Below are positions 1-64,000 of a DNA stretch of 64,000 nt, in pieces. The translations under genes and the position numbers were made by a program. This DNA comes from Auanema rhodensis (Eukaryota; Animalia; Nematoda). Position 1 is the first letter of the stretch; each line of letters opens with the position of its first letter. The notes beneath the pieces are model-generated. The model was not told where the DNA came from. It saw nothing but the letters and a program-made list of their open reading frames with translations, and did no database searches. The DNA lies in the NCBI GenBank assembly GCA_964057225.1, contig OZ059900.1, positions 26,474,001-26,538,000 of the forward strand. The letters are read 5' to 3'.

Positions 1-3000
1 GAGCCCGCCGCAAAACATGATAAATGTGTTTCTGTGCTAACGAATTTTGTTCCATTGTTTAAATTGGCTAATTCTGAGTTGAATGAAATGTAGCACATTA
101 TTCTAGGACCAAAAATGAAAATTTTAGAATATTTAATTTTTCATAAAAATCGAACGAAATAGCAAGTTGAGCCCGCCGCAAAACATGATAAATGTGTTTC
201 TATGCTAACGAATTTTGTTTCATTGTTTTAATTGACTAATTCTGAGTTGAATGAAATGTAGCACATTATACTAGGACCAAAAATGAAAATTTTAGAATAT
301 TTAATTTTTCATAAAAATCGAACGAAATAGCAAGTTGAGCCCGCCGCAAAACATGATAAATGTGTTTCTATGCTAACGAATTTTGTTTCATTGTTTTAAT
401 TGACTAATTCTGAGTTGAATGAAATGTAGCACATTATTCTAGGACCAAAAATGAAAATTTTAGAATATTTAATTTTTCATAAAAATCGAACGAAACAGCA
501 AGTTGAGCCCGCCGCAAAACATGATAAATGTGTTTCTGTGCTAACGAATTTTGTTCCATTGTTTAAATTGGCTAATTCTGAGTTGAATGAAATGTAGCAC
601 ATTATTCTAGGACCAAAAATGAAAATTTTAGAATATTTAATTTTTCATAAAAATCGAACGAAACAGCAAGTTGAGCCCGCCGCAAAACATGATAAATGTG
701 TTTCTGTGCTAACGAATTTTGTTCCATTGTTTGAATTGGCTAATTCTGAGTTGAATGAAATGTAGCACATTATTCTAGGACCAAAAATGAAAATTTTAGA
801 ATATTTAATTTTTCATAAAAATCGAACGAAATAGCAAGTTGAGCCCGCCGCAAAACATGATAAATGTGTTTCTGTGCTAACGAATTTTGTTCCATTGTTT
901 AAATTGGCTAATTCTGAGTTGAATGAAATGTAGCACATTATTCTAGGACCAAAAATGAAAATTTTAGAATATTTAATTTTTCATAAAAATCGAACGAAAT
1001 AGCAAGTTGAGCCCGCCGCAAAACATGATAAATGTGTTTCTATGCTAACGAATTTTGTTTCATTGTTTTAATTGACTAATTCTGAGTTGAATGAAATGTA
1101 GCACATTATACTAGGACCAAAAATGAAAATTTTAGAATATTTAATTTTTCATAAAAATCGAACGAAATAGCAAGTTGAGCCCGCCGCAAAACATGATAAA
1201 TGTGTTTCTATGCTAACGAATTCTGTTCCATTGTTTAAATTGGCTAATTCTGAGTTGAATGAAATGTAGCACATTATTCTAGGACCAAAAATGAAAATTT
1301 TAGAATATTTAATTTTTCATAAAAATCGAACGAAATAGCAAGTTGAGCCCGCCGCAAAACATGATAAATGTGTTTCTATGCTAACGAATTTTGTTTCATT
1401 GTTTTAATTGACTAATTCTGAGTTGAATGAAATGTAGCACATTATTCTAGGACCAAAAATGAAAATTTTAGAATATTTAATTTTTCATAAAAATCGAACG
1501 AAACAGCAAGTTGAGCCCGCCGCAAAACATGATAAATGTGTTTCTGTGCTAACGAATTTTGTTCCATTGTTTAAATTGGCTAATTCTGAGTTGAATGAAA
1601 TGTAGCACATTATTCTAGGACCAAAAATGAAAATTTTAGAATATTTAATTTTTCATAAAAATCGAACGAAATAGCAAGTTGAGCCCGCCGCAAAACATGA
1701 TAAATGTGTTTCTGTGCTAACGAATTTTGTTCCATTGTTTAAATTGGCTAATTCTGAGTTGAATGAAATGTAGCACATTATTCTAGGACCAAAAATGAAA
1801 ATTTTAGAATATTTAATTTTTCATAAAAATCGAACGAAATAGCAAGTTGAGCCCGCCGCAAAACATGATAAATGTGTTTCTATGCTAACGAATTTTGTTT
1901 CATTGTTTTAATTGACTAATTCTGAGTTGAATGAAATGTAGCACATTATACTAGGACCAAAAATGAAAATTTTAGAATATTTAATTTTTCATAAAAATCG
2001 AACGAAATAGCAAGTTGAGCCCGCCGCAAAACATGATAAATGTGTTTCTATGCTAACGAATTTTGTTTCATTGTTTTAATTGACTAATTCTGAGTTGAAT
2101 GAAATGTAGCACATTATTCTAGGACCAAAAATGAAAATTTTAGAATATTTAATTTTTCATAAAAATCGAACGAAACAGCAAGTTGAGCCCGCCGCAAAAC
2201 ATGATAAATGTGTTTCTGTGCTAACGAATTTTGTTTCATTGTTTTAATTGACTAATTCTGAGTTGAATGAAATGTAGCACATTATACTAGGACCAAAAAT
2301 GAAAATTTTAGAATATTTAATTTTTCATAAAAATCGAACGAAATAGCAAGTTGAGCCCGCCGCAAAACATGATAAATGTGTTTCTATGCTAACGAATTTT
2401 GTTTCATTGTTTTAATTGACTAATTCTGAGTTGAATGAAATGTAGCACATTATACTAGGACCAAAAATGAAAATTTTAGAATATTTAATTTTTCATAAAA
2501 ATCGAACGAAATAGCAAGTTGAGCCCGCCGCAAAACATGATAAATGTGTTTCTATGCTAACGAATTTTGTTTCATTGTTTTAATTGACTAATTCTGAGTT
2601 GAATGAAATGTAGCACATTATTCTAGGACCAAAAATGAAAATTTTAGAATATTTAATTTTTCATAAAAATCGAACGAAACAGCAAGTTGAGCCCGCCGCA
2701 AAACATGATAAATGTGTTTCTATGCTAACGAATTTTGTTTCATTGTTTTAATTGACTAATTCTGAGTTGAATGAAATGTAGCACATTATACTAGGACCAA
2801 AAATGAAAATTTTAGAATATTTAATTTTTCATAAAAATCGAACGAAATAGCAAGTTGAGCCCGCCGCAAAACATGATAAATGTGTTTCTATGCTAACGAA
2901 TTTTGTTTCATTGTTTTAATTGACTAATTCTGAGTTGAATGAAATGTAGCACATTATTCTAGGACCAAAAATGAAAATTTTAGAATATTTAATTTTTCAT

Positions 3001-6000
3001 AAAAATCGAACGAAACAGCAAGTTGAGCCCGCCGCAAAACATGATAAATGTGTTTCTATGCTAACGAATTTTGTTTCATTGTTTTAATTGACTAATTCTG
3101 AGTTGAATGAAATGTAGCACATTATTCTAGGACCAAAAATGAAAATTTTAGAATATTTAATTTTTCATAAAAATCGAACGAAACAGCAAGTTGAGCCCGC
3201 CGCAAAACATGATAAATGTGTTTCTGTGCTAACGAATTTTGTTCCATTGTTTAAATTGGCTAATTCTGAGTTGAATGAAATGTAGCACATTATTCTAGGA
3301 CCAAAAATGAAAATTTTAGAATATTTAATTTTTCATAAAAATCGAACGAAATAGCAAGTTGAGCCCGCCGCAAAACATGATAAATGTGTTTCTATGCTAA
3401 CGAATTTTGTTTCATTGTTTTAATTGACTAATTCTGAGTTGAATGAAATGTAGCACATTATACTAGGACCAAAAATGAAAATTTTAGAATATTTAATTTT
3501 TCATAAAAATCGAACGAAATAGCAAGTTGAGCCCGCCGCAAAACATGATAAATGTGTTTCTATGCTAACGAATTTTGTTTCATTGTTTTAATTGACTAAT
3601 TCTGAGTTGAATGAAATGTAGCACATTATTCTAGGACCAAAAATGAAAATTTTAGAATATTTAATTTTTCATAAAAATCGAACGAAACAGCAAGTTGAGC
3701 CCGCCGCAAAACATGATAAATGTGTTTCTGTGCTAACGAATTTTGTTTCATTGTTTTAATTGACTAATTCTGAGTTGAATGAAATGTAGCACATTATACT
3801 AGGACCAAAAATGAAAATTTTAGAATATTTAATTTTTCATAAAAATCGAACGAAATAGCAAGTTGAGCCCGCCGCAAAACATGATAAATGTGTTTCTATG
3901 CTAACGAATTTTGTTTCATTGTTTAAATTGGCTAATTCTGAGTTGAATGAAATGTAGCACATTATTCTAGGACCAAAAATGAAAATTTTAGAATATTTAA
4001 TTTTTCATAAAAATCGAACGAAATAGCAAGTTGAGCCCGCCGCAAAACATGATAAATGTGTTTCTATGCTAACGAATTTTGTTTCATTGTTTTAATTGAC
4101 TAATTCTGAGTTGAATGAAATGTAGCACATTATTCTAGGACCAAAAATGAAAATTTTAGAATATTTAATTTTTCATAAAAATCGAACGAAACAGCAAGTT
4201 GAGCCCGCCGCAAAACATGATAAATGTGTTTCTATGCTAACGAATTTTGTTTCATTGTTTTAATTGACTAATTCTGAGTTGAATGAAATGTAGCACATTA
4301 TACTAGGACCAAAAATGAAAATTTTAGAATATTTAATTTTTCATAAAAATCGAACGAAATAGCAAGTTGAGCCCGCCGCAAAACATGATAAATGTGTTTC
4401 TATGCTAACGAATTTTGTTTCATTGTTTTAATTGACTAATTCTGAGTTGAATGAAATGTAGCACATTATTCTAGGACCAAAAATGAAAATTTTAGAATAT
4501 TTAATTTTTCATAAAAATCGAACGAAACAGCAAGTTGAGCCCGCCGCAAAACATGATAAATGTGTTTCTATGCTAACGAATTTTGTTTCATTGTTTTAAT
4601 TGACTAATTCTGAGTTGAATGAAATGTAGCACATTATTCTAGGACCAAAAATGAAAATTTTAGAATATTTAATTTTTCATAAAAATCGAACGAAACAGCA
4701 AGTTGAGCCCGCCGCAAAACATGATAAATGTGTTTCTGTGCTAACGAATTTTGTTCCATTGTTTAAATTGGCTAATTCTGAGTTGAATGAAATGTAGCAC
4801 ATTATTCTAGGACCAAAAATGAAAATTTTAGAATATTTAATTTTTCATAAAAATCGAACGAAATAGCAAGTTGAGCCCGCCGCAAAACATGATAAATGTG
4901 TTTCTATGCTAACGAATTTTGTTTCATTGTTTTAATTGACTAATTCTGAGTTGAATGAAATGTAGCACATTATACTAGGACCAAAAATGAAAATTTTAGA
5001 ATATTTAATTTTTCATAAAAATCGAACGAAATAGCAAGTTGAGCCCGCCGCAAAACATGATAAATGTGTTTCTATGCTAACGAATTTTGTTTCATTGTTT
5101 AAATTGGCTAATTCTGAGTTGAATGAAATGTAGCACATTATTCTAGGACCAAAAATGAAAATTTTAGAATATTTAATTTTTCATAAAAATCGAACGAAAT
5201 AGCAAGTTGAGCCCGCCGCTAAACATGATAAATGTGTTTCTGTGCTAACGAATTTTGTTCCATTGTTTAAATTGGCTAATTCTGAGTTGAATGAAATGTA
5301 GCACATTATTCTAGGACCAAAAATGAAAATTTTAGAATATTTAATTTTTCATAAAAATCGAACGAAATAGCAAGTTGAGCCCGCCGCTAAACATGATAAA
5401 TGTGTTTCTGTGCTAACGAATTTTGTTCCATTGTTTAAATTGGCTAATTCTGAGTTGAATGAAATGTAGCACATTATTCTAGGACCAAAAATGAAAATTT
5501 TAGAATATTTAATTTTTCATAAAAATCGAACGAAATAGCAAGTTGAGCCCGCCGCAAAACATGATAAATGTGTTTCTATGCTAACGAATTTTGTTTCATT
5601 GTTTTAATTGACTAATTCTGAGTTGAATGAAATGTAGCACATTATACTAGGACCAAAAATGAAAATTTTAGAATATTTAATTTTTCATAAAAATCGAACG
5701 AAATAGCAAGTTGAGCCCGCCGCAAAACATGATAAATGTGTTTCTATGCTAACGAATTTTGTTTCATTGTTTTAATTGACTAATTCTGAGTTGAATGAAA
5801 TGTAGCACATTATTCTAGGACCAAAAATGAAAATTTTAGAATATTTAATTTTTCATAAAAATCGAACGAAATAGCAAGTTGAGCCCGCCGCAAAACATGA
5901 TAAATGTGTTTCTGTGGTAACGAATTTTGTTTCATTGTTTTAATTGGCTAATTCTGAGTTGAATGAAAAGTAGCACATTATTCTAGGACCAAAAATGAAA

Positions 6001-9000
6001 ATTTTAGAATATTTAATTTTTCATAAAAATCGAACGAAATAGCAAGTTGAGCCCGCCGCAAAACATGATAAATGTGTTTCTATGCTAACGAATTTTGTTT
6101 CATTGTTTTAATTGACTAATTCTGAGTTGAATGAAATGTAGCACATTATTCTAGGACCAAAAATGAAAATTTTAGAATATTTAATTTTTCATAAAAATCG
6201 AACGAAACAGCAAGTTGAGCCCGCCGCAAAACATGATAAATGTGTTTCTGTGCTAACGAATTTTGTTTCATTGTTTTAATTGGCTAATTCTGAGTTGAAT
6301 GAAATGTAGCACATTATTCTAGGACCAAAAATGAAAATTTTAGAATATTTAATTTTTCATAAAAATCGAACGAAACAGCAAGTTGAGCCCGCCGCAAAAC
6401 ATGATAAATGTGTTTCTGTGGTAACGAATTTTGTTTCATTGTTTCAATTGGCTAATTCTGAGTTGAATGAAAAGTAGCACATTATTCTAGGACCAAAAAT
6501 GAAAATTTTAGAATATTTAATTTTTCATAAAAATCGAACGAAACAGCAAGTTGAGCCCGCCGCAAAACATGATAAATGTGTTTCTGTGCTAACGAATTTT
6601 GTTCCATTGTTTAAATTGGCTAATTCTGAGTTGAATGAAATGTAGCACATTATTCTAGGACCAAAAATGAAAATTTTAGAATATTTAATTTTTCATAAAA
6701 ATCGAACGAAACAGCAAGTTGAGCCCGCCGCAAAACATGATAAATGTGTTTCTGTGCTAACGAATTTTGTTTCATTGTTTTAATTGGCTAATTCTGAGTT
6801 GAATGAAATGTAGCACATTATTCTAGGACCAAAAATGAAAATTTTAGAATATTTAATTTTTCATAAAAATCGAACGAAACAGCAAGTTGAGCCCGCCGCA
6901 AAACATGATAAATGTGTTTCTGTGGTAACGAATTTTGTTTCATTGTTTTAATTGGCTAATTCTGAGTTGAATGAAAAGTAGCACATTATTCTAGGACCAA
7001 AAATGAAAATTTTAGAATATTTAATTTTTCATAAAAATCGAACGAAATAGCAAGTTGAGCCCGCCGCAAAACATGATAAATGTGTTTCTGTGGTAACGAA
7101 TTTTGTTTCATTGTTTTAATTGGCTAATTCTGAGTTGAATGAAAAGTAGCACATTATTCTAGGACCAAAAATGAAAATTTTAGAATATTTAATTTTTCAT
7201 AAAAATCGAACGAAACAGCAAGTTGAGCCCGCAGCAAAACATGATAAATGTGTTTCTGTGCTAACGAATTTTGTTCCATTGTTTAAATTGGCTAATTCTG
7301 AGTTCAATGAAATGTAGCACATTATTCTAGGACCAAAAATGAAAATTTTAGAATATTTAATTTTTCATAAAAATCGAACGAAACAGCAAGTTGAGCCCGC
7401 CGCAAAACATGATAAATGTGTTTCTGTGCTAACGAATTTTGTTTCATTGTTTTAATTGGCTAATTCTGAGTTGAATGAAATGTAGCACATTATTCTAGGA
7501 CCAAAAATGAAAATTTTAGAATATTTAATTTTTCATAAAAATAGAACGAAACAGCAAGTTGAGCCCGCCGCAAAACATGATAAATGTGTTTCTGTGGTAA
7601 CGAATTTTGTTTAATTGTTTAAATTGGCTAATTCTGAGTTGAATGAAAAGTAGCACATTATTCTAGGACCAAAAATGAAAATTTTAGAATATTTAATTTT
7701 TCATAAAAATCGAACGAAACAGCAAGTTGAGCCCGCCGCAAAACATGATAAATGTGTTTCTGTGGTAACGAATTTTGTTTCATTGTTTTAATTGGCTAAT
7801 TCTGAGTTGAATGAAATGTAGCACATTATTCTAGGACCAAAAATGAAAATTTTAGAATATTTAATTTTTCATAAAAATCGAACGAAACAGCAAGTTGAGC
7901 CCGCCGCAAAACATGATAAATGTGTATCTGTGGTAACGAATTTTGTTTCATTGTTTTAATTGGTTAATTCTGAGTTGAATGAAATGTAGCACATTATTCT
8001 AGGACCAAAAATGAAAATTTTAGAATATTTAATTTTTCATAAAAATTGAACGAAACAGCAAGTTGAGCCCGCCGCAAAACATGATAAATGTGTTTCTGTG
8101 CTAACGAATTTTGTTCCATTGTTTAAATTGGCTAATTCTGAGTTGAATGAAAAGTAGCACATTATTCTAGGACCAAAAATGAAAATTTTAGAATATTTAA
8201 TTTTTCATAAAAATCGAACGAAACAGCAAGTTGAGCCCGCCGCAAAACATGATAAATGTGTTTCTGTGCTAACGAATTTTGTTTCATTGTTTTAATTGGC
8301 TAATTCTGAGTTGAATGAAATGTAGCACATTATTCTAGGACCAAAAATGAAAATTTTAGAATATTTAATTTTTCATAAAAATAGAACGAAACAGCAAGTT
8401 GAGCCCGCCGCAAAACATGATAAATGTGTTTCTGTGGTAACGAATTTTGTTTAATTGTTTAAATTGGCTAATTCTGAGTTGAATGAAAAGTAGCACATTA
8501 TTCTAGGACCAAAAATGAAAATTTTAGAATATTTAATTTTTCATAAAAATCGAACGAAACAGCAAGTTGAGCCCGCCGCAAAACATGATAAATGTGTTTC
8601 TGTGGTAACGAATTTTGTTTCATTGTTTTAATTGGCTAATTCTGAGTTGAATGAAATGTAGCACATTATTCTAGGACCAAAAATGAAAATTTTAGAATAT
8701 TTAATTTTTCATAAAAATCGAACGAAACAGCAAGTTGAGCCCGCCGCAAAACATGATAAATGTGTATCTGTGGTAACGAATTTTGTTTCATTGTTTTAAT
8801 TGGTTAATTCTGAGTTGAATGAAATGTAGCACATTATTCTAGGACCAAAAATGAAAATTTTAGAATATTTAATTTTTCATAAAAATTGAACGAAACAGCA
8901 AGTTGAGCCCGCCGCAAAACATGATAAATGTGTTTCTGTGCTAACGAATTTTGTTCCATTGTTTAAATTGGCTAATTCTGAGTTGAATGAAAAGTAGCAC

Positions 9001-12000
9001 ATTATTCTAGGACCAAAAATGAAAATTTTAGAATATTTAATTTTTCATAAAAATCGAACGAAACAGCAAGTTGAGCCCGCCGCAAAACATGATAAATGTG
9101 TTTCTGTGCTAACGAATTTTGTTTCATTGTTTTAATTGGCTAATTCTGAGTTGAATGAAATGTAGCACATTATTCTAGGACCAAAAATGAAAATTTTAGA
9201 ATATTTAATTTTTCATAAAAATCGAACGAAACAGCAAGTTGAGCCCGCCGCAAAACATGATAAATGTGTTTCTGTGCTAACGAATTTTGTTCCATTGTTT
9301 AAATTGGCTAATTCTGAGTTGAATGAAAAGTAGCACATTATTCTAGGACCAAAAATGAAAATTTTAGAATATTTAATTTTTCATAAAAATCGAACGAAAC
9401 AGCAAGTTGAGCCCGACGCAAAACATGATAAATGTGTTTCTGTGGTAACGAATTTGGTTTCATTGTTTTAATTGGCTAATTCTGAGTTGAATGAAATGTA
9501 GCACATTATTCTAGGACCAAAAATGAAAATTTTAGAATATTTAATTTTTCATAAAAATCGAACGAAACAGCGAGTTGAGCCCGCCGCAAAACATGATAAA
9601 TGTGTTTCTGTGGTAACGAATTTTGTTTCATTGTTTTAATTGGCTATTTCTGAGTTGAATGAAATGTAGCACATTATTCTAGGACCAAAAATGAAAATTT
9701 TAGAATATTTAATTTTTCATAAAAATCGAACGAAACAGCAAGTTGAGCCCGCCGCAAAACATGATAAATGTGTTTCTGTGGTAACGAATTTTGTTTCATT
9801 GTTTTAATTGGCTAATTCTGAGTTGAATGAAATGTAGCACATTATTCTAGGACCAAAAATGAAAATTTTAGAATTTTTAATTTTTCATAAAAATCGAACG
9901 AAACAGCAAGTTGAGCCCGCCGCAAAACATGATAAATGTGTTTCTGTGCTAACGAATTTTGTTTCATTGTTTTAATTGGCTAATTCTGAGTTGAATGAAA
10001 TGTAGCACATTATACTAGGACCAAAAATGAAAATTTTAGAATATTTAATTTTTCATAAAAATCGAACAAAATAGCAAGTTGAGCCCGCCGCAAAACATGA
10101 TAAATGTGTTTCTGTGCTAACGAATTTTGTTTCATTGTTTTAATTGGCTAATTCTGAGTTGAATGAAATGTAGCACATTATTCTAGGACCAAAAATGAAA
10201 ATTTTAGAATATTTAATTTTTCATAAAAATCGAACAAAATAGCAAGTTGAGCCCGCCGCAAAACATGATAAATGTGTTTCTGTGCTAACGAATTTTGTTT
10301 CATTGTTTTAATAGGCTAATTCTGAGTTGAATGAAATGTAGCACATTATTCTAGGACCAAAAATGAAAATTTTAGAATATTCAATTTTTCATAAAAATCG
10401 AACGAAATAGCAAGTTGAGCCCGCCGCAAAACATGATAAATGTGTTTCTGTGCTAACGAATTTTGTTTCATTGTTTTAATTGGCTAATTCTGAGTTGAAT
10501 GAAATGTAGCACATTATTCTAGGACCAAAAATGAAAATTTTAGAATATTTAATTTTTCATAAAAATAGAACGAAACAGCAAGTTGAGCCCGCCGCAAAAC
10601 ATGATAAATGTGTTTCTGTGGTAACGAATTTTGTTTCATTGTTTCAATTGGCTAATTCTGAGTTGAATGAAAAGTAGCACATTATTTTAGGACCAAAAAT
10701 GAAAATTTTAGAATATTTAATTTTTCATAAAAATCGAACGAAACAGCAAGTTGAGCCCGCCGCAAAACATGATAAATGTGTTTCTGTGCTAACGAATTTT
10801 GTTCCATTGTTTAAATTGGCTAATTCTGAGTTGAATGAAAAGTAGCACATTATTCTAGGACCAAAAATGAAAATTTTAGAATATTTAATTTTTCATAAAA
10901 ATCGAACGAAACAGCAAGTTGAGCCCGCCGCAAAACATGATAAATGTGTTTCTGTGGTAACGAATTTGGTTTCATTGTTTTAATTGGCTAATTCTGAGTT
11001 GAATGAAATGTAGCACATTATTCTAGGACCAAAAATGAAAATTTTAGAATATTTAATTTTTCATAAAAATCGAACGAAACAGCAAGTTGAGCCCGCCGCA
11101 AAACATGATAAATGTGTTTCTGTGGTAACGAATTTTGTTTCATTGTTTTAATTGGCTAATTCTGAGTTGAATGAAATGTAGCACATTATTCTAGGACCAA
11201 AAATGAAAATTTTAGAATATTTAATTTTTCATAAAAATCGAACGAAACAGCAAGTTGAGCCCGCCGCAAAACATGATAAATGTGTTTCTGTGGTAACGAA
11301 TTTTGTTTCATTGTTTTAATTGGCTAATTCTGAGTTGAATGAAATGTAGCACATTATTCTAGGACCAAAAATGAAAATTTTAGAATTTTTAATTTTTCAT
11401 AAAAATCGAACGAAACAGCAAGTTGAGCCCGCCGCAAAACATGATAAATGTGTTTCTGTGCTAACGAATTTTGTTCCATTGTTTAAATTGGCTAATTCTG
11501 AGTTGAATGAAATGTAGCACATTATTCTAGGACCAAAAATGAAAATTTTAGAATATTTAATTTTTCATAAAAATCGAACGAAACAGCAAGTTGAGCCCGC
11601 CGCAAAACATGATAAATGTGTTTCTGTGCTAACGAATTTTGTTTCATTGTTTTAATTGGCTAATTCTGAGTTGAATGAAATGTAGCACATTATTCTAGGA
11701 CCAAAAATGAAAATTTTAGAATATTTAATTTTTCATAAAAATCGAACGAAATAGCAAGTTGAGCCCGCCGCAAAACATGATAAATGTGTATCTGTGGTAA
11801 CGAATTTTGTTTCATTGTTTTAATTGGCTAATTCTGAGTTGAATGAAAAGTAGCACATTATTCTAGGATCAAAAATGAAAATTTTAGAATATTTAATTTT
11901 TCATAAAAATCGAACGAAATAGCAAGTTGAGCCCGCCGCAAAACATGATAAATGTGTTTCTGTGCTAACGAATTTTGTTTCATTGTTTTAATTGGTTAAT

Positions 12001-15000
12001 TCTGAGTTGAATGAAATGTAGCACATTATTCTAGGACCAAAAATGAAAATTTTAGAATATTTAATTTTTCATAAAAATCGAACGAAACAGCAAGTTGAGC
12101 CCGCCGCAAAACATGATAAATGTGTTTCTGTGGTAACGAATTTTGTTTCATTGTTTTAATTGGCTAATTCTGAGTTGAATGAAAAGTAGCACATTATTCT
12201 AGGATCAAAAATGAAAATTTTAGAATATTTAATTTTTCATAAAAATCGAACAAAATAGCAAGTTGAGCCCGCCGCAAAACATGATAAATGTGTTTCTGTG
12301 CTAACGAATTTTGTTTCATTGTTTTAATTGGCTAATTCTGAGTTGAATGAAATGTAGCACATTATTCTAGGACCAAAAATGAAAATTTTAGAATATTCAA
12401 TTTTTCATAAAAATCGAACGAAACAGCAAGTTGAGCCCGCCGCAAAACATGATAAATGTGTTTCTGTGCTAACGAATTTTGTTTCATTGTTTTAATTGGC
12501 TAATTCTGAATTGAATGAAATGTAGCACATTATTCTAGGACCAAAAATGAAAATTTTAGAATATTCAATTTTTCATAAAAATCGAACGAAACAGCAAGTT
12601 GAGCCCGCCGCAAAACATGATAAATGTGTTTCTGTGCTAACGAATTTTGTTTCATTGTTTTAATTGGCTAATTCTGAATTGAATGAAATGTAGCACATTA
12701 TTCTAGGACCAAAAATGAAAATTTTAGAATATTTAATTTTTCATAAAAATCGAACAAAATAGCAAGTTGAGCCCGCCGCAAAACATGATAAATGTGTTTC
12801 TGTGCTAACGAATTTTGTTTCATTGTTTTAGTAGGCTAATTCTGAGTTGAATGAAATGTAGCACATTATTCTAGGACCAAAAATGAAAATTTTAGAATAT
12901 TCAATTTTTCATAAAAATCGAACGAAACAGCAAGTTGAGCCCGCCGCAAAACATGATAAATGTGTTTCTGTGCTAACGAATTTTGTTTCATTGTTTTAAT
13001 AGGCTAATTCTGAGTTGAATGAAATGTAGCACATTATTCTAGGACCAAAAATGAAAATTTTAGAATATTCAATTTTTCATAAAAATCGAACGAAATAGCA
13101 AGTTGAGCCCGCCGCAAAACATGATAAATGTGTTTCTGTGCTAACGAATTTTGTTTCATTGTTTTAGTAGGCTAATTCTGAGTTGAATGAAATGTAGCAC
13201 ATTATTCTAGGACCAAAAATGAAAATTTTAGAATATTCAATTTTTCATAAAAATCGAACGAAACAGCAAGTTGAGCCCGCCGCAAAACATGATAAATGTG
13301 TTTCTGTGCTAACGAATTTTGTTTCATTGTTTTAATTGGCTAATTCTGAATTGAATGAAATGTAGCACATTATTCTAGGACCAAAAATGAAAATTTTAGA
13401 ATATTCAATTTTTCATAAAAATCGAACGAAACAGCAAGTTGAGCCCGCCGCAAAACATGATAAATGTGTTTCTGTGCTAACGAATTTTGTTTCATTGTTT
13501 TAATTGGCTAATTCTGAATTGAATGAAATGTAGCACATTATTCTAGGACCAAAAATGAAAATTTTAGAATATTTAATTTTTCATAAAAATCGAACAAAAT
13601 AGCAAGTTGAGCCCGCCGCAAAACATGATAAATGTGTTTCTGTGCTAACGAATTTTGTTTCATTGTTTTAGTAGGCTAATTCTGAGTTGAATGAAATGTA
13701 GCACATTATTCTAGGACCAAAAATGAAAATTTTAGAATATTCAATTTTTCATAAAAATCGAACGAAATAGAAAGTTGAGCCCGCCGCAAAACATGATAAA
13801 TGTGTTTCTGTGCTAACGAATTTTGTTTCATTGTTTTAATTGGCTAATTCTGAGTTGAATGAAATGTAGCACATTATTCTAGGACCAAAAATGAAAATTT
13901 TAGAATATTCAATTTTTCATAAAAATCGAACGAAATAGCAAGTTGAGCCCGCCGCAAAACATGATAAATGTGTTTCTGTGCTAACGAATTTTGTTTCATT
14001 GTTTTAATTGGCTAATTCTGAGTTGAATGAAATGTAGCACATTATTCTAGGACCAAAAATGAAAATTTTAGAATATTTAATTTTTCATAAAAATCGAACA
14101 AAATAGCAAGTTGAGCCCGCCGCAAAACATGATAAATGTGTTTCTGTGCTAACGAATTTTGTTTCATTGTTTTAATAGGCTAATTCTGAGTTGAATGAAA
14201 TGTAGCACATTATTCTAGGACCAAAAATGAAAATTTTAGAATATTCAATTTTTCATAAAAATCGAACGAAATAGCAAGTTGAGCCCGCCGCAAAACATGA
14301 TAAATGTGTTTCTGTGCTAACGAATTTTGTTTCATTGTTTTAATTGGCTAATTCTGAGTTGAATGAAATGTAGCACATTATTCTAGGACCAAAAATGAAA
14401 ATTTTAGAATATTTAATTTTTCATAAAAATAGAACGAAACAGCAAGTTGAGCCCGCCGCAAAACATGATAAATGTGTATCTGTGGTAACGAATTTTGTTT
14501 CATTGTTTTAATTGGCTAATTCTGAGTTGAATGAAAAGTAGCACATTATTCTAGGATCAAAAATGAAAATTTTAGAATATTTAATTTTTCATAAAAATCG
14601 AACGAAATAGCAAGTTGAGCCCGCCGCAAAACATGATAAATGTGTTTCTGTGCTAACGAATTTTGTTTCATTGTTTTAATTGGTTAATTCTGAGTTGAAT
14701 GAAATGTAGCACATTATTCTAGGACCAAAAATGAAAATTTTAGAATATTTAATTTTTCATAAAAATCGAACGAAACAGCAAGTTGAGCCCGCCGCAAAAC
14801 ATGATAAATGTGTTTCTGTGCTAACGAATTTTGTTCCATTGTTTAAATTGGCTAATTCTGAGTTGAATGAAAAGTAGCACATTATTCTAGGATCAAAAAT
14901 GAAAATTTTAGAATATTTAATTTTTCATAAAAATCGAACAAAATAGCAAGTTGAGCCCGCCGCAAAACATGATAAATGTGTTTCTGTGCTAACGAATTTG

Positions 15001-18000
15001 TTTCATTGTTTTAATTGGCTAATTCTGAGTTGAATGAAATGTAGCACATTATTCTAGGACCAAAAATGAAAATTTTAGAATATTTAATTTTTCATAAAAA
15101 TCGAACAAAATAGCAAGTTGAGCCCGCCGCAAAACATGATAAATGTGTTTCTGTGCTAACGAATTTTGTTTCATTGTTTTAATAGGCTAATTCTGAGTTG
15201 AATGAAATGTAGCACATTATTCTAGGACCAAAAATGAAAATTTTAGAATATTCAATTTTTCATAAAAATCGAACGAAATAGCAAGTTGAGCCCGCCGCAA
15301 AACATGATAAATGTGTTTCTGTGCTAACGAATTTTGTTTCATTGTTTTAATTGGCTAATTCTGAGTTGAATGAAATGTAGCACATTATTCTAGGACCAAA
15401 AATGAAAATTTTAGAATATTTAATTTTTCATAAAAATCGAACGAAATAGCAAGTTGAGCCCGCCGCAAAACATGATAAATGTGTTTCTGTGCTAACGAAT
15501 TTTGTTCCATTGTTTAAATTGGCTAATTCTGAGTTGAATGAAAAGTAGCACATTATTCTAGGACCAAAAATGAAAATTTTAGAATATTTAATTTTTCATA
15601 AAAATCGAACGAAACAGCAAGTTGAGCCCGCCGCAAAACATGATAAATGTGTATCTGTGGTAACGAATTTTGTTTCATTGTTTTAATTGGCTAATTCTGA
15701 GTTGAATGAAAAGTAGCACATTATTCTAGGATCAAAAATGAAAATTTTAGAATATTTAATTTTTCATAAAAATAGAACGAAACAGCAAGTTGAGCCCGCC
15801 GCAAAACATGATAAATGTGTTTCTGTGCTAACGAATTTTGTTTCATTGTTTTAATTGGCTAATTCTGAGTTGAATGAAATGTAGCACATTATTCTAGGAC
15901 CAAAAATGAAAATTTTAGAATATTTAATTTTTCATAAAAATCGAACGAAATAGCAAGTTGAGCCCGCCGCAAAACATGATAAATGTGTTTCTGTGCTAAC
16001 GAATTTTGTTCCATTGTTTTAATAGGCTAACTCTGAGTTGAATGAAATGTAGCACATTATTCTAGGACCAAAAATGAAAATTTTAGAATATTCAATTTTT
16101 CATAAAAATCGAACGAAATAGCAAGTTGAGCCCGCCGCAAAACATGATAAATGTGTTTCTGTGCTAACGAATTTTGTTTCATTGTTTTAATTGGCTAATT
16201 CTGAGTTGAATGAAATGTAGCACATTATTCTAGGACCAAAAATGAAAATTTTAGAATATTTAATTTTTCATAAAAATAGAACGAAACAGCAAGTTGAGCC
16301 CGCCGCAAAACATGATAAATGTGTTTCTGTGGTAACGAATTTTGTTTCATTGTTTCAATTGGCTAATTCTGAGTTGAATGAAAAGTAGCACATTATTCTA
16401 GGACCAAAAATGAAAATTTTAGAATATTTAATTTTTCATAAAAATCGAACGAAACAGCAAGTTGAGCCCGCCGCAAAACATGATAAATGTGTATCTGTGG
16501 TAACGAATTTTGTTTCATTGTTTTAATTGGCTAATTCTGAGTTGAATGAAAAGTAGCACATTATTCTAGGATCAAAAATGAAAATTTTAGAATATTTAAT
16601 TTTTCATAAAAATCGAACAAAATAGCAAGTTGAGCCCGCCGCAAAACATGATAAATGTGTTTCTGTGCTAACGAATTTTGTTTCATTGTTTTAATTGGCT
16701 AATTCTGAGTTGAATGAAATGTAGCACATTATTCTAGGACCAAAAATGAAAATTTTAGAATATTCAATTTTTCATAAAAATCGAACGAAATAGCAAGTTG
16801 AGCCCGCCGCAAAACATGATAAATGTGTTTCTGTGCTAACGAATTTTGTTTCATTGTTTTAATTGGCTAATTCTGAGTCGAATGAAATGTAGCACATTAT
16901 TCTAGGACCAAAAATGAAAATTTTAGAATATTTAATTTTTCATAAAAATAGAACGAAACAGCAAGTTGAGCCCGCCGCAAAACATGATAAATGTGTTTCT
17001 GTGGTAACGAATTTTGTTTCATTGTTTCAATTGGCTAATTCTGAGTTGAATGAAAAGTAGCACATTATTCTAGGACCAAAAATGAAAATTTTAGAATATT
17101 TAATTTTTCATAAAAATCGAACGAAACAGCAAGTTGAGCCCGCCGCAAAACATGATAAATGTGTTTCTGTGCTAACGAATTTTGTTCCATTGTTTAAATT
17201 GGCTAATTCTGAGTTGAATGAAAAGTAGCACATTATTCTAGGACCAAAAATGAAAATTTTAGAATATTTAATTTTTCATAAAAATCGAACGAAACAGCAA
17301 GTTGAGCCCGCCGCAAAACATGATAAATGTGTTTCTGTGGTAACGAATTTGGTTTCATTGTTTTAATTGGCTAATTCTGAGTTGAATGAAATGTAGCACA
17401 TTATTCTAGGACCAAAAATGAAAATTTTAGAATATTTAATTTTTCATAAAAATCGAACGAAACAGCAAGTTGAGCCCGCCGCAAAACATGATAAATGTGT
17501 TTCTGTGGTAACGAATTTTGTTTCATTGTTTTAATTGGCTAATTCTGAGTTGAATGAAATGTAGCACATTATTCTAGGACCAAAAATGAAAATTTTAGAA
17601 TATTTAATTTTTCATAAAAATCGAACGAAACAGCAAGTTGAGCCCGCCGCAAAACATGATAAATGTGTTTCTGTAGTAACGAATTTTGTTTCATTGTTTT
17701 AATTGGCTAATTCTGAGTTGAATGAAATGTAGCACATTATTCTAGGACCAAAAATGAAAATTTTAGAATTTTTAATTTTTCATAAAAATCGAACGAAACA
17801 GCAAGTTGAGCCCGCCGCAAAACATGATAAATGTGTTTCTGTGCTAACGAATTTTGTTCCATTGTTTAAATTGGCTAATTCTGAGTTGAATGAAATGTAG
17901 CACATTATTCTAGGACCAAAAATGAAAATTTTAGAATATTTAATTTTTCATAAAAATCGAACGAAACAGCAAGTTGAGCCCGCCGCAAAACATGATAAAT

Positions 18001-19615
18001 GTGTTTCTGTGCTAACGAATTTTGTTTCATTGTTTTAATTGGCTAATTCTGAGTTGAATGAAATGTAGCACATTATTCTAGGACCAAAAATGAAAATTTT
18101 AGAATATTTAATTTTTCATAAAAATCGAACGAAATAGCAAGTTGAGCCCGCCGCAAAACATGATAAATGTGTATCTGTGGTAACGAATTTTGTTTCATTG
18201 TTTTAATTGGCTAATTCTGAGTTGAATGAAAAGTAGCACATTATTCTAGGATCAAAAATGAAAATTTTAGAATATTTAATTTTTCATAAAAATCGAACGA
18301 AATAGCAAGTTGAGCCCGCCGCAAAACATGATAAATGTGTTTCTGTGCTAACGAATTTTGTTTCATTGTTTTAATTGGTTAATTCTGAGTTGAATGAAAT
18401 GTAGCACATTATTCTAGGACCAAAAATGAAAATTTTAGAATATTTAATTTTTCATAAAAATCGAACGAAACAGCAAGTTGAGCCCGCCGCAAAACATGAT
18501 AAATGTGTTTCTGTGGTAACGAATTTTGTTTCATTGTTTTAATTGGCTAATTCTGAGTTGAATGAAAAGTAGCACATTATTCTAGGATCAAAAATGAAAA
18601 TTTTAGAATATTTAATTTTTCATAAAAATCGAACAAAATAGCAAGTTGAGCCCGCCGCAAAACATGATAAATGTGTTTCTGTGCTAACGAATTTTGTTTC
18701 ATTGTTTTAATTGGCTAATTCTGAGTTGAATGAAATGTAGCACATTATTCTAGGACCAAAAATGAAAATTTTAGAATATTTAATTTTTCATAAAAATCGA
18801 ACAAAATAGCAAGTTGAGCCCGCCGCAAAACATGATAAATGTGTTTCTGTGCTAACGAATTTTGTTTCATTGTTTTAATAGGCTAATTCTGAGTTGAATG
18901 AAATGTAGCACATTATTCTAGGACCAAAAATGAAAATTTTAGAATATTCAATTTTTCATAAAAATCGAACGAAATAGCAAGTTGAGCCCGCCGCAAAACA
19001 TGATAAATGTGTTTCTGTGCTAACGAATTTTGTTTCATTGTTTTAATTGGCTAATTCTGAGTTGAATGAAATGTAGCACATTATTCTAGGACCAAAAATG
19101 AAAATTTTAGAATATTCAATTTTTCATAAAAATCGAACGAAATAGCAAGTTGAGCCCGCCGCAAAACATGATAAATGTGTTTCTGTGCTAACGAATTTTG
19201 TTTCATTGTTTTAATTGGCTAATTCTGAGTTGAATGAAATGTAGCACATTATTCTAGGACCAAAAATGAAAATTTTAGAATATTTAATTTTTCATAAAAA
19301 TAGAACGAAACAGCAAGTTGAGCCCGCCGCAAAACATGATAAATGTGTTTCTGTGGTAACGAATTTTGTTTCATTGTTTCAATTGGCTAATTCTGAGTTG
19401 AATGAAAAGTAGCACATTATTCTAGGACCAAAAATGAAAATTTTAGAATATTTAATTTTTCATAAAAATCGAACGAAACAGCAAGTTGAGCCCGCCGCAA
19501 AACATGATAAATGTGTTTCTGTGCTAACGAATTTTGTTCCATTGTTTAAATTGGCTAATTCTGAGTTGAATGAAAAGTAGCACATTATTCTAGGACCAAA
19601 AATGAAAATTTTAGA
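1..19615. repeat. 168-bp tandem satellite array, block 1 (~117 monomers; continues beyond the window's left edge)
   Basis: GAGCCCGCCGCAAAACATG recurs every 168 bp (1, 169, 337 ... 841). Monomers differ only at a few SNP positions; there is one 1-bp deletion near 15000. Confidence 0.99.
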
Positions 19616-19975
19616 TGTAAGAGAATGAGATATAATAGAAAGGGGAGGGGAGTTGTTTTTAATAAAGCTCATTTAAATGAGAAGCGCGGGAAAAGAAGGT
19701 GTGACACCCGAGGTATGAATACTAATTAGCGGGCGCGGGAATTTTATCGTGTAAGGACCACAGCTGGGATTTTAGGCCAGAGGGTTTTTAGTTTAAGCTG
19801 ATTTTGTGGCGGAGTTAGGTAGTTTTGTTCGTTATCGTAATTTTTAGTAGCTATAAATTGTTGTTTTAAAGAAAGTTTTGATAAGTCGGAAATTCATAGT
19901 TTGAAAGTTGTAAAAATCCTTATTTTTGGGAAAATTTCTTGATAAAAGAACTAATTAAAGTAGACATTCGCTACA
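19616..19975 (+). repeat. 5' LTR (360 bp) of element 1
   Basis: Starts TGTAAGAGAATG and ends GACATTCGCTACA. Matches 26222-26698 apart from a 117-bp indel and about 3 substitutions. Confidence 0.96.
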
Positions 19976-19987
19976 TGGGGGCCGACC
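19976..19987 (+). promoter_or_regulatory. Primer-binding site, probably tRNA-Pro
   Basis: TGGGGGCCGA directly after the 5' LTR, complementary to the 3' end (...UCGGCCCCCA) of nematode-type tRNA-Pro as I recall it. Confidence 0.8.
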
Positions 19988-20132
19988 TTGTCAAGTAATT
20001 CAACTGTTAAACTAATAATTTTTGACTTGATTTTCTTTATTGTTTTGTTTTTCTTCGTTTTGTTTCTCGTTAATATCGTGTCGTGTGGATTAATTGGTAC
20101 ATAGATTATAAGCAGGAAAAGATCTCCGGACC

Positions 20133-22787
20133 ATGGATACAGTGGAGGCTGTTCAGAATGAACAGGTACGAAATCTTTTTGCTGATTTGATCGGTAGATG
20201 TAAGGCGCGCATTTTGGAAAGCTCGCAAAAGTTAATCGCACGCGTGCAACAGCCTAGCCTTATGTCAGTTACAAAGGTCAGGACAGGTGCTCCTTTCCAG
20301 GAAATGTATGACATCATGGCTGATGAGCTGGCACACGTAGAGAGAGAAATATCCGTGAGACTGTCAAGTGGTGAGGAAATCACTTTGGCAGACGGAGAGT
20401 TAGCTAGGAGGTCGGAAGTGGACCTTATCTTAGAAACTCGAGGATTAACAGATCCGACAGCACTAGAAACGTATCTAACGCAGTCGAAGAGAGAACTCCA
20501 GAAATCTCTAAGGGAAATCCAGGAGTTACAGGAACTCTTAAAGGAATCCCGAACAGACTCATTCTCAGTCCAGGTGGACCGAGGAGAAAATGAGCTGTTG
20601 AAAGAAGCCCACACTCAGTTACACCAACTGAAAGTTCAAAATGAACAAGTGAGGGAAAAATTGCTGAAGGCGCAAGACGAATTGAAGGTTCAATTTGAGC
20701 GCAGCATTACTCTAGAAAACGAGGTGCGGATGGCACGCTCCGAAATAGAGGTGTGGAAGGCTCGCGCGGAGAAAGAGAATGTAGCAGATATTCTACTTAT
20801 GCCGACTTCTTCCAGATCCCAAACAGGGACCACATCACAACAGATTGTGATGGAACCAGAGCGCTGCAGGCGGGACTCGGAACAAAAAATCGAGCTGCGA
20901 CAACTACTACGGGAAATCAAGGAAAGTACTCAAGGTACGCCCATTGATGATTACTGGACTAGAGTGAGAATGTTACCTAGCCTTGAGAAGTTCCCGGGGG
21001 AATCCAATACCTCCTTAGATAAACACATAGATGCTTTTAATGAACAGTACCCCAAAGAACGGTGGAACGAAAGACACCGATGCCGATTCCTACGGGACTC
21101 GTTGAGGGGAATAGCCCTGCAGACTTTTGATGCGGCAATAGCAGAAAGTCTGGATGCTCGCATTGCAATTTTTAAAACAGCGATGCTGGAGCGCAAAGGA
21201 ATAGAGCGATACCAGGCGGCTAAAGACTTGGATAAGCTCACTATGTATAATTATGATGTGCAAGGATATTGCACAAGACTGGAGGAGCTTTATACGAAAG
21301 CATACCCAGAGGTAGTGGACGTTAGTTCGTCCCATGACCTAGCAATGCGGTTATTTCGCCAGATCGAAAACTGGCCACACGCTGCAGCAATCCAAAGTTG
21401 GATTGCAAGATCAGATCCTACGGGCTTATATACTGAAATTAAGGTATGGGCTACGTTGAGAGCGGAACTTAGTCGCTCCCAACACAGAGAACCTTTTCGA
21501 CCAATTCAGAGAGATAAGACCAGAGAGCGAAATTTTGTGGGTGGGGTATCAAAACCGATTCGCCTGGACAGACCCATGCAACCTAGAGCTGATAAACCAG
21601 CACCACCTAGGCTTATGAAGTGTTTTATTTGTCAAGAGACCACACACTTGAAACGAGATTGCCCGAGAAAGACAGCAGGAATACACCAACTCTGTACAAA
21701 TGGTAGTACAGGATATACGCCTAAAGAAAAGGTAGAACACATTTTGAAAACTCTACAGTTAGGTTGTATGGAACCGACAGCTCCGGTTATGAAAGACTTG
21801 CCGATCGAACAGATAGAATTATGCGGCTGCAAAATGCCCGCACTAATCGATAGTGGAGCCCAAGTCTCGGTACTCTCCACAGCAATGTTGGAAGAACTGG
21901 TGAACAACGGCATAGATATACAACAACATATACTAAAAGCCGAGCCAGTGGATTACTTAAATATTAGGGCTGTTGGTCAGCATAAAGTGGATGCAATTAC
22001 ATGCATCACGTTTTGGGTAAAATTACCGAAAAATGAAAGGCAGACGACCATACCGTTTACCATAATAAGATCCCCAAAACCAGAAATAATTTTAGGCATA
22101 AATGCCTTTGAATTGCTAGGCATACGAATGGCATATACCAGTGAAGAAGAACCGGCATTTGTACAGCGCCGCTATCTTTTGCAGCCTGGAGAAACTAGGC
22201 AGGTGAAAATAAAGGTACCAGCTGATAAGTCAATTTTGTGGAGCTCACATACTAGTATACCAGATGTGGTAACACATCCGGACGGGGAGGTCACAATACC
22301 AGTGACTAATCATGGTAAAACCGTGATCATTTTTGATCAGAAGAACGCAGTAGGCACTTGGTTATCGGAAACAGAGAAACCAACTACAGCTGATATAGCG
22401 CTGATCAGGGATGAGCAACTTGCTGCCTTAAAGGAAATAAAACAGCTGGATTTCACCCCGATACTTGACCAAGCTGATGCAGCGTACATACAAAAACAGG
22501 AATTACGACAATTACTGGAGCGATATACAGATATCTTTGCGCAACCAGACAAGATCTTGCCTCAGATCAGAGCACCGCTGGTGGAAATAGACACAGGCGA
22601 CGCAAATCCGATAGCTCAACGGGCTCGGCCCGTACCATTAGCAGTACAGGCGGAACTAACCGACGCACTGATTGAGATGGAGAAATCGGGGATCACGGAA
22701 AGATCCAAATCTCCATGGGCATCACCGATAGTACTAGTACGAAAACAGGACAGTAGCTTAAGAGTATGTGTTGACTATGGCAAGTAG
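20133..22787 (+). CDS. gag-pol: Gag-protease-RT N-terminus (884 aa; ends prematurely at a deletion/frameshift in RT)
   Basis: N-terminal coiled-coil-like region, capsid-like region, CCHC knuckle CFICQETTHLKRDC, aspartic protease LIDSGAQVS, RT start SPWASPIVLVRKQDSSLRVCVDY. Confidence 0.93.
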   Translation: MDTVEAVQNEQVRNLFADLIGRCKARILESSQKLIARVQQPSLMSVTKVRTGAPFQEMYDIMADELAHVEREISVRLSSGEEITLADGELARRSEVDLILETRGLTDPTALETYLTQSKRELQKSLREIQELQELLKESRTDSFSVQVDRGENELLKEAHTQLHQLKVQNEQVREKLLKAQDELKVQFERSITLENEVRMARSEIEVWKARAEKENVADILLMPTSSRSQTGTTSQQIVMEPERCRRDSEQKIELRQLLREIKESTQGTPIDDYWTRVRMLPSLEKFPGESNTSLDKHIDAFNEQYPKERWNERHRCRFLRDSLRGIALQTFDAAIAESLDARIAIFKTAMLERKGIERYQAAKDLDKLTMYNYDVQGYCTRLEELYTKAYPEVVDVSSSHDLAMRLFRQIENWPHAAAIQSWIARSDPTGLYTEIKVWATLRAELSRSQHREPFRPIQRDKTRERNFVGGVSKPIRLDRPMQPRADKPAPPRLMKCFICQETTHLKRDCPRKTAGIHQLCTNGSTGYTPKEKVEHILKTLQLGCMEPTAPVMKDLPIEQIELCGCKMPALIDSGAQVSVLSTAMLEELVNNGIDIQQHILKAEPVDYLNIRAVGQHKVDAITCITFWVKLPKNERQTTIPFTIIRSPKPEIILGINAFELLGIRMAYTSEEEPAFVQRRYLLQPGETRQVKIKVPADKSILWSSHTSIPDVVTHPDGEVTIPVTNHGKTVIIFDQKNAVGTWLSETEKPTTADIALIRDEQLAALKEIKQLDFTPILDQADAAYIQKQELRQLLERYTDIFAQPDKILPQIRAPLVEIDTGDANPIAQRARPVPLAVQAELTDALIEMEKSGITERSKSPWASPIVLVRKQDSSLRVCVDYGK

Positions 22788-22789
22788 GG

Positions 22790-25700
22790 TTGTCGTCTAA
22801 TGCAAAAGAAAAAACGGCATTTGCAACACATAGAGGATTATTCCAGTTTAAACGACTACCTTTTGGGTTAGCAAATAGCCCGTCCATTTTTCAACGATGC
22901 ATAGACAGTGTTATAATTCAAACAGGATTATGGAACACGGAAATTTTTGCATATTTAGATGATATCATCGTAGGTACCAGCACTAGGGAAAGACACCTGG
23001 AGGTTCTAGAGATATTGTTCAAAGTTCTTAGAGACTGTTGTGTCTCTTTAAAAATTGAGAAATGCAAGTTGTTGCGTGAAAACATAAAATTCTTAGGTCA
23101 TGTAATCACAACAGCTGGCCTGAGAACTGACGAAAGTAAAGTGACTGCTGTCACACAGTTTCCAATACCGACATCGGTTACGGAGTTACGTTCCTTCGTA
23201 GGAATGTTGACGTATTATAGAAAGTTTATTAAGGGTTTTGCTCAAATTGCGAGTCCACTTTACAAATTAATGAGCCCTAAGGTGAAATGGGAATGGACCC
23301 CCGCTGCACAGGAAGCAGTAAACCAGCTCAAGCGCAACATCACGTCTGCACCAGTGTTAGTTCAACCCGATATAGAGGCAGCGCGAGCAGGCTCAAGACC
23401 ATTTATTATTTATTCGGATGCGAGTATAATCGGTACCGGCGCAGTACTAAGTCAGGAAGGACAGGATGGTTTTCTACACCCTATCTCGTTCTGTTCAAAA
23501 ACGTTGAATAAACACGAAAAGAATTACACTATTACAGACTTGGAAGCATTGGCCATTGTACATGCAGTACACAGGTTTCATCCGTTAATATATGGGGTAC
23601 GAGTGATCGTACGTACGGATCACCAACCGTTACTGGCTCTTTTCAAAAGCGTAGCATCTTCTAATAGGTTAACACGCTGGGCACTCCAACTTCGTAGATA
23701 CAATATGGAAATCGAATATGTAAAAGGGAAGATCAACATCGTGGCTGATGCTCTCAGCCGAGGTCCTATAACAGACCCTGAACATACACAGGAAGAGTCG
23801 CTTAAAGTAGCGGAGGAGATAATCATTGCAACAATTACAACAGCAGATGATCCGGATAATTGGCTGGATTTACTACGAAATGAGCAGCCATGGGATCAGG
23901 TGATACACATAGTAGAGAGCGGAATTTCTAAAGAATGGAAACTGGGGAAGCTCAAAATCAACAGCGAAATGTTCTTCATACACGGTGATAATTTAATTCT
24001 CACAGAAGAAACAGGGCGGACAAGAATGGTAGTCCCGGAAAAAAAGCGTTTCGAATTAATCGAACTACTACACGCAGGTGATTGGTCAGGCCACTTTGGA
24101 CCTAAAAAGCTGATTCAACAGCTTACAGAGAAGTACTTTTGGACGTCAATAACAAAAGATGTATATTCATGGCATATACGATGCATGCGTTGCTATCTAG
24201 AAAATTATCAGAATACAAACAGACCACCGTTGAAACCAATACTCACGTCAAAACCGTACGAAATTATAGGTATGGATGTTGTTGAGTTGGGTAAGACAAC
24301 AAGAGGGGCTCGATACGCACTCACAGTGGTAGATTACTTTTCGAAATGGGCAGCTCTTTACCCCATAACAGATAAATCGTCTAATACGATTCTACAAACG
24401 TTCATGGAACGATGGGTAGGATACGGAGGCAGATTGCCTAAAAAGATCATCAGTGATAATGGACTAGAATTCGACAATAAGGAATTCAAAGCAATGTTAC
24501 ACGGTTTAAGGATAACATGGGCTCCTAGCAAGGCATATAACCCCAGGGAAAACGGGTTAGCTGAGAGGGTACAACGGACGGTTGTCACCATGCTAAGGAA
24601 GAGTGATTGTTTTCGAGCAGAATGGGACCGCAGAATTCCATTTACTTTGCTAGCATACAACTGTACACCACATGAAACCACGGGAAAATCTCCATACGAG
24701 ATTTTACATGGATACACACCAGACATATTAGAGTTCCAAGTTACGGAGCAAGTCACGGGACAATTAATATCGTATAACTCGTATACAGAAACTCTGCGAC
24801 AAGTTTTGGGAAAGACGCATTTAGCGGCACGACAACAGTTAGAGAAGGCTGCACAAAGACAGAAACAGCAATATGACAAACACCATAACACTGAGAAGTC
24901 ACATCAGTTCGAGGACGGTGAAAAAGTTATGTTACGCATCCTAACTGAATCAGGTCCACAGAAAAAGCTAGGATTCCCATATCAGGGACCATTCGAAATA
25001 AAGGAACAGACTGACAATTCTGCTAAGATAGCAGCACATGGCAAAAATAACACAAAAGTCTTACAAGTTCAGAAGGACTTGTTAGTTCCTTTGCCACATA
25101 ACAGTAATATCATTAAGTTAGCAAAAGGGAGAGGGAAACGAGGACGTCCAAAGAAAAATGTTCAGATGAACTTAATAAGATGTAGCCACTTTAGGGCTAC
25201 GGATCCGCGATCCGAGGATACTTGCAAATCACAGATCACGTTCAAAGATGCATGTTCAGATATTCTCACAGTTCCAGTTTTTTTACATCATGTAAAAATA
25301 CCAGCTCCACTTCAGCTTGCAAAAGTATTAGAACTGATAATACAGGAGGAATCAGAACTGAGCATACTGGCGGCGTTACGTACACAACCAGAAGAGGTTG
25401 CTTTAACAGCGGTAGCTGTGGCGATGGGAATTCATCGCGAATTATGTCTTCACGTCATCCGAGATGCAACTATCTCTATGACTGATCACGAAGCTGTATC
25501 TCCACTATCGGCGGCTGAAGTAGATTGGGCAGTTGGCAATGCTTTATACGAATTGAAGAAGGCAAGACATGCATTCGAGAGGAAGGATTTGCCGCGAACG
25601 GATATTGCGAAAGATCTATGGATCTTCCCAGAAGAATTCAAGACGTTGTTCCAGGACAGAGGATATCATAAAGAGATGATCCTCCTACAAGATCGAGACT

Positions 25701-26335
25701 CAATGTTCAGAGTCAACGCGTATGCGAGAAAAATCGATGAGATAAACAGGCTGTTCGTGATCGTGCCGGCAAAGAAGAATGAAAGGCAACTTCATCAATG
25801 GTGGGAGAGAGGCCAGTTGGCGGATACGGTCAACAACAAAAATGTGACAGCGATATATTTCTTGTTACCAACGATCCAGCATGACTACTACGATGAAATC
25901 ATCACCTTTATGGAAAAAGAAGTGTTACAGTTAAAGGGTACGCTGCTTGGAATGGGAAAGGCTGCTACAGTCCACATGATTGGAGAGAAGGAGAAGTCTC
26001 AAGTCAAGGTGATAAGGGCACAAGGATGTGTAGGGATCGACAGCTTGAAAACAGAAAAATACTTTACGACGGAACAATCTATTAAGATCTTGACAGCTTG
26101 GGAAGAAGATTTGAAGAAAGAAAATGTTGATTTCAATTGGAAGATGAAAGAGGAGGAAATGAACAAGAAGAGAAAAGAAGTACCGGAAAATCGTCGGGAC
26201 GTCTCAGCTGGACCCCCGGAGTGTAAGAGAATGAGATATAATAGAAAGGGGAGGGGAGTTGTTTTTAATAAAGCTCATTTAAATGAGAAGCGCGGCAAAA
26301 GAAGGTGTGACACCCGAGGTATGAATACTAATTAG
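22790..26335 (+). pseudogene. pol: Remainder of pol (RT C-part, RNase H, integrase, long C-terminal extension), disconnected from gag by a frameshift
   Basis: KTAFAT, LPFGLANSP, YLDD; RNase H IYSDAS/DLEALA/RTDHQPL/ADALSR; integrase HHCC plus GMD...SDNG...ERVQR; GPF motif. No ATG start (ORF called from TTG). Confidence 0.9.
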
Positions 26336-26698
26336 CGGGCGCGGGAATTTTATCGTGTAAGGACCACAGCTGGGATTTTAGAACAGAGGGTTTTTAGTTT
26401 AAGCTGATTTTGTGGCGGAGTTAGGTAGTTTTTGAGTTCGGTTTATCTTTGTTTTAGTTGTAACAGGTTTTAGTTGTTAGTTTTACGCTTATTTTGTTTT
26501 ATTTGTGTTGTTTTATAGTGATACTGTTTAATTCCGTAATTAACGTCGTGTTCGTTATCGTAATTTTTAGTAGCTATAAATTGTTGTTTTAAAGAAAGTT
26601 TTGATAAGTCGGAAATTCATAGTTTGAAAGTTGTAAAAATCCTTATTTTTGGGAAAATTTCTTGATAAAAGAACTAATTAAAGTAGACATTCGCTACA
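26222..26698 (+). repeat. 3' LTR (477 bp) of element 1
   Basis: TGTAAGAGAATG...CGCTACA, followed by TSD TAGA and in-register resumption of the satellite. Confidence 0.96.
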
Positions 26699-29600
26699 TA
26701 GAATATTTAATTTTTCATAAAAATCGAACGAAATAGCAAGTTGAGCCCGCCGCAAAACATGATAAATGTGTTTCTGTGCTAACGAATTTTGTTCCATTGA
26801 TTAAATTGGCTAATTCTGAGTTGAATGAAATGTAGCACATTATTCTAGGATCAAAAATGAAAATTTTAGAATATTTAATTTTTCATAAAAATCGAACGAA
26901 ACAGCAAGTTGAGCCCGCCGCAAAACATGATAAATGTGTTTCTGTGCTAACGAATTTTGTTTCATTGTTTTAATTGGCTAATTCTGAGTTGAATGAAAAG
27001 TAGCACATTATTCTAGGACCAAAAATGAAAATTTTAGAATATTTAATTTTTCATAAAAATCGAACGAAATAGCAAGTTTAGCCCGCCGCAAAACATGATA
27101 GATATGGATATATACTTACAAAAACTATTTTATATTACTAAACGTTTTATTCTGAGTTGAATGAGATGTAGCACGTTATGCTAGGACCAAAAATGAAAAT
27201 TTTAGAATTGTCAATTTTTCATAAAAATCGCACGAAATAGCAAGTTGAGCCCGCCGCAAAACATGATAAATGTGTTTCTGTGCTAACGAATTTTGTTTCA
27301 TTGTTTTAATTGGCTAATTCTGAGTTGAATGAAAAGTAGCACATTATTCTAGGATCAAAAATGAAAATTTTAGAATATTTAATTTTTCATAAAAATCGAA
27401 CGAAATAGCAAGTTGAGCCCGCCGCAAAACATGATAAATGTGTTTCTGTGCTAACGAATTTTGTTTCATTGTTTTAATTGGTTAATTCTGAGTTGAATGA
27501 AATGTAGCACATTATTCTAGGACCAAAAATGAAAATTTTAGAATATTTAATTTTTCATAAAAATCGAACGAAACAGCAAGTTGAGCCCGCCGCAAAACAT
27601 GATAAATGTGTTTCTGTGCTAACGAATTTTGTTTCATTGTTTTAATTGGCTAATTCTGAGTTGAATGAAAAGTAGCACATTATTCTAGGACCAAAAATGA
27701 AAATTTTAGAATATTTAATTTTTCATAAAAATCGAACGAAGTAGCAAGTTTAGCCCGCCGCAAAACATGATAGATATGGATATATACTTACAAAAACTAT
27801 TTTATATTACTAAACGTTTTATTCTGAGTTGAATGAGATGTAGCACGTTATGCTAGGACCAAAAATGAAAATTTTAGAATATTCAATTTTTCATAAAAAT
27901 CGCACGAAATAGCAAGTTGAGCCCGCCGCAAAACATGATAAATGTGTTTCTGTGCTAACGAATTTTGTTTCATTGTTTTAATTGACTAATTCTGAGTTGA
28001 ATGAAATGTAGCACATTATTCTAGGACCAAAAATGAAAATTTTAGAATATTTAATTTTTCATAAAAATCGAACGAAATAGCAAGTTGAGCCCGCCGCAAA
28101 ACATGATAAATGTGTTTCTGTGCTAACGAATTTTGTTCCATTGTTTAAATTGGCTAATTTTGAGTTGAATGAAATGTAGCACATTATTCTAGGACCAAAA
28201 ATGAAAATTTTAGAATATTCAATTTTTCATAAAAATCGAACGAAATAGCAAGTTGAGCCCGCCGCAAAACATGATAAATGTGTTTCTGTGCTAATGAATT
28301 TTGTTTCATTGTTTTAATTGGCTAATTCTGAGTTGAATGAAATGTAGCACATTATTCTAGGACCAAAAATGAAAATTTTAGAATATTTAATTTTTCATAA
28401 AAATCGAACGAAATAGCAAGTTGAGCCCGCCGCAAAACATGATAAATGTGTTTCTGTGCTAACGAATTTTGTTTCATTGTTTTAATTGACTAATTCTGAG
28501 TTGAATGAAATGTAGCACATTATTCTAAGACCAAAAATGAAAATTTTAGAATATTTAATTTTTCATAAAAATCGAACGAAATAGCAAGTTGAGCCCGCCG
28601 CAAAACATGATAAATGTGTTTCTGTGCTAACGAATTTTGTTTCATTGTTTTAATTGGCTAATTCTGAGTTGAATGAAAAGTAGCACATTATTCTAGGACC
28701 AAAAATGAAAATTTTAGAATATTTAATTTTTCATAAAAATCGAACGAAGTAGCAAGTTTAGCCCGCCGCAAAACATGATAGATATGGATATATACTTACA
28801 AAAACTATTTTATATTACTAAACGTTTTATTCTGAGTTGAATGAGATGTAGCACGTTATGCTAGGACCAAAAATGAAAATTTTAGAATATTCAATTTTTC
28901 ATAAAAATCGCACGAAATAGCAAGTTGAGCCCGCCGCAAAACATGATAAATGTGTTTCTGTGCTAACGAATTTTGTTTCATTGTTTTAATTGACTAATTC
29001 TGAGTTGAATGAAATGTAGCACATTATTCTAGAACCAAAAATGAAAATTTTAGAATATTTAATTTTTCATAAAAATCGAACGAAATAGCAAGTTGAGCCC
29101 GCCGCAAAACATGATAAATGTGTTTCTGTGCTAACGAATTTTGTTCCATTGTTTAAATTGGCTAATTCTGAGTTGAATGAAATGTAGCACATTATTCTAG
29201 GACCAAAAATGAAAATTTTAGAATATTTAATTTTTCATAAAAATCGAACGAAACAGCAAGTTGAGCCCGCCGCAAAACATGATAAATGTGTTTCTGTGCT
29301 AACGAATTTTGTTCCATTGTTTTAATTGACTAATTCTGAGTTGAATGAAATGTAGCACATTATTCTAGGACCAAAAATGAAAATTTTAGAATATTCAATT
29401 TTTCATAAAAATCGAACGAAATAGCAAGTTGAGCCCGCCGCAAAACATGATAAATGTGTTTCTGTGCTAATGAATTTTGTTTCATTGTTTTAATTGGCTA
29501 ATTCTGAGTTGAATGAAATGTAGCACATTATTCTAGGACCAAAAATGAAAATTTTAGAATATTTAATTTTTCATAAAAATCGAACGAAATAGCAAGTTGA

Positions 29601-32600
29601 GCCCGCCGCAAAACATGATAAATGTGTTTCTGTGCTAACGAATTTTGTTTCATTGTTTTAATTGGCTAATTCTGAGTTGAATGAAATGTAGCACATTATT
29701 CTAGGACCAAAAATGAAAATTTTAGAATATTCAATTTTTCATAAAAATCGCACGAAATAGCAAGTTGAGCCCGCCGCAAAACATGATAAATGTGTTTCTG
29801 TGCTAACGAATTTTGTTTCATTGTTTTAATTGGCTAATTCTGAGTTGAATGAAAAGTAGCACATTATTCTAGGACCAAAAGTGAAAATTTTAGAATATTT
29901 AATTTTTCATAAAAATCGAACAAAATAGCAAGTTTAGCCCGCCGCAAAACATGATAGATATGGATATATACTTACAAAAACTATTTTATATTACTAAACG
30001 TTTTATTCTGAGTTGAATGAGATGTAGCACGTTATGCTAGGACCAAAAATGAAAATTTTAGAATATTCAATTTTTCATAAAAATCGCACGAAATAGCAAG
30101 TTGAGCCCGCCGCAAAACATGATAAATGTGTTTCTGTGCTAACGAATTTTGTTTCATTGTTTTAATTGACTAATTCTGAGTTGAATGAGATGTAGCACGT
30201 TATGCTAGGACCAAAAATGAAAATTTTAGAATATTCAATTTTTCATAAAAATCGCACGAAATAGCAAGTTGAGCCCGCCGCAAAACATGATAAATGTGTT
30301 TCTGTGCTAACGAATTTTGTTTCATTGTTTTAATTGACTAATTCTGAGTTGAATGAAATGTAGCACATTATTCTAGGACCAAAAATGAAAATTTTAGAAT
30401 ATTTAATTTTTCATAAAAATCGAACGAAATAGCAAGTTGAGCCCGCCGCAAAACATGATAAATGTGTTTCTGTGCTAACGAATTTTGTTCCATTGTTTAA
30501 ATTGGCTAATTTTGAGTTGAATGAAATGTAGCACATTATTCTAGGACCAAAAATGAAAATTTTAGAATATTTAATTTTTCATAAAAATCGAACGAAACAG
30601 CAAGTTGAGCCCGCCGCAAAACATGATAAATGTGTTTCTGTGCTAACGAATTTTGTTCCATTGTTTTAATTGACTAATTCTGAGTTGAATGAAATGTAGC
30701 ACATTATTCTAGGACCAAAAATGAAAATTTTAGAATATTCAATTTTTCATAAAAATCGAACGAAATAGCAAGTTGAGCCCGCCGCAAAACATGATAAATG
30801 TGTTTCTGTGCTAATGAATTTTGTTTCATTGTTTTAATTGGCTAATTCTGAGTTGAATGAAATGTAGCACATTATTCTAGGACCAAAAATGAAAATTTTA
30901 GAATATTTAATTTTTCATAAAAATCGAACGAAATAGCAAGTTGAGCCCGCCGCAAAACATGATAAATGTGTTTCTGTGCTAACGAATTTTGTTTCATTGT
31001 TTTAATTGACTAATTCTGAGTTGAATGAAATGTAGCACATTATTCTAAGACCAAAAATGAAAATTTTAGAATATTTAATTTTTCATAAAAATCGAACGAA
31101 ATAGCAAGTTGAGCCCGCCGCAAAACATGATAAATGTGTTTCTGTGCTAACGAATTTTGTTTCATTGTTTTAATTGGCTAATTCTGAGTTGAATGAAAAG
31201 TAGCACATTATTCTAGGACCAAAAATGAAAATTTTAGAATATTTAATTTTTCATAAAAATCGAACGAAGTAGCAAGTTTAGCCCGCCGCAAAACATGATA
31301 GATATGGATATATACTTACAAAAACTATTTTATATTACTAAACGTTTTATTCTGAGTTGAATGAGATGTAGCACGTTATGCTAGGACCAAAAATGAAAAT
31401 TTTAGAATATTCAATTTTTCATAAAAATCGCACGAAATAGCAAGTTGAGCCCGCCGCAAAACATGATAAATGTGTTTCTGTGCTAACGAATTTTGTTTCA
31501 TTGTTTTAATTGACTAATTCTGAGTTGAATGAAATGTAGCACATTATTCTAGGACCAAAAATGAAAATTTTAGAATATTTAATTTTTCATAAAAATCGAA
31601 CGAAACAGCAAGTTGAGCCCGCCGCAAAACATGATAAATGTGTTTCTGTGCTAACGAATTTTGTTCCATTATTTTAATTGACTAATTCTGAGTTGAATGA
31701 AATGTAGCACATTATTCTAGGACCAAAAATGAAAATTTTAGAATATTCAATTTTTCATAAAAATCGAACGAAATAGCAAGTTGAGCCCGCCGCAAAACAT
31801 GATAAATGTGTTTCTGTGCTAATGAATTTTGTTTCATTGTTTTAATTGGCTAATTCTGAGTTGAATGAAATGTAGCACATTATTCTAGGACCAAAAATGA
31901 AAATTTTAGAATATTTAATTTTTCATAAAAATCGAACGAAATAGCAAGTTGAGCCCGCCGCAAAACATGATAAATGTGTTTCTGTGCTAACGAATTTTGT
32001 TTCATTGTTTTAATTGGCTAATTCTGAGTTGAATGAAATGTAGCACATTATTCTAGGACCAAAAATGAAAATTTTAGAATATTCAATTTTTCATAAAAAT
32101 CGCACGAAATAGCAAGTTGAGCCCGCCGCAAAACATGATAAATGTGTTTCTGTGCTAACGAATTTTGTTTCATTGTTTTAATTGGCTAATTCTGAGTTGA
32201 ATGAAAAGTAGCACATTATTCTAGGACCAAAAGTGAAAATTTTAGAATATTTAATTTTTCATAAAAATCGAACAAAATAGCAAGTTGAGCCCGCCGCAAA
32301 ACATGATAAATGTGTTTCTGTGCTAACGAATTTTGTTTCATTGTTTTAATTGGCTAATTCTGAGTTGAATGAAATGTAGCACATTATTCTAGGACCAAAA
32401 ATGAAAATTTTAGAATATTTAATTTTTCATAAAAATCGCACGAAATAGCAAGTTGAGCCCGCCGCAAAACATGATAAATGTGTATCTGTGGTAACGAATT
32501 TTGTTTCATTGTTTTAATTGGCTAATTCTGAGTTGAATGAAAAATAGCACATTATTCTAGGACCAAAAATGAAAATTTTAGAATATTCAATTTTTCATAA

Positions 32601-35600
32601 AAATCGCACGAAATAGCAAGTTGAGCCCGCCGCAAAACATGATAAATGTGTTTCTGTGCTAACGAATTTTGTTTCATTGTTTTAATTGGCTAGTTCTGAG
32701 TTGAATGAAATGTAGCACATTATTCTAGGACCAAAAATGAAAATTTTAGAATATTCAATTTTTCATAAAAATCGAACGAAATAGAGTTGAGCCCGCCGCA
32801 AAACATGATAAATGTGTTTCTGTGCTAACGAATTTTGTTTCATTGTTTTAATTGGCTAATTCTGAGTTGAATGAAATGTAGCACATTATTCTAGGACCAA
32901 AAATGAAAATTTTAGAATATTCAATTTTTCATAAAAATAGAACGAAACAGCAAGTTGAGCCCGCCGCAAAACATGATAAATGTGTTTCTGTGGTAACGAA
33001 TTTTGTTTCATTGTTTCAATTGGCTAATTCTGAGTTGAATGAAAAGTAGCACATTATTCTAGGACCAAAAATGAAAATTTTAGAATATTTAATTTTTCAT
33101 AAAAATCGAACGAAACAGCAAGTTGAGCCCGCCGCAAAACATGATAAATGTGTTTCTGTGCTAACGAATTTTGTTTCATTGTTTTAATTGGCTAATTCTG
33201 AGTTGAATGAAATGTAGCACATTATTCTAGGACCAAAAATGAAAATTTTAGAATATTTAATTTTTCATAAAAATAGAACGAAACAGCAAGTTGAGCCCGC
33301 CGCAAAACATGATAAATGTGTTTCTGTGGTAACGAATTTTGTTTCATTGTTTTAATTGGCTAATTCTGAGTTGAATGAAATGTAGCACATTATTCTAGGA
33401 CCAAAAATGAAAATTTTAGAATATTCAATTTTTCATAAAAATCGCACGAAATAGCAAGTTGAGCCCGCCGCAAAACATGATAAATGTGTTTCTGTGGTAA
33501 CGAATTTTGTTTCATTGTTTTAATTGGCTAATTCTGAGTTGAATGAAATGTAGCACATTATTCTAGGACCAAAAATGAAAATTTTAGAATATTCAATTTT
33601 TCATAAAAATCGCACGAAATAGCAAGTTGAGCCCGCCGCAAAACATGATAAATGTGTTTCTGTGGTAACGAATTTTGTTTCATTGTTTTAATTGGCTAAT
33701 TCTGAGTTGAATGAAATGTAGCACATTATTCTAGGACCAAAAATGAAAATTTTAGAATATTTAATTTTTCATAAAAATAGAACGAAACAGCAAGTTGAGC
33801 CCGCCGCAAAACATGATAAATGTGTTTCTGTGGTAACGAATTTTGTTTCATTGTTTTAATTGGCTAATTCTGAGTTGAATGAAATGTAGCACATTATTCT
33901 AGGACCAAAAATGAAAATTTTAGAATATTCAATTTTTCATAAAAATCGCACGAAATAGCAAGTTGAGCCCGCCGCAAAACATGATAAATGTGTTTCTGTG
34001 CTAACGAATTTTGTTTCATTGTTTTAATTGGCTAATTCTGAGTTGAATGAAATGTAGCACATTATTCTAGGACCAAAAATGAAAATTTTAGAATATTCAA
34101 TTTTTCATAAAAATCGCACGAAATAGCAAGTTGAGCCCGCCGCAAAACATGATAAATGTGTTTCTGTGCTAACGAATTTTGTTTCATTGTTTTAATTGAC
34201 TAATTCTGAGTTGAATGAAATGTAGCACATTATTCTAGGACCAGAAATGAAAATTTTAGAATATTTAATTTTTCATAAAAATCGAACGAAATAGCAAGTT
34301 GAGCCCGCCGCAAAACATGATAAATGTGTTTCTGTGCTAACGAATTTTGTTCCATTGTTTAAATTGGCTAATTCTGAGTTGAATGAAATGTAGCACATTA
34401 TTCTAGGACCAAAAATGAAAATTTTAGAATATTTAATTTTTCATAAAAATAGAACGAAACAGCAAGTTGAGCCCGCCGCAAAACATGATAAATGTGTTTC
34501 TGTGGTAACGAATTTTGTTTCATTGTTTTAATTGGCTAATTCTGAGTTGAATGAAATGTAGCACATTATTCTAGGACCAAAAATGAAAATTTTAGAATAT
34601 TCAATTTTTCATAAAAATCGCACGAAATAGCAAGTTGAGCCCGCCGCAAAACATGATAAATGTGTTTCTGTGCTAACGAATTTTGTTTCATTGTTTTAAT
34701 TGGCTAGTTCTGAGTTGAATGAAATGTAGCACATTATTCTAGGACCAAAAATGAAAATTTTAGAATATTTAATTTTTCATAAAAATCGAACGAAATAGCA
34801 AGTTGAGCCCGCCGCAAAACATGATAAATGTGTTTCTGTGCTAACGAATTTTGTTTCATTGTTTTAATTGGCTAATTCTGAGTTGAATGAAATGTAGCAC
34901 ATTATTCTAGGACCAAAAATGAAAATTTTAGAATATTCAATTTTTCATAAAAATCGCACGAAATAGCAAGTTGAGCCCGCCGCAAAACATGATAAATGTG
35001 TTTCTGTGCTAACGAATTTTGTTTCATTGTTTTAATTGACTAATTCTGAGTTGAATGAAATGTAGCACATTATTCTAGGACCAAAAATGAAAATTTTAGA
35101 ATATTTAATTTTTCATAAAAATCGAACGAAATAGCAAGTTGAGCCCGCCGCAAAACATGATAAATGTGTTTCTGTGCTAATGAATTTTGTTTCATTGTTT
35201 TAATTGGCTAATTCTGAGTTGAATGAAATGTAGCACATTATTCTAGGACCAAAAATGAAAATTTTAGAATATTTAATTTTTCATAAAAATCGAACGAAAT
35301 AGCAAGTTGAGCCCGCCGCAAAACATGATAAATGTGTTTCTGTGCTAACGAATTTTGTTTCATTGTTTTAATTGACTAATTCTGAGTTGAATGAAATGTA
35401 GCACATTATTCTAAGACCAAAAATGAAAATTTTAGAATATTTAATTTTTCATAAAAATCGAACGAAATAGCAAGTTGAGCCGGCCGCAAAACATGATAAA
35501 TGTGTTTCTGTGCTAACGAATTTTGTTCCATTGTTCAAATTGGCTAATTCTGAGTTGATTGAAATGTAGCACATTATTCTAGGATCAAAAATGAAAATTT

Positions 35601-38600
35601 TAGAATTATTAATTTTTCATAAAAATCGAACGAAACAGCAAGTTGAGCCCGCCGCAAAACATGATAAATGTGTTTCTGTGCTAACGAATTTTGTTTCATT
35701 GTTTTAATTGGCTACTTCTGAGTTGAATGAAATGTAGCACATTATTCTAGGACCAAAAATGAAAATTTTAGAATATTCAATTTTTCATAAAAATCGCACG
35801 AAATAGCAAGTTGAGCCCGCCGCAAAACATGATAAATGTGTTTCTGTGCTAACGAATTTTGTTCCATTGTTTAAATTGGCTAATTCTGAGTTGAATGAAA
35901 TGTAGCACATTATTCTAGGACCAAAAATGAAAATTTTATAATATTTAATTTTTCATAAAAATAGAACGAAACAGCAAGTTGAGCCCGCCGCAAAACATGA
36001 TAAATGTGTTTCTGTGGTAACGAATTTTGTTTCATTGTTTTAATTGGCTAATTCTGAGTTGAATGAAATGTAGCACATTATTCTAGGACCAAAAATGAAA
36101 ATTTTAGAATATTCAATTTTTCATAAAAATCGCACGAAATAGCAAGTTGAGCCCGCCGCAAAACATGATAAATGTGTTTCTGTGCTAACGAATTTTGTTT
36201 CATTGTTTTAATTGGCTAGTTCTGAGTTGAATGAAATGTAGCACATTATTCTAGGACCAAAAATGAAAATTTTAGAATATTTAATTTTTCATAAAAATCG
36301 AACGAAATAGCAAGTTGAGCCCGCCGCAAAACATGATAAATGTGTTTCTGTGCTAACGAATTTTGTTTCATTGTTTTAATTGGCTAATTCTGAGTTGAAT
36401 GAAATGTAGCACATTATTCTAGGACCAAAAATGAAAATTTTAGAATATTCAATTTTTCATAAAAATCGCACGAAATAGCAAGTTGAGCCCGCCGCAAAAC
36501 ATGATAAATGTGTTTCTGTGCTAACGAATTTTGTTTCATTGTTTTAATTGACTAATTCTGAGTTGAATGAAATGTAGCACATTATTCTAGGACCAAAAAT
36601 GAAAGTTTTAGAATATTTAATTTTTCATAAAAATCGAACGAAATAGCAAGTTGAGCCCGCCGCAAAACATGATAAATGTGTTTCTGTGCTAACGAATTTT
36701 GTTCCATTGTTTAAATTGGCTAATTCTGAGTTGAATGAAATGTAGCACATTATTCTAGGACCAAAAATGAAAATTTTAGAATATTTAATTTTTCATAAAA
36801 ATCGAACGAAACAGCAAGTTGAGCCCGCCGCAAAACATGATAAATGTGTTTCTGTGCTAATGAATTTTGTTTCATTGTTTTAATTGGCTAATTCTGAGTT
36901 GAATGAAATGTAGCACATTATTCTAGGACCAAAAATGAAAATTTTAGAATATTCAATTTTTCATAAAAATCGAACGAAATAGCAAGTTGAGCCCGCCGCA
37001 AAACATGATAAATGTGTTTCTGTGCTAATGAATTTTGTTTCATTGTTTTAATTGGCTAATTCTGAGTTGAATGAAATGTAGCACATTATTCTAGGACCAA
37101 AAATGAAAATTTTAGAATATTTAATTTTTCATAAAAATCGAACGAAATAGCAAGTTGAGCCCGCCGCAAAACATGATAAATGTGTTTCTGTGCTAACGAA
37201 TTTTGTTTCATTGTTTTAATTGACTAATTCTGAGTTGAATGAAATGTAGCACATTATTCTAAGACCAAAAATGAAAATTTTAGAATATTTAATTTTTCAT
37301 AAAAATCGAACGAAATAGCAAGTTGAGCCGGCCGCAAAACATGATAAATGTGTTTCTGTGCTAACGAATTTTGTTCCATTGTTCAAATTGGCTAATTCTG
37401 AGTTGATTGAAATGTAGCACATTATTCTAGGATCAAAAATGAAAATTTTAGAATTATTAATTTTTCATAAAAATCGAACGAAACAGCAAGTTGAGCCCGC
37501 CGCAAAACATGATAAATGTGTTTCTGTGCTAACGAATTTTGTTTCATTGTTTTAATTGGCTACTTCTGAGTTGAATGAAATGTAGCACATTATTCTAGGA
37601 CCAAAAATGAAAATTTTAGAATATTTAATTTTTCATAAAAATCGAACGAAATAGCAAGTTGAGCCCGCCGCAAAACATGATAAATGTGTTTCTGTGCTAA
37701 CGAATTTTGTTTCATTGTTTTAATTGGCTAATTCTGAGTTGAATGAAATGTAGCACATTATTCTAGGACCAAAAATGAAAATTTTAGAATATTCAATTTT
37801 TCATAAAAATCGAACGAAATAGCAAGTTGAGCCCGCCGCAAAACATGATAAATGTGTTTCTGTGCTAACGAATTTTGTTTCATTGTTTTAATTGGCTAAT
37901 TCTGAGTTGAATGAAAAGTAGCACATTATTCTAGGACCAAAAGTGAAAATTTTAGAATATTTAATTTTTCATAAAAATCGAACAAAATAGCAAGTTGAGC
38001 CCGCCGCAAAACATGATAAATGTGTTTCTGTGCTAACGAATTTTGTTTCATTGTTTTAATTGGCTAATTCTGAGTTGAATGAAATGTAGCACATTATTCT
38101 AGGACCAAAAATGAAAATTTTAGAATATTTAATTTTTCATAAAAATCGCACGAAATAGCAAGTTGAGCCCGCCGCAAAACATGATAAATGTGTATCTGTG
38201 GTAACGAATTTTGTTTCATTGTTTTAATTGGCTAATTCTGAGTTGAATGAAAAGTAGCACATTATTCTAGGATCAAAAATGAAAATTTTAGAATATTTAA
38301 TTTTTCATAAAAATCGAACGAAACAGCAAGTTGAGCCCGCCGCAAAACATGATAAATGTGTTTCTATGGTAACGAATTTTGTTTCATTGTTTTAATTGGC
38401 TAATTCTGAGTTGAATGAAAAGTAGCACATTATTCTAGGACCAAAAATGAAAATTTTAGAATATTTAATTTTTCATAAAAATCGAACAAAATAGCAAGTT
38501 GAGCCCGCCGCAAAACATGATAAATGTGTTTCTGTGCTAACGAATTTTGTTTCATTGTTTTAATAGGCTAATTCTGAGTTGAATGAAATGTAGCACATTA

Positions 38601-39200
38601 TTCTAGGACCAAAAATGAAAATTTTAGAATATTCAATTTTTCATAAAAATCGAACGAAATAGCAAGTTGAGCCCGCCGCAAAACATGATAAATGTGTTTC
38701 TGTGCTAACGAATTTTGTTTCATTGTTTTAATTGGCTAATTCTGAGTTGAATGAAATGTAGCACATTATTCTAGGACCAAAAATGAAAATTTTAGAATAT
38801 TTAATTTTTCATAAAAATAGAACGAAACAGCAAGTTGAGCCCGCCGCAAAACATGATAAATGTGTTTCTGTGCTAACGAATTTTGTTTCATTGTTTTAAT
38901 AGGCTAATTCTGAGTTGAATGAAATGTAGCACATTATTCTAGGACCAAAAATGAAAATTTTAGAATATTCAATTTTTCATAAAAATCGCACGAAATAGCA
39001 AGTTGAGCCCGCCGCAAAACATGATAAATGTGTTTCTGTGCTAACGAATTTTGTTTCATTGTTTTAATTGGCTAGTTCTGAGTTGAATGAAATGTAGCAC
39101 ATTATTCTAGGACCAAAAATGAAAATTTTAGAATATTCAATTTTTCATAAAAATCGAACGAAATAGAGTTGAGCCCGCCGCAAAACATGATAAATGTGTT
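26699..39200. repeat. 168-bp satellite array, block 2 (~74 monomers, including five strongly divergent variant monomers)
   Basis: Same monomer and orientation as block 1. Variant monomers containing GATATGGATATATACTTACAAAAAC start at 27101, 27773, 28781, 29957 and 31301. Confidence 0.99.
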
Positions 39201-39240
39201 AGTAGAGAGCCATGCCGAATTTACTAACCACGCCCCCAAA

Positions 39241-39376
39241 CAGTTGCTAAAAACATACTTTTGAGGGCGTCAGCTGCTAAAATCATACTTTTGGGGGCGT
39301 CAGCTGTCAAAATCATATTTTCGGCGTCAGCTGTCAAAATCATATTTTCGGCGTCAGCTGTCAAAAATATACTTTT
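39241..39376. repeat. Subterminal 27-30 bp tandem repeats (about 4.5 copies; mirrored at ~53401-53536)
   Basis: CAGCTG(C/T)(T/C)AAAATCATA(C/T)TTT..GGCGT units start at 39241, 39271, 39301, 39328 and 39355. Confidence 0.9.
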
Positions 39377-39769
39377 CCTCCCGAGGCAGGCTCTCGAGCC
39401 TGCGCATGGATCAAAACGCATGATTTTTTTTTTTAAAATTATTTTTTAATGTATTATTTTAAATGAATTTTTATTATTTATATATTTGTTAATTGTATTT
39501 GTAAATATTTTTAAACTTATTTCTTTTTAAATGTATTTTTAATATTTATATATATTTTAAATTGTATTTGTAAATATTATTATTTAATTGTTTCTTTTTA
39601 AATGTGTTTTTAATAATATTTCTTTTTAAATGTATTTTAATATTTATATATTTTTTAATTGTATGTTTAAAACTGAATAAATTATTTCTCATATATATTG
39701 TTTTTTATTTATTTAAATATTTTTAAAAGGTAATCAATATGTTCAGCGTACCTCTTATGGGTTAATCAA

Positions 39770-40595
39770 TGGAACTCATATCGAAGGTTAATTCGATAAG
39801 AACGATATGAAATACAAAAGTTAATGGAACACATATCGAAAGTTAATTCGATAAGAACGATATGAAATACAAAAGTTAATGGAACACATATCGAAGGTTA
39901 ATTCGATAAGATCGTTAAAACAGGTGCACTGACCCACACAAGAACCACATGGCAAACGTTTTGTTCATAAAAATATGATAAATAGCTGTACACCACATGT
40001 ACCAAGTTGTCTAATATTTTCAAATTACATGAAAGAATAGTTTAAAGAACCTTTTTTAAAATTTTATATTAGTATATTCTAATATACTAACTCAATAAAA
40101 CACATATCGAAGGTTAATTCGATAGGATTCACAAACAATTGTGTTGTTTCCAATGGAACACATATCGAAGATTAATTCGATAACATCGTTAAAACAGGTG
40201 CGCTGCCCCACACATGTACCACATGGCAAAAGTTTTGTTCATAAAAATATGATAAATAGCTGTACAGCACAAGTACCCATAACGCTAAAGAATACTTACT
40301 ATGCCAAGGGGTCATGGGTATATAGTTTTTAGTATCAAAAATGTTAATGGAACACATATCGAATATCAATTCGATAAGATTGGTGAAACAGATACGTTGA
40401 CCTACAATGAACCAAATGGCAAAGCACTTGTTCATTAAAGTATAACAAATAGCTGTATAGCATATGCATCAAGATTTCTAATATTCTCAAATTACTTGGA
40501 AAGAAGAGTATATAGAAAAAGTTTTAGTGTGTATATTACTAATATTCTAATACCCTAACTCAAAGAACACATATCGATGATTAATTCGATAAGAT
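39770..40595. repeat. Seven copies of the dyad motif TATCGAA-N6-TTCGATA within 55-bp and ~200-270-bp repeats (mirrored in the right TIR)
   Basis: Motif starts at 39779, 39834, 39889, 40105, 40163, 40357 and 40572 (last copy TATCGAT). Confidence 0.88.
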
Positions 40596-40825
40596 TGTTG
40601 AAACAGTTGCGCTGACCACAACAATACATGCGTATTTATTAACAGCGGATTGGCAACTGCTACTGTTGACAGCTGTAATATGATACAATGTTGAGTGTTG
40701 GCAACATTGTTACGTGACAATAAAACAACTGACTGTTCTTGCAATGAAGTGTAATATAAATGTGTAAAATGAAATATGGATAACTACCTCTCAGAGTTTG
40801 CATAATTTTATTCTAACAAGATACA

Positions 40826-41238
40826 ATGGCTGCTAACAGGTTGTGTTTTTTCCTATCTTTTTTTTTTTAATTAAAATATTTATTTTCAGTTATAAGCGTG
40901 TATGTGAAGAGTTGGGGTTCGATTATGAGGAAATTTATCAACTCAGGTAATTTAACAATATTTTTAAAATATACATCTTTTTTTTTAGTAAGCGCATAAA
41001 ACTTACCGAGAGTGGTGGTGTTGAGCTGTGTGACCCCGCAATAACCACTTCCAATAGTGGTCCCTCGTCATCAAGGGTTATTGAAGTTATCACCTTGGAT
41101 GACAGCGATAATGAGTAAGCTATCATATAATGAAAAAGCATGACATTTTTTTTCAGAGAATGGAATCCCGAGATGCCATCAACTAGTGGAGAACAATTAG
41201 GAGGCGGTTCATCCTTCAACGATGTTTGTCAAATAAAG
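40826..41238 (+). pseudogene. Duplicate of pPolB exons 1-4 inside the left TIR (orphan 5' gene fragment)
   Basis: Exons 40826-40839, 40890-40946, 40989-41114 and 41157-41238, with GT-AG introns of 50, 42 and 42 nt, splice to an open 93-codon frame MAANSYKRVCEELGFD...EQLGGGSSFNDVCQIK. Confidence 0.8.
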
Positions 41239-41439
41239 GTACGAGCTTTTAACCTTTTTTTTTTTCATGTTACAATTCTTTTCACTCTATATCTTTTATT
41301 TGATTACATATCTTGAGCAATTTTGAATTCTGCCATCTATTTTTAAACAAATCATCATACATTTGGTGGCTTTTTGAAAAATAAAATAAAATCTGATCCC
41401 AAATCCATGCCATAATATCATTTATTAAATTTTTATTCA

Positions 41440-42160
41440 TTAAAATACACTTAAATTTAAATATTTTGATGCTCAAAAACTGACACATTTAAATATTTTG
41501 TATTTTTCAAATCATTTCACTCCATCTCTTTTATTTAATTTCATATTTTAAACAATTTTAAATTTTTACCACTACTTTATAATTTTTATTTATTAAACTT
41601 TTTAATCATTAAATTACACTTAAATTTAAATATTTTGATGCGCAAAAACAGAAACATTTAAATATTTTGTTTTTTTTTTTTCTAAACCATTTCACTCCAT
41701 CTATATTAAACAATTTTATATTTCTACCACTATTTCATAATTTCATTTTTTAAATTTTTAATCATTAAAAAAACATTTAAATTTCAATATTGTGATGCTC
41801 AAAAACTGAAACATGTAATTGATTTATATTTTCTAAGCCATTTCACTTCATCTCTTTTATTTAATCACATATCTTGAACAAATTTAAATTTCTATCACTT
41901 TTTCATAATTTCGTTTATTAAATTTTTAATCACTAAAAAACATTTAAATTTCAATATTGTGATGCTCAAAAACTGAAACATTTAAATATTTTGTATTTTC
42001 TAAACCATTTCACTTCATCTCTTTTATTTATATATATTTTAAACAATTTTATAATTCTACTATTATTTAATTTTTATTTATTAAATTTTTAAACATTAAA
42101 AAAAAAAAAATTGATGCTCAAAAACTGAAACATTTAAATATTTTGTATTTTTCTAATCGT
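41440..42160. repeat. Degenerate ~150-170 bp AT-rich tandem repeat; its mirror copy lies in the long pPolB intron at ~50620-51340
   Basis: Core TGATGCTCAAAAACTGAAACATTTAAATATTTTG recurs near 41468, 41637, 41794, 41960 and 42113. Confidence 0.75.
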
Positions 42161-42347
42161 TTTGAAACAAACTAAACATATATTTGAAAACATTTCAATT
42201 AAATAAAAAAAAAATAACGACTATAACAAACAAAGAGACATAATAATTTTAAGCAAAAGATGAAACAATTCATATATATTCTTAAAACTATTTTTATTTA
42301 AACTTTTAAAAATAAAAATAAAAAAAAAAAAGCATGTAAACTGTTAA

Positions 42348-43019
42348 CGTTTTTCCAACAGAAAGTTTATTCTGCACTTGCCCAAAGGTAACTATGCAAA
42401 TGGTGATGAAATAATACGCGGAATCAATGCTGGAAAAGAACAATTTATTGCTAGCAGCACTAAACCTCTTGAAGCTGAGGAAGAAGCACGTATAAAGGGT
42501 TTGATAGATAAAGATGAAGATGTGAAAAAGTGGTATAATAATCGACAAGCTGAGGCTAAACTTGTCAAGGAAATGCTGGCAGACGCCACGTTTCGATTTA
42601 ACAAAACACTACAACGCATAGAGTTTGTAACAAGTAAGCGGCTATTATTGAATGCAACACTCGGTGATGCTCTCGCATATTTTCTTGGCTTTGAGAATAA
42701 AATTATCAACGACACGTTAATAGCCAGGCGCCCCATTGATTTTTCAAATAACATTAATACAATGTATATATATTGTGATATTGTAGAATATTCCATTCTC
42801 GGTAATGTGAAAGCTAATTTACTTGCATGTTTACCTGTACCACCTTCCACCGAATTTGGTAAAATGATTGCCAAAACATTTAATCCTATTCGTTATGTAC
42901 CAATCACTAAGCAAACACTCGATACTATACGTATTGAAATTTTAGATGAATTCGGCCGCCCTATGCAATTTAATTATGGTTCTACAGTTGTTACATTACA
43001 TGTTAAAAATGTGAAATAA
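42348..43019 (+). pseudogene. Minor capsid protein (penton/PX-like), 5'-truncated at the TIR boundary
   Basis: C-terminal pattern MYIYCDIVEYSILGN..ANLL...F.PIRYVP....IRIEILDEFGRP..F..G..VVTLH, typical of Polinton minor capsids. The frame opens right after a TAA at the TIR junction, with no N-terminal ATG. Confidence 0.8.
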
Positions 43020-43123
43020 ATGTTTTATTCAACAGTTATACAAGACCACATTACGATTTTCGAAGGTTTAAAAGGTAGTTCAGCGCCGTTTTGTTCGATG
43101 CGCGGCTCGTGTTGTGAATATTC

Positions 43124-43489
43124 TCAGTTACTATTGCAGCGGCATCGTTTTGGTTCGGTTGACTGTACAAACTCCTCAGTTTTTTCAGAGGGTTCGCTGG
43201 TATCATTTCCATCACCATCTTTACCATTCGTTCCATTACTATTATGAAGACGCCGAATATGACGCTGACAATTGAATCTTGTTCCAAAAGTTTCACTACA
43301 ATAAGGGCACAAACGTCTACGAACACCATCCAAATGTCCATATTTTTGAATAAAGTCAGCATTGCTGATATAACTGTTACATACGGGTTGAATCCCGTCA
43401 TGTCTTTTTAATACGTGATCACTAAAATGCTTGGCTGATGAAAATATTTCCTTGCACGTAACACAATACTTGTTACATAAAAGTTCCAT
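43124..43489 (-). CDS. Small protein with two C2H2 zinc fingers (~121 aa from ATG at 43489)
   Basis: YCVTCKEIFSSAKHFSDHVLKRH and LCPYCSETFGTRFNCQRHIRRLH; basic PKRCR near the C-terminus. Confidence 0.75.
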   Translation of the reverse strand: MELLCNKYCVTCKEIFSSAKHFSDHVLKRHDGIQPVCNSYISNADFIQKYGHLDGVRRRLCPYCSETFGTRFNCQRHIRRLHNSNGTNGKDGDGNDTSEPSEKTEEFVQSTEPKRCRCNSN

Positions 43490-43747
43490 TAGAGGAAAAT
43501 AAAAAACAACCACACACAGTCAACTCACTTTTATATAATGAGTGGAATAATGACTAGTGTTGTACAAAAGCCTAGTCCCAGAGATATTCCTTTAATGAAT
43601 GGCACTGAAATACGTTTCAAAATCTTTTTGTACAGGGGTGTTGGCACAGATTGTTCCAACGTGTATCTTATACATAATTCACAGTGACAGGGAATATTCA
43701 TAACTGACCACCTAATGTAGCAGGTGACGTTTTAATGGCGAGGTTGA

Positions 43748-44203
43748 TCATATGCTAGATAATTTATAGTCGAATACTTTATGCATAAACGCTTTAATAA
43801 AGACATCATCGTTTTGTAATAGTTTAAAAAATGAACAAATGCTTTCAAATGTATTACCAGCTGACAACATTAGTATTACAAATATTGCATAACCACCACA
43901 AGTGTATTCAATTATGCGTTGTGGTTTGCAAGTATTAACTTTTACATTTTTATATTTGGCCAGATAATGACGAATGTACTTGTTCATTTTATAACCCAAG
44001 CTACAGAAAAAGTAGGCTTGATCATTACGTACAAAGATGACTTGCCAATGTGTGCCCGGTTTATCGTGTGTGTCAGTATTTACAACAAGTGCAAAGTTCT
44101 TTCGACGTGTTTTGGGTAGAGTATCCGCGCTAAATACACCGAGGAATAGTTTTCGAGTGATGCGGACAGATCGCAATAGTGACGCTATTTCAGACGAATA
44201 CAT
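43748..44203 (-). CDS. Adenain-like (Ulp1/C5-type) cysteine maturation protease
   Basis: FLGVFSAD, VVNTD...PGTHW (catalytic His), FFCSLG, PQ....TCGGY (catalytic Cys). Confidence 0.92.
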   Translation of the reverse strand: MYSSEIASLLRSVRITRKLFLGVFSADTLPKTRRKNFALVVNTDTHDKPGTHWQVIFVRNDQAYFFCSLGYKMNKYIRHYLAKYKNVKVNTCKPQRIIEYTCGGYAIFVILMLSAGNTFESICSFFKLLQNDDVFIKAFMHKVFDYKLSSI

Positions 44204-44253
44204 TTAGTAAAATGATCTAGTGTAACTTTTGTATTGCGCACGTGCGGTTCAAT

Positions 44254-44706
44254 ATGCCACACCTCCTTCTAGACTTGAACTCAATTCAATGGACAACACT
44301 TTTGAATCAACAAATGGGTGGGGCGCCATTTAGTGGAATGATGTTTCAACGTGGTATGCAGAGAGGTCATGGCCTGGGTGGTATACTGGCAACATTGGCA
44401 TCGTTTTTACCACGCATTATTCAATCACCTATAGCCCAAAATCTCATCAATGCTGGAAGGAATGCATTATCCAGTGCTGTAAGCAATAGTCCAGTTCTAA
44501 ACTCACCTCTTGGCGGCCAGTTGCTAAAAACTAGCAATGAAATTGTTGATGGGGTGCTCAAGGGCGATAATATCAAGCAAACTCTTAAAACAGCCGGCCG
44601 GCAGGCTATACGAGATCTTACCGGTTTGGGCAAGCGGCGACGACGCAAAACCACAAAACCTCATAAGCGTCTGTGCATAACTCGTGAGCGGTCGTATCGT
44701 ATTTAA
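44254..44706 (+). CDS. Small Gly-rich/basic Polinton virion (core-like) protein, ~150 aa
   Basis: QRGHGLGGILATLASF motif of the kind found upstream of Polinton MCP genes; basic C-terminus KRRRRK; its TAA abuts the MCP ATG. Confidence 0.7.
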   Translation: MPHLLLDLNSIQWTTLLNQQMGGAPFSGMMFQRGMQRGHGLGGILATLASFLPRIIQSPIAQNLINAGRNALSSAVSNSPVLNSPLGGQLLKTSNEIVDGVLKGDNIKQTLKTAGRQAIRDLTGLGKRRRRKTTKPHKRLCITRERSYRI

Positions 44707-46041
44707 ATGGCTAAATTGATAGATTCAAAATCAGCACAAGCACTTTTACCTAATATTAATTATAGTGACATACCGGCGTCGGCATTAGGTGTTGAATCCA
44801 CTCGTACTGTACAAGTTCCTTTAAAAAATACTTTTCTTCCTCAAGGACCATGGGAATTTGTTATAGCCCAAAATTCCAAATCATTTCTTAATCTGAGAAG
44901 GTGTTGGTTGAATGTAAAATTCAAAATTGTAACCACAAACGGTGATCCAGTACCAGACAACCTTGTTTTTGCACCATGCCAACAATTTGCAGCCAGTTTG
45001 ATACACTCGTATCATTTAAAAATTGGTGATGTTAGCGTGTATGACTCTACCGTAAATCATGCCTACAAAACATATATTGAGAATATTCTAATGTATAGCA
45101 ACGATGTTAAAGAGAGCAAACTTGCCATATCAGGCTATCATGCGGATAGATATATAGATAATGCAGCCAGTCCTGGCTTTAGAGCGCGACAAGGGCTTGT
45201 TAAAAATGGCATATTGTGTGAGATGGCTGCTCCCATCAGTATCGACTTATTCAATCAGGAACGACTGTTTGTAAACTATTCAAAAATGGAGCTAACTGCA
45301 TATCCAAACCGTGATAATTTCTTAATTGACACACTTGGATGGAATAATGAAAGCAAGGATGCTGCAATGAAGGAGGAGTTTCCAAACCTGAAAATAGATA
45401 TCAACGATGTGCACTTGCTTATTCAAGAGTTTGATCTAAACGCTGGATTAGCTATGGCTATAGAAGATAAACTTGTAAAGGAACGAATACACTACCCCAT
45501 GACGTCAGTGAAAATGCGCTCTTATTTCATAGAAGGAGGCCGTTTGGATTCACCCAATAACATATTATTCACGTCGCATACACCGAAACGTGTTGTAGTA
45601 GGTCTTGTCGGCGCACACGCCTATAATGGTACTTTTAAACATTCGCCATTCAACTTTAAACCGTTTGAATTGAAAAATATATACTTGACGCTCAACAATC
45701 GGGTAATACCTACCCGCCCTTATAATTTAGAATGGCGTTCTTCCTATGCCACAGCATATATTGACATGTTGGAGGGTTTGGGTCTTGGTCGTACAGATTC
45801 ATCCAATGGTATTACACCAGCAATGTATAAAACCGGCTTCACATTTTTTGTATTTGATATTTCACCGACTGTACACTCGTCCGAGTTATTTGATGTTATA
45901 CGACAAGGTAATGTGGCCCTGAAATTGGAATTTGGTCAACAAACGCCGCAAGAGGGTTTATATGCTATTGTTTATGCAGAATATGACTCTATTCTTTCAA
46001 TTGACAACAATCGTGCTCCATATATTGATACCAGTTTGTAA
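44707..46041 (+). CDS. Major capsid protein (PY, double jelly-roll), 444 aa
   Basis: Size, position and motifs (GPWEF, HAYKTYIENIL, DLFNQERL, PKRVVVGLV...AYNG..KHSPFNF, GFTFFVFD, IVYAEYD) match Polinton MCPs. Confidence 0.9.
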   Translation: MAKLIDSKSAQALLPNINYSDIPASALGVESTRTVQVPLKNTFLPQGPWEFVIAQNSKSFLNLRRCWLNVKFKIVTTNGDPVPDNLVFAPCQQFAASLIHSYHLKIGDVSVYDSTVNHAYKTYIENILMYSNDVKESKLAISGYHADRYIDNAASPGFRARQGLVKNGILCEMAAPISIDLFNQERLFVNYSKMELTAYPNRDNFLIDTLGWNNESKDAAMKEEFPNLKIDINDVHLLIQEFDLNAGLAMAIEDKLVKERIHYPMTSVKMRSYFIEGGRLDSPNNILFTSHTPKRVVVGLVGAHAYNGTFKHSPFNFKPFELKNIYLTLNNRVIPTRPYNLEWRSSYATAYIDMLEGLGLGRTDSSNGITPAMYKTGFTFFVFDISPTVHSSELFDVIRQGNVALKLEFGQQTPQEGLYAIVYAEYDSILSIDNNRAPYIDTSL

Positions 46042-46179
46042 TGTATGTAATAAACTCTTTAAAACATTTGATGAGAAGAATAAAATTTATTAATACAACT
46101 ATACATAAAAATCTATAAATACAACCATATACAAATATACACGCGATAATAAAATTTATAAATTCAAATATATTAAAAA

Positions 46180-49100
46180 TTATTCACAATAACCATAGGG
46201 TAAAGTACTAAAATCGTCTAGATAACAAAGTTTATCCATTACGACCTTGGTACTCTTTGTCATGTCCATCGTGGATATGGCACCAAGCTGCCTCTTTAAT
46301 AACGTTGTTTTGGTTTTTAAAACCAATTTTTCTCCATCCATCACGAGTCCTCGAACCAATCGCTCCATACTTTGATAGTTTACCACGGTGGCTGCCGTGT
46401 GGTCCAGCGTCTGTAATTTTAAAAAGTTTCTCAATAATATATTTTTATACTTACCACTCCCTTTGCCTTGGTGATATACTTGACCTGACCAGCTGCATTT
46501 ACTAGCTCATAACTATAAACTTTTGCAGCTGGTGAAACAAATTTGGTCATTGACCAACCATCGGGTATTTCTGAGGTTAGTTTACCTAACCATTCACCCT
46601 TCATATCCTCAATTGGATCAGGCTGATCGAGGCATTTTAAATAAATTAGAGAATCGGTGTCTAAATGATGTACGTTTAAATTGTATACAAAGTATAAAAT
46701 TACCTGTATACACCAAGTTCTTTCCAATTTTTTCCATTGCCTTATACAATAGTAGCCTTGCATGAGCGGTTGTATAAGCCGCTATGGCTACATTTGTAAA
46801 CGGCGCTGGTGCCAGGTGTGAGTCTTCTGGCACTGTTGTACAGTACGCCACATCGTCCACAATTTTGAAGCCCGTGAGTTCCCTTGCAGGATCAGTTATG
46901 ATCCTACCAATTTCAGGATCCTCAACACCAATAATCTTGGTTTGGGCTTTATCCGGTCTTTGACCCATTTTACCCCATACACTATAAACAAATTTGTAAA
47001 TTTTTATTTTTAAAAGTTTACATACCTATTCAGCTGTAGTTTGGCAATGCTACGCATGGCCGCATTCTTTTCAATTTTGTTGCTCTCCAGAGCAACACCA
47101 GTGTTCTCCTCGTGCTCTTGGAGATATTTTAGCTGTAAAATTCTATTTAATGCCATACTTTTCATGACACATACCTTTTCAGCCTCTGTCATATTTGGCT
47201 TAGGCCAGCCCGATGCCTCTTGCTTAATTTTTATGTACTTTTGTACAAAATCCTTGAATAGGCCTCCTTGCTGCCATTCATCCCAGTGCCAAACCTCATA
47301 AACATGAAGCACTTTGTAGCCACGCTGTATGGCACATTCGAGCTCTACATGCGTTACAGTCAGATGCAGCTTTCGAGCGTCTTCATCATCTTGGTGCGGG
47401 CATGTTACATTTTTGCCTCTGTTTGCACATGTGCGGCAGTTTGTAAAAATTAATTTACCGCCTATGCGTGTTCCTAATACAGGATACAACAAATTTGTGG
47501 GTGCAAGCACGTCACATTTCACAAGGCCCTTGTATGGGCAGCATGCCTCAAAACTCTCAAAGCCCTCAGTAATCACTTTAGGATTACCCACAGGGTAATA
47601 GGCATCAAATGCCGTTACATATGGATAAAGTGAACAAAAGTCCACATACTCTAGTGAGTATCTATCCGAAGCTTGGGCCAAAAGCTTATATGTTTGAGTT
47701 CGGCCGCCGGTGAAGGCATCTCGAGGTGCCAATCGAGTTACAACCTCAGTGTCCTTCATAAAATTTGCCATTTGCTCATTTGATGACATTTGAGCAGTAA
47801 TTTCGTGTTCCCACACAGTGGTTACACTAATGCCCTGGCTTTGAATAGCCTCAAGCCTTTTCATGGTTTTTTCATAAACCTAAATGTTTCGGTTAAAAAT
47901 GATTTAAAAAAGTATTGGTTACCTCTTCCATTGTTTCACCATTTCTGCCTGGTGCAATAGCAGTCTTGTTGGTGCACTGGGGGCAACCATGATAAATACA
48001 GCCATTAAACTACAAAATTTTTCATTTTTTTTTACATTTATTACAAATTACTCACCTCATAGCCGTGATTAGCCACACTGTCATAAGCATCAAGTAGATA
48101 GCGTTGGCCATCTACTCGCACAACAAATTCACCACCATTAAGCTTATGCATTAATGGGCGGCCTAATCCGTGTTCTAGCCATTTAATGTATTTTATGGCA
48201 ATTATACTCTGCTTCTGGCCGGCATAATAACCAGTCTCAGGCAGAATACCCACTTGGTTCTCTTTAATGTGGTTCATTTTCAACTGTAATATACTAGTTT
48301 TGAAAATGCTTGTATTTTAAAAAAAAACTTGCCTGGAATAAAGAGAAACTGGCAAATGTCATACATTGTATGACAGGATTCCAGCCAGTGGTGGCGGTGG
48401 CCAACTTCATGTACACTTTCATACAGTTGGTTAAAATACGGACATCTGTCCTACAATATTCCAGAAGCTCCTCATCAAAATCAAACACACTTTGATTACG
48501 CTCCTCATACCAAATATTGAATGAAGCTAGGTCTTCTGCTTTCATTCTAGCAGTACAATAGTAATGCTTTGGTGGCAAGGATGGTAGCACTTTGCCATAA
48601 TTTATTGGGTGGTTAAAGAGGTATGGGAATTGTCCTTTACTCATATCAGGTACACCAAATGCCTTGGGTAACGCTGATAAGGGTAAAGGCACTAGTAAAT
48701 AACTATCTTTAAAACATAAATGGTTAATGTTTTGACCTCTTAAAGGCTTGACAACCATGCTAATAATCTTGGTCCCATTTAAAATGGGGTCAGGATATAT
48801 TCCACGGTTTATCAGCCTAGACACCAAGAAATGTATGTCAAAGCGCGACCCGTTGTGCGCAATCAAAATTGCATTATCATTCTCAGAAAAGTTGAGTAAC
48901 CAATCAAGGAAACGATCTGTTACAGACCATTCACTATCACCTTGTTGGTACCCAAAATGGCCCTCCTTGGTTGTGCATTTCTCACAGGAATTGGCATCTA
49001 TACAACTTTCACAAAATTTGTTATACACAACCATATTGGGCCATTGTTCATCTGCATATTCATGAACATTTGTGCCGTTTTTTAACACAACTGTTTCAAA

Positions 49101-51952
49101 GTCATAAAATATAATCTTAAACAAGTAAGCATTACACTTGTAAAGATGTTAAATACAAACCTTGAACTTTTCTTGCTTCTTTTTTAGCTGAGCCTTCTTC
49201 TTGTCGTTAGGTGGAACCCAACAACAAGAGTGCTCTTCAGGCTTTGTCTGACCGCACTTTTTGCAGAATTTTTCATTGCAATTGTGCGGTCTATCAGCAC
49301 GGACCATGTGATAGTGATCACACGCCACACATGTCTGAATTTAAGCTTGTTATGTACAACTTTAAATTTTCACAAAATACCTTGAATTTTCGGCAGGCTT
49401 TTCGCAAATGCCTATCGAAGCATTGTTGAGTTTTAAACAAAACTCTACAACTATCACACCTCACGCTACTCTCAACCACATTCCCCATCGCATTACAATT
49501 ATAGGTGTGGCATTTTTTACATTTGGCTTTACATCTATGCAACACTGTATTGTAAGATAACTTACAGTGTTGACATATAATACCATCAAAAATTTTCGAA
49601 CGACTACCAGCTGTAATACAATCATAGTGATTATTTCGGTAACCTAGTGTTACCAATTTGCTAGCCGCTTCATTAAATATTTTCTGGATAGTGTACATAC
49701 GCTGTCCAGGCGGTCTAGCATATACTACAAACTTATAGTTTGTATTACAGCTGGCAATAATGTTTAAATGAATTAAATTATAATTTGGTAAATCTACAGA
49801 AATACCACACCTATTTAATAAATTGATATGGTGTGGCTGATTTGGTAATAAGATGTAATTGCGACGAAGGTTTTGCAGCCTTCGCTTCTCATCGCCATCT
49901 TCAGTAGCCAACTCGTCAGCTTTCCACATTCCCACAACTGCTGATCTAGCCAGACAATGTGAGTCAGTGTTGGCAATGGTTCCAGGTATTTTGAGTTCGG
50001 GGTCAAAATAAAACCCGACTCTACCTTCACCAGGCATCAGGCTTGGCTGCGCTGGCCTTTCATCAAACACATACATCTCAATATTCATTGCCTGGCTGAT
50101 CACAGCCTCTCGTTTTGATTGCTGCACCTTGCTGATGGCATTCATAATGGCTACGCCATCCAGATGCTCCCTTCTACGAAAGTCCATAAATATGGAGCCC
50201 TTTTCAAAGGAAGGGTGCTCAATTGATAAACAAAATAAGGCTTTTTGCTTATCAGGCACACCGCTTTCAGCAAGACAACGATCAAGGAATTCGTTGAATA
50301 ACCGCGGCATGATAACATGCATTGGTTCATCAACATTTTCCAAGTGTGGGAACGTGAGCGATCGAACGACCACGTTGGTAAAACGACCGGTGCGTTTTAT
50401 GCGCCGGTGTGACCACTATAATAAACAACATTTATAACAGTTTACATGCTTTTTTTTTTTATTTTTATTTTTAAAAGTTTAAATAAAAATAGTTTTAAGA
50501 ATATATATGAATTGTTTCATCTTTTGCTTAAAATTATTATGTCTCTTTGTTTGTTATAGTCGTTATTTTTTTTTTATTTAATTGAAATGTTTTCAAATAT
50601 ATGTTTAGTTTGTTTCAAAACGATTAGAAAAATACAAAATATTTAAATGTTTCAGTTTTTGAGCATCAATTTTTTTTTTTTAATGTTTAAAAATTTAATA
50701 AATAAAAATTAAATAATAGTAGAATTATAAAATTGTTTAAAATATATATAAATAAAAGAGATGAAGTGAAATGGTTTAGAAAATACAAAATATTTAAATG
50801 TTTCAGTTTTTGAGCATCACAATATTGAAATTTAAATGTTTTTTAGTGATTAAAAATTTAATAAACGAAATTATGAAAAAGTGATAGAAATTTAAATTTG
50901 TTCAAGATATGTGATTAAATAAAAGAGATGAAGTGAAATGGCTTAGAAAATATAAATCAATTACATGTTTCAGTTTTTGAGCATCACAATATTGAAATTT
51001 AAATGTTTTTTTAATGATTAAAAATTTAAAAAATGAAATTATGAAATAGTGGTAGAAATATAAAATTGTTTAATATAGATGGAGTGAAATGGTTTAGAAA
51101 AAAAAAAACAAAATATTTAAATGTTTCTGTTTTTGCGCATCAAAATATTTAAATTTAAGTGTAATTTAATGATTAAAAAGTTTAATAAATAAAAATTATA
51201 AAGTAGTGGTAAAAATTTAAAATTGTTTAAAATATGAAATTAAATAAAAGAGATGGAGTGAAATGATTTGAAAAATACAAAATATTTAAATGTGTCAGTT
51301 TTTGAGCATCAAAATATTTAAATTTAAGTGTATTTTAATGAATAAAAATTTAATAAATGATATTATGGCATGGATTTGGGATCAGATTTTATTTTATTTT
51401 TCAAAAAGCCACCAAATGTATGATGATTTGTTTAAAAATAGATGGCAGAATTCAAAATTGCTCAAGATATGTAATCAAATAAAAGATATAGAGTGAAAAG
51501 AATTGTAACATGAAAAAAAAAAAGGTTAAAAGCTCGTACCTTTATTTGACAAACATCGTTGAAGGATGAACCGCCTCCTAATTGTTCTCCACTAGTTGAT
51601 GGCATCTCGGGATTCCATTCTCTGAAAAAAAATGTCATGCTTTTTCATTATATGATAGCTTACTCATTATCGCTGTCATCCAAGGTGATAACTTCAATAA
51701 CCCTTGATGACGAGGGACCACTATTGGAAGTGGTTATTGCGGGGTCACACAGCTCAACACCACCACTCTCGGTAAGTTTTATGCGCTTACTAAAAAAAAA
51801 GATGTATATTTTAAAAATATTGTTAAATTACCTGAGTTGATAAATTTCCTCATAATCGAACCCCAACTCTTCACATACACGCTTATAACTGAAAATAAAT
51901 ATTTTAATTAAAAAAAAAAAGATAGGAAAAAACACAACCTGTTAGCAGCCAT
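46180..51952 (-). CDS. Protein-primed family B DNA polymerase (pPolB), 14 exons, ~1370 aa predicted
   Basis: Introns at 51889-51938, 51790-51831, 51622-51663, 50416-51539, 49335-49380, 49116-49160, 48284-48332 (GC-AG), 48010-48055, 47880-47922, 47133-47174, 46982-47025, 46661-46703 and 46411-46454 give one continuous frame. It contains ExoI YDFET, ExoII HNGSRFD, ExoIII YCRTDV, Vsr-like EFNGCIYHGC, motif A DFCSLYP, motif B KLQLNSVWGKMGQ, motif C YTDTDS and C-terminal LPYGY. Confidence 0.9.
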
Positions 51953-53576
51953 TGTATCTTGTTAGAATAAAATTATGCAAACTCTGAGAGGTAGTTATCC
52001 ATATTTCATTTTACACATTTATATTACACTTCATTGCAAGAACAGTCAGTTGTTTTATTGTCACGTAACAATGTTGCCAACACTCAACATTGTATCATAT
52101 TACAGCTGTCAACAGTAGCAGTTGCCAATCCGCTGTTAATAAATACGCATGTATTGTTGTGGTCAGCGCAACTGTTTCAACAATCTTATCGAATTAATCA
52201 TCGATATGTGTTCTTTGAGTTAGGGTATTAGAATATTAGTAATATACACACTAAAACTTTTTCTATATACTCTTCTTTCCAAGTAATTTGAGAATATTAG
52301 AAATCTTGATGCATATGCTATACAGCTATTTGTTATACTTTAATGAACAAGTGCTTTGCCATTTGGTTCATTGTAGGTCAACGTATCTGTTTCACCAATC
52401 TTATCGAATTGATATTCGATATGTGTTCCATTAACATTTTTGATACTAAAAACTATATACCCATGACCCCTTGGCATAGTAAGTATTCTTTAGCGTTATG
52501 GGTACTTGTGCTGTACAGCTATTTATCATATTTTTATGAACAAAACTTTTGCCATGTGGTACATGTGTGGGGCAGCGCACCTGTTTTAACGATGTTATCG
52601 AATTAATCTTCGATATGTGTTCCATTGGAAACAACACAATTGTTTGTGAATCTTATCGAATTAACCTTCGATATGTGTTTTATTGAGTTAGTATATTAGA
52701 ATATACTAATATAAAATTTTAAAAAAGGTTCTTTAAACTATTCTTTCATGTAATTTGAAAATATTAGACAACTTGGTACATGTGGTGTACAGCTATTTAT
52801 CATATTTTTATGAACAAAACGTTTGCCATGTGGTTCTTGTGTGGGTCAGTGCACCTGTTTTAACGATCTTATCGAATTAACCTTCGATATGTGTTCCATT
52901 AACTTTTGTATTTCATATCGTTCTTATCGAATTAACTTTCGATATGTGTTCCATTAACTTTTGTATTTCATATCGTTCTTATCGAATTAACCTTCGATAT
53001 GAGTTCCATTGATTAACCCATAAGAGGTACGCTGAACATATTGATTACCTTTTAAAAATATTTAAATAAATAAAAAACAATATATATGAGAAATAATTTA
53101 TTCAGTTTTAAACATACAATTAAAAAATATATAAATATTAAAATACATTTAAAAAGAAATATTATTAAAAACACATTTAAAAAGAAACAATTAAATAATA
53201 ATATTTACAAATACAATTTAAAATATATATAAATATTAAAAATACATTTAAAAAGAAATAAGTTTAAAAATATTTACAAATACAATTAACAAATATATAA
53301 ATAATAAAAATTCATTTAAAATAATACATTAAAAAATAATTTTAAAAAAAAAATCATGCATTTTGATCCATGCGCAGGCTCGAGAGCCTGCCTCGGGAGG
53401 AAAAGTATATTTTTGACAGCTGACGCCGAAAATATGATTTTGACAGCTGACGCCGAAAATATGATTTTGACAGCTGACGCCCCCAAAAGTATGATTTTAG
53501 CAGCTGACGCCCTCAAAAGTATGTTTTTAGCAACTGTTTGGGGGCGTGGTTAGTAAATTCGGCATGGCTCTCTACT
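50435..53576 (-). repeat. Right terminal inverted repeat (~3142 bp); carries the native pPolB 5' exons and upstream region
   Basis: Reverse complement of 39201-42346, with only a couple of visible SNPs and homopolymer length differences. Confidence 0.96.
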
Positions 53577-56211
53577 TGTGTTTCTGTGCTAACGAATTTT
53601 GTTTCATTGTTTTAATTGGCTAATTCTGAGTTGAATGAAATGTAGCACATTATTCTAGGACCAAAAATGAAAATTTTAGAATATTCAATTTTTCATAAAA
53701 ATAGAACGAAACAGCAAGTTGAGCCCGCCGCAAAACATGATAAATGTGTTTCTGTGGTAACGAATTTTGTTTCATTGTTTCAATTGGCTAATTCTGAGTT
53801 GAATGAAATGTAGCACATTATTCTAGGACCAAAAATGAAAATTTTAGAATATTTAATTTTTCATAAAAATCGAACGAAACAGCAAGTTGAGCCCGCCGCA
53901 AAACATGATAAATGTGTTTCTGTGCTAACGAATTTTGTTTCATTGTTTTAATTGGCTAATTCTGAGTTGAATGAAATGTAGCACATTATTCTAGGACCAA
54001 AAATGAAAATTTTAGAATATTTAATTTTTCATAAAAATAGAACGAAACAGCAAGTTGAGCCCGCCGCAAAACATGATAAATGTGTTTCTGTGGTAACGAA
54101 TTTTGTTTCATTGTTTTAATTGGCTAATTCTGAGTTGAATGAAATGTAGCACATTATTCTAGGACCAAAAATGAAAATTTTAGAATATTCAATTTTTCAT
54201 AAAAATCGCACGAAATAGCAAGTTGAGCCCGCCGCAAAACATGATAAATGTGTTTCTGTGCTAACGAATTTTGTTTCATTGTTTTAATTGACTAATTCTG
54301 AGTTGAATGAAATGTAGCACATTATTCTAGGACCAAAAATGAAAATTTTAGAATATTTAATTTTTCATAAAAATCGAACGAAATAGCAAGTTGAGCCCGC
54401 CGCAAAACATGATAAATGTGTTTCTGTGCTAACGAATTTTGTTCCATTGTTTAAATTGGCTAATTCTGAGTTGAATGAAATGTAGCACATTATTCTAGGA
54501 CCAAAAATGAAAATTTTAGAATATTTAATTTTTCATAAAAATCGAACGAAGCAGCAAGTTGAGCCCGCCGCAAAACATGATAAATGTGTTTCTGTGCTAA
54601 CGAATTTTGTTCCATTGTTTTAATTGACTAATTCTGAGTTGAATGAAATGTAGCACATTATTCTAGGACCAAAAATGAAAATTTTAGAATATTCAATTTT
54701 TCATAAAAATCGAACGAAATAGCAAGTTGAGCCCGCCGCAAAACATGATAAATGTGTTTCTGTGCTAATGAATTTTGTTTCATTGTTTTAATTGGCTAAT
54801 TCTGAGTTGAATGAAATGTAGCACATTATTCTAGGACCAAAAATGAAAATTTTAGAATATTTAATTTTTCATAAAAATCGAACGAAATAGCAAGTTGAGC
54901 CCGCCGCAAAACATGATAAATGTGTTTCTGTGCTAACGAATTTTGTTTCATTGTTTTAATTGACTAATTCTGAGTTGAATGAAATGTAGCACATTATTCT
55001 AAGACCAAAAATGAAAATTTTAGAATATTTAATTTTTCATAAAAATCGAACGAAATAGCAAGTTGAGCCGGCCGCAAAACATGATAAATGTGTTTCTGTG
55101 CTAACGAATTTTGTTCCATTGTTCAAATTGGCTAATTCTGAGTTGAATGAAATGTAGCACATTATTCTAGGATCAAAAATGAAAATTTTAGAATTATTAA
55201 TTTTTCATAAAAATCGAACGAAACAGCAAGTTGAGCCCGCCGCAAAACATGATAAATGTGTTTCTGTGCTAACGAATTTTGTTTCATTGTTTTAATTGGC
55301 TACTTCTGAGTTGAATGAAATGTAGCACATTATTCTAGGACCAAAAATGAAAATTTTAGAATATTTAATTTTTCATAAAAATCGAACGAAATAGCAAGTT
55401 GAGCCCGCCGCAAAACATGATAAATGTGTTTCTGTGCTAACGAATTTTGTTTCATTGTTTTAATTGGCTAATTCTGAGTTGAATGAAATGTAGCACATTA
55501 TTCTAGGACCAAAAATGAAAATGTTAGAATATTCAATTTTTCATAAAAATCGAACGAAATAGCAAGTTGAGCCCGCCGCAAAACATGATAAATGTGTTTC
55601 TGTGCTAACGAATTTTGTTTCAATTGTTTTAATTGACTAATTCTGAGTTGAATGAAATGTAGCACATTATTCTAGGACCAAAAATGAAAATTTTAGAATA
55701 TTTAATTTTTCATAAAAATCGAACGAAATAGCAAGTTGAGCCCGCCGCAAAACATGGTAAATGTGTTTCTGTGCTAACGAATTTTGTTTCATTGTTTTAA
55801 TTGGCTAATTCTGAGTTGAATGAAATGTAGCACATTATTCTAGGACCAAAAATGAAAATTTTAGAATATTCAATTTTTCATAAAAATCGAACGAAATAGC
55901 AAGTTGAGCCCGCCGCAAAACATGATAGATGTGTTTCTGTGCTAACGAATTTTGTTTTATTGTTTTGATTGGCTAATTCTGAGTTGAATGAAATGTAGCA
56001 CATTATTCTAGGACCAAAAATGAAAATTTTAGAATATTTAATTTTTCATAAAAATCGAACGAAATAGCAAGTTGAGCCCGCCGCAAAACATGATAAATGT
56101 GTTTCTGTGCTAACGAATTTTGTTTCATTGTTTTTATTGACTAATTCTGAGTTGAATGAAATGTAGCACATTATTCTAGGACCAAAAATGAAAATTTTAG
56201 AATATTTAATT
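53577..56211. repeat. 168-bp satellite array, block 3 (~15.7 monomers)
   Basis: Resumes in register after the Maverick TSD and shares rare variants (GAGCCGGCCG, GCTACTT) with block 2. Confidence 0.99.
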
Positions 56212-56610
56212 TGTAATATCCTTAAGTTGGATATTAATATTCCATGATTGACCCTTAGATTGATGTGTTGTAAAAGAAACAATAAGATTTGAGGAAGAGA
56301 GAAAGATTTATTATAAATAAAAAACATTTAAACAATAAACAAATAAAGATAAAGATAAGTCCGCCAACTGAAGATTCAGTTGAATGGCAAGCTTATATAG
56401 CGAATGTTATCAGCATTTTCCACGAAAGGTTATAAGTTGTCAATGACAATTATAACTATCTCAGAAAATGCTGAGGCTGCAAAATATAACTGATAACATA
56501 ATACACTAAGACAAGAAACTAGAATTATAAAATATAAAATATAAAACACAGAATAAAGAAATACATAAAAATTATAGAAAGAATAAAGTAAAGAATTATA
56601 AAGTATAACA
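56212..56610 (-). repeat. Putative 3' LTR (~399 bp) of element 2
   Basis: On the - strand it reads TGTTATA...TATTACA, starts 57 bp after the pol stop, and has a TATA-like CTATATAAG (~56392-56400) and AATAAA (~56308-56313). The partner LTR is outside the window, so the inner boundary is inferred. Confidence 0.75.
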
Positions 56611-56667
56611 TGCTACCGCTCTTGAAGTCCTGTGTCCTCACAGGTATGCATAATGTTTCCAAAATTT

Positions 56668-59600
56668 TCATAATGTTGCAGCAAGCTTTTTGATGAGATC
56701 CTTATGTACTTTTCTCATCTTTCCTTGACTCATTTCCAATTCCACATATGAGTTGTATACGCCTGTAATTTTGAACGGTCCATTATAAGTGGGTCGCAAT
56801 TTGCCGTGAACCGTCATATCCTTCAATAATACCATTTCACCTATTTCAAATATACGTGATGCTATTCGGTTACTATTATTCAGCCGATTTTGTTGTTCAA
56901 TTGATTTTAATTGAATTTTTTCTTGAATAGAATCCCAGGTATTTTTCCGGTTCTCATTTCTTTCCAATAATTCGTCATCTTCAGGAGAATTTAGATGAGG
57001 TTGTCCTGGTAATTGACGGTCCATAGGTAGGCGTGCGTCTCTTCCAAATAAAGCAATGTATGGGCTGATTCCGGTAGTTGTACTTGGGATTGTATTTAAC
57101 GCGAATGTGATTTTAGGTAATTGTGAGGCCCATTGAGAGACACGGTTTTCAGCACAAGTGGATAAACATTCCTGGATGGTTCGATGTAGTCGTTCCACTT
57201 GACCGTTTGTATTTTTGTGATATGGCAGAGAGAAGGTTTGTACAATTCCAAATTCGTTGCACATTAACTTGAATTCTTTAGATATAAAATTTCCTCCATT
57301 GTCAGACACGATGCTCACTGGTGGTCCAAAAATGAAGACGAAATTCGTCAGGAACTTTCGGACTGTTTCTTCGGCATTCTGTGTGCGTAAAGGTATGCTC
57401 GTTATCCATTTTGAAAAAGCATCTTGAATAGAAAGAATATATTTAAATCCATTAGTGCTAGGGGAAAAAGGTCCTGTCACATCCATATGAATCCTATCAA
57501 ATGGTTTTTGTGGGGTAACAAACTTTCCATATGGTTCTCTCGTTGTATCATGTTGATTTATTTTCCTTTTTGCGCATGTCAGGCATTGGCTGACGATCTC
57601 TTTCGCATCTTCCATCATATTTGTCCAATGGAATCTTCTTGATAATGCTGCATGTGTTCTTTTGATTCCTTGATGCGCTCCAATTCTTGCGTCTTCATGA
57701 AAAAGTTTCGCAAGTACTTGATTCAATGTCTTTTGTTTTGGAATCATAATCCTTGGAGAAAGATATTGTTTGTTAGGTCGAGCATGCAAAACTCCGTCGA
57801 TAACAATATATCTATCGCTATTAATCTGTTTAGGTTGTTCCGTTAACATATCAGCAATAGTTTCCTTAATCCATGGTGTTCCTTGTTGTAACTGAATTAG
57901 TTTGTCGGTATCCAGAGTTTCCACATTGGTTACATTTATGAGATAGTTGATGGTTTCTTGGATATCCGTTAAACTTGTTGTTAGCGTTGTCTTCTGTAGC
58001 TTCGGTTTAGGACCATCGTTAGCTTCGTTGCCTATGTATCTGGATAGTGCATCACATACACTATTCATACGTCCTGGACGGTACATAATCACAATATCAT
58101 ATTCCTGGATCATTAACTGATATTTCGCTAGTCTTCCAATAAGATCTCTTCTACTCATTAGACTGGTTAGTGGTCGATGATCCGTTATTAGCTTAGTTGA
58201 CGTGCCTAAAACATATGTGCGAAATTGTTGTAATGCGTAGACGAGTGCCAAAGCTTCTAATTCGATAGGTGGGTATTTTCTTTCTGTAGGTGAGAGCTTC
58301 CTACTTGCGAACGCAACAGGGTGTAATCCATTTCCTGTATCTTGTAGTAAGACTGCTCCAATTGCAATAGTACTAGCGTCACTTTCAATAACAAAAGGTG
58401 CTCCATTTGTTGGTGGCTTCAGAACTGGTGCTGTGCATAGAGCTTTCTTGAGAGTCTCGAATGCTTTTTCACGTTCTTCCGTCCATTCGAAATCTTGATC
58501 CTTGTGTGTGAGTTGATACAACGGTTCGGCTATTTTGGCGTAGTCTCTGATGAATCGCCGAAAATAATTTGTCATTCCAAGGAATGAACGAATAGCGGTG
58601 ACCGTTTTGGGAGTTGGAAATTTCTTAACGGCTGTAATTTTTGATGGATCAGGTTGTATTCCATCACGACCAATTATAAATCCAAGAAATTTAACTTGTG
58701 TAGCTGCAAATTTGCATTTACTTAGTTTTGCTTTCATTCCTAATCCTTGTAAAGCTTGTAACACTTCTTCTATATCCTCCAGATGTTGTTCAGCTGTGTT
58801 TGATATAATGAGTAGATCATCCAGATAAACAAAAAGTCGACATTTTACTTGATTTTGCAAATAGCGAACAGCTGATTGAAATGTATGTGGAGCTCCACAG
58901 AGACCCATCGGCATTCTGCAATATTGATAAACTCCTGATGAGGTCACAAATGCAGTGAGGTGACGGTCTTCTTCACGTAAAGGAATTTGAAAAAATCCCG
59001 ATACGAGATCGATGTTTGTGAAGTATCGAGCTCCTGCAGTGCTGTCGATTATTTCTGGTATATGAGGAATAGAATAAGTCTGTTTCTGTGTGACACTATT
59101 GAGTGCACGGAAGTCCGTTACAAAGCGGAATGAGTTGTCTTTCTTCTTGACTAAGACGACTGGACTTGTAAAACTTGATGTTGATGTTTCTATTACTCCT
59201 TGGTCCAGCATTTCTTTTACTTGACGTTCAACTTCATCCTGTTTACCCAAAGGAACTCGATATGATCGAGATTTGGGCAGGTCCATATCGGTTCTCAAAG
59301 TGATTGAATGTTCTATTGGTCCTTTGAATAATCCAATGTTCCGATCTTCGTTAAAAAAAGCATTTTTGAATCTTCTCAACATAGTTTTGAGATTTTGACG
59401 TTGATTTTTAGATAGATCCGTTGATTCGAAATTTAAGTTATCGAAAGGATTCTTCTCAAAAATAGGCAATTTATCTGACCAATCAGCTTCTGGTGGAATA
59501 TAGTCCGGTATATGTGGGATTCCAATTTCTTCTGCTATTTTTCCTTTTCCAATAATGGTGTTTCCTGTTAACTTCACCTCATAATTTGCTGTATTGATGG

Positions 59601-62600
59601 CGAATATTGTGAGTGGTGAAGTCTTGATAGCAGTAGGTGTGAATTGAATAGGTCCATTTCCACATCGTATAAGAGCGTATTGTTTTGGTTGTAGTTCTTT
59701 TGCCAATTGTAGACGAATCATAGCTTTAGTTCGGGGTGGAATAATAGATTCTCTAATGTTTATAATTGAAACGGTGTCTGAACTGATGCGAAAGCTCTTC
59801 TGGTTAGCGGATAATAATGGTAGAAAATGGTTTCCAACTATTAATTGCTTGCGTAGAGCTTGTAGAGAAGTTGTTATTCCTTTTTCTTCTAATGCTTTCA
59901 TGATGTCCAAACCAAGTAACATTTCAGTAGGACAATGTTTATCCTCAGAGATTAAAAATGTGTGTGAAAGATGGTATCCAGCAATAACAATGTCCAACGT
60001 TATTGTACCCAGAAAGTTGAATATTGATCCATTTGCTGCGGTGGCAGAGATTTTAGTTGAGTTGAAATTCTCTTTTCCTAAATAGCGTACTGATGATTCC
60101 TTCAAATATGAAACAGATGCTCCGCTATCCCATAAAGCTACGAGTCCTCTGCCTTCTGCTTCAATTCTTATATATGGGAGTTCTCTTTTGTTCGTTGCAC
60201 AGCATCCAACAAAAGGTATAATAATAGGAATAAAAGTGATGACAGTAGGAAAATATCTTCGAATAGTTTCGTCGTCGGCTGGAACATCGATGTCAGCGTT
60301 GAGTAGTTCGTGTTGTTCAACTGCATTCACATTTAAGATAGGAACTTTCTCTTTGATATAAGATACAACAATAATGTATAATGCTGATCCAAAGATTAAT
60401 ATAACTATCATAACACCTGCAGAGATAAACATTCTGTTGAGGGATCCAGCAAAGAAATCAACTCCTCGTTCCCATAGTGATGATGCAATATTTTGAGTAG
60501 AACTAAAAAGTTCGTTACTTTTTGTAAACCATTCTGATAAGCCTGGCAAATTCGCTTGATTCGTGATAACTCGTAGAAAATTTCTATGAGGATTGGTAGC
60601 GAAAATGTGTCCATATGTTAGGCTTATTGTTCTAACTAAGTTTTCATCGGTGATATTTTCATAAAGATTTCTTTGTGAAAATCGAATGGCTGCTAGATCG
60701 GGATACTGATCTGAACCAATGTTTAAAGCAATTACGTTTGTAACTCCGTTGAAGGATTTCCATTCTCCATCCTCTTTCCATATATCATTTTCTACTGTTT
60801 CACATGGAATTTCAGTTCCATATGCTTCCAAATCTGCTGAATCTTGAGGTGCAAAGTAGAGGCGGTCATCATCCGTGATGACGGGTGTTTCTAAATAACA
60901 CTTATCTTTGTATGTGTGGTTGCGATAAATGTGAATTGGTTCTATTGGCTGACAGGTTGAAACCCGAATAAGATTCCGTCCAATTATTCGAGCCACTATA
61001 TCATCTCGTTGCATAATAGATCTGATAGCAATCGTAGGATTGATATTAAATATAGCTTGCCATGTCTTAATAAGTTCAAGTTGAGCATGACATATGCTGT
61101 GATGTTGATGATGAAATTCTTCGACCAGTATGGTTCTCATTCGTTCAAATCCATAGTTGAGTTTGTTGATGGTAGTTAATGCATCTCGATGTCGAAGTAT
61201 AGTATTCTGGTGATCTGTTAAGTGAGTGCCGAATAATTCTTGAGCTTTCTCTATGCTTCCAATCATGGGTTGCATTGATGTCATCCCTTGAATAGTACTA
61301 ATTGTTTGTTTTGTAGTAGATGATGTATTTACAACAGGTTTTGAGGTAGCACTAAGAAATCGTGCAGTTGGTGTAGTTTTAGTGGTGATAGAGCGACTGA
61401 ATACTCTTTTTGTAATCTCTTCAGGTGCTGGTTTTGAAAACCATGACATTAAATCAGTTAATTGTTTAGCGTCAATATTGATGTTACGGCTGTAGAGATC
61501 TTCTTTATTCGAAGGCATCGGTATTCCAAAAATGGTTTCTCGGTTTCTGAGTGTCCAGTTATCCAACAGCTTTAATTTCATTTCATATACTTGATCTTTC
61601 ACTTGTCGTTGCATAAAATGACTATGAAAGAACAGTTTCATTCGATAATATTCTATCAGTTGAGGTTGAGAATACTGATAGCGTAGTTCACGAAGTAATT
61701 CTTTTGCTTTATATACCACAGAACGTGGATCTCCAAATGTGAAGTTGAGATGGTTTTGATATACTGTGAATATCAAAAATTCGAGTGGTGGCACATATTC
61801 TGTTTCGGATAAGATTGCAGGTATTTGTATCAATTCCCATAATTTATCTCTTGCAACCGAAATTGTAGAATTGCCTGGTTTAACTATTCTTTTTATATAA
61901 TTGATAGGAAGTCGGTGTGCTAGTTGACCGATGACAAAACTAGGCTCCATTTGTTCGATCCACATTTTTGTAATCATCTTGCTTTCTTCTCCTCCTAGAG
62001 CATGTAGTAAGAGAATATTCGGATCGCGGAAGTCTTTTAAATTTGCCCAGTAATCTATAGTATGATCAGTAATGTTCAAAATATGGACAGCTGACAGCAA
62101 AAATTGATGATATCGAGCAATAACAGTCAGGTTCTGATATTCGTTGCTAACTGATTGATAGTGATACCAGTTATGAATATATCGTATGGTATTTCCGCCA
62201 GACGTGACAGTATATCTAGCAAACGGTAGATCCAATATTTGAATAGGAGTTAACTTATATTCCATTTCTGAGCGAAATGACGCAATTAAGGATGAATTTG
62301 TTGAACGTTTATAGCGTTGGCGTGAAGGATCCATTTGATTATCCAAATAACTTGTTAGATCCAGTAAAGAATATGCATGCGGATAATCAATAAACGAGAC
62401 AAGAGTCTCAGTAGTGGATTCGAAAATTGGTGAAGAAAAACAAGATTGAGTTGTAGTAGATGCTGAGGTGTTGGCTAAGACAAGTGCTGTTTCTAGACTT
62501 GATATTAGCAGTGTTTGATCTCCAAGTATTCCATACAGAGGTCCAATACGTGTGTATTGGCATGGTGCTCGGGGTGTGGGTGGTTTCCAAACTACTGAAC

Positions 62601-63609
62601 CATCTCCAAATGTACAGCTTCCCATTTGAGCTTTACAGCCTTCGGCGTTGACAATTAAGTCAGATACAATAGTATTGTCCTTTAAATTTGTAATAACTCC
62701 TCGCTCCATCACAAATTGAGTTAAGTTGGCGCATTGAGTAAAACTGAAGAAACGTTCCGGTTCATATACTGGCTTAGGAGCTTCATATGTAAGTGGATTA
62801 GCGCTCAACAGTTTTTCATTTTTCCATTTCTTGTCTCGAGCAGCTATACGGCATTCTTCTACAGATACATATCCATTACCAATGATGGTGTCGTTGCTTT
62901 CTCGGAACCAAAATTGATCCGTTACACATAATCGATAGATGCGTGTATAACACTTCCACGCTTCCCATGTTACGACGGTTTGTTTAGGAATGAACAATTC
63001 AACGTTAACTTGATGAGCTTGTTGAATTGCTTTCCGTTGGCATCCTGTTATCTCTGGTGGTGTCATCAGAATTCCTCCTTTATAAGCTAAACATAGTTGA
63101 TATGAAGCATTCACAGTGGGAAGCAGAAATGTGCAGATTATTGTTGTGAGCAGGAATGGTAATGCAATAGTATTTATATTGAATCGAGGTTTCCATCGTC
63201 TTTGATTGCCTTGATTCTCTCTTGGATAATTGTCGCGATTATTCCTGGCAAAGTTGTCTCGATTTTCTCTTTGATAATTGTTGCGAGGTTCTCTCGAATG
63301 GTGATTACTCTCCATTGAGTAGTTGTTTCCATAATTTTGTCGAGGGCCAGAGTTCCTGCTGAATTTATTTTTGAAATTCTTCCAAGGGTTTCTTGAATTG
63401 TTGCCATTGTTCCGTTCGAAATCTCGTGGCTGCTGATGGTTCCTTTGGTTCCTATTTTCCTTCATGGTGATCTTCTGAACTGCAGAGATCAACTCTTGCA
63501 TAGTTGAGTTTTCTTCATGCTGTTTTTTTATAGTTAGCACGAATTGCTTCTTCAAAACGTGCTGTCCTTTTTGCTTCCTCATAAGTCTTCGGATCTTTTC
63601 CTTGAACAA
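56668..63609 (-). CDS. env-pol: Polyprotein: Gag tail, signal peptide, class III (gB-like) fusion glycoprotein, TM, protease, RT, RNase H, integrase
   Basis: Signal-like IALPFLLTTIICTFLLPTVNA; Cys-rich ectodomain with N-glycosylation sequons; furin-type RYKR; gB-like INPTIAIRSIMQRDDIVARIIGRNLIRVSTC and CYLETPV; TM FISAGVMIVILIFGSALYIIVVSYI; LWDSGAS; IDLVSGFFQ/YLDD; ESDAS/TDHRPL/DALSR; HHCC and D,D(35)E; GPF. The biologically relevant part starts near 63528, after the frameshift. Confidence 0.92.
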   Translation of the reverse strand: MFKEKIRRLMRKQKGQHVLKKQFVLTIKKQHEENSTMQELISAVQKITMKENRNQRNHQQPRDFERNNGNNSRNPWKNFKNKFSRNSGPRQNYGNNYSMESNHHSREPRNNYQRENRDNFARNNRDNYPRENQGNQRRWKPRFNINTIALPFLLTTIICTFLLPTVNASYQLCLAYKGGILMTPPEITGCQRKAIQQAHQVNVELFIPKQTVVTWEAWKCYTRIYRLCVTDQFWFRESNDTIIGNGYVSVEECRIAARDKKWKNEKLLSANPLTYEAPKPVYEPERFFSFTQCANLTQFVMERGVITNLKDNTIVSDLIVNAEGCKAQMGSCTFGDGSVVWKPPTPRAPCQYTRIGPLYGILGDQTLLISSLETALVLANTSASTTTQSCFSSPIFESTTETLVSFIDYPHAYSLLDLTSYLDNQMDPSRQRYKRSTNSSLIASFRSEMEYKLTPIQILDLPFARYTVTSGGNTIRYIHNWYHYQSVSNEYQNLTVIARYHQFLLSAVHILNITDHTIDYWANLKDFRDPNILLLHALGGEESKMITKMWIEQMEPSFVIGQLAHRLPINYIKRIVKPGNSTISVARDKLWELIQIPAILSETEYVPPLEFLIFTVYQNHLNFTFGDPRSVVYKAKELLRELRYQYSQPQLIEYYRMKLFFHSHFMQRQVKDQVYEMKLKLLDNWTLRNRETIFGIPMPSNKEDLYSRNINIDAKQLTDLMSWFSKPAPEEITKRVFSRSITTKTTPTARFLSATSKPVVNTSSTTKQTISTIQGMTSMQPMIGSIEKAQELFGTHLTDHQNTILRHRDALTTINKLNYGFERMRTILVEEFHHQHHSICHAQLELIKTWQAIFNINPTIAIRSIMQRDDIVARIIGRNLIRVSTCQPIEPIHIYRNHTYKDKCYLETPVITDDDRLYFAPQDSADLEAYGTEIPCETVENDIWKEDGEWKSFNGVTNVIALNIGSDQYPDLAAIRFSQRNLYENITDENLVRTISLTYGHIFATNPHRNFLRVITNQANLPGLSEWFTKSNELFSSTQNIASSLWERGVDFFAGSLNRMFISAGVMIVILIFGSALYIIVVSYIKEKVPILNVNAVEQHELLNADIDVPADDETIRRYFPTVITFIPIIIPFVGCCATNKRELPYIRIEAEGRGLVALWDSGASVSYLKESSVRYLGKENFNSTKISATAANGSIFNFLGTITLDIVIAGYHLSHTFLISEDKHCPTEMLLGLDIMKALEEKGITTSLQALRKQLIVGNHFLPLLSANQKSFRISSDTVSIINIRESIIPPRTKAMIRLQLAKELQPKQYALIRCGNGPIQFTPTAIKTSPLTIFAINTANYEVKLTGNTIIGKGKIAEEIGIPHIPDYIPPEADWSDKLPIFEKNPFDNLNFESTDLSKNQRQNLKTMLRRFKNAFFNEDRNIGLFKGPIEHSITLRTDMDLPKSRSYRVPLGKQDEVERQVKEMLDQGVIETSTSSFTSPVVLVKKKDNSFRFVTDFRALNSVTQKQTYSIPHIPEIIDSTAGARYFTNIDLVSGFFQIPLREEDRHLTAFVTSSGVYQYCRMPMGLCGAPHTFQSAVRYLQNQVKCRLFVYLDDLLIISNTAEQHLEDIEEVLQALQGLGMKAKLSKCKFAATQVKFLGFIIGRDGIQPDPSKITAVKKFPTPKTVTAIRSFLGMTNYFRRFIRDYAKIAEPLYQLTHKDQDFEWTEEREKAFETLKKALCTAPVLKPPTNGAPFVIESDASTIAIGAVLLQDTGNGLHPVAFASRKLSPTERKYPPIELEALALVYALQQFRTYVLGTSTKLITDHRPLTSLMSRRDLIGRLAKYQLMIQEYDIVIMYRPGRMNSVCDALSRYIGNEANDGPKPKLQKTTLTTSLTDIQETINYLINVTNVETLDTDKLIQLQQGTPWIKETIADMLTEQPKQINSDRYIVIDGVLHARPNKQYLSPRIMIPKQKTLNQVLAKLFHEDARIGAHQGIKRTHAALSRRFHWTNMMEDAKEIVSQCLTCAKRKINQHDTTREPYGKFVTPQKPFDRIHMDVTGPFSPSTNGFKYILSIQDAFSKWITSIPLRTQNAEETVRKFLTNFVFIFGPPVSIVSDNGGNFISKEFKLMCNEFGIVQTFSLPYHKNTNGQVERLHRTIQECLSTCAENRVSQWASQLPKITFALNTIPSTTTGISPYIALFGRDARLPMDRQLPGQPHLNSPEDDELLERNENRKNTWDSIQEKIQLKSIEQQNRLNNSNRIASRIFEIGEMVLLKDMTVHGKLRPTYNGPFKITGVYNSYVELEMSQGKMRKVHKDLIKKLAATL

Positions 63610-64000
63610 TTATGCCTAAATCAGCGTTCAATCCATTTAAGAAAGCTGATCTTAATATGAGCTCTCTTTCTCGATCAGTTGGGCTCATAATACTGGAAGC
63701 CATTTCTTCCAAGTATGAGGCAAACTGAGTAACAGTTTTCTCTCCTTGCGTCGAGCGTAGCAACTTCGCGATCGTGAAATTCCTTTCCGTGGCAGGGCAA
63801 AGTAACTCTGCCAATTGTGAAACAAGGTCTTTCCAAGGTCCTCGTTCACGAATTTCGGAAGGAATCGAGTTATATGCAGAGATCGCAGAATCATTCTGCT
63901 GAAGCAGCAGAGGAAGAAGAAAAATTCTTTCAATTACCGAAAGTCCCGCAGCATTCGCGAATCGGTTAAATATATCGATGTACGATCGAAAGCTTCGGCT
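63515..64000 (-). CDS. gag: Gag capsid region of element 2 (partial; open from the window edge to TGA at 63515)
   Basis: Continuous frame SRSFRSYIDIFNRFANAAGLS...WKDLVSQLAELL...QGEKTVTQFASYLEE...AFLNGL...PKTYEEAKRTA, a retrotransposon capsid pattern. Confidence 0.85.
   Translation of the reverse strand, partial: SRSFRSYIDIFNRFANAAGLSVIERIFLLPLLLQQNDSAISAYNSIPSEIRERGPWKDLVSQLAELLCPATERNFTIAKLLRSTQGEKTVTQFASYLEEMASSIMSPTDRERELILRSAFLNGLNADLGIIVQGKDPKTYEEAKRTARFEEAIRANYKKTA

Follow-up and report, generated by a model that had tools for sequence, protein, structure and literature searches.

Nematode Mavericks/Polintons (Jeong et al., PMC10748475, bioRxiv 10.1101/2023.08.22.554363; Widen et al., bioRxiv 10.1101/2022.07.12.499685) are stated to be 13-25 kb long, with terminal inverted repeats (TIRs) of 100-1,500 bp and a 6-bp target duplication, and bear protein-primed DNA polymerase B (pPolB), a protease, a double jelly-roll major capsid, a minor-capsid-type gene and a small conserved ORF. 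The TIR of the C. elegans Maverick measures 744 bp (PMC11414722). Among the 266 elements in the table of Jeong et al., whose filter favoured nearly complete elements, two lack the integrase, four lack the ATPase and none lacks both (PMC10748475). Vertebrate Mavericks, in the available text of Barreat and Katzourakis (PMC8097293), have AGT-type termini, a 6-bp duplication and the core gene set, and the intact ones are intronless, their TIRs measuring 46-1,447 bp. Polinton pPolBs bear a terminal-protein domain for protein priming, according to the accessible part of PMC11161782. That animal Mavericks replicate as free linear DNA has the standing of a hypothesis, and not of an observation, in the available portions of the accounts of the C. 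plicata element and of vertebrate Mavericks (PMC8097293).

Analysis of a window of 64,000 nucleotides from Auanema rhodensis (the whole stretch of DNA that was analysed) revealed a virus-like Maverick element of 14.4 kb, located at 39201-53576 and seated in a nematode-type satellite array. Its length, pPolB, putative protease, major capsid, putative minor-capsid-type gene, probable small conserved ORF, TIRs and 6-bp target duplication resemble those of the nematode elements, and the AGT-type terminus, duplication and core gene set resemble those of the vertebrate elements as far as that text describes them. On the contrary, its TIR of 3,146 bp is longer than in the nematode, C. elegans and vertebrate elements, integrase, ATPase and fusogen are all absent, and its pPolB carries 13 predicted introns, at odds with the intronless core genes of the published autonomous Polinton/Maverick, as the available description of the complete C. 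plicata element words it. The reading that we favour, with a probability of about 45%, is that the element is a young non-autonomous derivative whose left end arose by copy-back during protein-primed replication and which was then inserted by a helper.

Alignment with blastn of the left arm (39201..42346, forward strand) and the right arm (50435..53576, reverse strand, taken as the template end) indicated 99.809% identity over 3,146 columns, breaking off sharply at 42346/50435. The arms differ by two substitutions (39417/53360 and 40125/52653) and by four gaps of one base, each in a homopolymer run and each leaving the left arm the longer, and their termini are exact inverted copies with AGTAG as the first letters. 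The right arm holds pPolB exons 1-4 (51952-51540) together with 1,105 nt of intron 4, which has 1,124 nt in all; an inverted copy of this 3.14 kb makes up the left arm, with mirror exons at about 40827-41240. The longest stop-free frame within the TIR is 98 codons. Repeat detection identified a 167-bp tandem repeat of 4.6 copies in the left copy of intron 4 (41411..42156), and its kinship with the 168-bp host satellite was rejected (alignment score of 29 against a shuffled mean of 27, reached by 63 of 200 shuffles).

The target site duplication TGTGTT was found within the 168-bp satellite at 39195..39200 and as a direct repeat at 53577..53582, both on the forward strand. AG/AGT ends and a duplication of 5-8 bp, by which Polintons/Mavericks are recognised, are both present, and the TIR length lies outside the 100-1,500 bp of the same definition. 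A 168-bp AluI satellite occurs in Heterorhabditis bacteriophora, although no confirming paper was found; Polintons of 15-18.5 kb are listed for Heterorhabditis in the table of Jeong et al. (PMC10748475).

The flanks bear on the possibility of an assembly artefact, in which a right arm would have been put to the left of a full-length copy by a wrongly resolved repeat or by a chimeric long read. A fold-back alone would have turned the flank round, yet the satellite points the same way on both sides, and the left flank does not match the reverse complement of the right one (211 mismatches in 300). Once the element and one duplication are excised, the satellite landmarks stand exactly 168 nt apart, so that the phase is exact, and the right-flank units are best matched by the adjacent left block: 6 of the 13 recur unchanged in 35 neighbouring units, compared with 1 of 13 in a distant set of 60 and 1 of 13 in a distant set of 55. 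On the other hand, of the six differences between the arms, four are homopolymer gaps of one base, all in one direction, the type of error that long reads make, and the junction between copied arm and original core (42346..42347) was absent from the contigs of the four public runs that were aligned to it. These contigs, which drop rare variants, also lack the synonymous alleles of this copy, and the junction is therefore expected to be missing for a private or pruned copy. Altogether we regard an artefact as improbable.

The core, 42347-50418, is filled by six genes separated by 0-258 nt. The pPolB gene (46180..51952, reverse strand; PF03175, E 2.9e-22 and 5.6e-17) is predicted to consist of 14 exons, giving 1,370 open codons, with every exon stop-free in its inherited phase; twelve of the predicted introns are GT-AG and one is GC-AG. 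Intron 4 runs from 51539 to 50435 inside the TIR and ends at 50416. Exonuclease and polymerase motifs were located in the predicted exons. An exhaustive search yielded 104 long pPolB relatives; a word-index search found no long relatives, and a sequence search of the PDB with one polymerase exon gave no match.

The double jelly-roll major capsid (44707..46041, forward strand) was recognised from a predicted model (pLDDT 77.8) whose best Foldseek matches were Sputnik (3j26, E 9.4e-16), PBCV-1 and mavirus. Ahead of it lies a small ORF (44254..44706, forward strand), likely the conserved uncharacterised ORF of Polintons (puORF/PW), which by eye resembles positions 864-1337 of locus L001. A putative adenain-type maturation protease (43748..44203, reverse strand) matched PF00770 with E 0.0013 and 18.9 bits against a curated cut-off of 21.3, and a small C2H2 zinc-finger ORF (43124..43489, reverse strand) matched PF13894 with E 6.2e-06, falling slightly short of the cut-off for that family.

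Directly at the junction lies a 5'-truncated candidate minor-capsid-type gene (42347..43019, forward strand), in which homolog alignment indicated that about 60 N-terminal codons are gone. All five homologs align with it only from about their residue 62 onward, and the first 58 residues of these homologs gave a best E of 0.24 against the whole window. The nearest named homolog, at 42%, is from Auanema. The fold model was of low confidence and gave no match at E <= 0.001, with a few minor capsids among the weak matches; an ORF that looks similar by eye occupies the same position in L001, ahead of its small ORF and capsid gene.

Searches for the missing genes gave negative results. Two retroelement integrase queries, which are non-Maverick, gave E 1.5 at best (control pair 8e-32), and the core has no room, and the TIR no long frame, for an integrase. 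The Walker A motif GxxxxGK[ST] of a packaging ATPase had no match in six frames, a search that an intron-split motif would escape. As judged by ORFs and gaps, there is neither a frame nor space for an 866-aa glycoprotein-B-like fusogen. A sequence-only reading of this locus had described nearly identical TIRs of about 3.14 kb holding pPolB exons 1-4 and most of intron 4, right-hand exons that splice correctly into the remaining pPolB, a left copy stopping abruptly inside a minor-capsid-type gene, perfect termini with a 6-bp duplication, and no ORF for integrase, packaging ATPase or fusogen; the alignments, the exon prediction, the satellite phase and the ORF, motif and space checks agree with it throughout. 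Related loci were not found in viral contigs, and the metagenome relatives, three distant short loci, do not reach the integrase or ATPase; the left-hand gene content of the parent is therefore deduced from the published nematode elements only.

In public contigs, the other copies of the family depart into non-TIR sequence at exactly 42347. Two records in X1 and two in X3 have 158-159 letters of different sequence ahead of this position; in X2 there are 43 such letters. Contig depth was 0 at 42330-42343 in all four runs, and the cover of X1 and X3 begins exactly at 42347. The end of intron 4 had a depth of 156.5 against 178.3 for the matching core in X1, 457.1 against 454.4 in X3 and 1987.5 against 2095-2301 in X2. 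The ratio of about 1:1, and not 2:1, and the divergence at 42347 indicate that intact members are without 3-kb TIRs. The proposal of the sequence-only reading that one end overwrote the other is thus sustained by the sister copies, and intact members with 3-kb TIRs, which would have spoken against it, were looked for in the contigs and other sequence was found before 42347. That reading is supported in part only: a switch outside the chromosome and a defective-interfering product, which it also proposed, are hypothetical. The element is a rearranged derivative of its family and does not belong to a natural long-TIR family.

The contrary view, a natural family with 3-kb TIRs in which the first exons are common to pPolB and the capsid-type gene and an integrase was never present, is accordingly very improbable and largely refuted by these contigs. 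An AG acceptor does lie 15 nt past the left junction, much as on the right, and protist Polinton-like viruses have TIRs of hundreds to thousands of bp in the available text of PMC12220804. However, the best acceptor (ending at 42361) would put the capsid ORF out of frame and the in-frame AGs are all poor, a fusion of shared exons to this ORF being rejected as a design for that reason, and all five capsid-type homologs have the extra N-terminus.

The family is polymorphic and occurs in at least 11 runs of three studies, and variants coexist, which makes helpers plausible. At seven coding sites all contigs among the matches listed carry another base, synonymous at six, and this copy's own synonymous alleles were absent from the contigs listed. 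No RNA run was listed as containing the stretch, which has no bearing on expression; X13, guessed to be RNA, contained scattered short pieces only.

In the favoured copy-back scheme, a strand begun at the right terminus would halt at 42347, re-prime at 50435 in intron 4 and copy back to the terminus. The resulting panhandle would have two right-end origins and could be replicated into a linear duplex, which the integrase of a helper copy would insert into the satellite. A single non-homologous switch would be enough, and the product would still have both origins and, besides an open pPolB, the genes for major capsid and protease while losing self-integration and self-packaging. In agreement with this, the arms are 99.8% identical up to the terminal base, both ends derive from one terminus with essential genes lost, and there is no decay in this copy, whose frames for pPolB, major capsid and protease are all open. 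The synonymous state of six of the seven sites mentioned above hints weakly that the insertion may be about as young as the arms with their two substitutions, as expected if these formed at or before insertion. Against it, the contigs of the four runs held no second copy bearing the junction, and an X9 record continues unbranched for 184 letters past 50434; together these give no sign of mobilisation after the rearrangement, of amplification or of interference. Nor was there clear microhomology for re-priming, the joint overlap in one minor X2 contig being, by eye, either 0 bases or 2 bases with one extra base, and no free linear molecule was seen.

The same sequence and target duplication could also result from repair in place, which counts against copy-back as the sole reading. 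Here a full-length copy would have integrated first, and its left part would later have been replaced on the chromosome: after a break or fork collapse, an end in the short left TIR would copy a right TIR (its own, the sister's or that of another copy), run 3.1 kb inward and be joined by end joining to 42347. This account fits almost as well and is a serious though not a probable one. The old target duplication would be retained, neither helper nor free form is required, only a single copy is known, and the joint is blunt or near-blunt. Such joints suit end joining. That these elements do rearrange is evident from a second deletion derivative in X1 (43884 joined to 47816, depth 31.8). Repair in place nevertheless requires one homologous switch, one non-homologous join and the loss of several kb, and, as a weak point against it, the core has hardly any neutral decay that predates the arms.

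Repair of this kind, with internal sequence drawn into longer TIRs, is the published model for Galileo, where, in the available text of Marzo et al. (PMC3573991), sequence beside one TIR is found inverted at the other end and the longest TIRs occur in non-autonomous copies, as here. Unlike our element, Galileo is described there as cut-and-paste; its extensions amount to a few hundred bp and its TIRs reach about 1.26 kb. This Maverick has duplicated coding exons and retains a self-replicating polymerase. The same text mentions inverted-repeat expansion in Polintons, citing references 12, 43 and 48 together, of which reference 12 is Jurka et al. 2007 (PMC3573991).

As in copy-back or end-replaced linear replicons (including Streptomyces arm replacement, so far as its accessible description goes), one terminus gives both ends, the genes of the other end are lost and the terminal repeat grows. 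Copy-back defective interfering genomes are familiar in RNA viruses, as are terminal duplications in poxviruses and panhandle repair of ends in adenovirus. Those replicons are seen as replicating molecules, whereas the present element is known as one integrated copy. Literature searches by title and opening of abstract found no copy-back or arm-replaced Polinton.

A derivative this young, with one sharp junction, lets the hypothesis of free replication be tested by counting. We tentatively suggest, at somewhat lower odds than for the favoured reading itself, that the element may be a nematode Polinton's copy-back defective genome in fossil form, which its own protein-primed polymerase produced from free linear DNA and which a helper re-integrated. 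If so, it would be a sequence record of extrachromosomal panhandle replication in animal Mavericks and would support helper/defective dynamics, and it could outpace its helper in replication, since it retains an open polymerase as well as two right-end origins. Surveys demanding an integrase or five core genes would overlook such elements. The polymorphic family, present in runs of three studies and with an intron-rich yet open polymerase, is a useful system for watching Maverick activity.

Alignment of the two arms (terminal inverted repeats, TIRs) of the Maverick, which extends from 39201 to 53576, revealed 99.809% identity over 3,146 alignment columns (39201-42346 against 53576-50435), the differences being two substitutions and four one-base homopolymer gaps, and this identity ended abruptly at the inner boundary. 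Both termini carry the AGTAG motif as exact inverted copies and the direct repeat TGTGTT, a 6-bp duplication, lies on either side of the element; excision in silico of the element together with one TGTGTT regained an exact 168-nt satellite unit. The near-identical ~3.14-kb TIRs, perfect termini and 6-bp target-site duplication described in the sequence-only reading were all borne out. Within the TIRs, 39768-40600 and its mirror harbor a 55-bp tandem repeat, a 27-bp tandem repeat and one motif in seven copies; at position 40125 the left arm deviates from the six other motif copies, indicating that this substitution arose on the left arm.

The satellite flanking the element on the left and right is the same repeat in the same orientation, and the two flanks are not inverted copies of each other. 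Six of the 13 right-flank units had an identical partner in the adjacent left block (35 units compared), while among distant units only one of 13 did so in each comparison (60 and 55 units). Since the flanks match in sequence and orientation and a complete unit is restored, the insertion site looks like a single real locus. The array (1-56212) received three recent insertions within 40 kb and may serve as a centromere-like or heterochromatic safe haven. It carries a Ty3/gypsy-type LTR retroelement on the plus strand (19616-26698; gag-protease 20112-22787 and pol 22775-26335 in two frames), the LTRs of which differ by three substitutions and a 117-nt gap, and a second LTR retroelement on the minus strand (56213-64000), within whose 2,313-codon frame the protease, reverse transcriptase and integrase appear to be preceded by an envelope-like region.

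The unique core comprises six genes with intergenic gaps of 0-258 nt. It includes a small ORF with a C2H2 zinc finger, a putative protease of adenain type and a small, probably conserved ORF, as well as a major capsid gene whose predicted structure (pLDDT 77.8) resembles the double jelly-roll capsids of Sputnik, PBCV-1 and mavirus in structure comparison. The minor-capsid-type ORF at 42347-43019 aligned with five of five homologs from about residue 62 only, and the N-terminal 58 residues of these homologs had no match anywhere in the window; the nearest named homolog is from Auanema (42%). That the left copy cuts abruptly into a gene was borne out; this gene is putatively identified as minor capsid from homology and from a similar gene position, judged by eye, at the related locus L001, the fold search having given a low-confidence model with no clear match.

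The protein-primed DNA polymerase B gene (pPolB) was predicted on the minus strand at 46180-51952, with 14 exons and 1,370 codons, each exon being free of stops in the inherited phase so that the frame is open. Twelve of the predicted spliceosomal introns measure 42-50 nt and one 1,124 nt, and one is GC-AG. Their acceptors are TTTTCAG-type; short introns with this acceptor consensus are nematode-like. As the sequence-only reading held, the arms contain exons 1-4 and most of intron 4 (1,105 of 1,124 nt). Frame continuity and a motif in relatives both support placing exons 1-4 in pPolB: among 104 matches to exon 5, 34 started no later than its 40th residue; in 21 of them at least 25 residues lay upstream, and Q-x-G-[GSA], which exon 4 has, occurred upstream in five of the 21, against 3 of 316 background windows. 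At 48008-48056, a record from run X13, which may or may not be RNA, has a 17-letter loose end behind 48008 that resembles the adjoining exon 8 end, a weak hint that intron 8 is spliced out; the same record retains intron 9. The second copy of the predicted first exons (left arm, 40827-42365, plus strand) lies upstream of the truncated capsid-type ORF, with a weak in-frame AG ending at 42365, and might give rise to a chimeric transcript; the mirrored arms might likewise yield a hairpin RNA. Intact Mavericks have been published with intronless core genes, both by Widen et al. (bioRxiv 10.1101/2022.07.12.499685), who also report one circular Maverick scaffold, and for vertebrates (PMC8097293), whereas the pPolB predicted here stays open despite 13 introns.

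No Walker A motif was found in six frames, retroelement integrase queries gave a best E of 1.5 (control pair 8e-32), and no TIR frame exceeded 98 codons, in agreement with the earlier claim that integrase and ATPase are absent. Nematode elements as published usually carry integrase, ATPase and fusogen; among the 266 in the Jeong supplement, whose filter favours complete elements, two lack integrase, four lack ATPase and none lacks both.

The stretch is present in 11 listed public runs from three studies, and contigs of six (X1, X2, X3, X6, X9 and X13) were compared with it. Two records each from X1 and X3 match from exactly 42347, preceded by 158-159 letters of other sequence, and in each pair one record agrees with the window at every base; in an X2 record, 43 letters of differing sequence come before 42347. 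Contig depth at 42330-42343 was zero in four of four runs (X1, X2, X3 and X6), and for X1 and X3 the depth of bin 42344-42357 was exactly 11/14 of that of the next, so that cover begins at 42347; the poly-A at 42298-42338 lay outside this comparison, which holds among the pieces listed. An X9 record continues unbroken for 184 letters beyond 50434. Depth at the intron-4 end and in the matching core, a rough measure, was 156.5 and 178.3 (X1), 457.1 and 454.4 (X3) and 1987.5 and 2095-2301 (X2), about 1:1 and not 2:1. The other sequence before 42347 and this ratio indicate that other family members lack 3-kb TIRs and that the present copy is a rearranged derivative; a family naturally possessing long TIRs is accordingly very improbable. 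The family is polymorphic and its variants coexist; among them is at least one further internally deleted member, seen as an X1 contig (depth 31.8) that joins 43884 to 47816.

The junction 42346/42347 occurs in none of the contigs listed from four runs, which leaves the left arm without independent support and offers no hint of any spread of the derivative. The missing junction would suit an assembly artefact, as would the four homopolymer differences between the arms, which all run in the same direction, as read error may look. However, the contigs listed also miss this copy's own alleles, all reading another base at seven coding sites (six of the differences synonymous), so its absence is less telling and the copy derives from a selected sub-lineage or strain not captured by these contigs. 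We consider an artefact unlikely, and the element looks like a real, young, non-autonomous Maverick made by end replacement.

For its origin we tentatively favour, at a probability of roughly 0.45, copy-back replication followed by helper integration, the steps beyond the structure being conjectural. A strand started from the right end by protein-primed strand displacement would have halted at 42347, re-primed at 50435 and copied back to the terminus; the resulting panhandle would have been replicated and inserted by a helper integrase with a new 6-bp duplication. A single non-homologous switch is required, Polinton polymerases carry a terminal-protein domain that fits (PMC11161782), and a core without decay beside two substitutions between the arms fits weakly. 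Repair in place of an integrated copy from a right TIR, followed by end joining, is a possible though somewhat less probable origin; it is the published model of TIR extension in Galileo (PMC3573991), a paper that cites reports of such expansion for Polinton repeats as well. Base overlap at the junction, judged from one minor X2 contig, appears to be little or none and favours neither copy-back nor repair.

The stated TIR range is 100-1,500 bp (bioRxiv 10.1101/2023.08.22.554363) and, for intact vertebrate Mavericks, 46-1,447 bp (PMC8097293), and in C. elegans a 744-bp TIR and 10 loci with pPolB and TIR but without integrase are reported (PMC11414722). The present TIRs are thus about twice the maximum given for animal Mavericks in these sources (3,146 columns against 1,500 bp), while protist Polinton-like viruses have TIRs that run to thousands of bp (PMC12220804). 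Palindromic forms are unmentioned in the accessible part of PMC6431247, and no description of an arm-replaced Polinton was found in the open-access literature. The element makes free replication of Mavericks testable, without itself answering that question.

Follow-up and report, generated by a model that had tools for sequence, protein, structure and literature searches.

We consider it very likely that the minus strand at the end of the window (the whole 64,000-nucleotide stretch of Auanema rhodensis DNA analysed here) carries a Ty3/gypsy LTR retroelement whose genes follow the already published order GAG-ENV-POL and whose envelope, similar to herpesvirus glycoprotein B (gB), is likely part of one membrane-spanning polyprotein. 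The evidence comes from the continuous reading frame and its domains, the predicted fold of the envelope, the hydropathy of the element and its relatives, and sequencing-run contigs that cover the same locus.

Architecture of the element

The listing of open reading frames over the 64-kb window contains a stop-free frame of 2313 codons on the minus strand (56668-63609). The domains within it follow the order Gag tail, signal-peptide-like stretch, ectodomain, transmembrane (TM) helix, aspartic protease (PR), reverse transcriptase (RT), RNase H and integrase (IN). All element features described below lie on the minus strand unless otherwise indicated. An earlier note on this DNA had described an unbroken frame from the Gag tail to IN with intact catalytic motifs, and both the frame and every motif were found. 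The 920 open codons of env have a log10 probability of about -28 of arising by chance.

The pol part begins with the aspartic protease at 59875..60198 (DSG at aa 1161; Pfam gag-asp_protease, aa 1149-1238), followed by the RT core at 58672..59151 (YLDD at aa 1595; RVT_1, aa 1487-1646, E 7.9e-35) and RNase H at 58099..58485 (DAS at aa 1744 and TDH at aa 1809; RT_RNaseH). The integrase, with zinc finger, DDE core and C-terminal part, extends up to the stop codon at 56668..57729 (CxxC 2009, HMDV 2041, SDNG 2102 and VER 2138; Integrase_H2C2 and rve). Upstream, the Gag capsid domain lies at 63515..64000 in an open reading frame of its own (Retrotrans_gag, E 1.9e-5), and its 5′ end is beyond the window. 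The PR-RT-RNase H-IN order and an upstream capsid of the Retrotrans_gag type are traits of Ty3/gypsy elements. The basic, N/Q/R-rich Gag tail (aa 37-147, 63169..63501; K+R 0.21, N+Q 0.32) has no CCHC knuckle, although 8 of the 28 relatives that join gag to env do have one. A 3′ LTR of 399 bp with TG...CA ends was placed at 56212..56610, where it adjoins a satellite and where contigs have loose ends. No second LTR copy was found within the 64-kb window, and the 5′ end of the element lies beyond it.

The surroundings of the element are themselves repetitive. A 168-bp tandem satellite occupies window positions 1-56211; its roughly 205 copies, which are 96-100% identical, add up to 34.7 kb, and all three mobile elements of the window are embedded in it. 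One is a Maverick/Polinton-like element (39201-53576) with terminal inverted repeats of about 2.9 kb, pieces of DNA_pol_B_2, an adenoviral-type protease and several genes in fragments. The other is a second Ty3/gypsy element on the plus strand (19616-26698), which has CCHC, PR, RT, RH and IN, has no env, and carries an in-frame stop at its junction near 22784.

The envelope as a predicted class III fusogen

Between the signal-like stretch and the TM helix, the env ectodomain measures 895 aa. It had been called a Cys-rich ectodomain of about 900 aa, a description that fits both ends and fails for the middle: 10 cysteines fall in aa 168-435, none in the 355 residues of aa 436-790, and four in aa 791-1060. 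By eye, the eight cysteines of domains I and II are as in the Nematoda_C1 rows Kluz_1, Clat_4 and Aave_1 (3 of the 15 rows displayed).

The N-terminal half (62410..63105) corresponds to domains I and II of a gB-like fold, for which fusion loops are predicted (pLDDT 81-98, structural match). A furin-type site, RYKR, was located by motif scan at aa 432-435 (62305..62316). It is followed by a Cys-free, mostly helical insert of about 360 aa with a Ser/Thr-rich stalk at its end (61225..62304, from the model and the relatives), which separates domain II from the domain III helix. The C-terminal half (60421..61224) comprises a long domain III helix, domain IV and the membrane-proximal region, as indicated by PF24664, PF00606, the gB profile and the model. 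Pfam places Monjiviricetes_fusion at aa 797-954 (E 1.3e-11), and Glycoprotein_B matches weakly (E 2e-4).

The fold was approached by structure prediction. From the env sequence alone, the model was of low confidence (pLDDT 33.5) and a PDB search gave no match. A monomer model built from a 47-sequence alignment reached a mean pLDDT of 66.9, with 356 of 893 residues below 50; its two ends are mostly above 80, and the insert and membrane-proximal part are low. With this model, Foldseek against the PDB placed herpesvirus gB on top (HSV gB, E 3.7e-11), with low global TM-scores of 0.16-0.25, and against BFVD it returned rhabdo-like, nyami- and chu-like glycoproteins, a nyavirus glycoprotein ranking third. 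The best 50 rows from VIA-align were all gB, prefusion EBV gB being aligned over 384 residues (Z 12.0, rmsd 5.6). A profile of the env alignment searched against sequences also matched gB (E 2.5e-15), and four more entries named 'Glycoprotein' matched its N-terminal half at E of about 1e-3. The class III fold looked for in the ectodomain was thus recovered by profile, Foldseek and VIA-align, the latter two on a predicted model, and the env ectodomain is predicted to be a class III fusogen of the herpesvirus gB type.

Membrane topology and candidate protease sites

Signal and TM segments were assigned by hydropathy only. The internal signal-peptide-like stretch (aa 148-168, 63106..63168) has its hydrophobic part at aa 148-166 (63112-63168, KD 2.14), and the single TM helix lies at aa 1064-1082 (60364..60420, KD 2.75); the peaks coincide with the signal-like stretch (~63108-63171) and TM (~60355-60432) of the earlier note. 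By the same measure, 25 of 28 gag-env relatives have a signal-like stretch ahead of env, and 26 of 26 env-PR relatives have one strong TM behind it. The cytosolic linker between TM and protease (60199..60363) contains a VNAV motif (aa 1094) and a proline-rich hydrophobic stretch. This extra hydrophobic stretch (aa 1120-1138), upstream of PR in the window ORF, was considered as a second TM and rejected as unconserved, with only 2 of 26 relatives reaching the same threshold. Because the signal and the TM recur and the second stretch does not, a conserved single-pass topology, with cytosolic Gag and Pol flanking a luminal Env, is supported by the hydropathy of the relatives; it is the arrangement that had been proposed from the window sequence.

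A short motif, [IV]N-x-[IVL], occurs just before the signal and again just after the TM. It was found before the signal in 15 of 28 relatives (expected 1.0; 0 of 500 shuffles) and after the TM in 6 of 26 (expected 1.2; 0 of 500 shuffles), and a luminal control showed no enrichment (6 of 113, expected 3.9). The enrichment is not independent, since the motif was picked by eye from the same related sequences, and we treat these motifs as a lead to candidate sites of the element protease.

Relatives and the insert after the furin site

An exhaustive protein search yielded 223 homologs at E<=1e-3, and the best 150 of these were probed with pieces of the window. Among the 150 listed, env is followed by pol in one protein in 44, gag by env in 28, and all three occur in one protein in 13; pol precedes env in one. 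Relatives with the same order, which the earlier note had proposed to look for elsewhere, therefore exist. Of 20 proteins scanned with Pfam, 12 long ones of gypsy type were selected, and these bore out the order. Four scanned relatives (P0029, P0069, P0075 and P0149) are BEL/Pao elements with env last; since their homologous env stands after integrase, the env family is present in two retroelement groups at two positions. Two relatives, P0007 and P0038, have at least two aspartic-protease domains downstream of env. Searches for close relatives gave almost nothing: word-index protein searches returned one homolog in one case and none in another, and a scan of metagenome and viral contigs found no related loci. 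In an RT-RH tree of 20 rows of unnamed homologs, the window element pairs with P0008 (55% identity); this pair and one other clade are the 2 of 17 inner branches that are well supported, and the tree is otherwise weakly resolved.

The spacer between the two halves of Env is about 396 aa in the window element, compared with a median of 39 among the 90 homologs with both halves, 26 of which have at least 150 aa. In the relatives, furin-type sites lie near the start of most long spacers. The insert-bearing env aligns with P0002 at 29% identity over 664 columns, insert included, and a helical motif of the insert is common to P0002, P0013, P0008 and P0005, which makes 4 of the 29 other long spacers, against 0 of 560 shuffled controls. 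The inserts that other relatives have at this Env position are unrelated. Look-alikes of the insert sought in the ESM Atlas were confined to sub-0.9 leads, none of them informative.

Comparison with known elements

Chary and Hayashi (eLife 2026, PMC13524379) describe elements of Nematoda, Bryozoa and Platyhelminthes with the order GAG-ENV-POL and a gB-type env; 36 nematode elements are listed there, and Sacco et al. 2022 (J Gen Virol 103, doi 10.1099/jgv.0.001739) is cited for nematodes. Their Nematoda C1 'errantiviruses' (HSV/gB-type ENV) share with the window element a Ty3/gypsy pol, an env between gag and pol, and a gB-type ectodomain between signal peptide and TM, the latter two recognised in the window by hydropathy only. 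In Burro, a giant gypsy element of planarians, a single polyprotein includes env, which is read in frame after gag and before pol (Arkhipova and Yushenova 2019, PMC6431247). The architecture had been regarded as not standard and possibly new, a view that the available text of these two papers overturns, as the order is already published for nematodes and is in frame in Burro. The words 'polyprotein' and 'in-frame' are absent from the main text of PMC13524379, and topology, cleavage and long inserts are not among its subjects; that paper may thus contain no description of the processing model or of the insert. The element is an added member of the published GAG-ENV-POL group with gB-type env, and its gene order is not new.

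The nematode endogenous retroviruses (NERVs) of Sacco et al. 2022 are reported to have a continuous gag-env-pro-pol ORF in chromadorean nematodes, with a metavirus-like RT, an env like the glycoproteins of Nyamiviridae, and accessory ORFs. In the window element the frame is continuous from the Gag tail on, with a capsid junction that differs between the window and other runs, and a nyavirus glycoprotein ranks third among the BFVD matches of its env, as would be expected of a NERV. The portion of the element that the window contains showed no such accessory ORFs. Burro, as described in the available text, differs in having an ORF of about 4,900 aa with many accessory domains, a length of 30 kb and an env of the gypsy Env/F-like type (PMC6431247). 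Atlas virus, a hookworm BEL/Pao element, is likewise a nematode element with a single polyprotein and a captured viral fusogen, but, in the text available, it has the order Gag-Pol-Env, a class II phlebovirus-like Gc and a place in Belpaoviridae (Merchant et al. 2022, PMC9094657). BEL/Pao elements with a gB/chuvirus-like env (Tas and the four relatives named above) have a homologous class III env; unlike the window element, they carry it after integrase and have Pao peptidase and DUF1759. An assignment of the window element itself to BEL/Pao was rejected, as Pfam found neither Pao peptidase nor DUF1759 in the window and env precedes pol. Cer1 has no such env according to the available text of PMC10309623, and no mention of env was found in that of PMC11118728. 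The literature search found no further paper reporting the gag-env-pol order.

The capsid junction, a Gag-only family and antisense RNA

It is important to note that the capsid ORF (63515-64000) is in a different frame from the long ORF and is ended by a stop codon in the window copy, so that in the window the Gag tail alone shares a frame with env-pol. The claim that Gag is in frame with env and pol accordingly holds for the tail and not for the capsid of this copy. Eight runs were compared, and six of them, from four studies, cover the junction; contigs in all six are unlike the window at that point, and their differences fit one continuous frame. In runs X5 and X7 the difference is present in part of the depth only. 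The junction contigs may merge the deleted family with the full-length one, and the window itself may derive from one of the runs. Because the contigs of all six covering runs differ there, the break is probably peculiar to the window copy or its assembly, and the window copy itself may be defective or mis-assembled. The 16 listed differences between runs and window are too few and too selected, by codon position, to judge selection.

The whole element stretch is covered in 5 of 5 DNA runs, although the depth of contigs does not measure copy number. In run X1, single contigs span 60216-63336 (gag tail-env) and 57212-60245 (pol), with overlapping ends. Contigs of X1, X2, X5 and X7 end at 60162-60245, just upstream of the protease, which suggests another variant branching there.

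A diverged derivative that has lost env and nearly all of pol was also detected. Its deletion corresponds to window 57000-63252, with the junction at a 6-base microhomology, and, by eye, it would code for Gag alone and end before the signal stretch. Contigs of 5 of 5 DNA runs and of 1 of 3 presumed-RNA runs contain it. It is not a splice product.

No sense-strand joint skipping env was seen in contigs of the eight runs, which are no proper splicing test. The three presumed-RNA runs have zero cover over env and are uninformative on expression. On the plus strand, an RNA antisense to integrase has three short GT-AG introns (46, 43 and 46 nt; contigs, 56939..57281). The 43- and 46-nt introns are skipped in contigs of the presumed-RNA runs X12 and X13 (one study) and in 0 of 5 DNA runs; a third intron of 46 nt is likely, given a 14-nt loose end and canonical ends. 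These antisense spliced contigs span window 56922-57408 (+). One exon, of approximate bounds, has stops in all three frames, and the RNA is therefore probably non-coding. Introns as short as these (43-46 nt), together with the by-eye match of the cysteines of domains I and II to published nematode rows, point to a nematode host.

Proposed mechanism and alternative explanations

In the model that we propose, the Gag part would be translated in the cytosol and at first be tethered through the signal. The internal signal would start translocation into the ER, and signal peptidase would free the N-terminus of the ectodomain. The TM would then stop transfer, leaving PR-RT-RH-IN in the cytosol, tethered to the Env tail. 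The element protease would cut at the [IV]N-x-[IVL] motifs that immediately precede the signal and follow the TM, and so set Gag and Pol free where Env gathers on the membrane; after a furin cut behind RYKR, the insert would stay with the half of Env that is anchored in the membrane. Budding would yield enveloped particles, which would fuse with neighbouring (germ) cells. The Gag-only deletion family could be an extra supply of Gag or a mere parasite of the system. Env and Pol would be equimolar at synthesis only, and the Gag-only family could shift the ratio in trans.

In a different reading of the same element, Gag and Env-Pol occupy separate frames, and a programmed ribosomal frameshift in the A-rich junction links them, with Gag made in excess. 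An excess of Gag is usual among retroelements, Ty3 and retroviruses included, and the capsid ORF of the window does stop at 63515 while overlapping the long ORF in another frame. However, that break is the point at which all six covering runs depart from the window, capsid and env share one protein in 28 of the 150 homologs listed, and the break precedes the RNA-binding Gag tail, so that a frameshift would leave Gag without it; we regard this reading as highly improbable. Almost empty searches for close relatives might instead point to a viral glycoprotein gene that was captured in frame on a single occasion, or to an assembly chimera. The chance of either appears negligible, being refuted by the overlapping X1 contigs, the full cover in all five DNA runs and the 44 of 150 listed homologs with env followed by pol; that last count also answers the earlier concern that the insertion of env was unique to this copy.

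More weight, though still on the unlikely side, is given to spread inside germ cells only, with env kept and folded, either as a by-stander or for cell-to-cell transfer in which no free infectious particles are formed. The family without env and nearly all of pol, found in every DNA run, is in keeping with such a life style, and the available text of PMC13524379 gives the transmission mechanism as unknown outside Drosophila. Against it stand the 920 open codons of env and, in hundreds of relatives at less than 50% identity, the retention of its cysteines, its furin site and its TM; together they imply that env has long been under selection as a membrane protein. The membrane-spanning polyprotein described above remains our preferred reading. 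A bolder extension of it, which we offer as speculation and hold to be doubtful, is that, in a sub-lineage, a new domain, folded, mostly helical and borne on a mucin-like stalk, was grafted into the linker of gB just after the furin site as the receptor-binding head of a stand-alone class III fusogen; together with the Env-flanking protease sites and a Gag-only helper family, this would amount to a flavivirus-like ER assembly of a retroviral particle, which is absent from the papers compared.

Significance of the element

Two open issues could be addressed with this element, namely the processing of a gag-env-pol polyprotein and the way in which a gB-like protein acting alone, without gH/gL, finds its target. 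As handles it offers candidate cleavage sites for the protease on either cytosolic side of Env, the large and conserved insert at the furin linker, and a naturally occurring derivative with Gag only.
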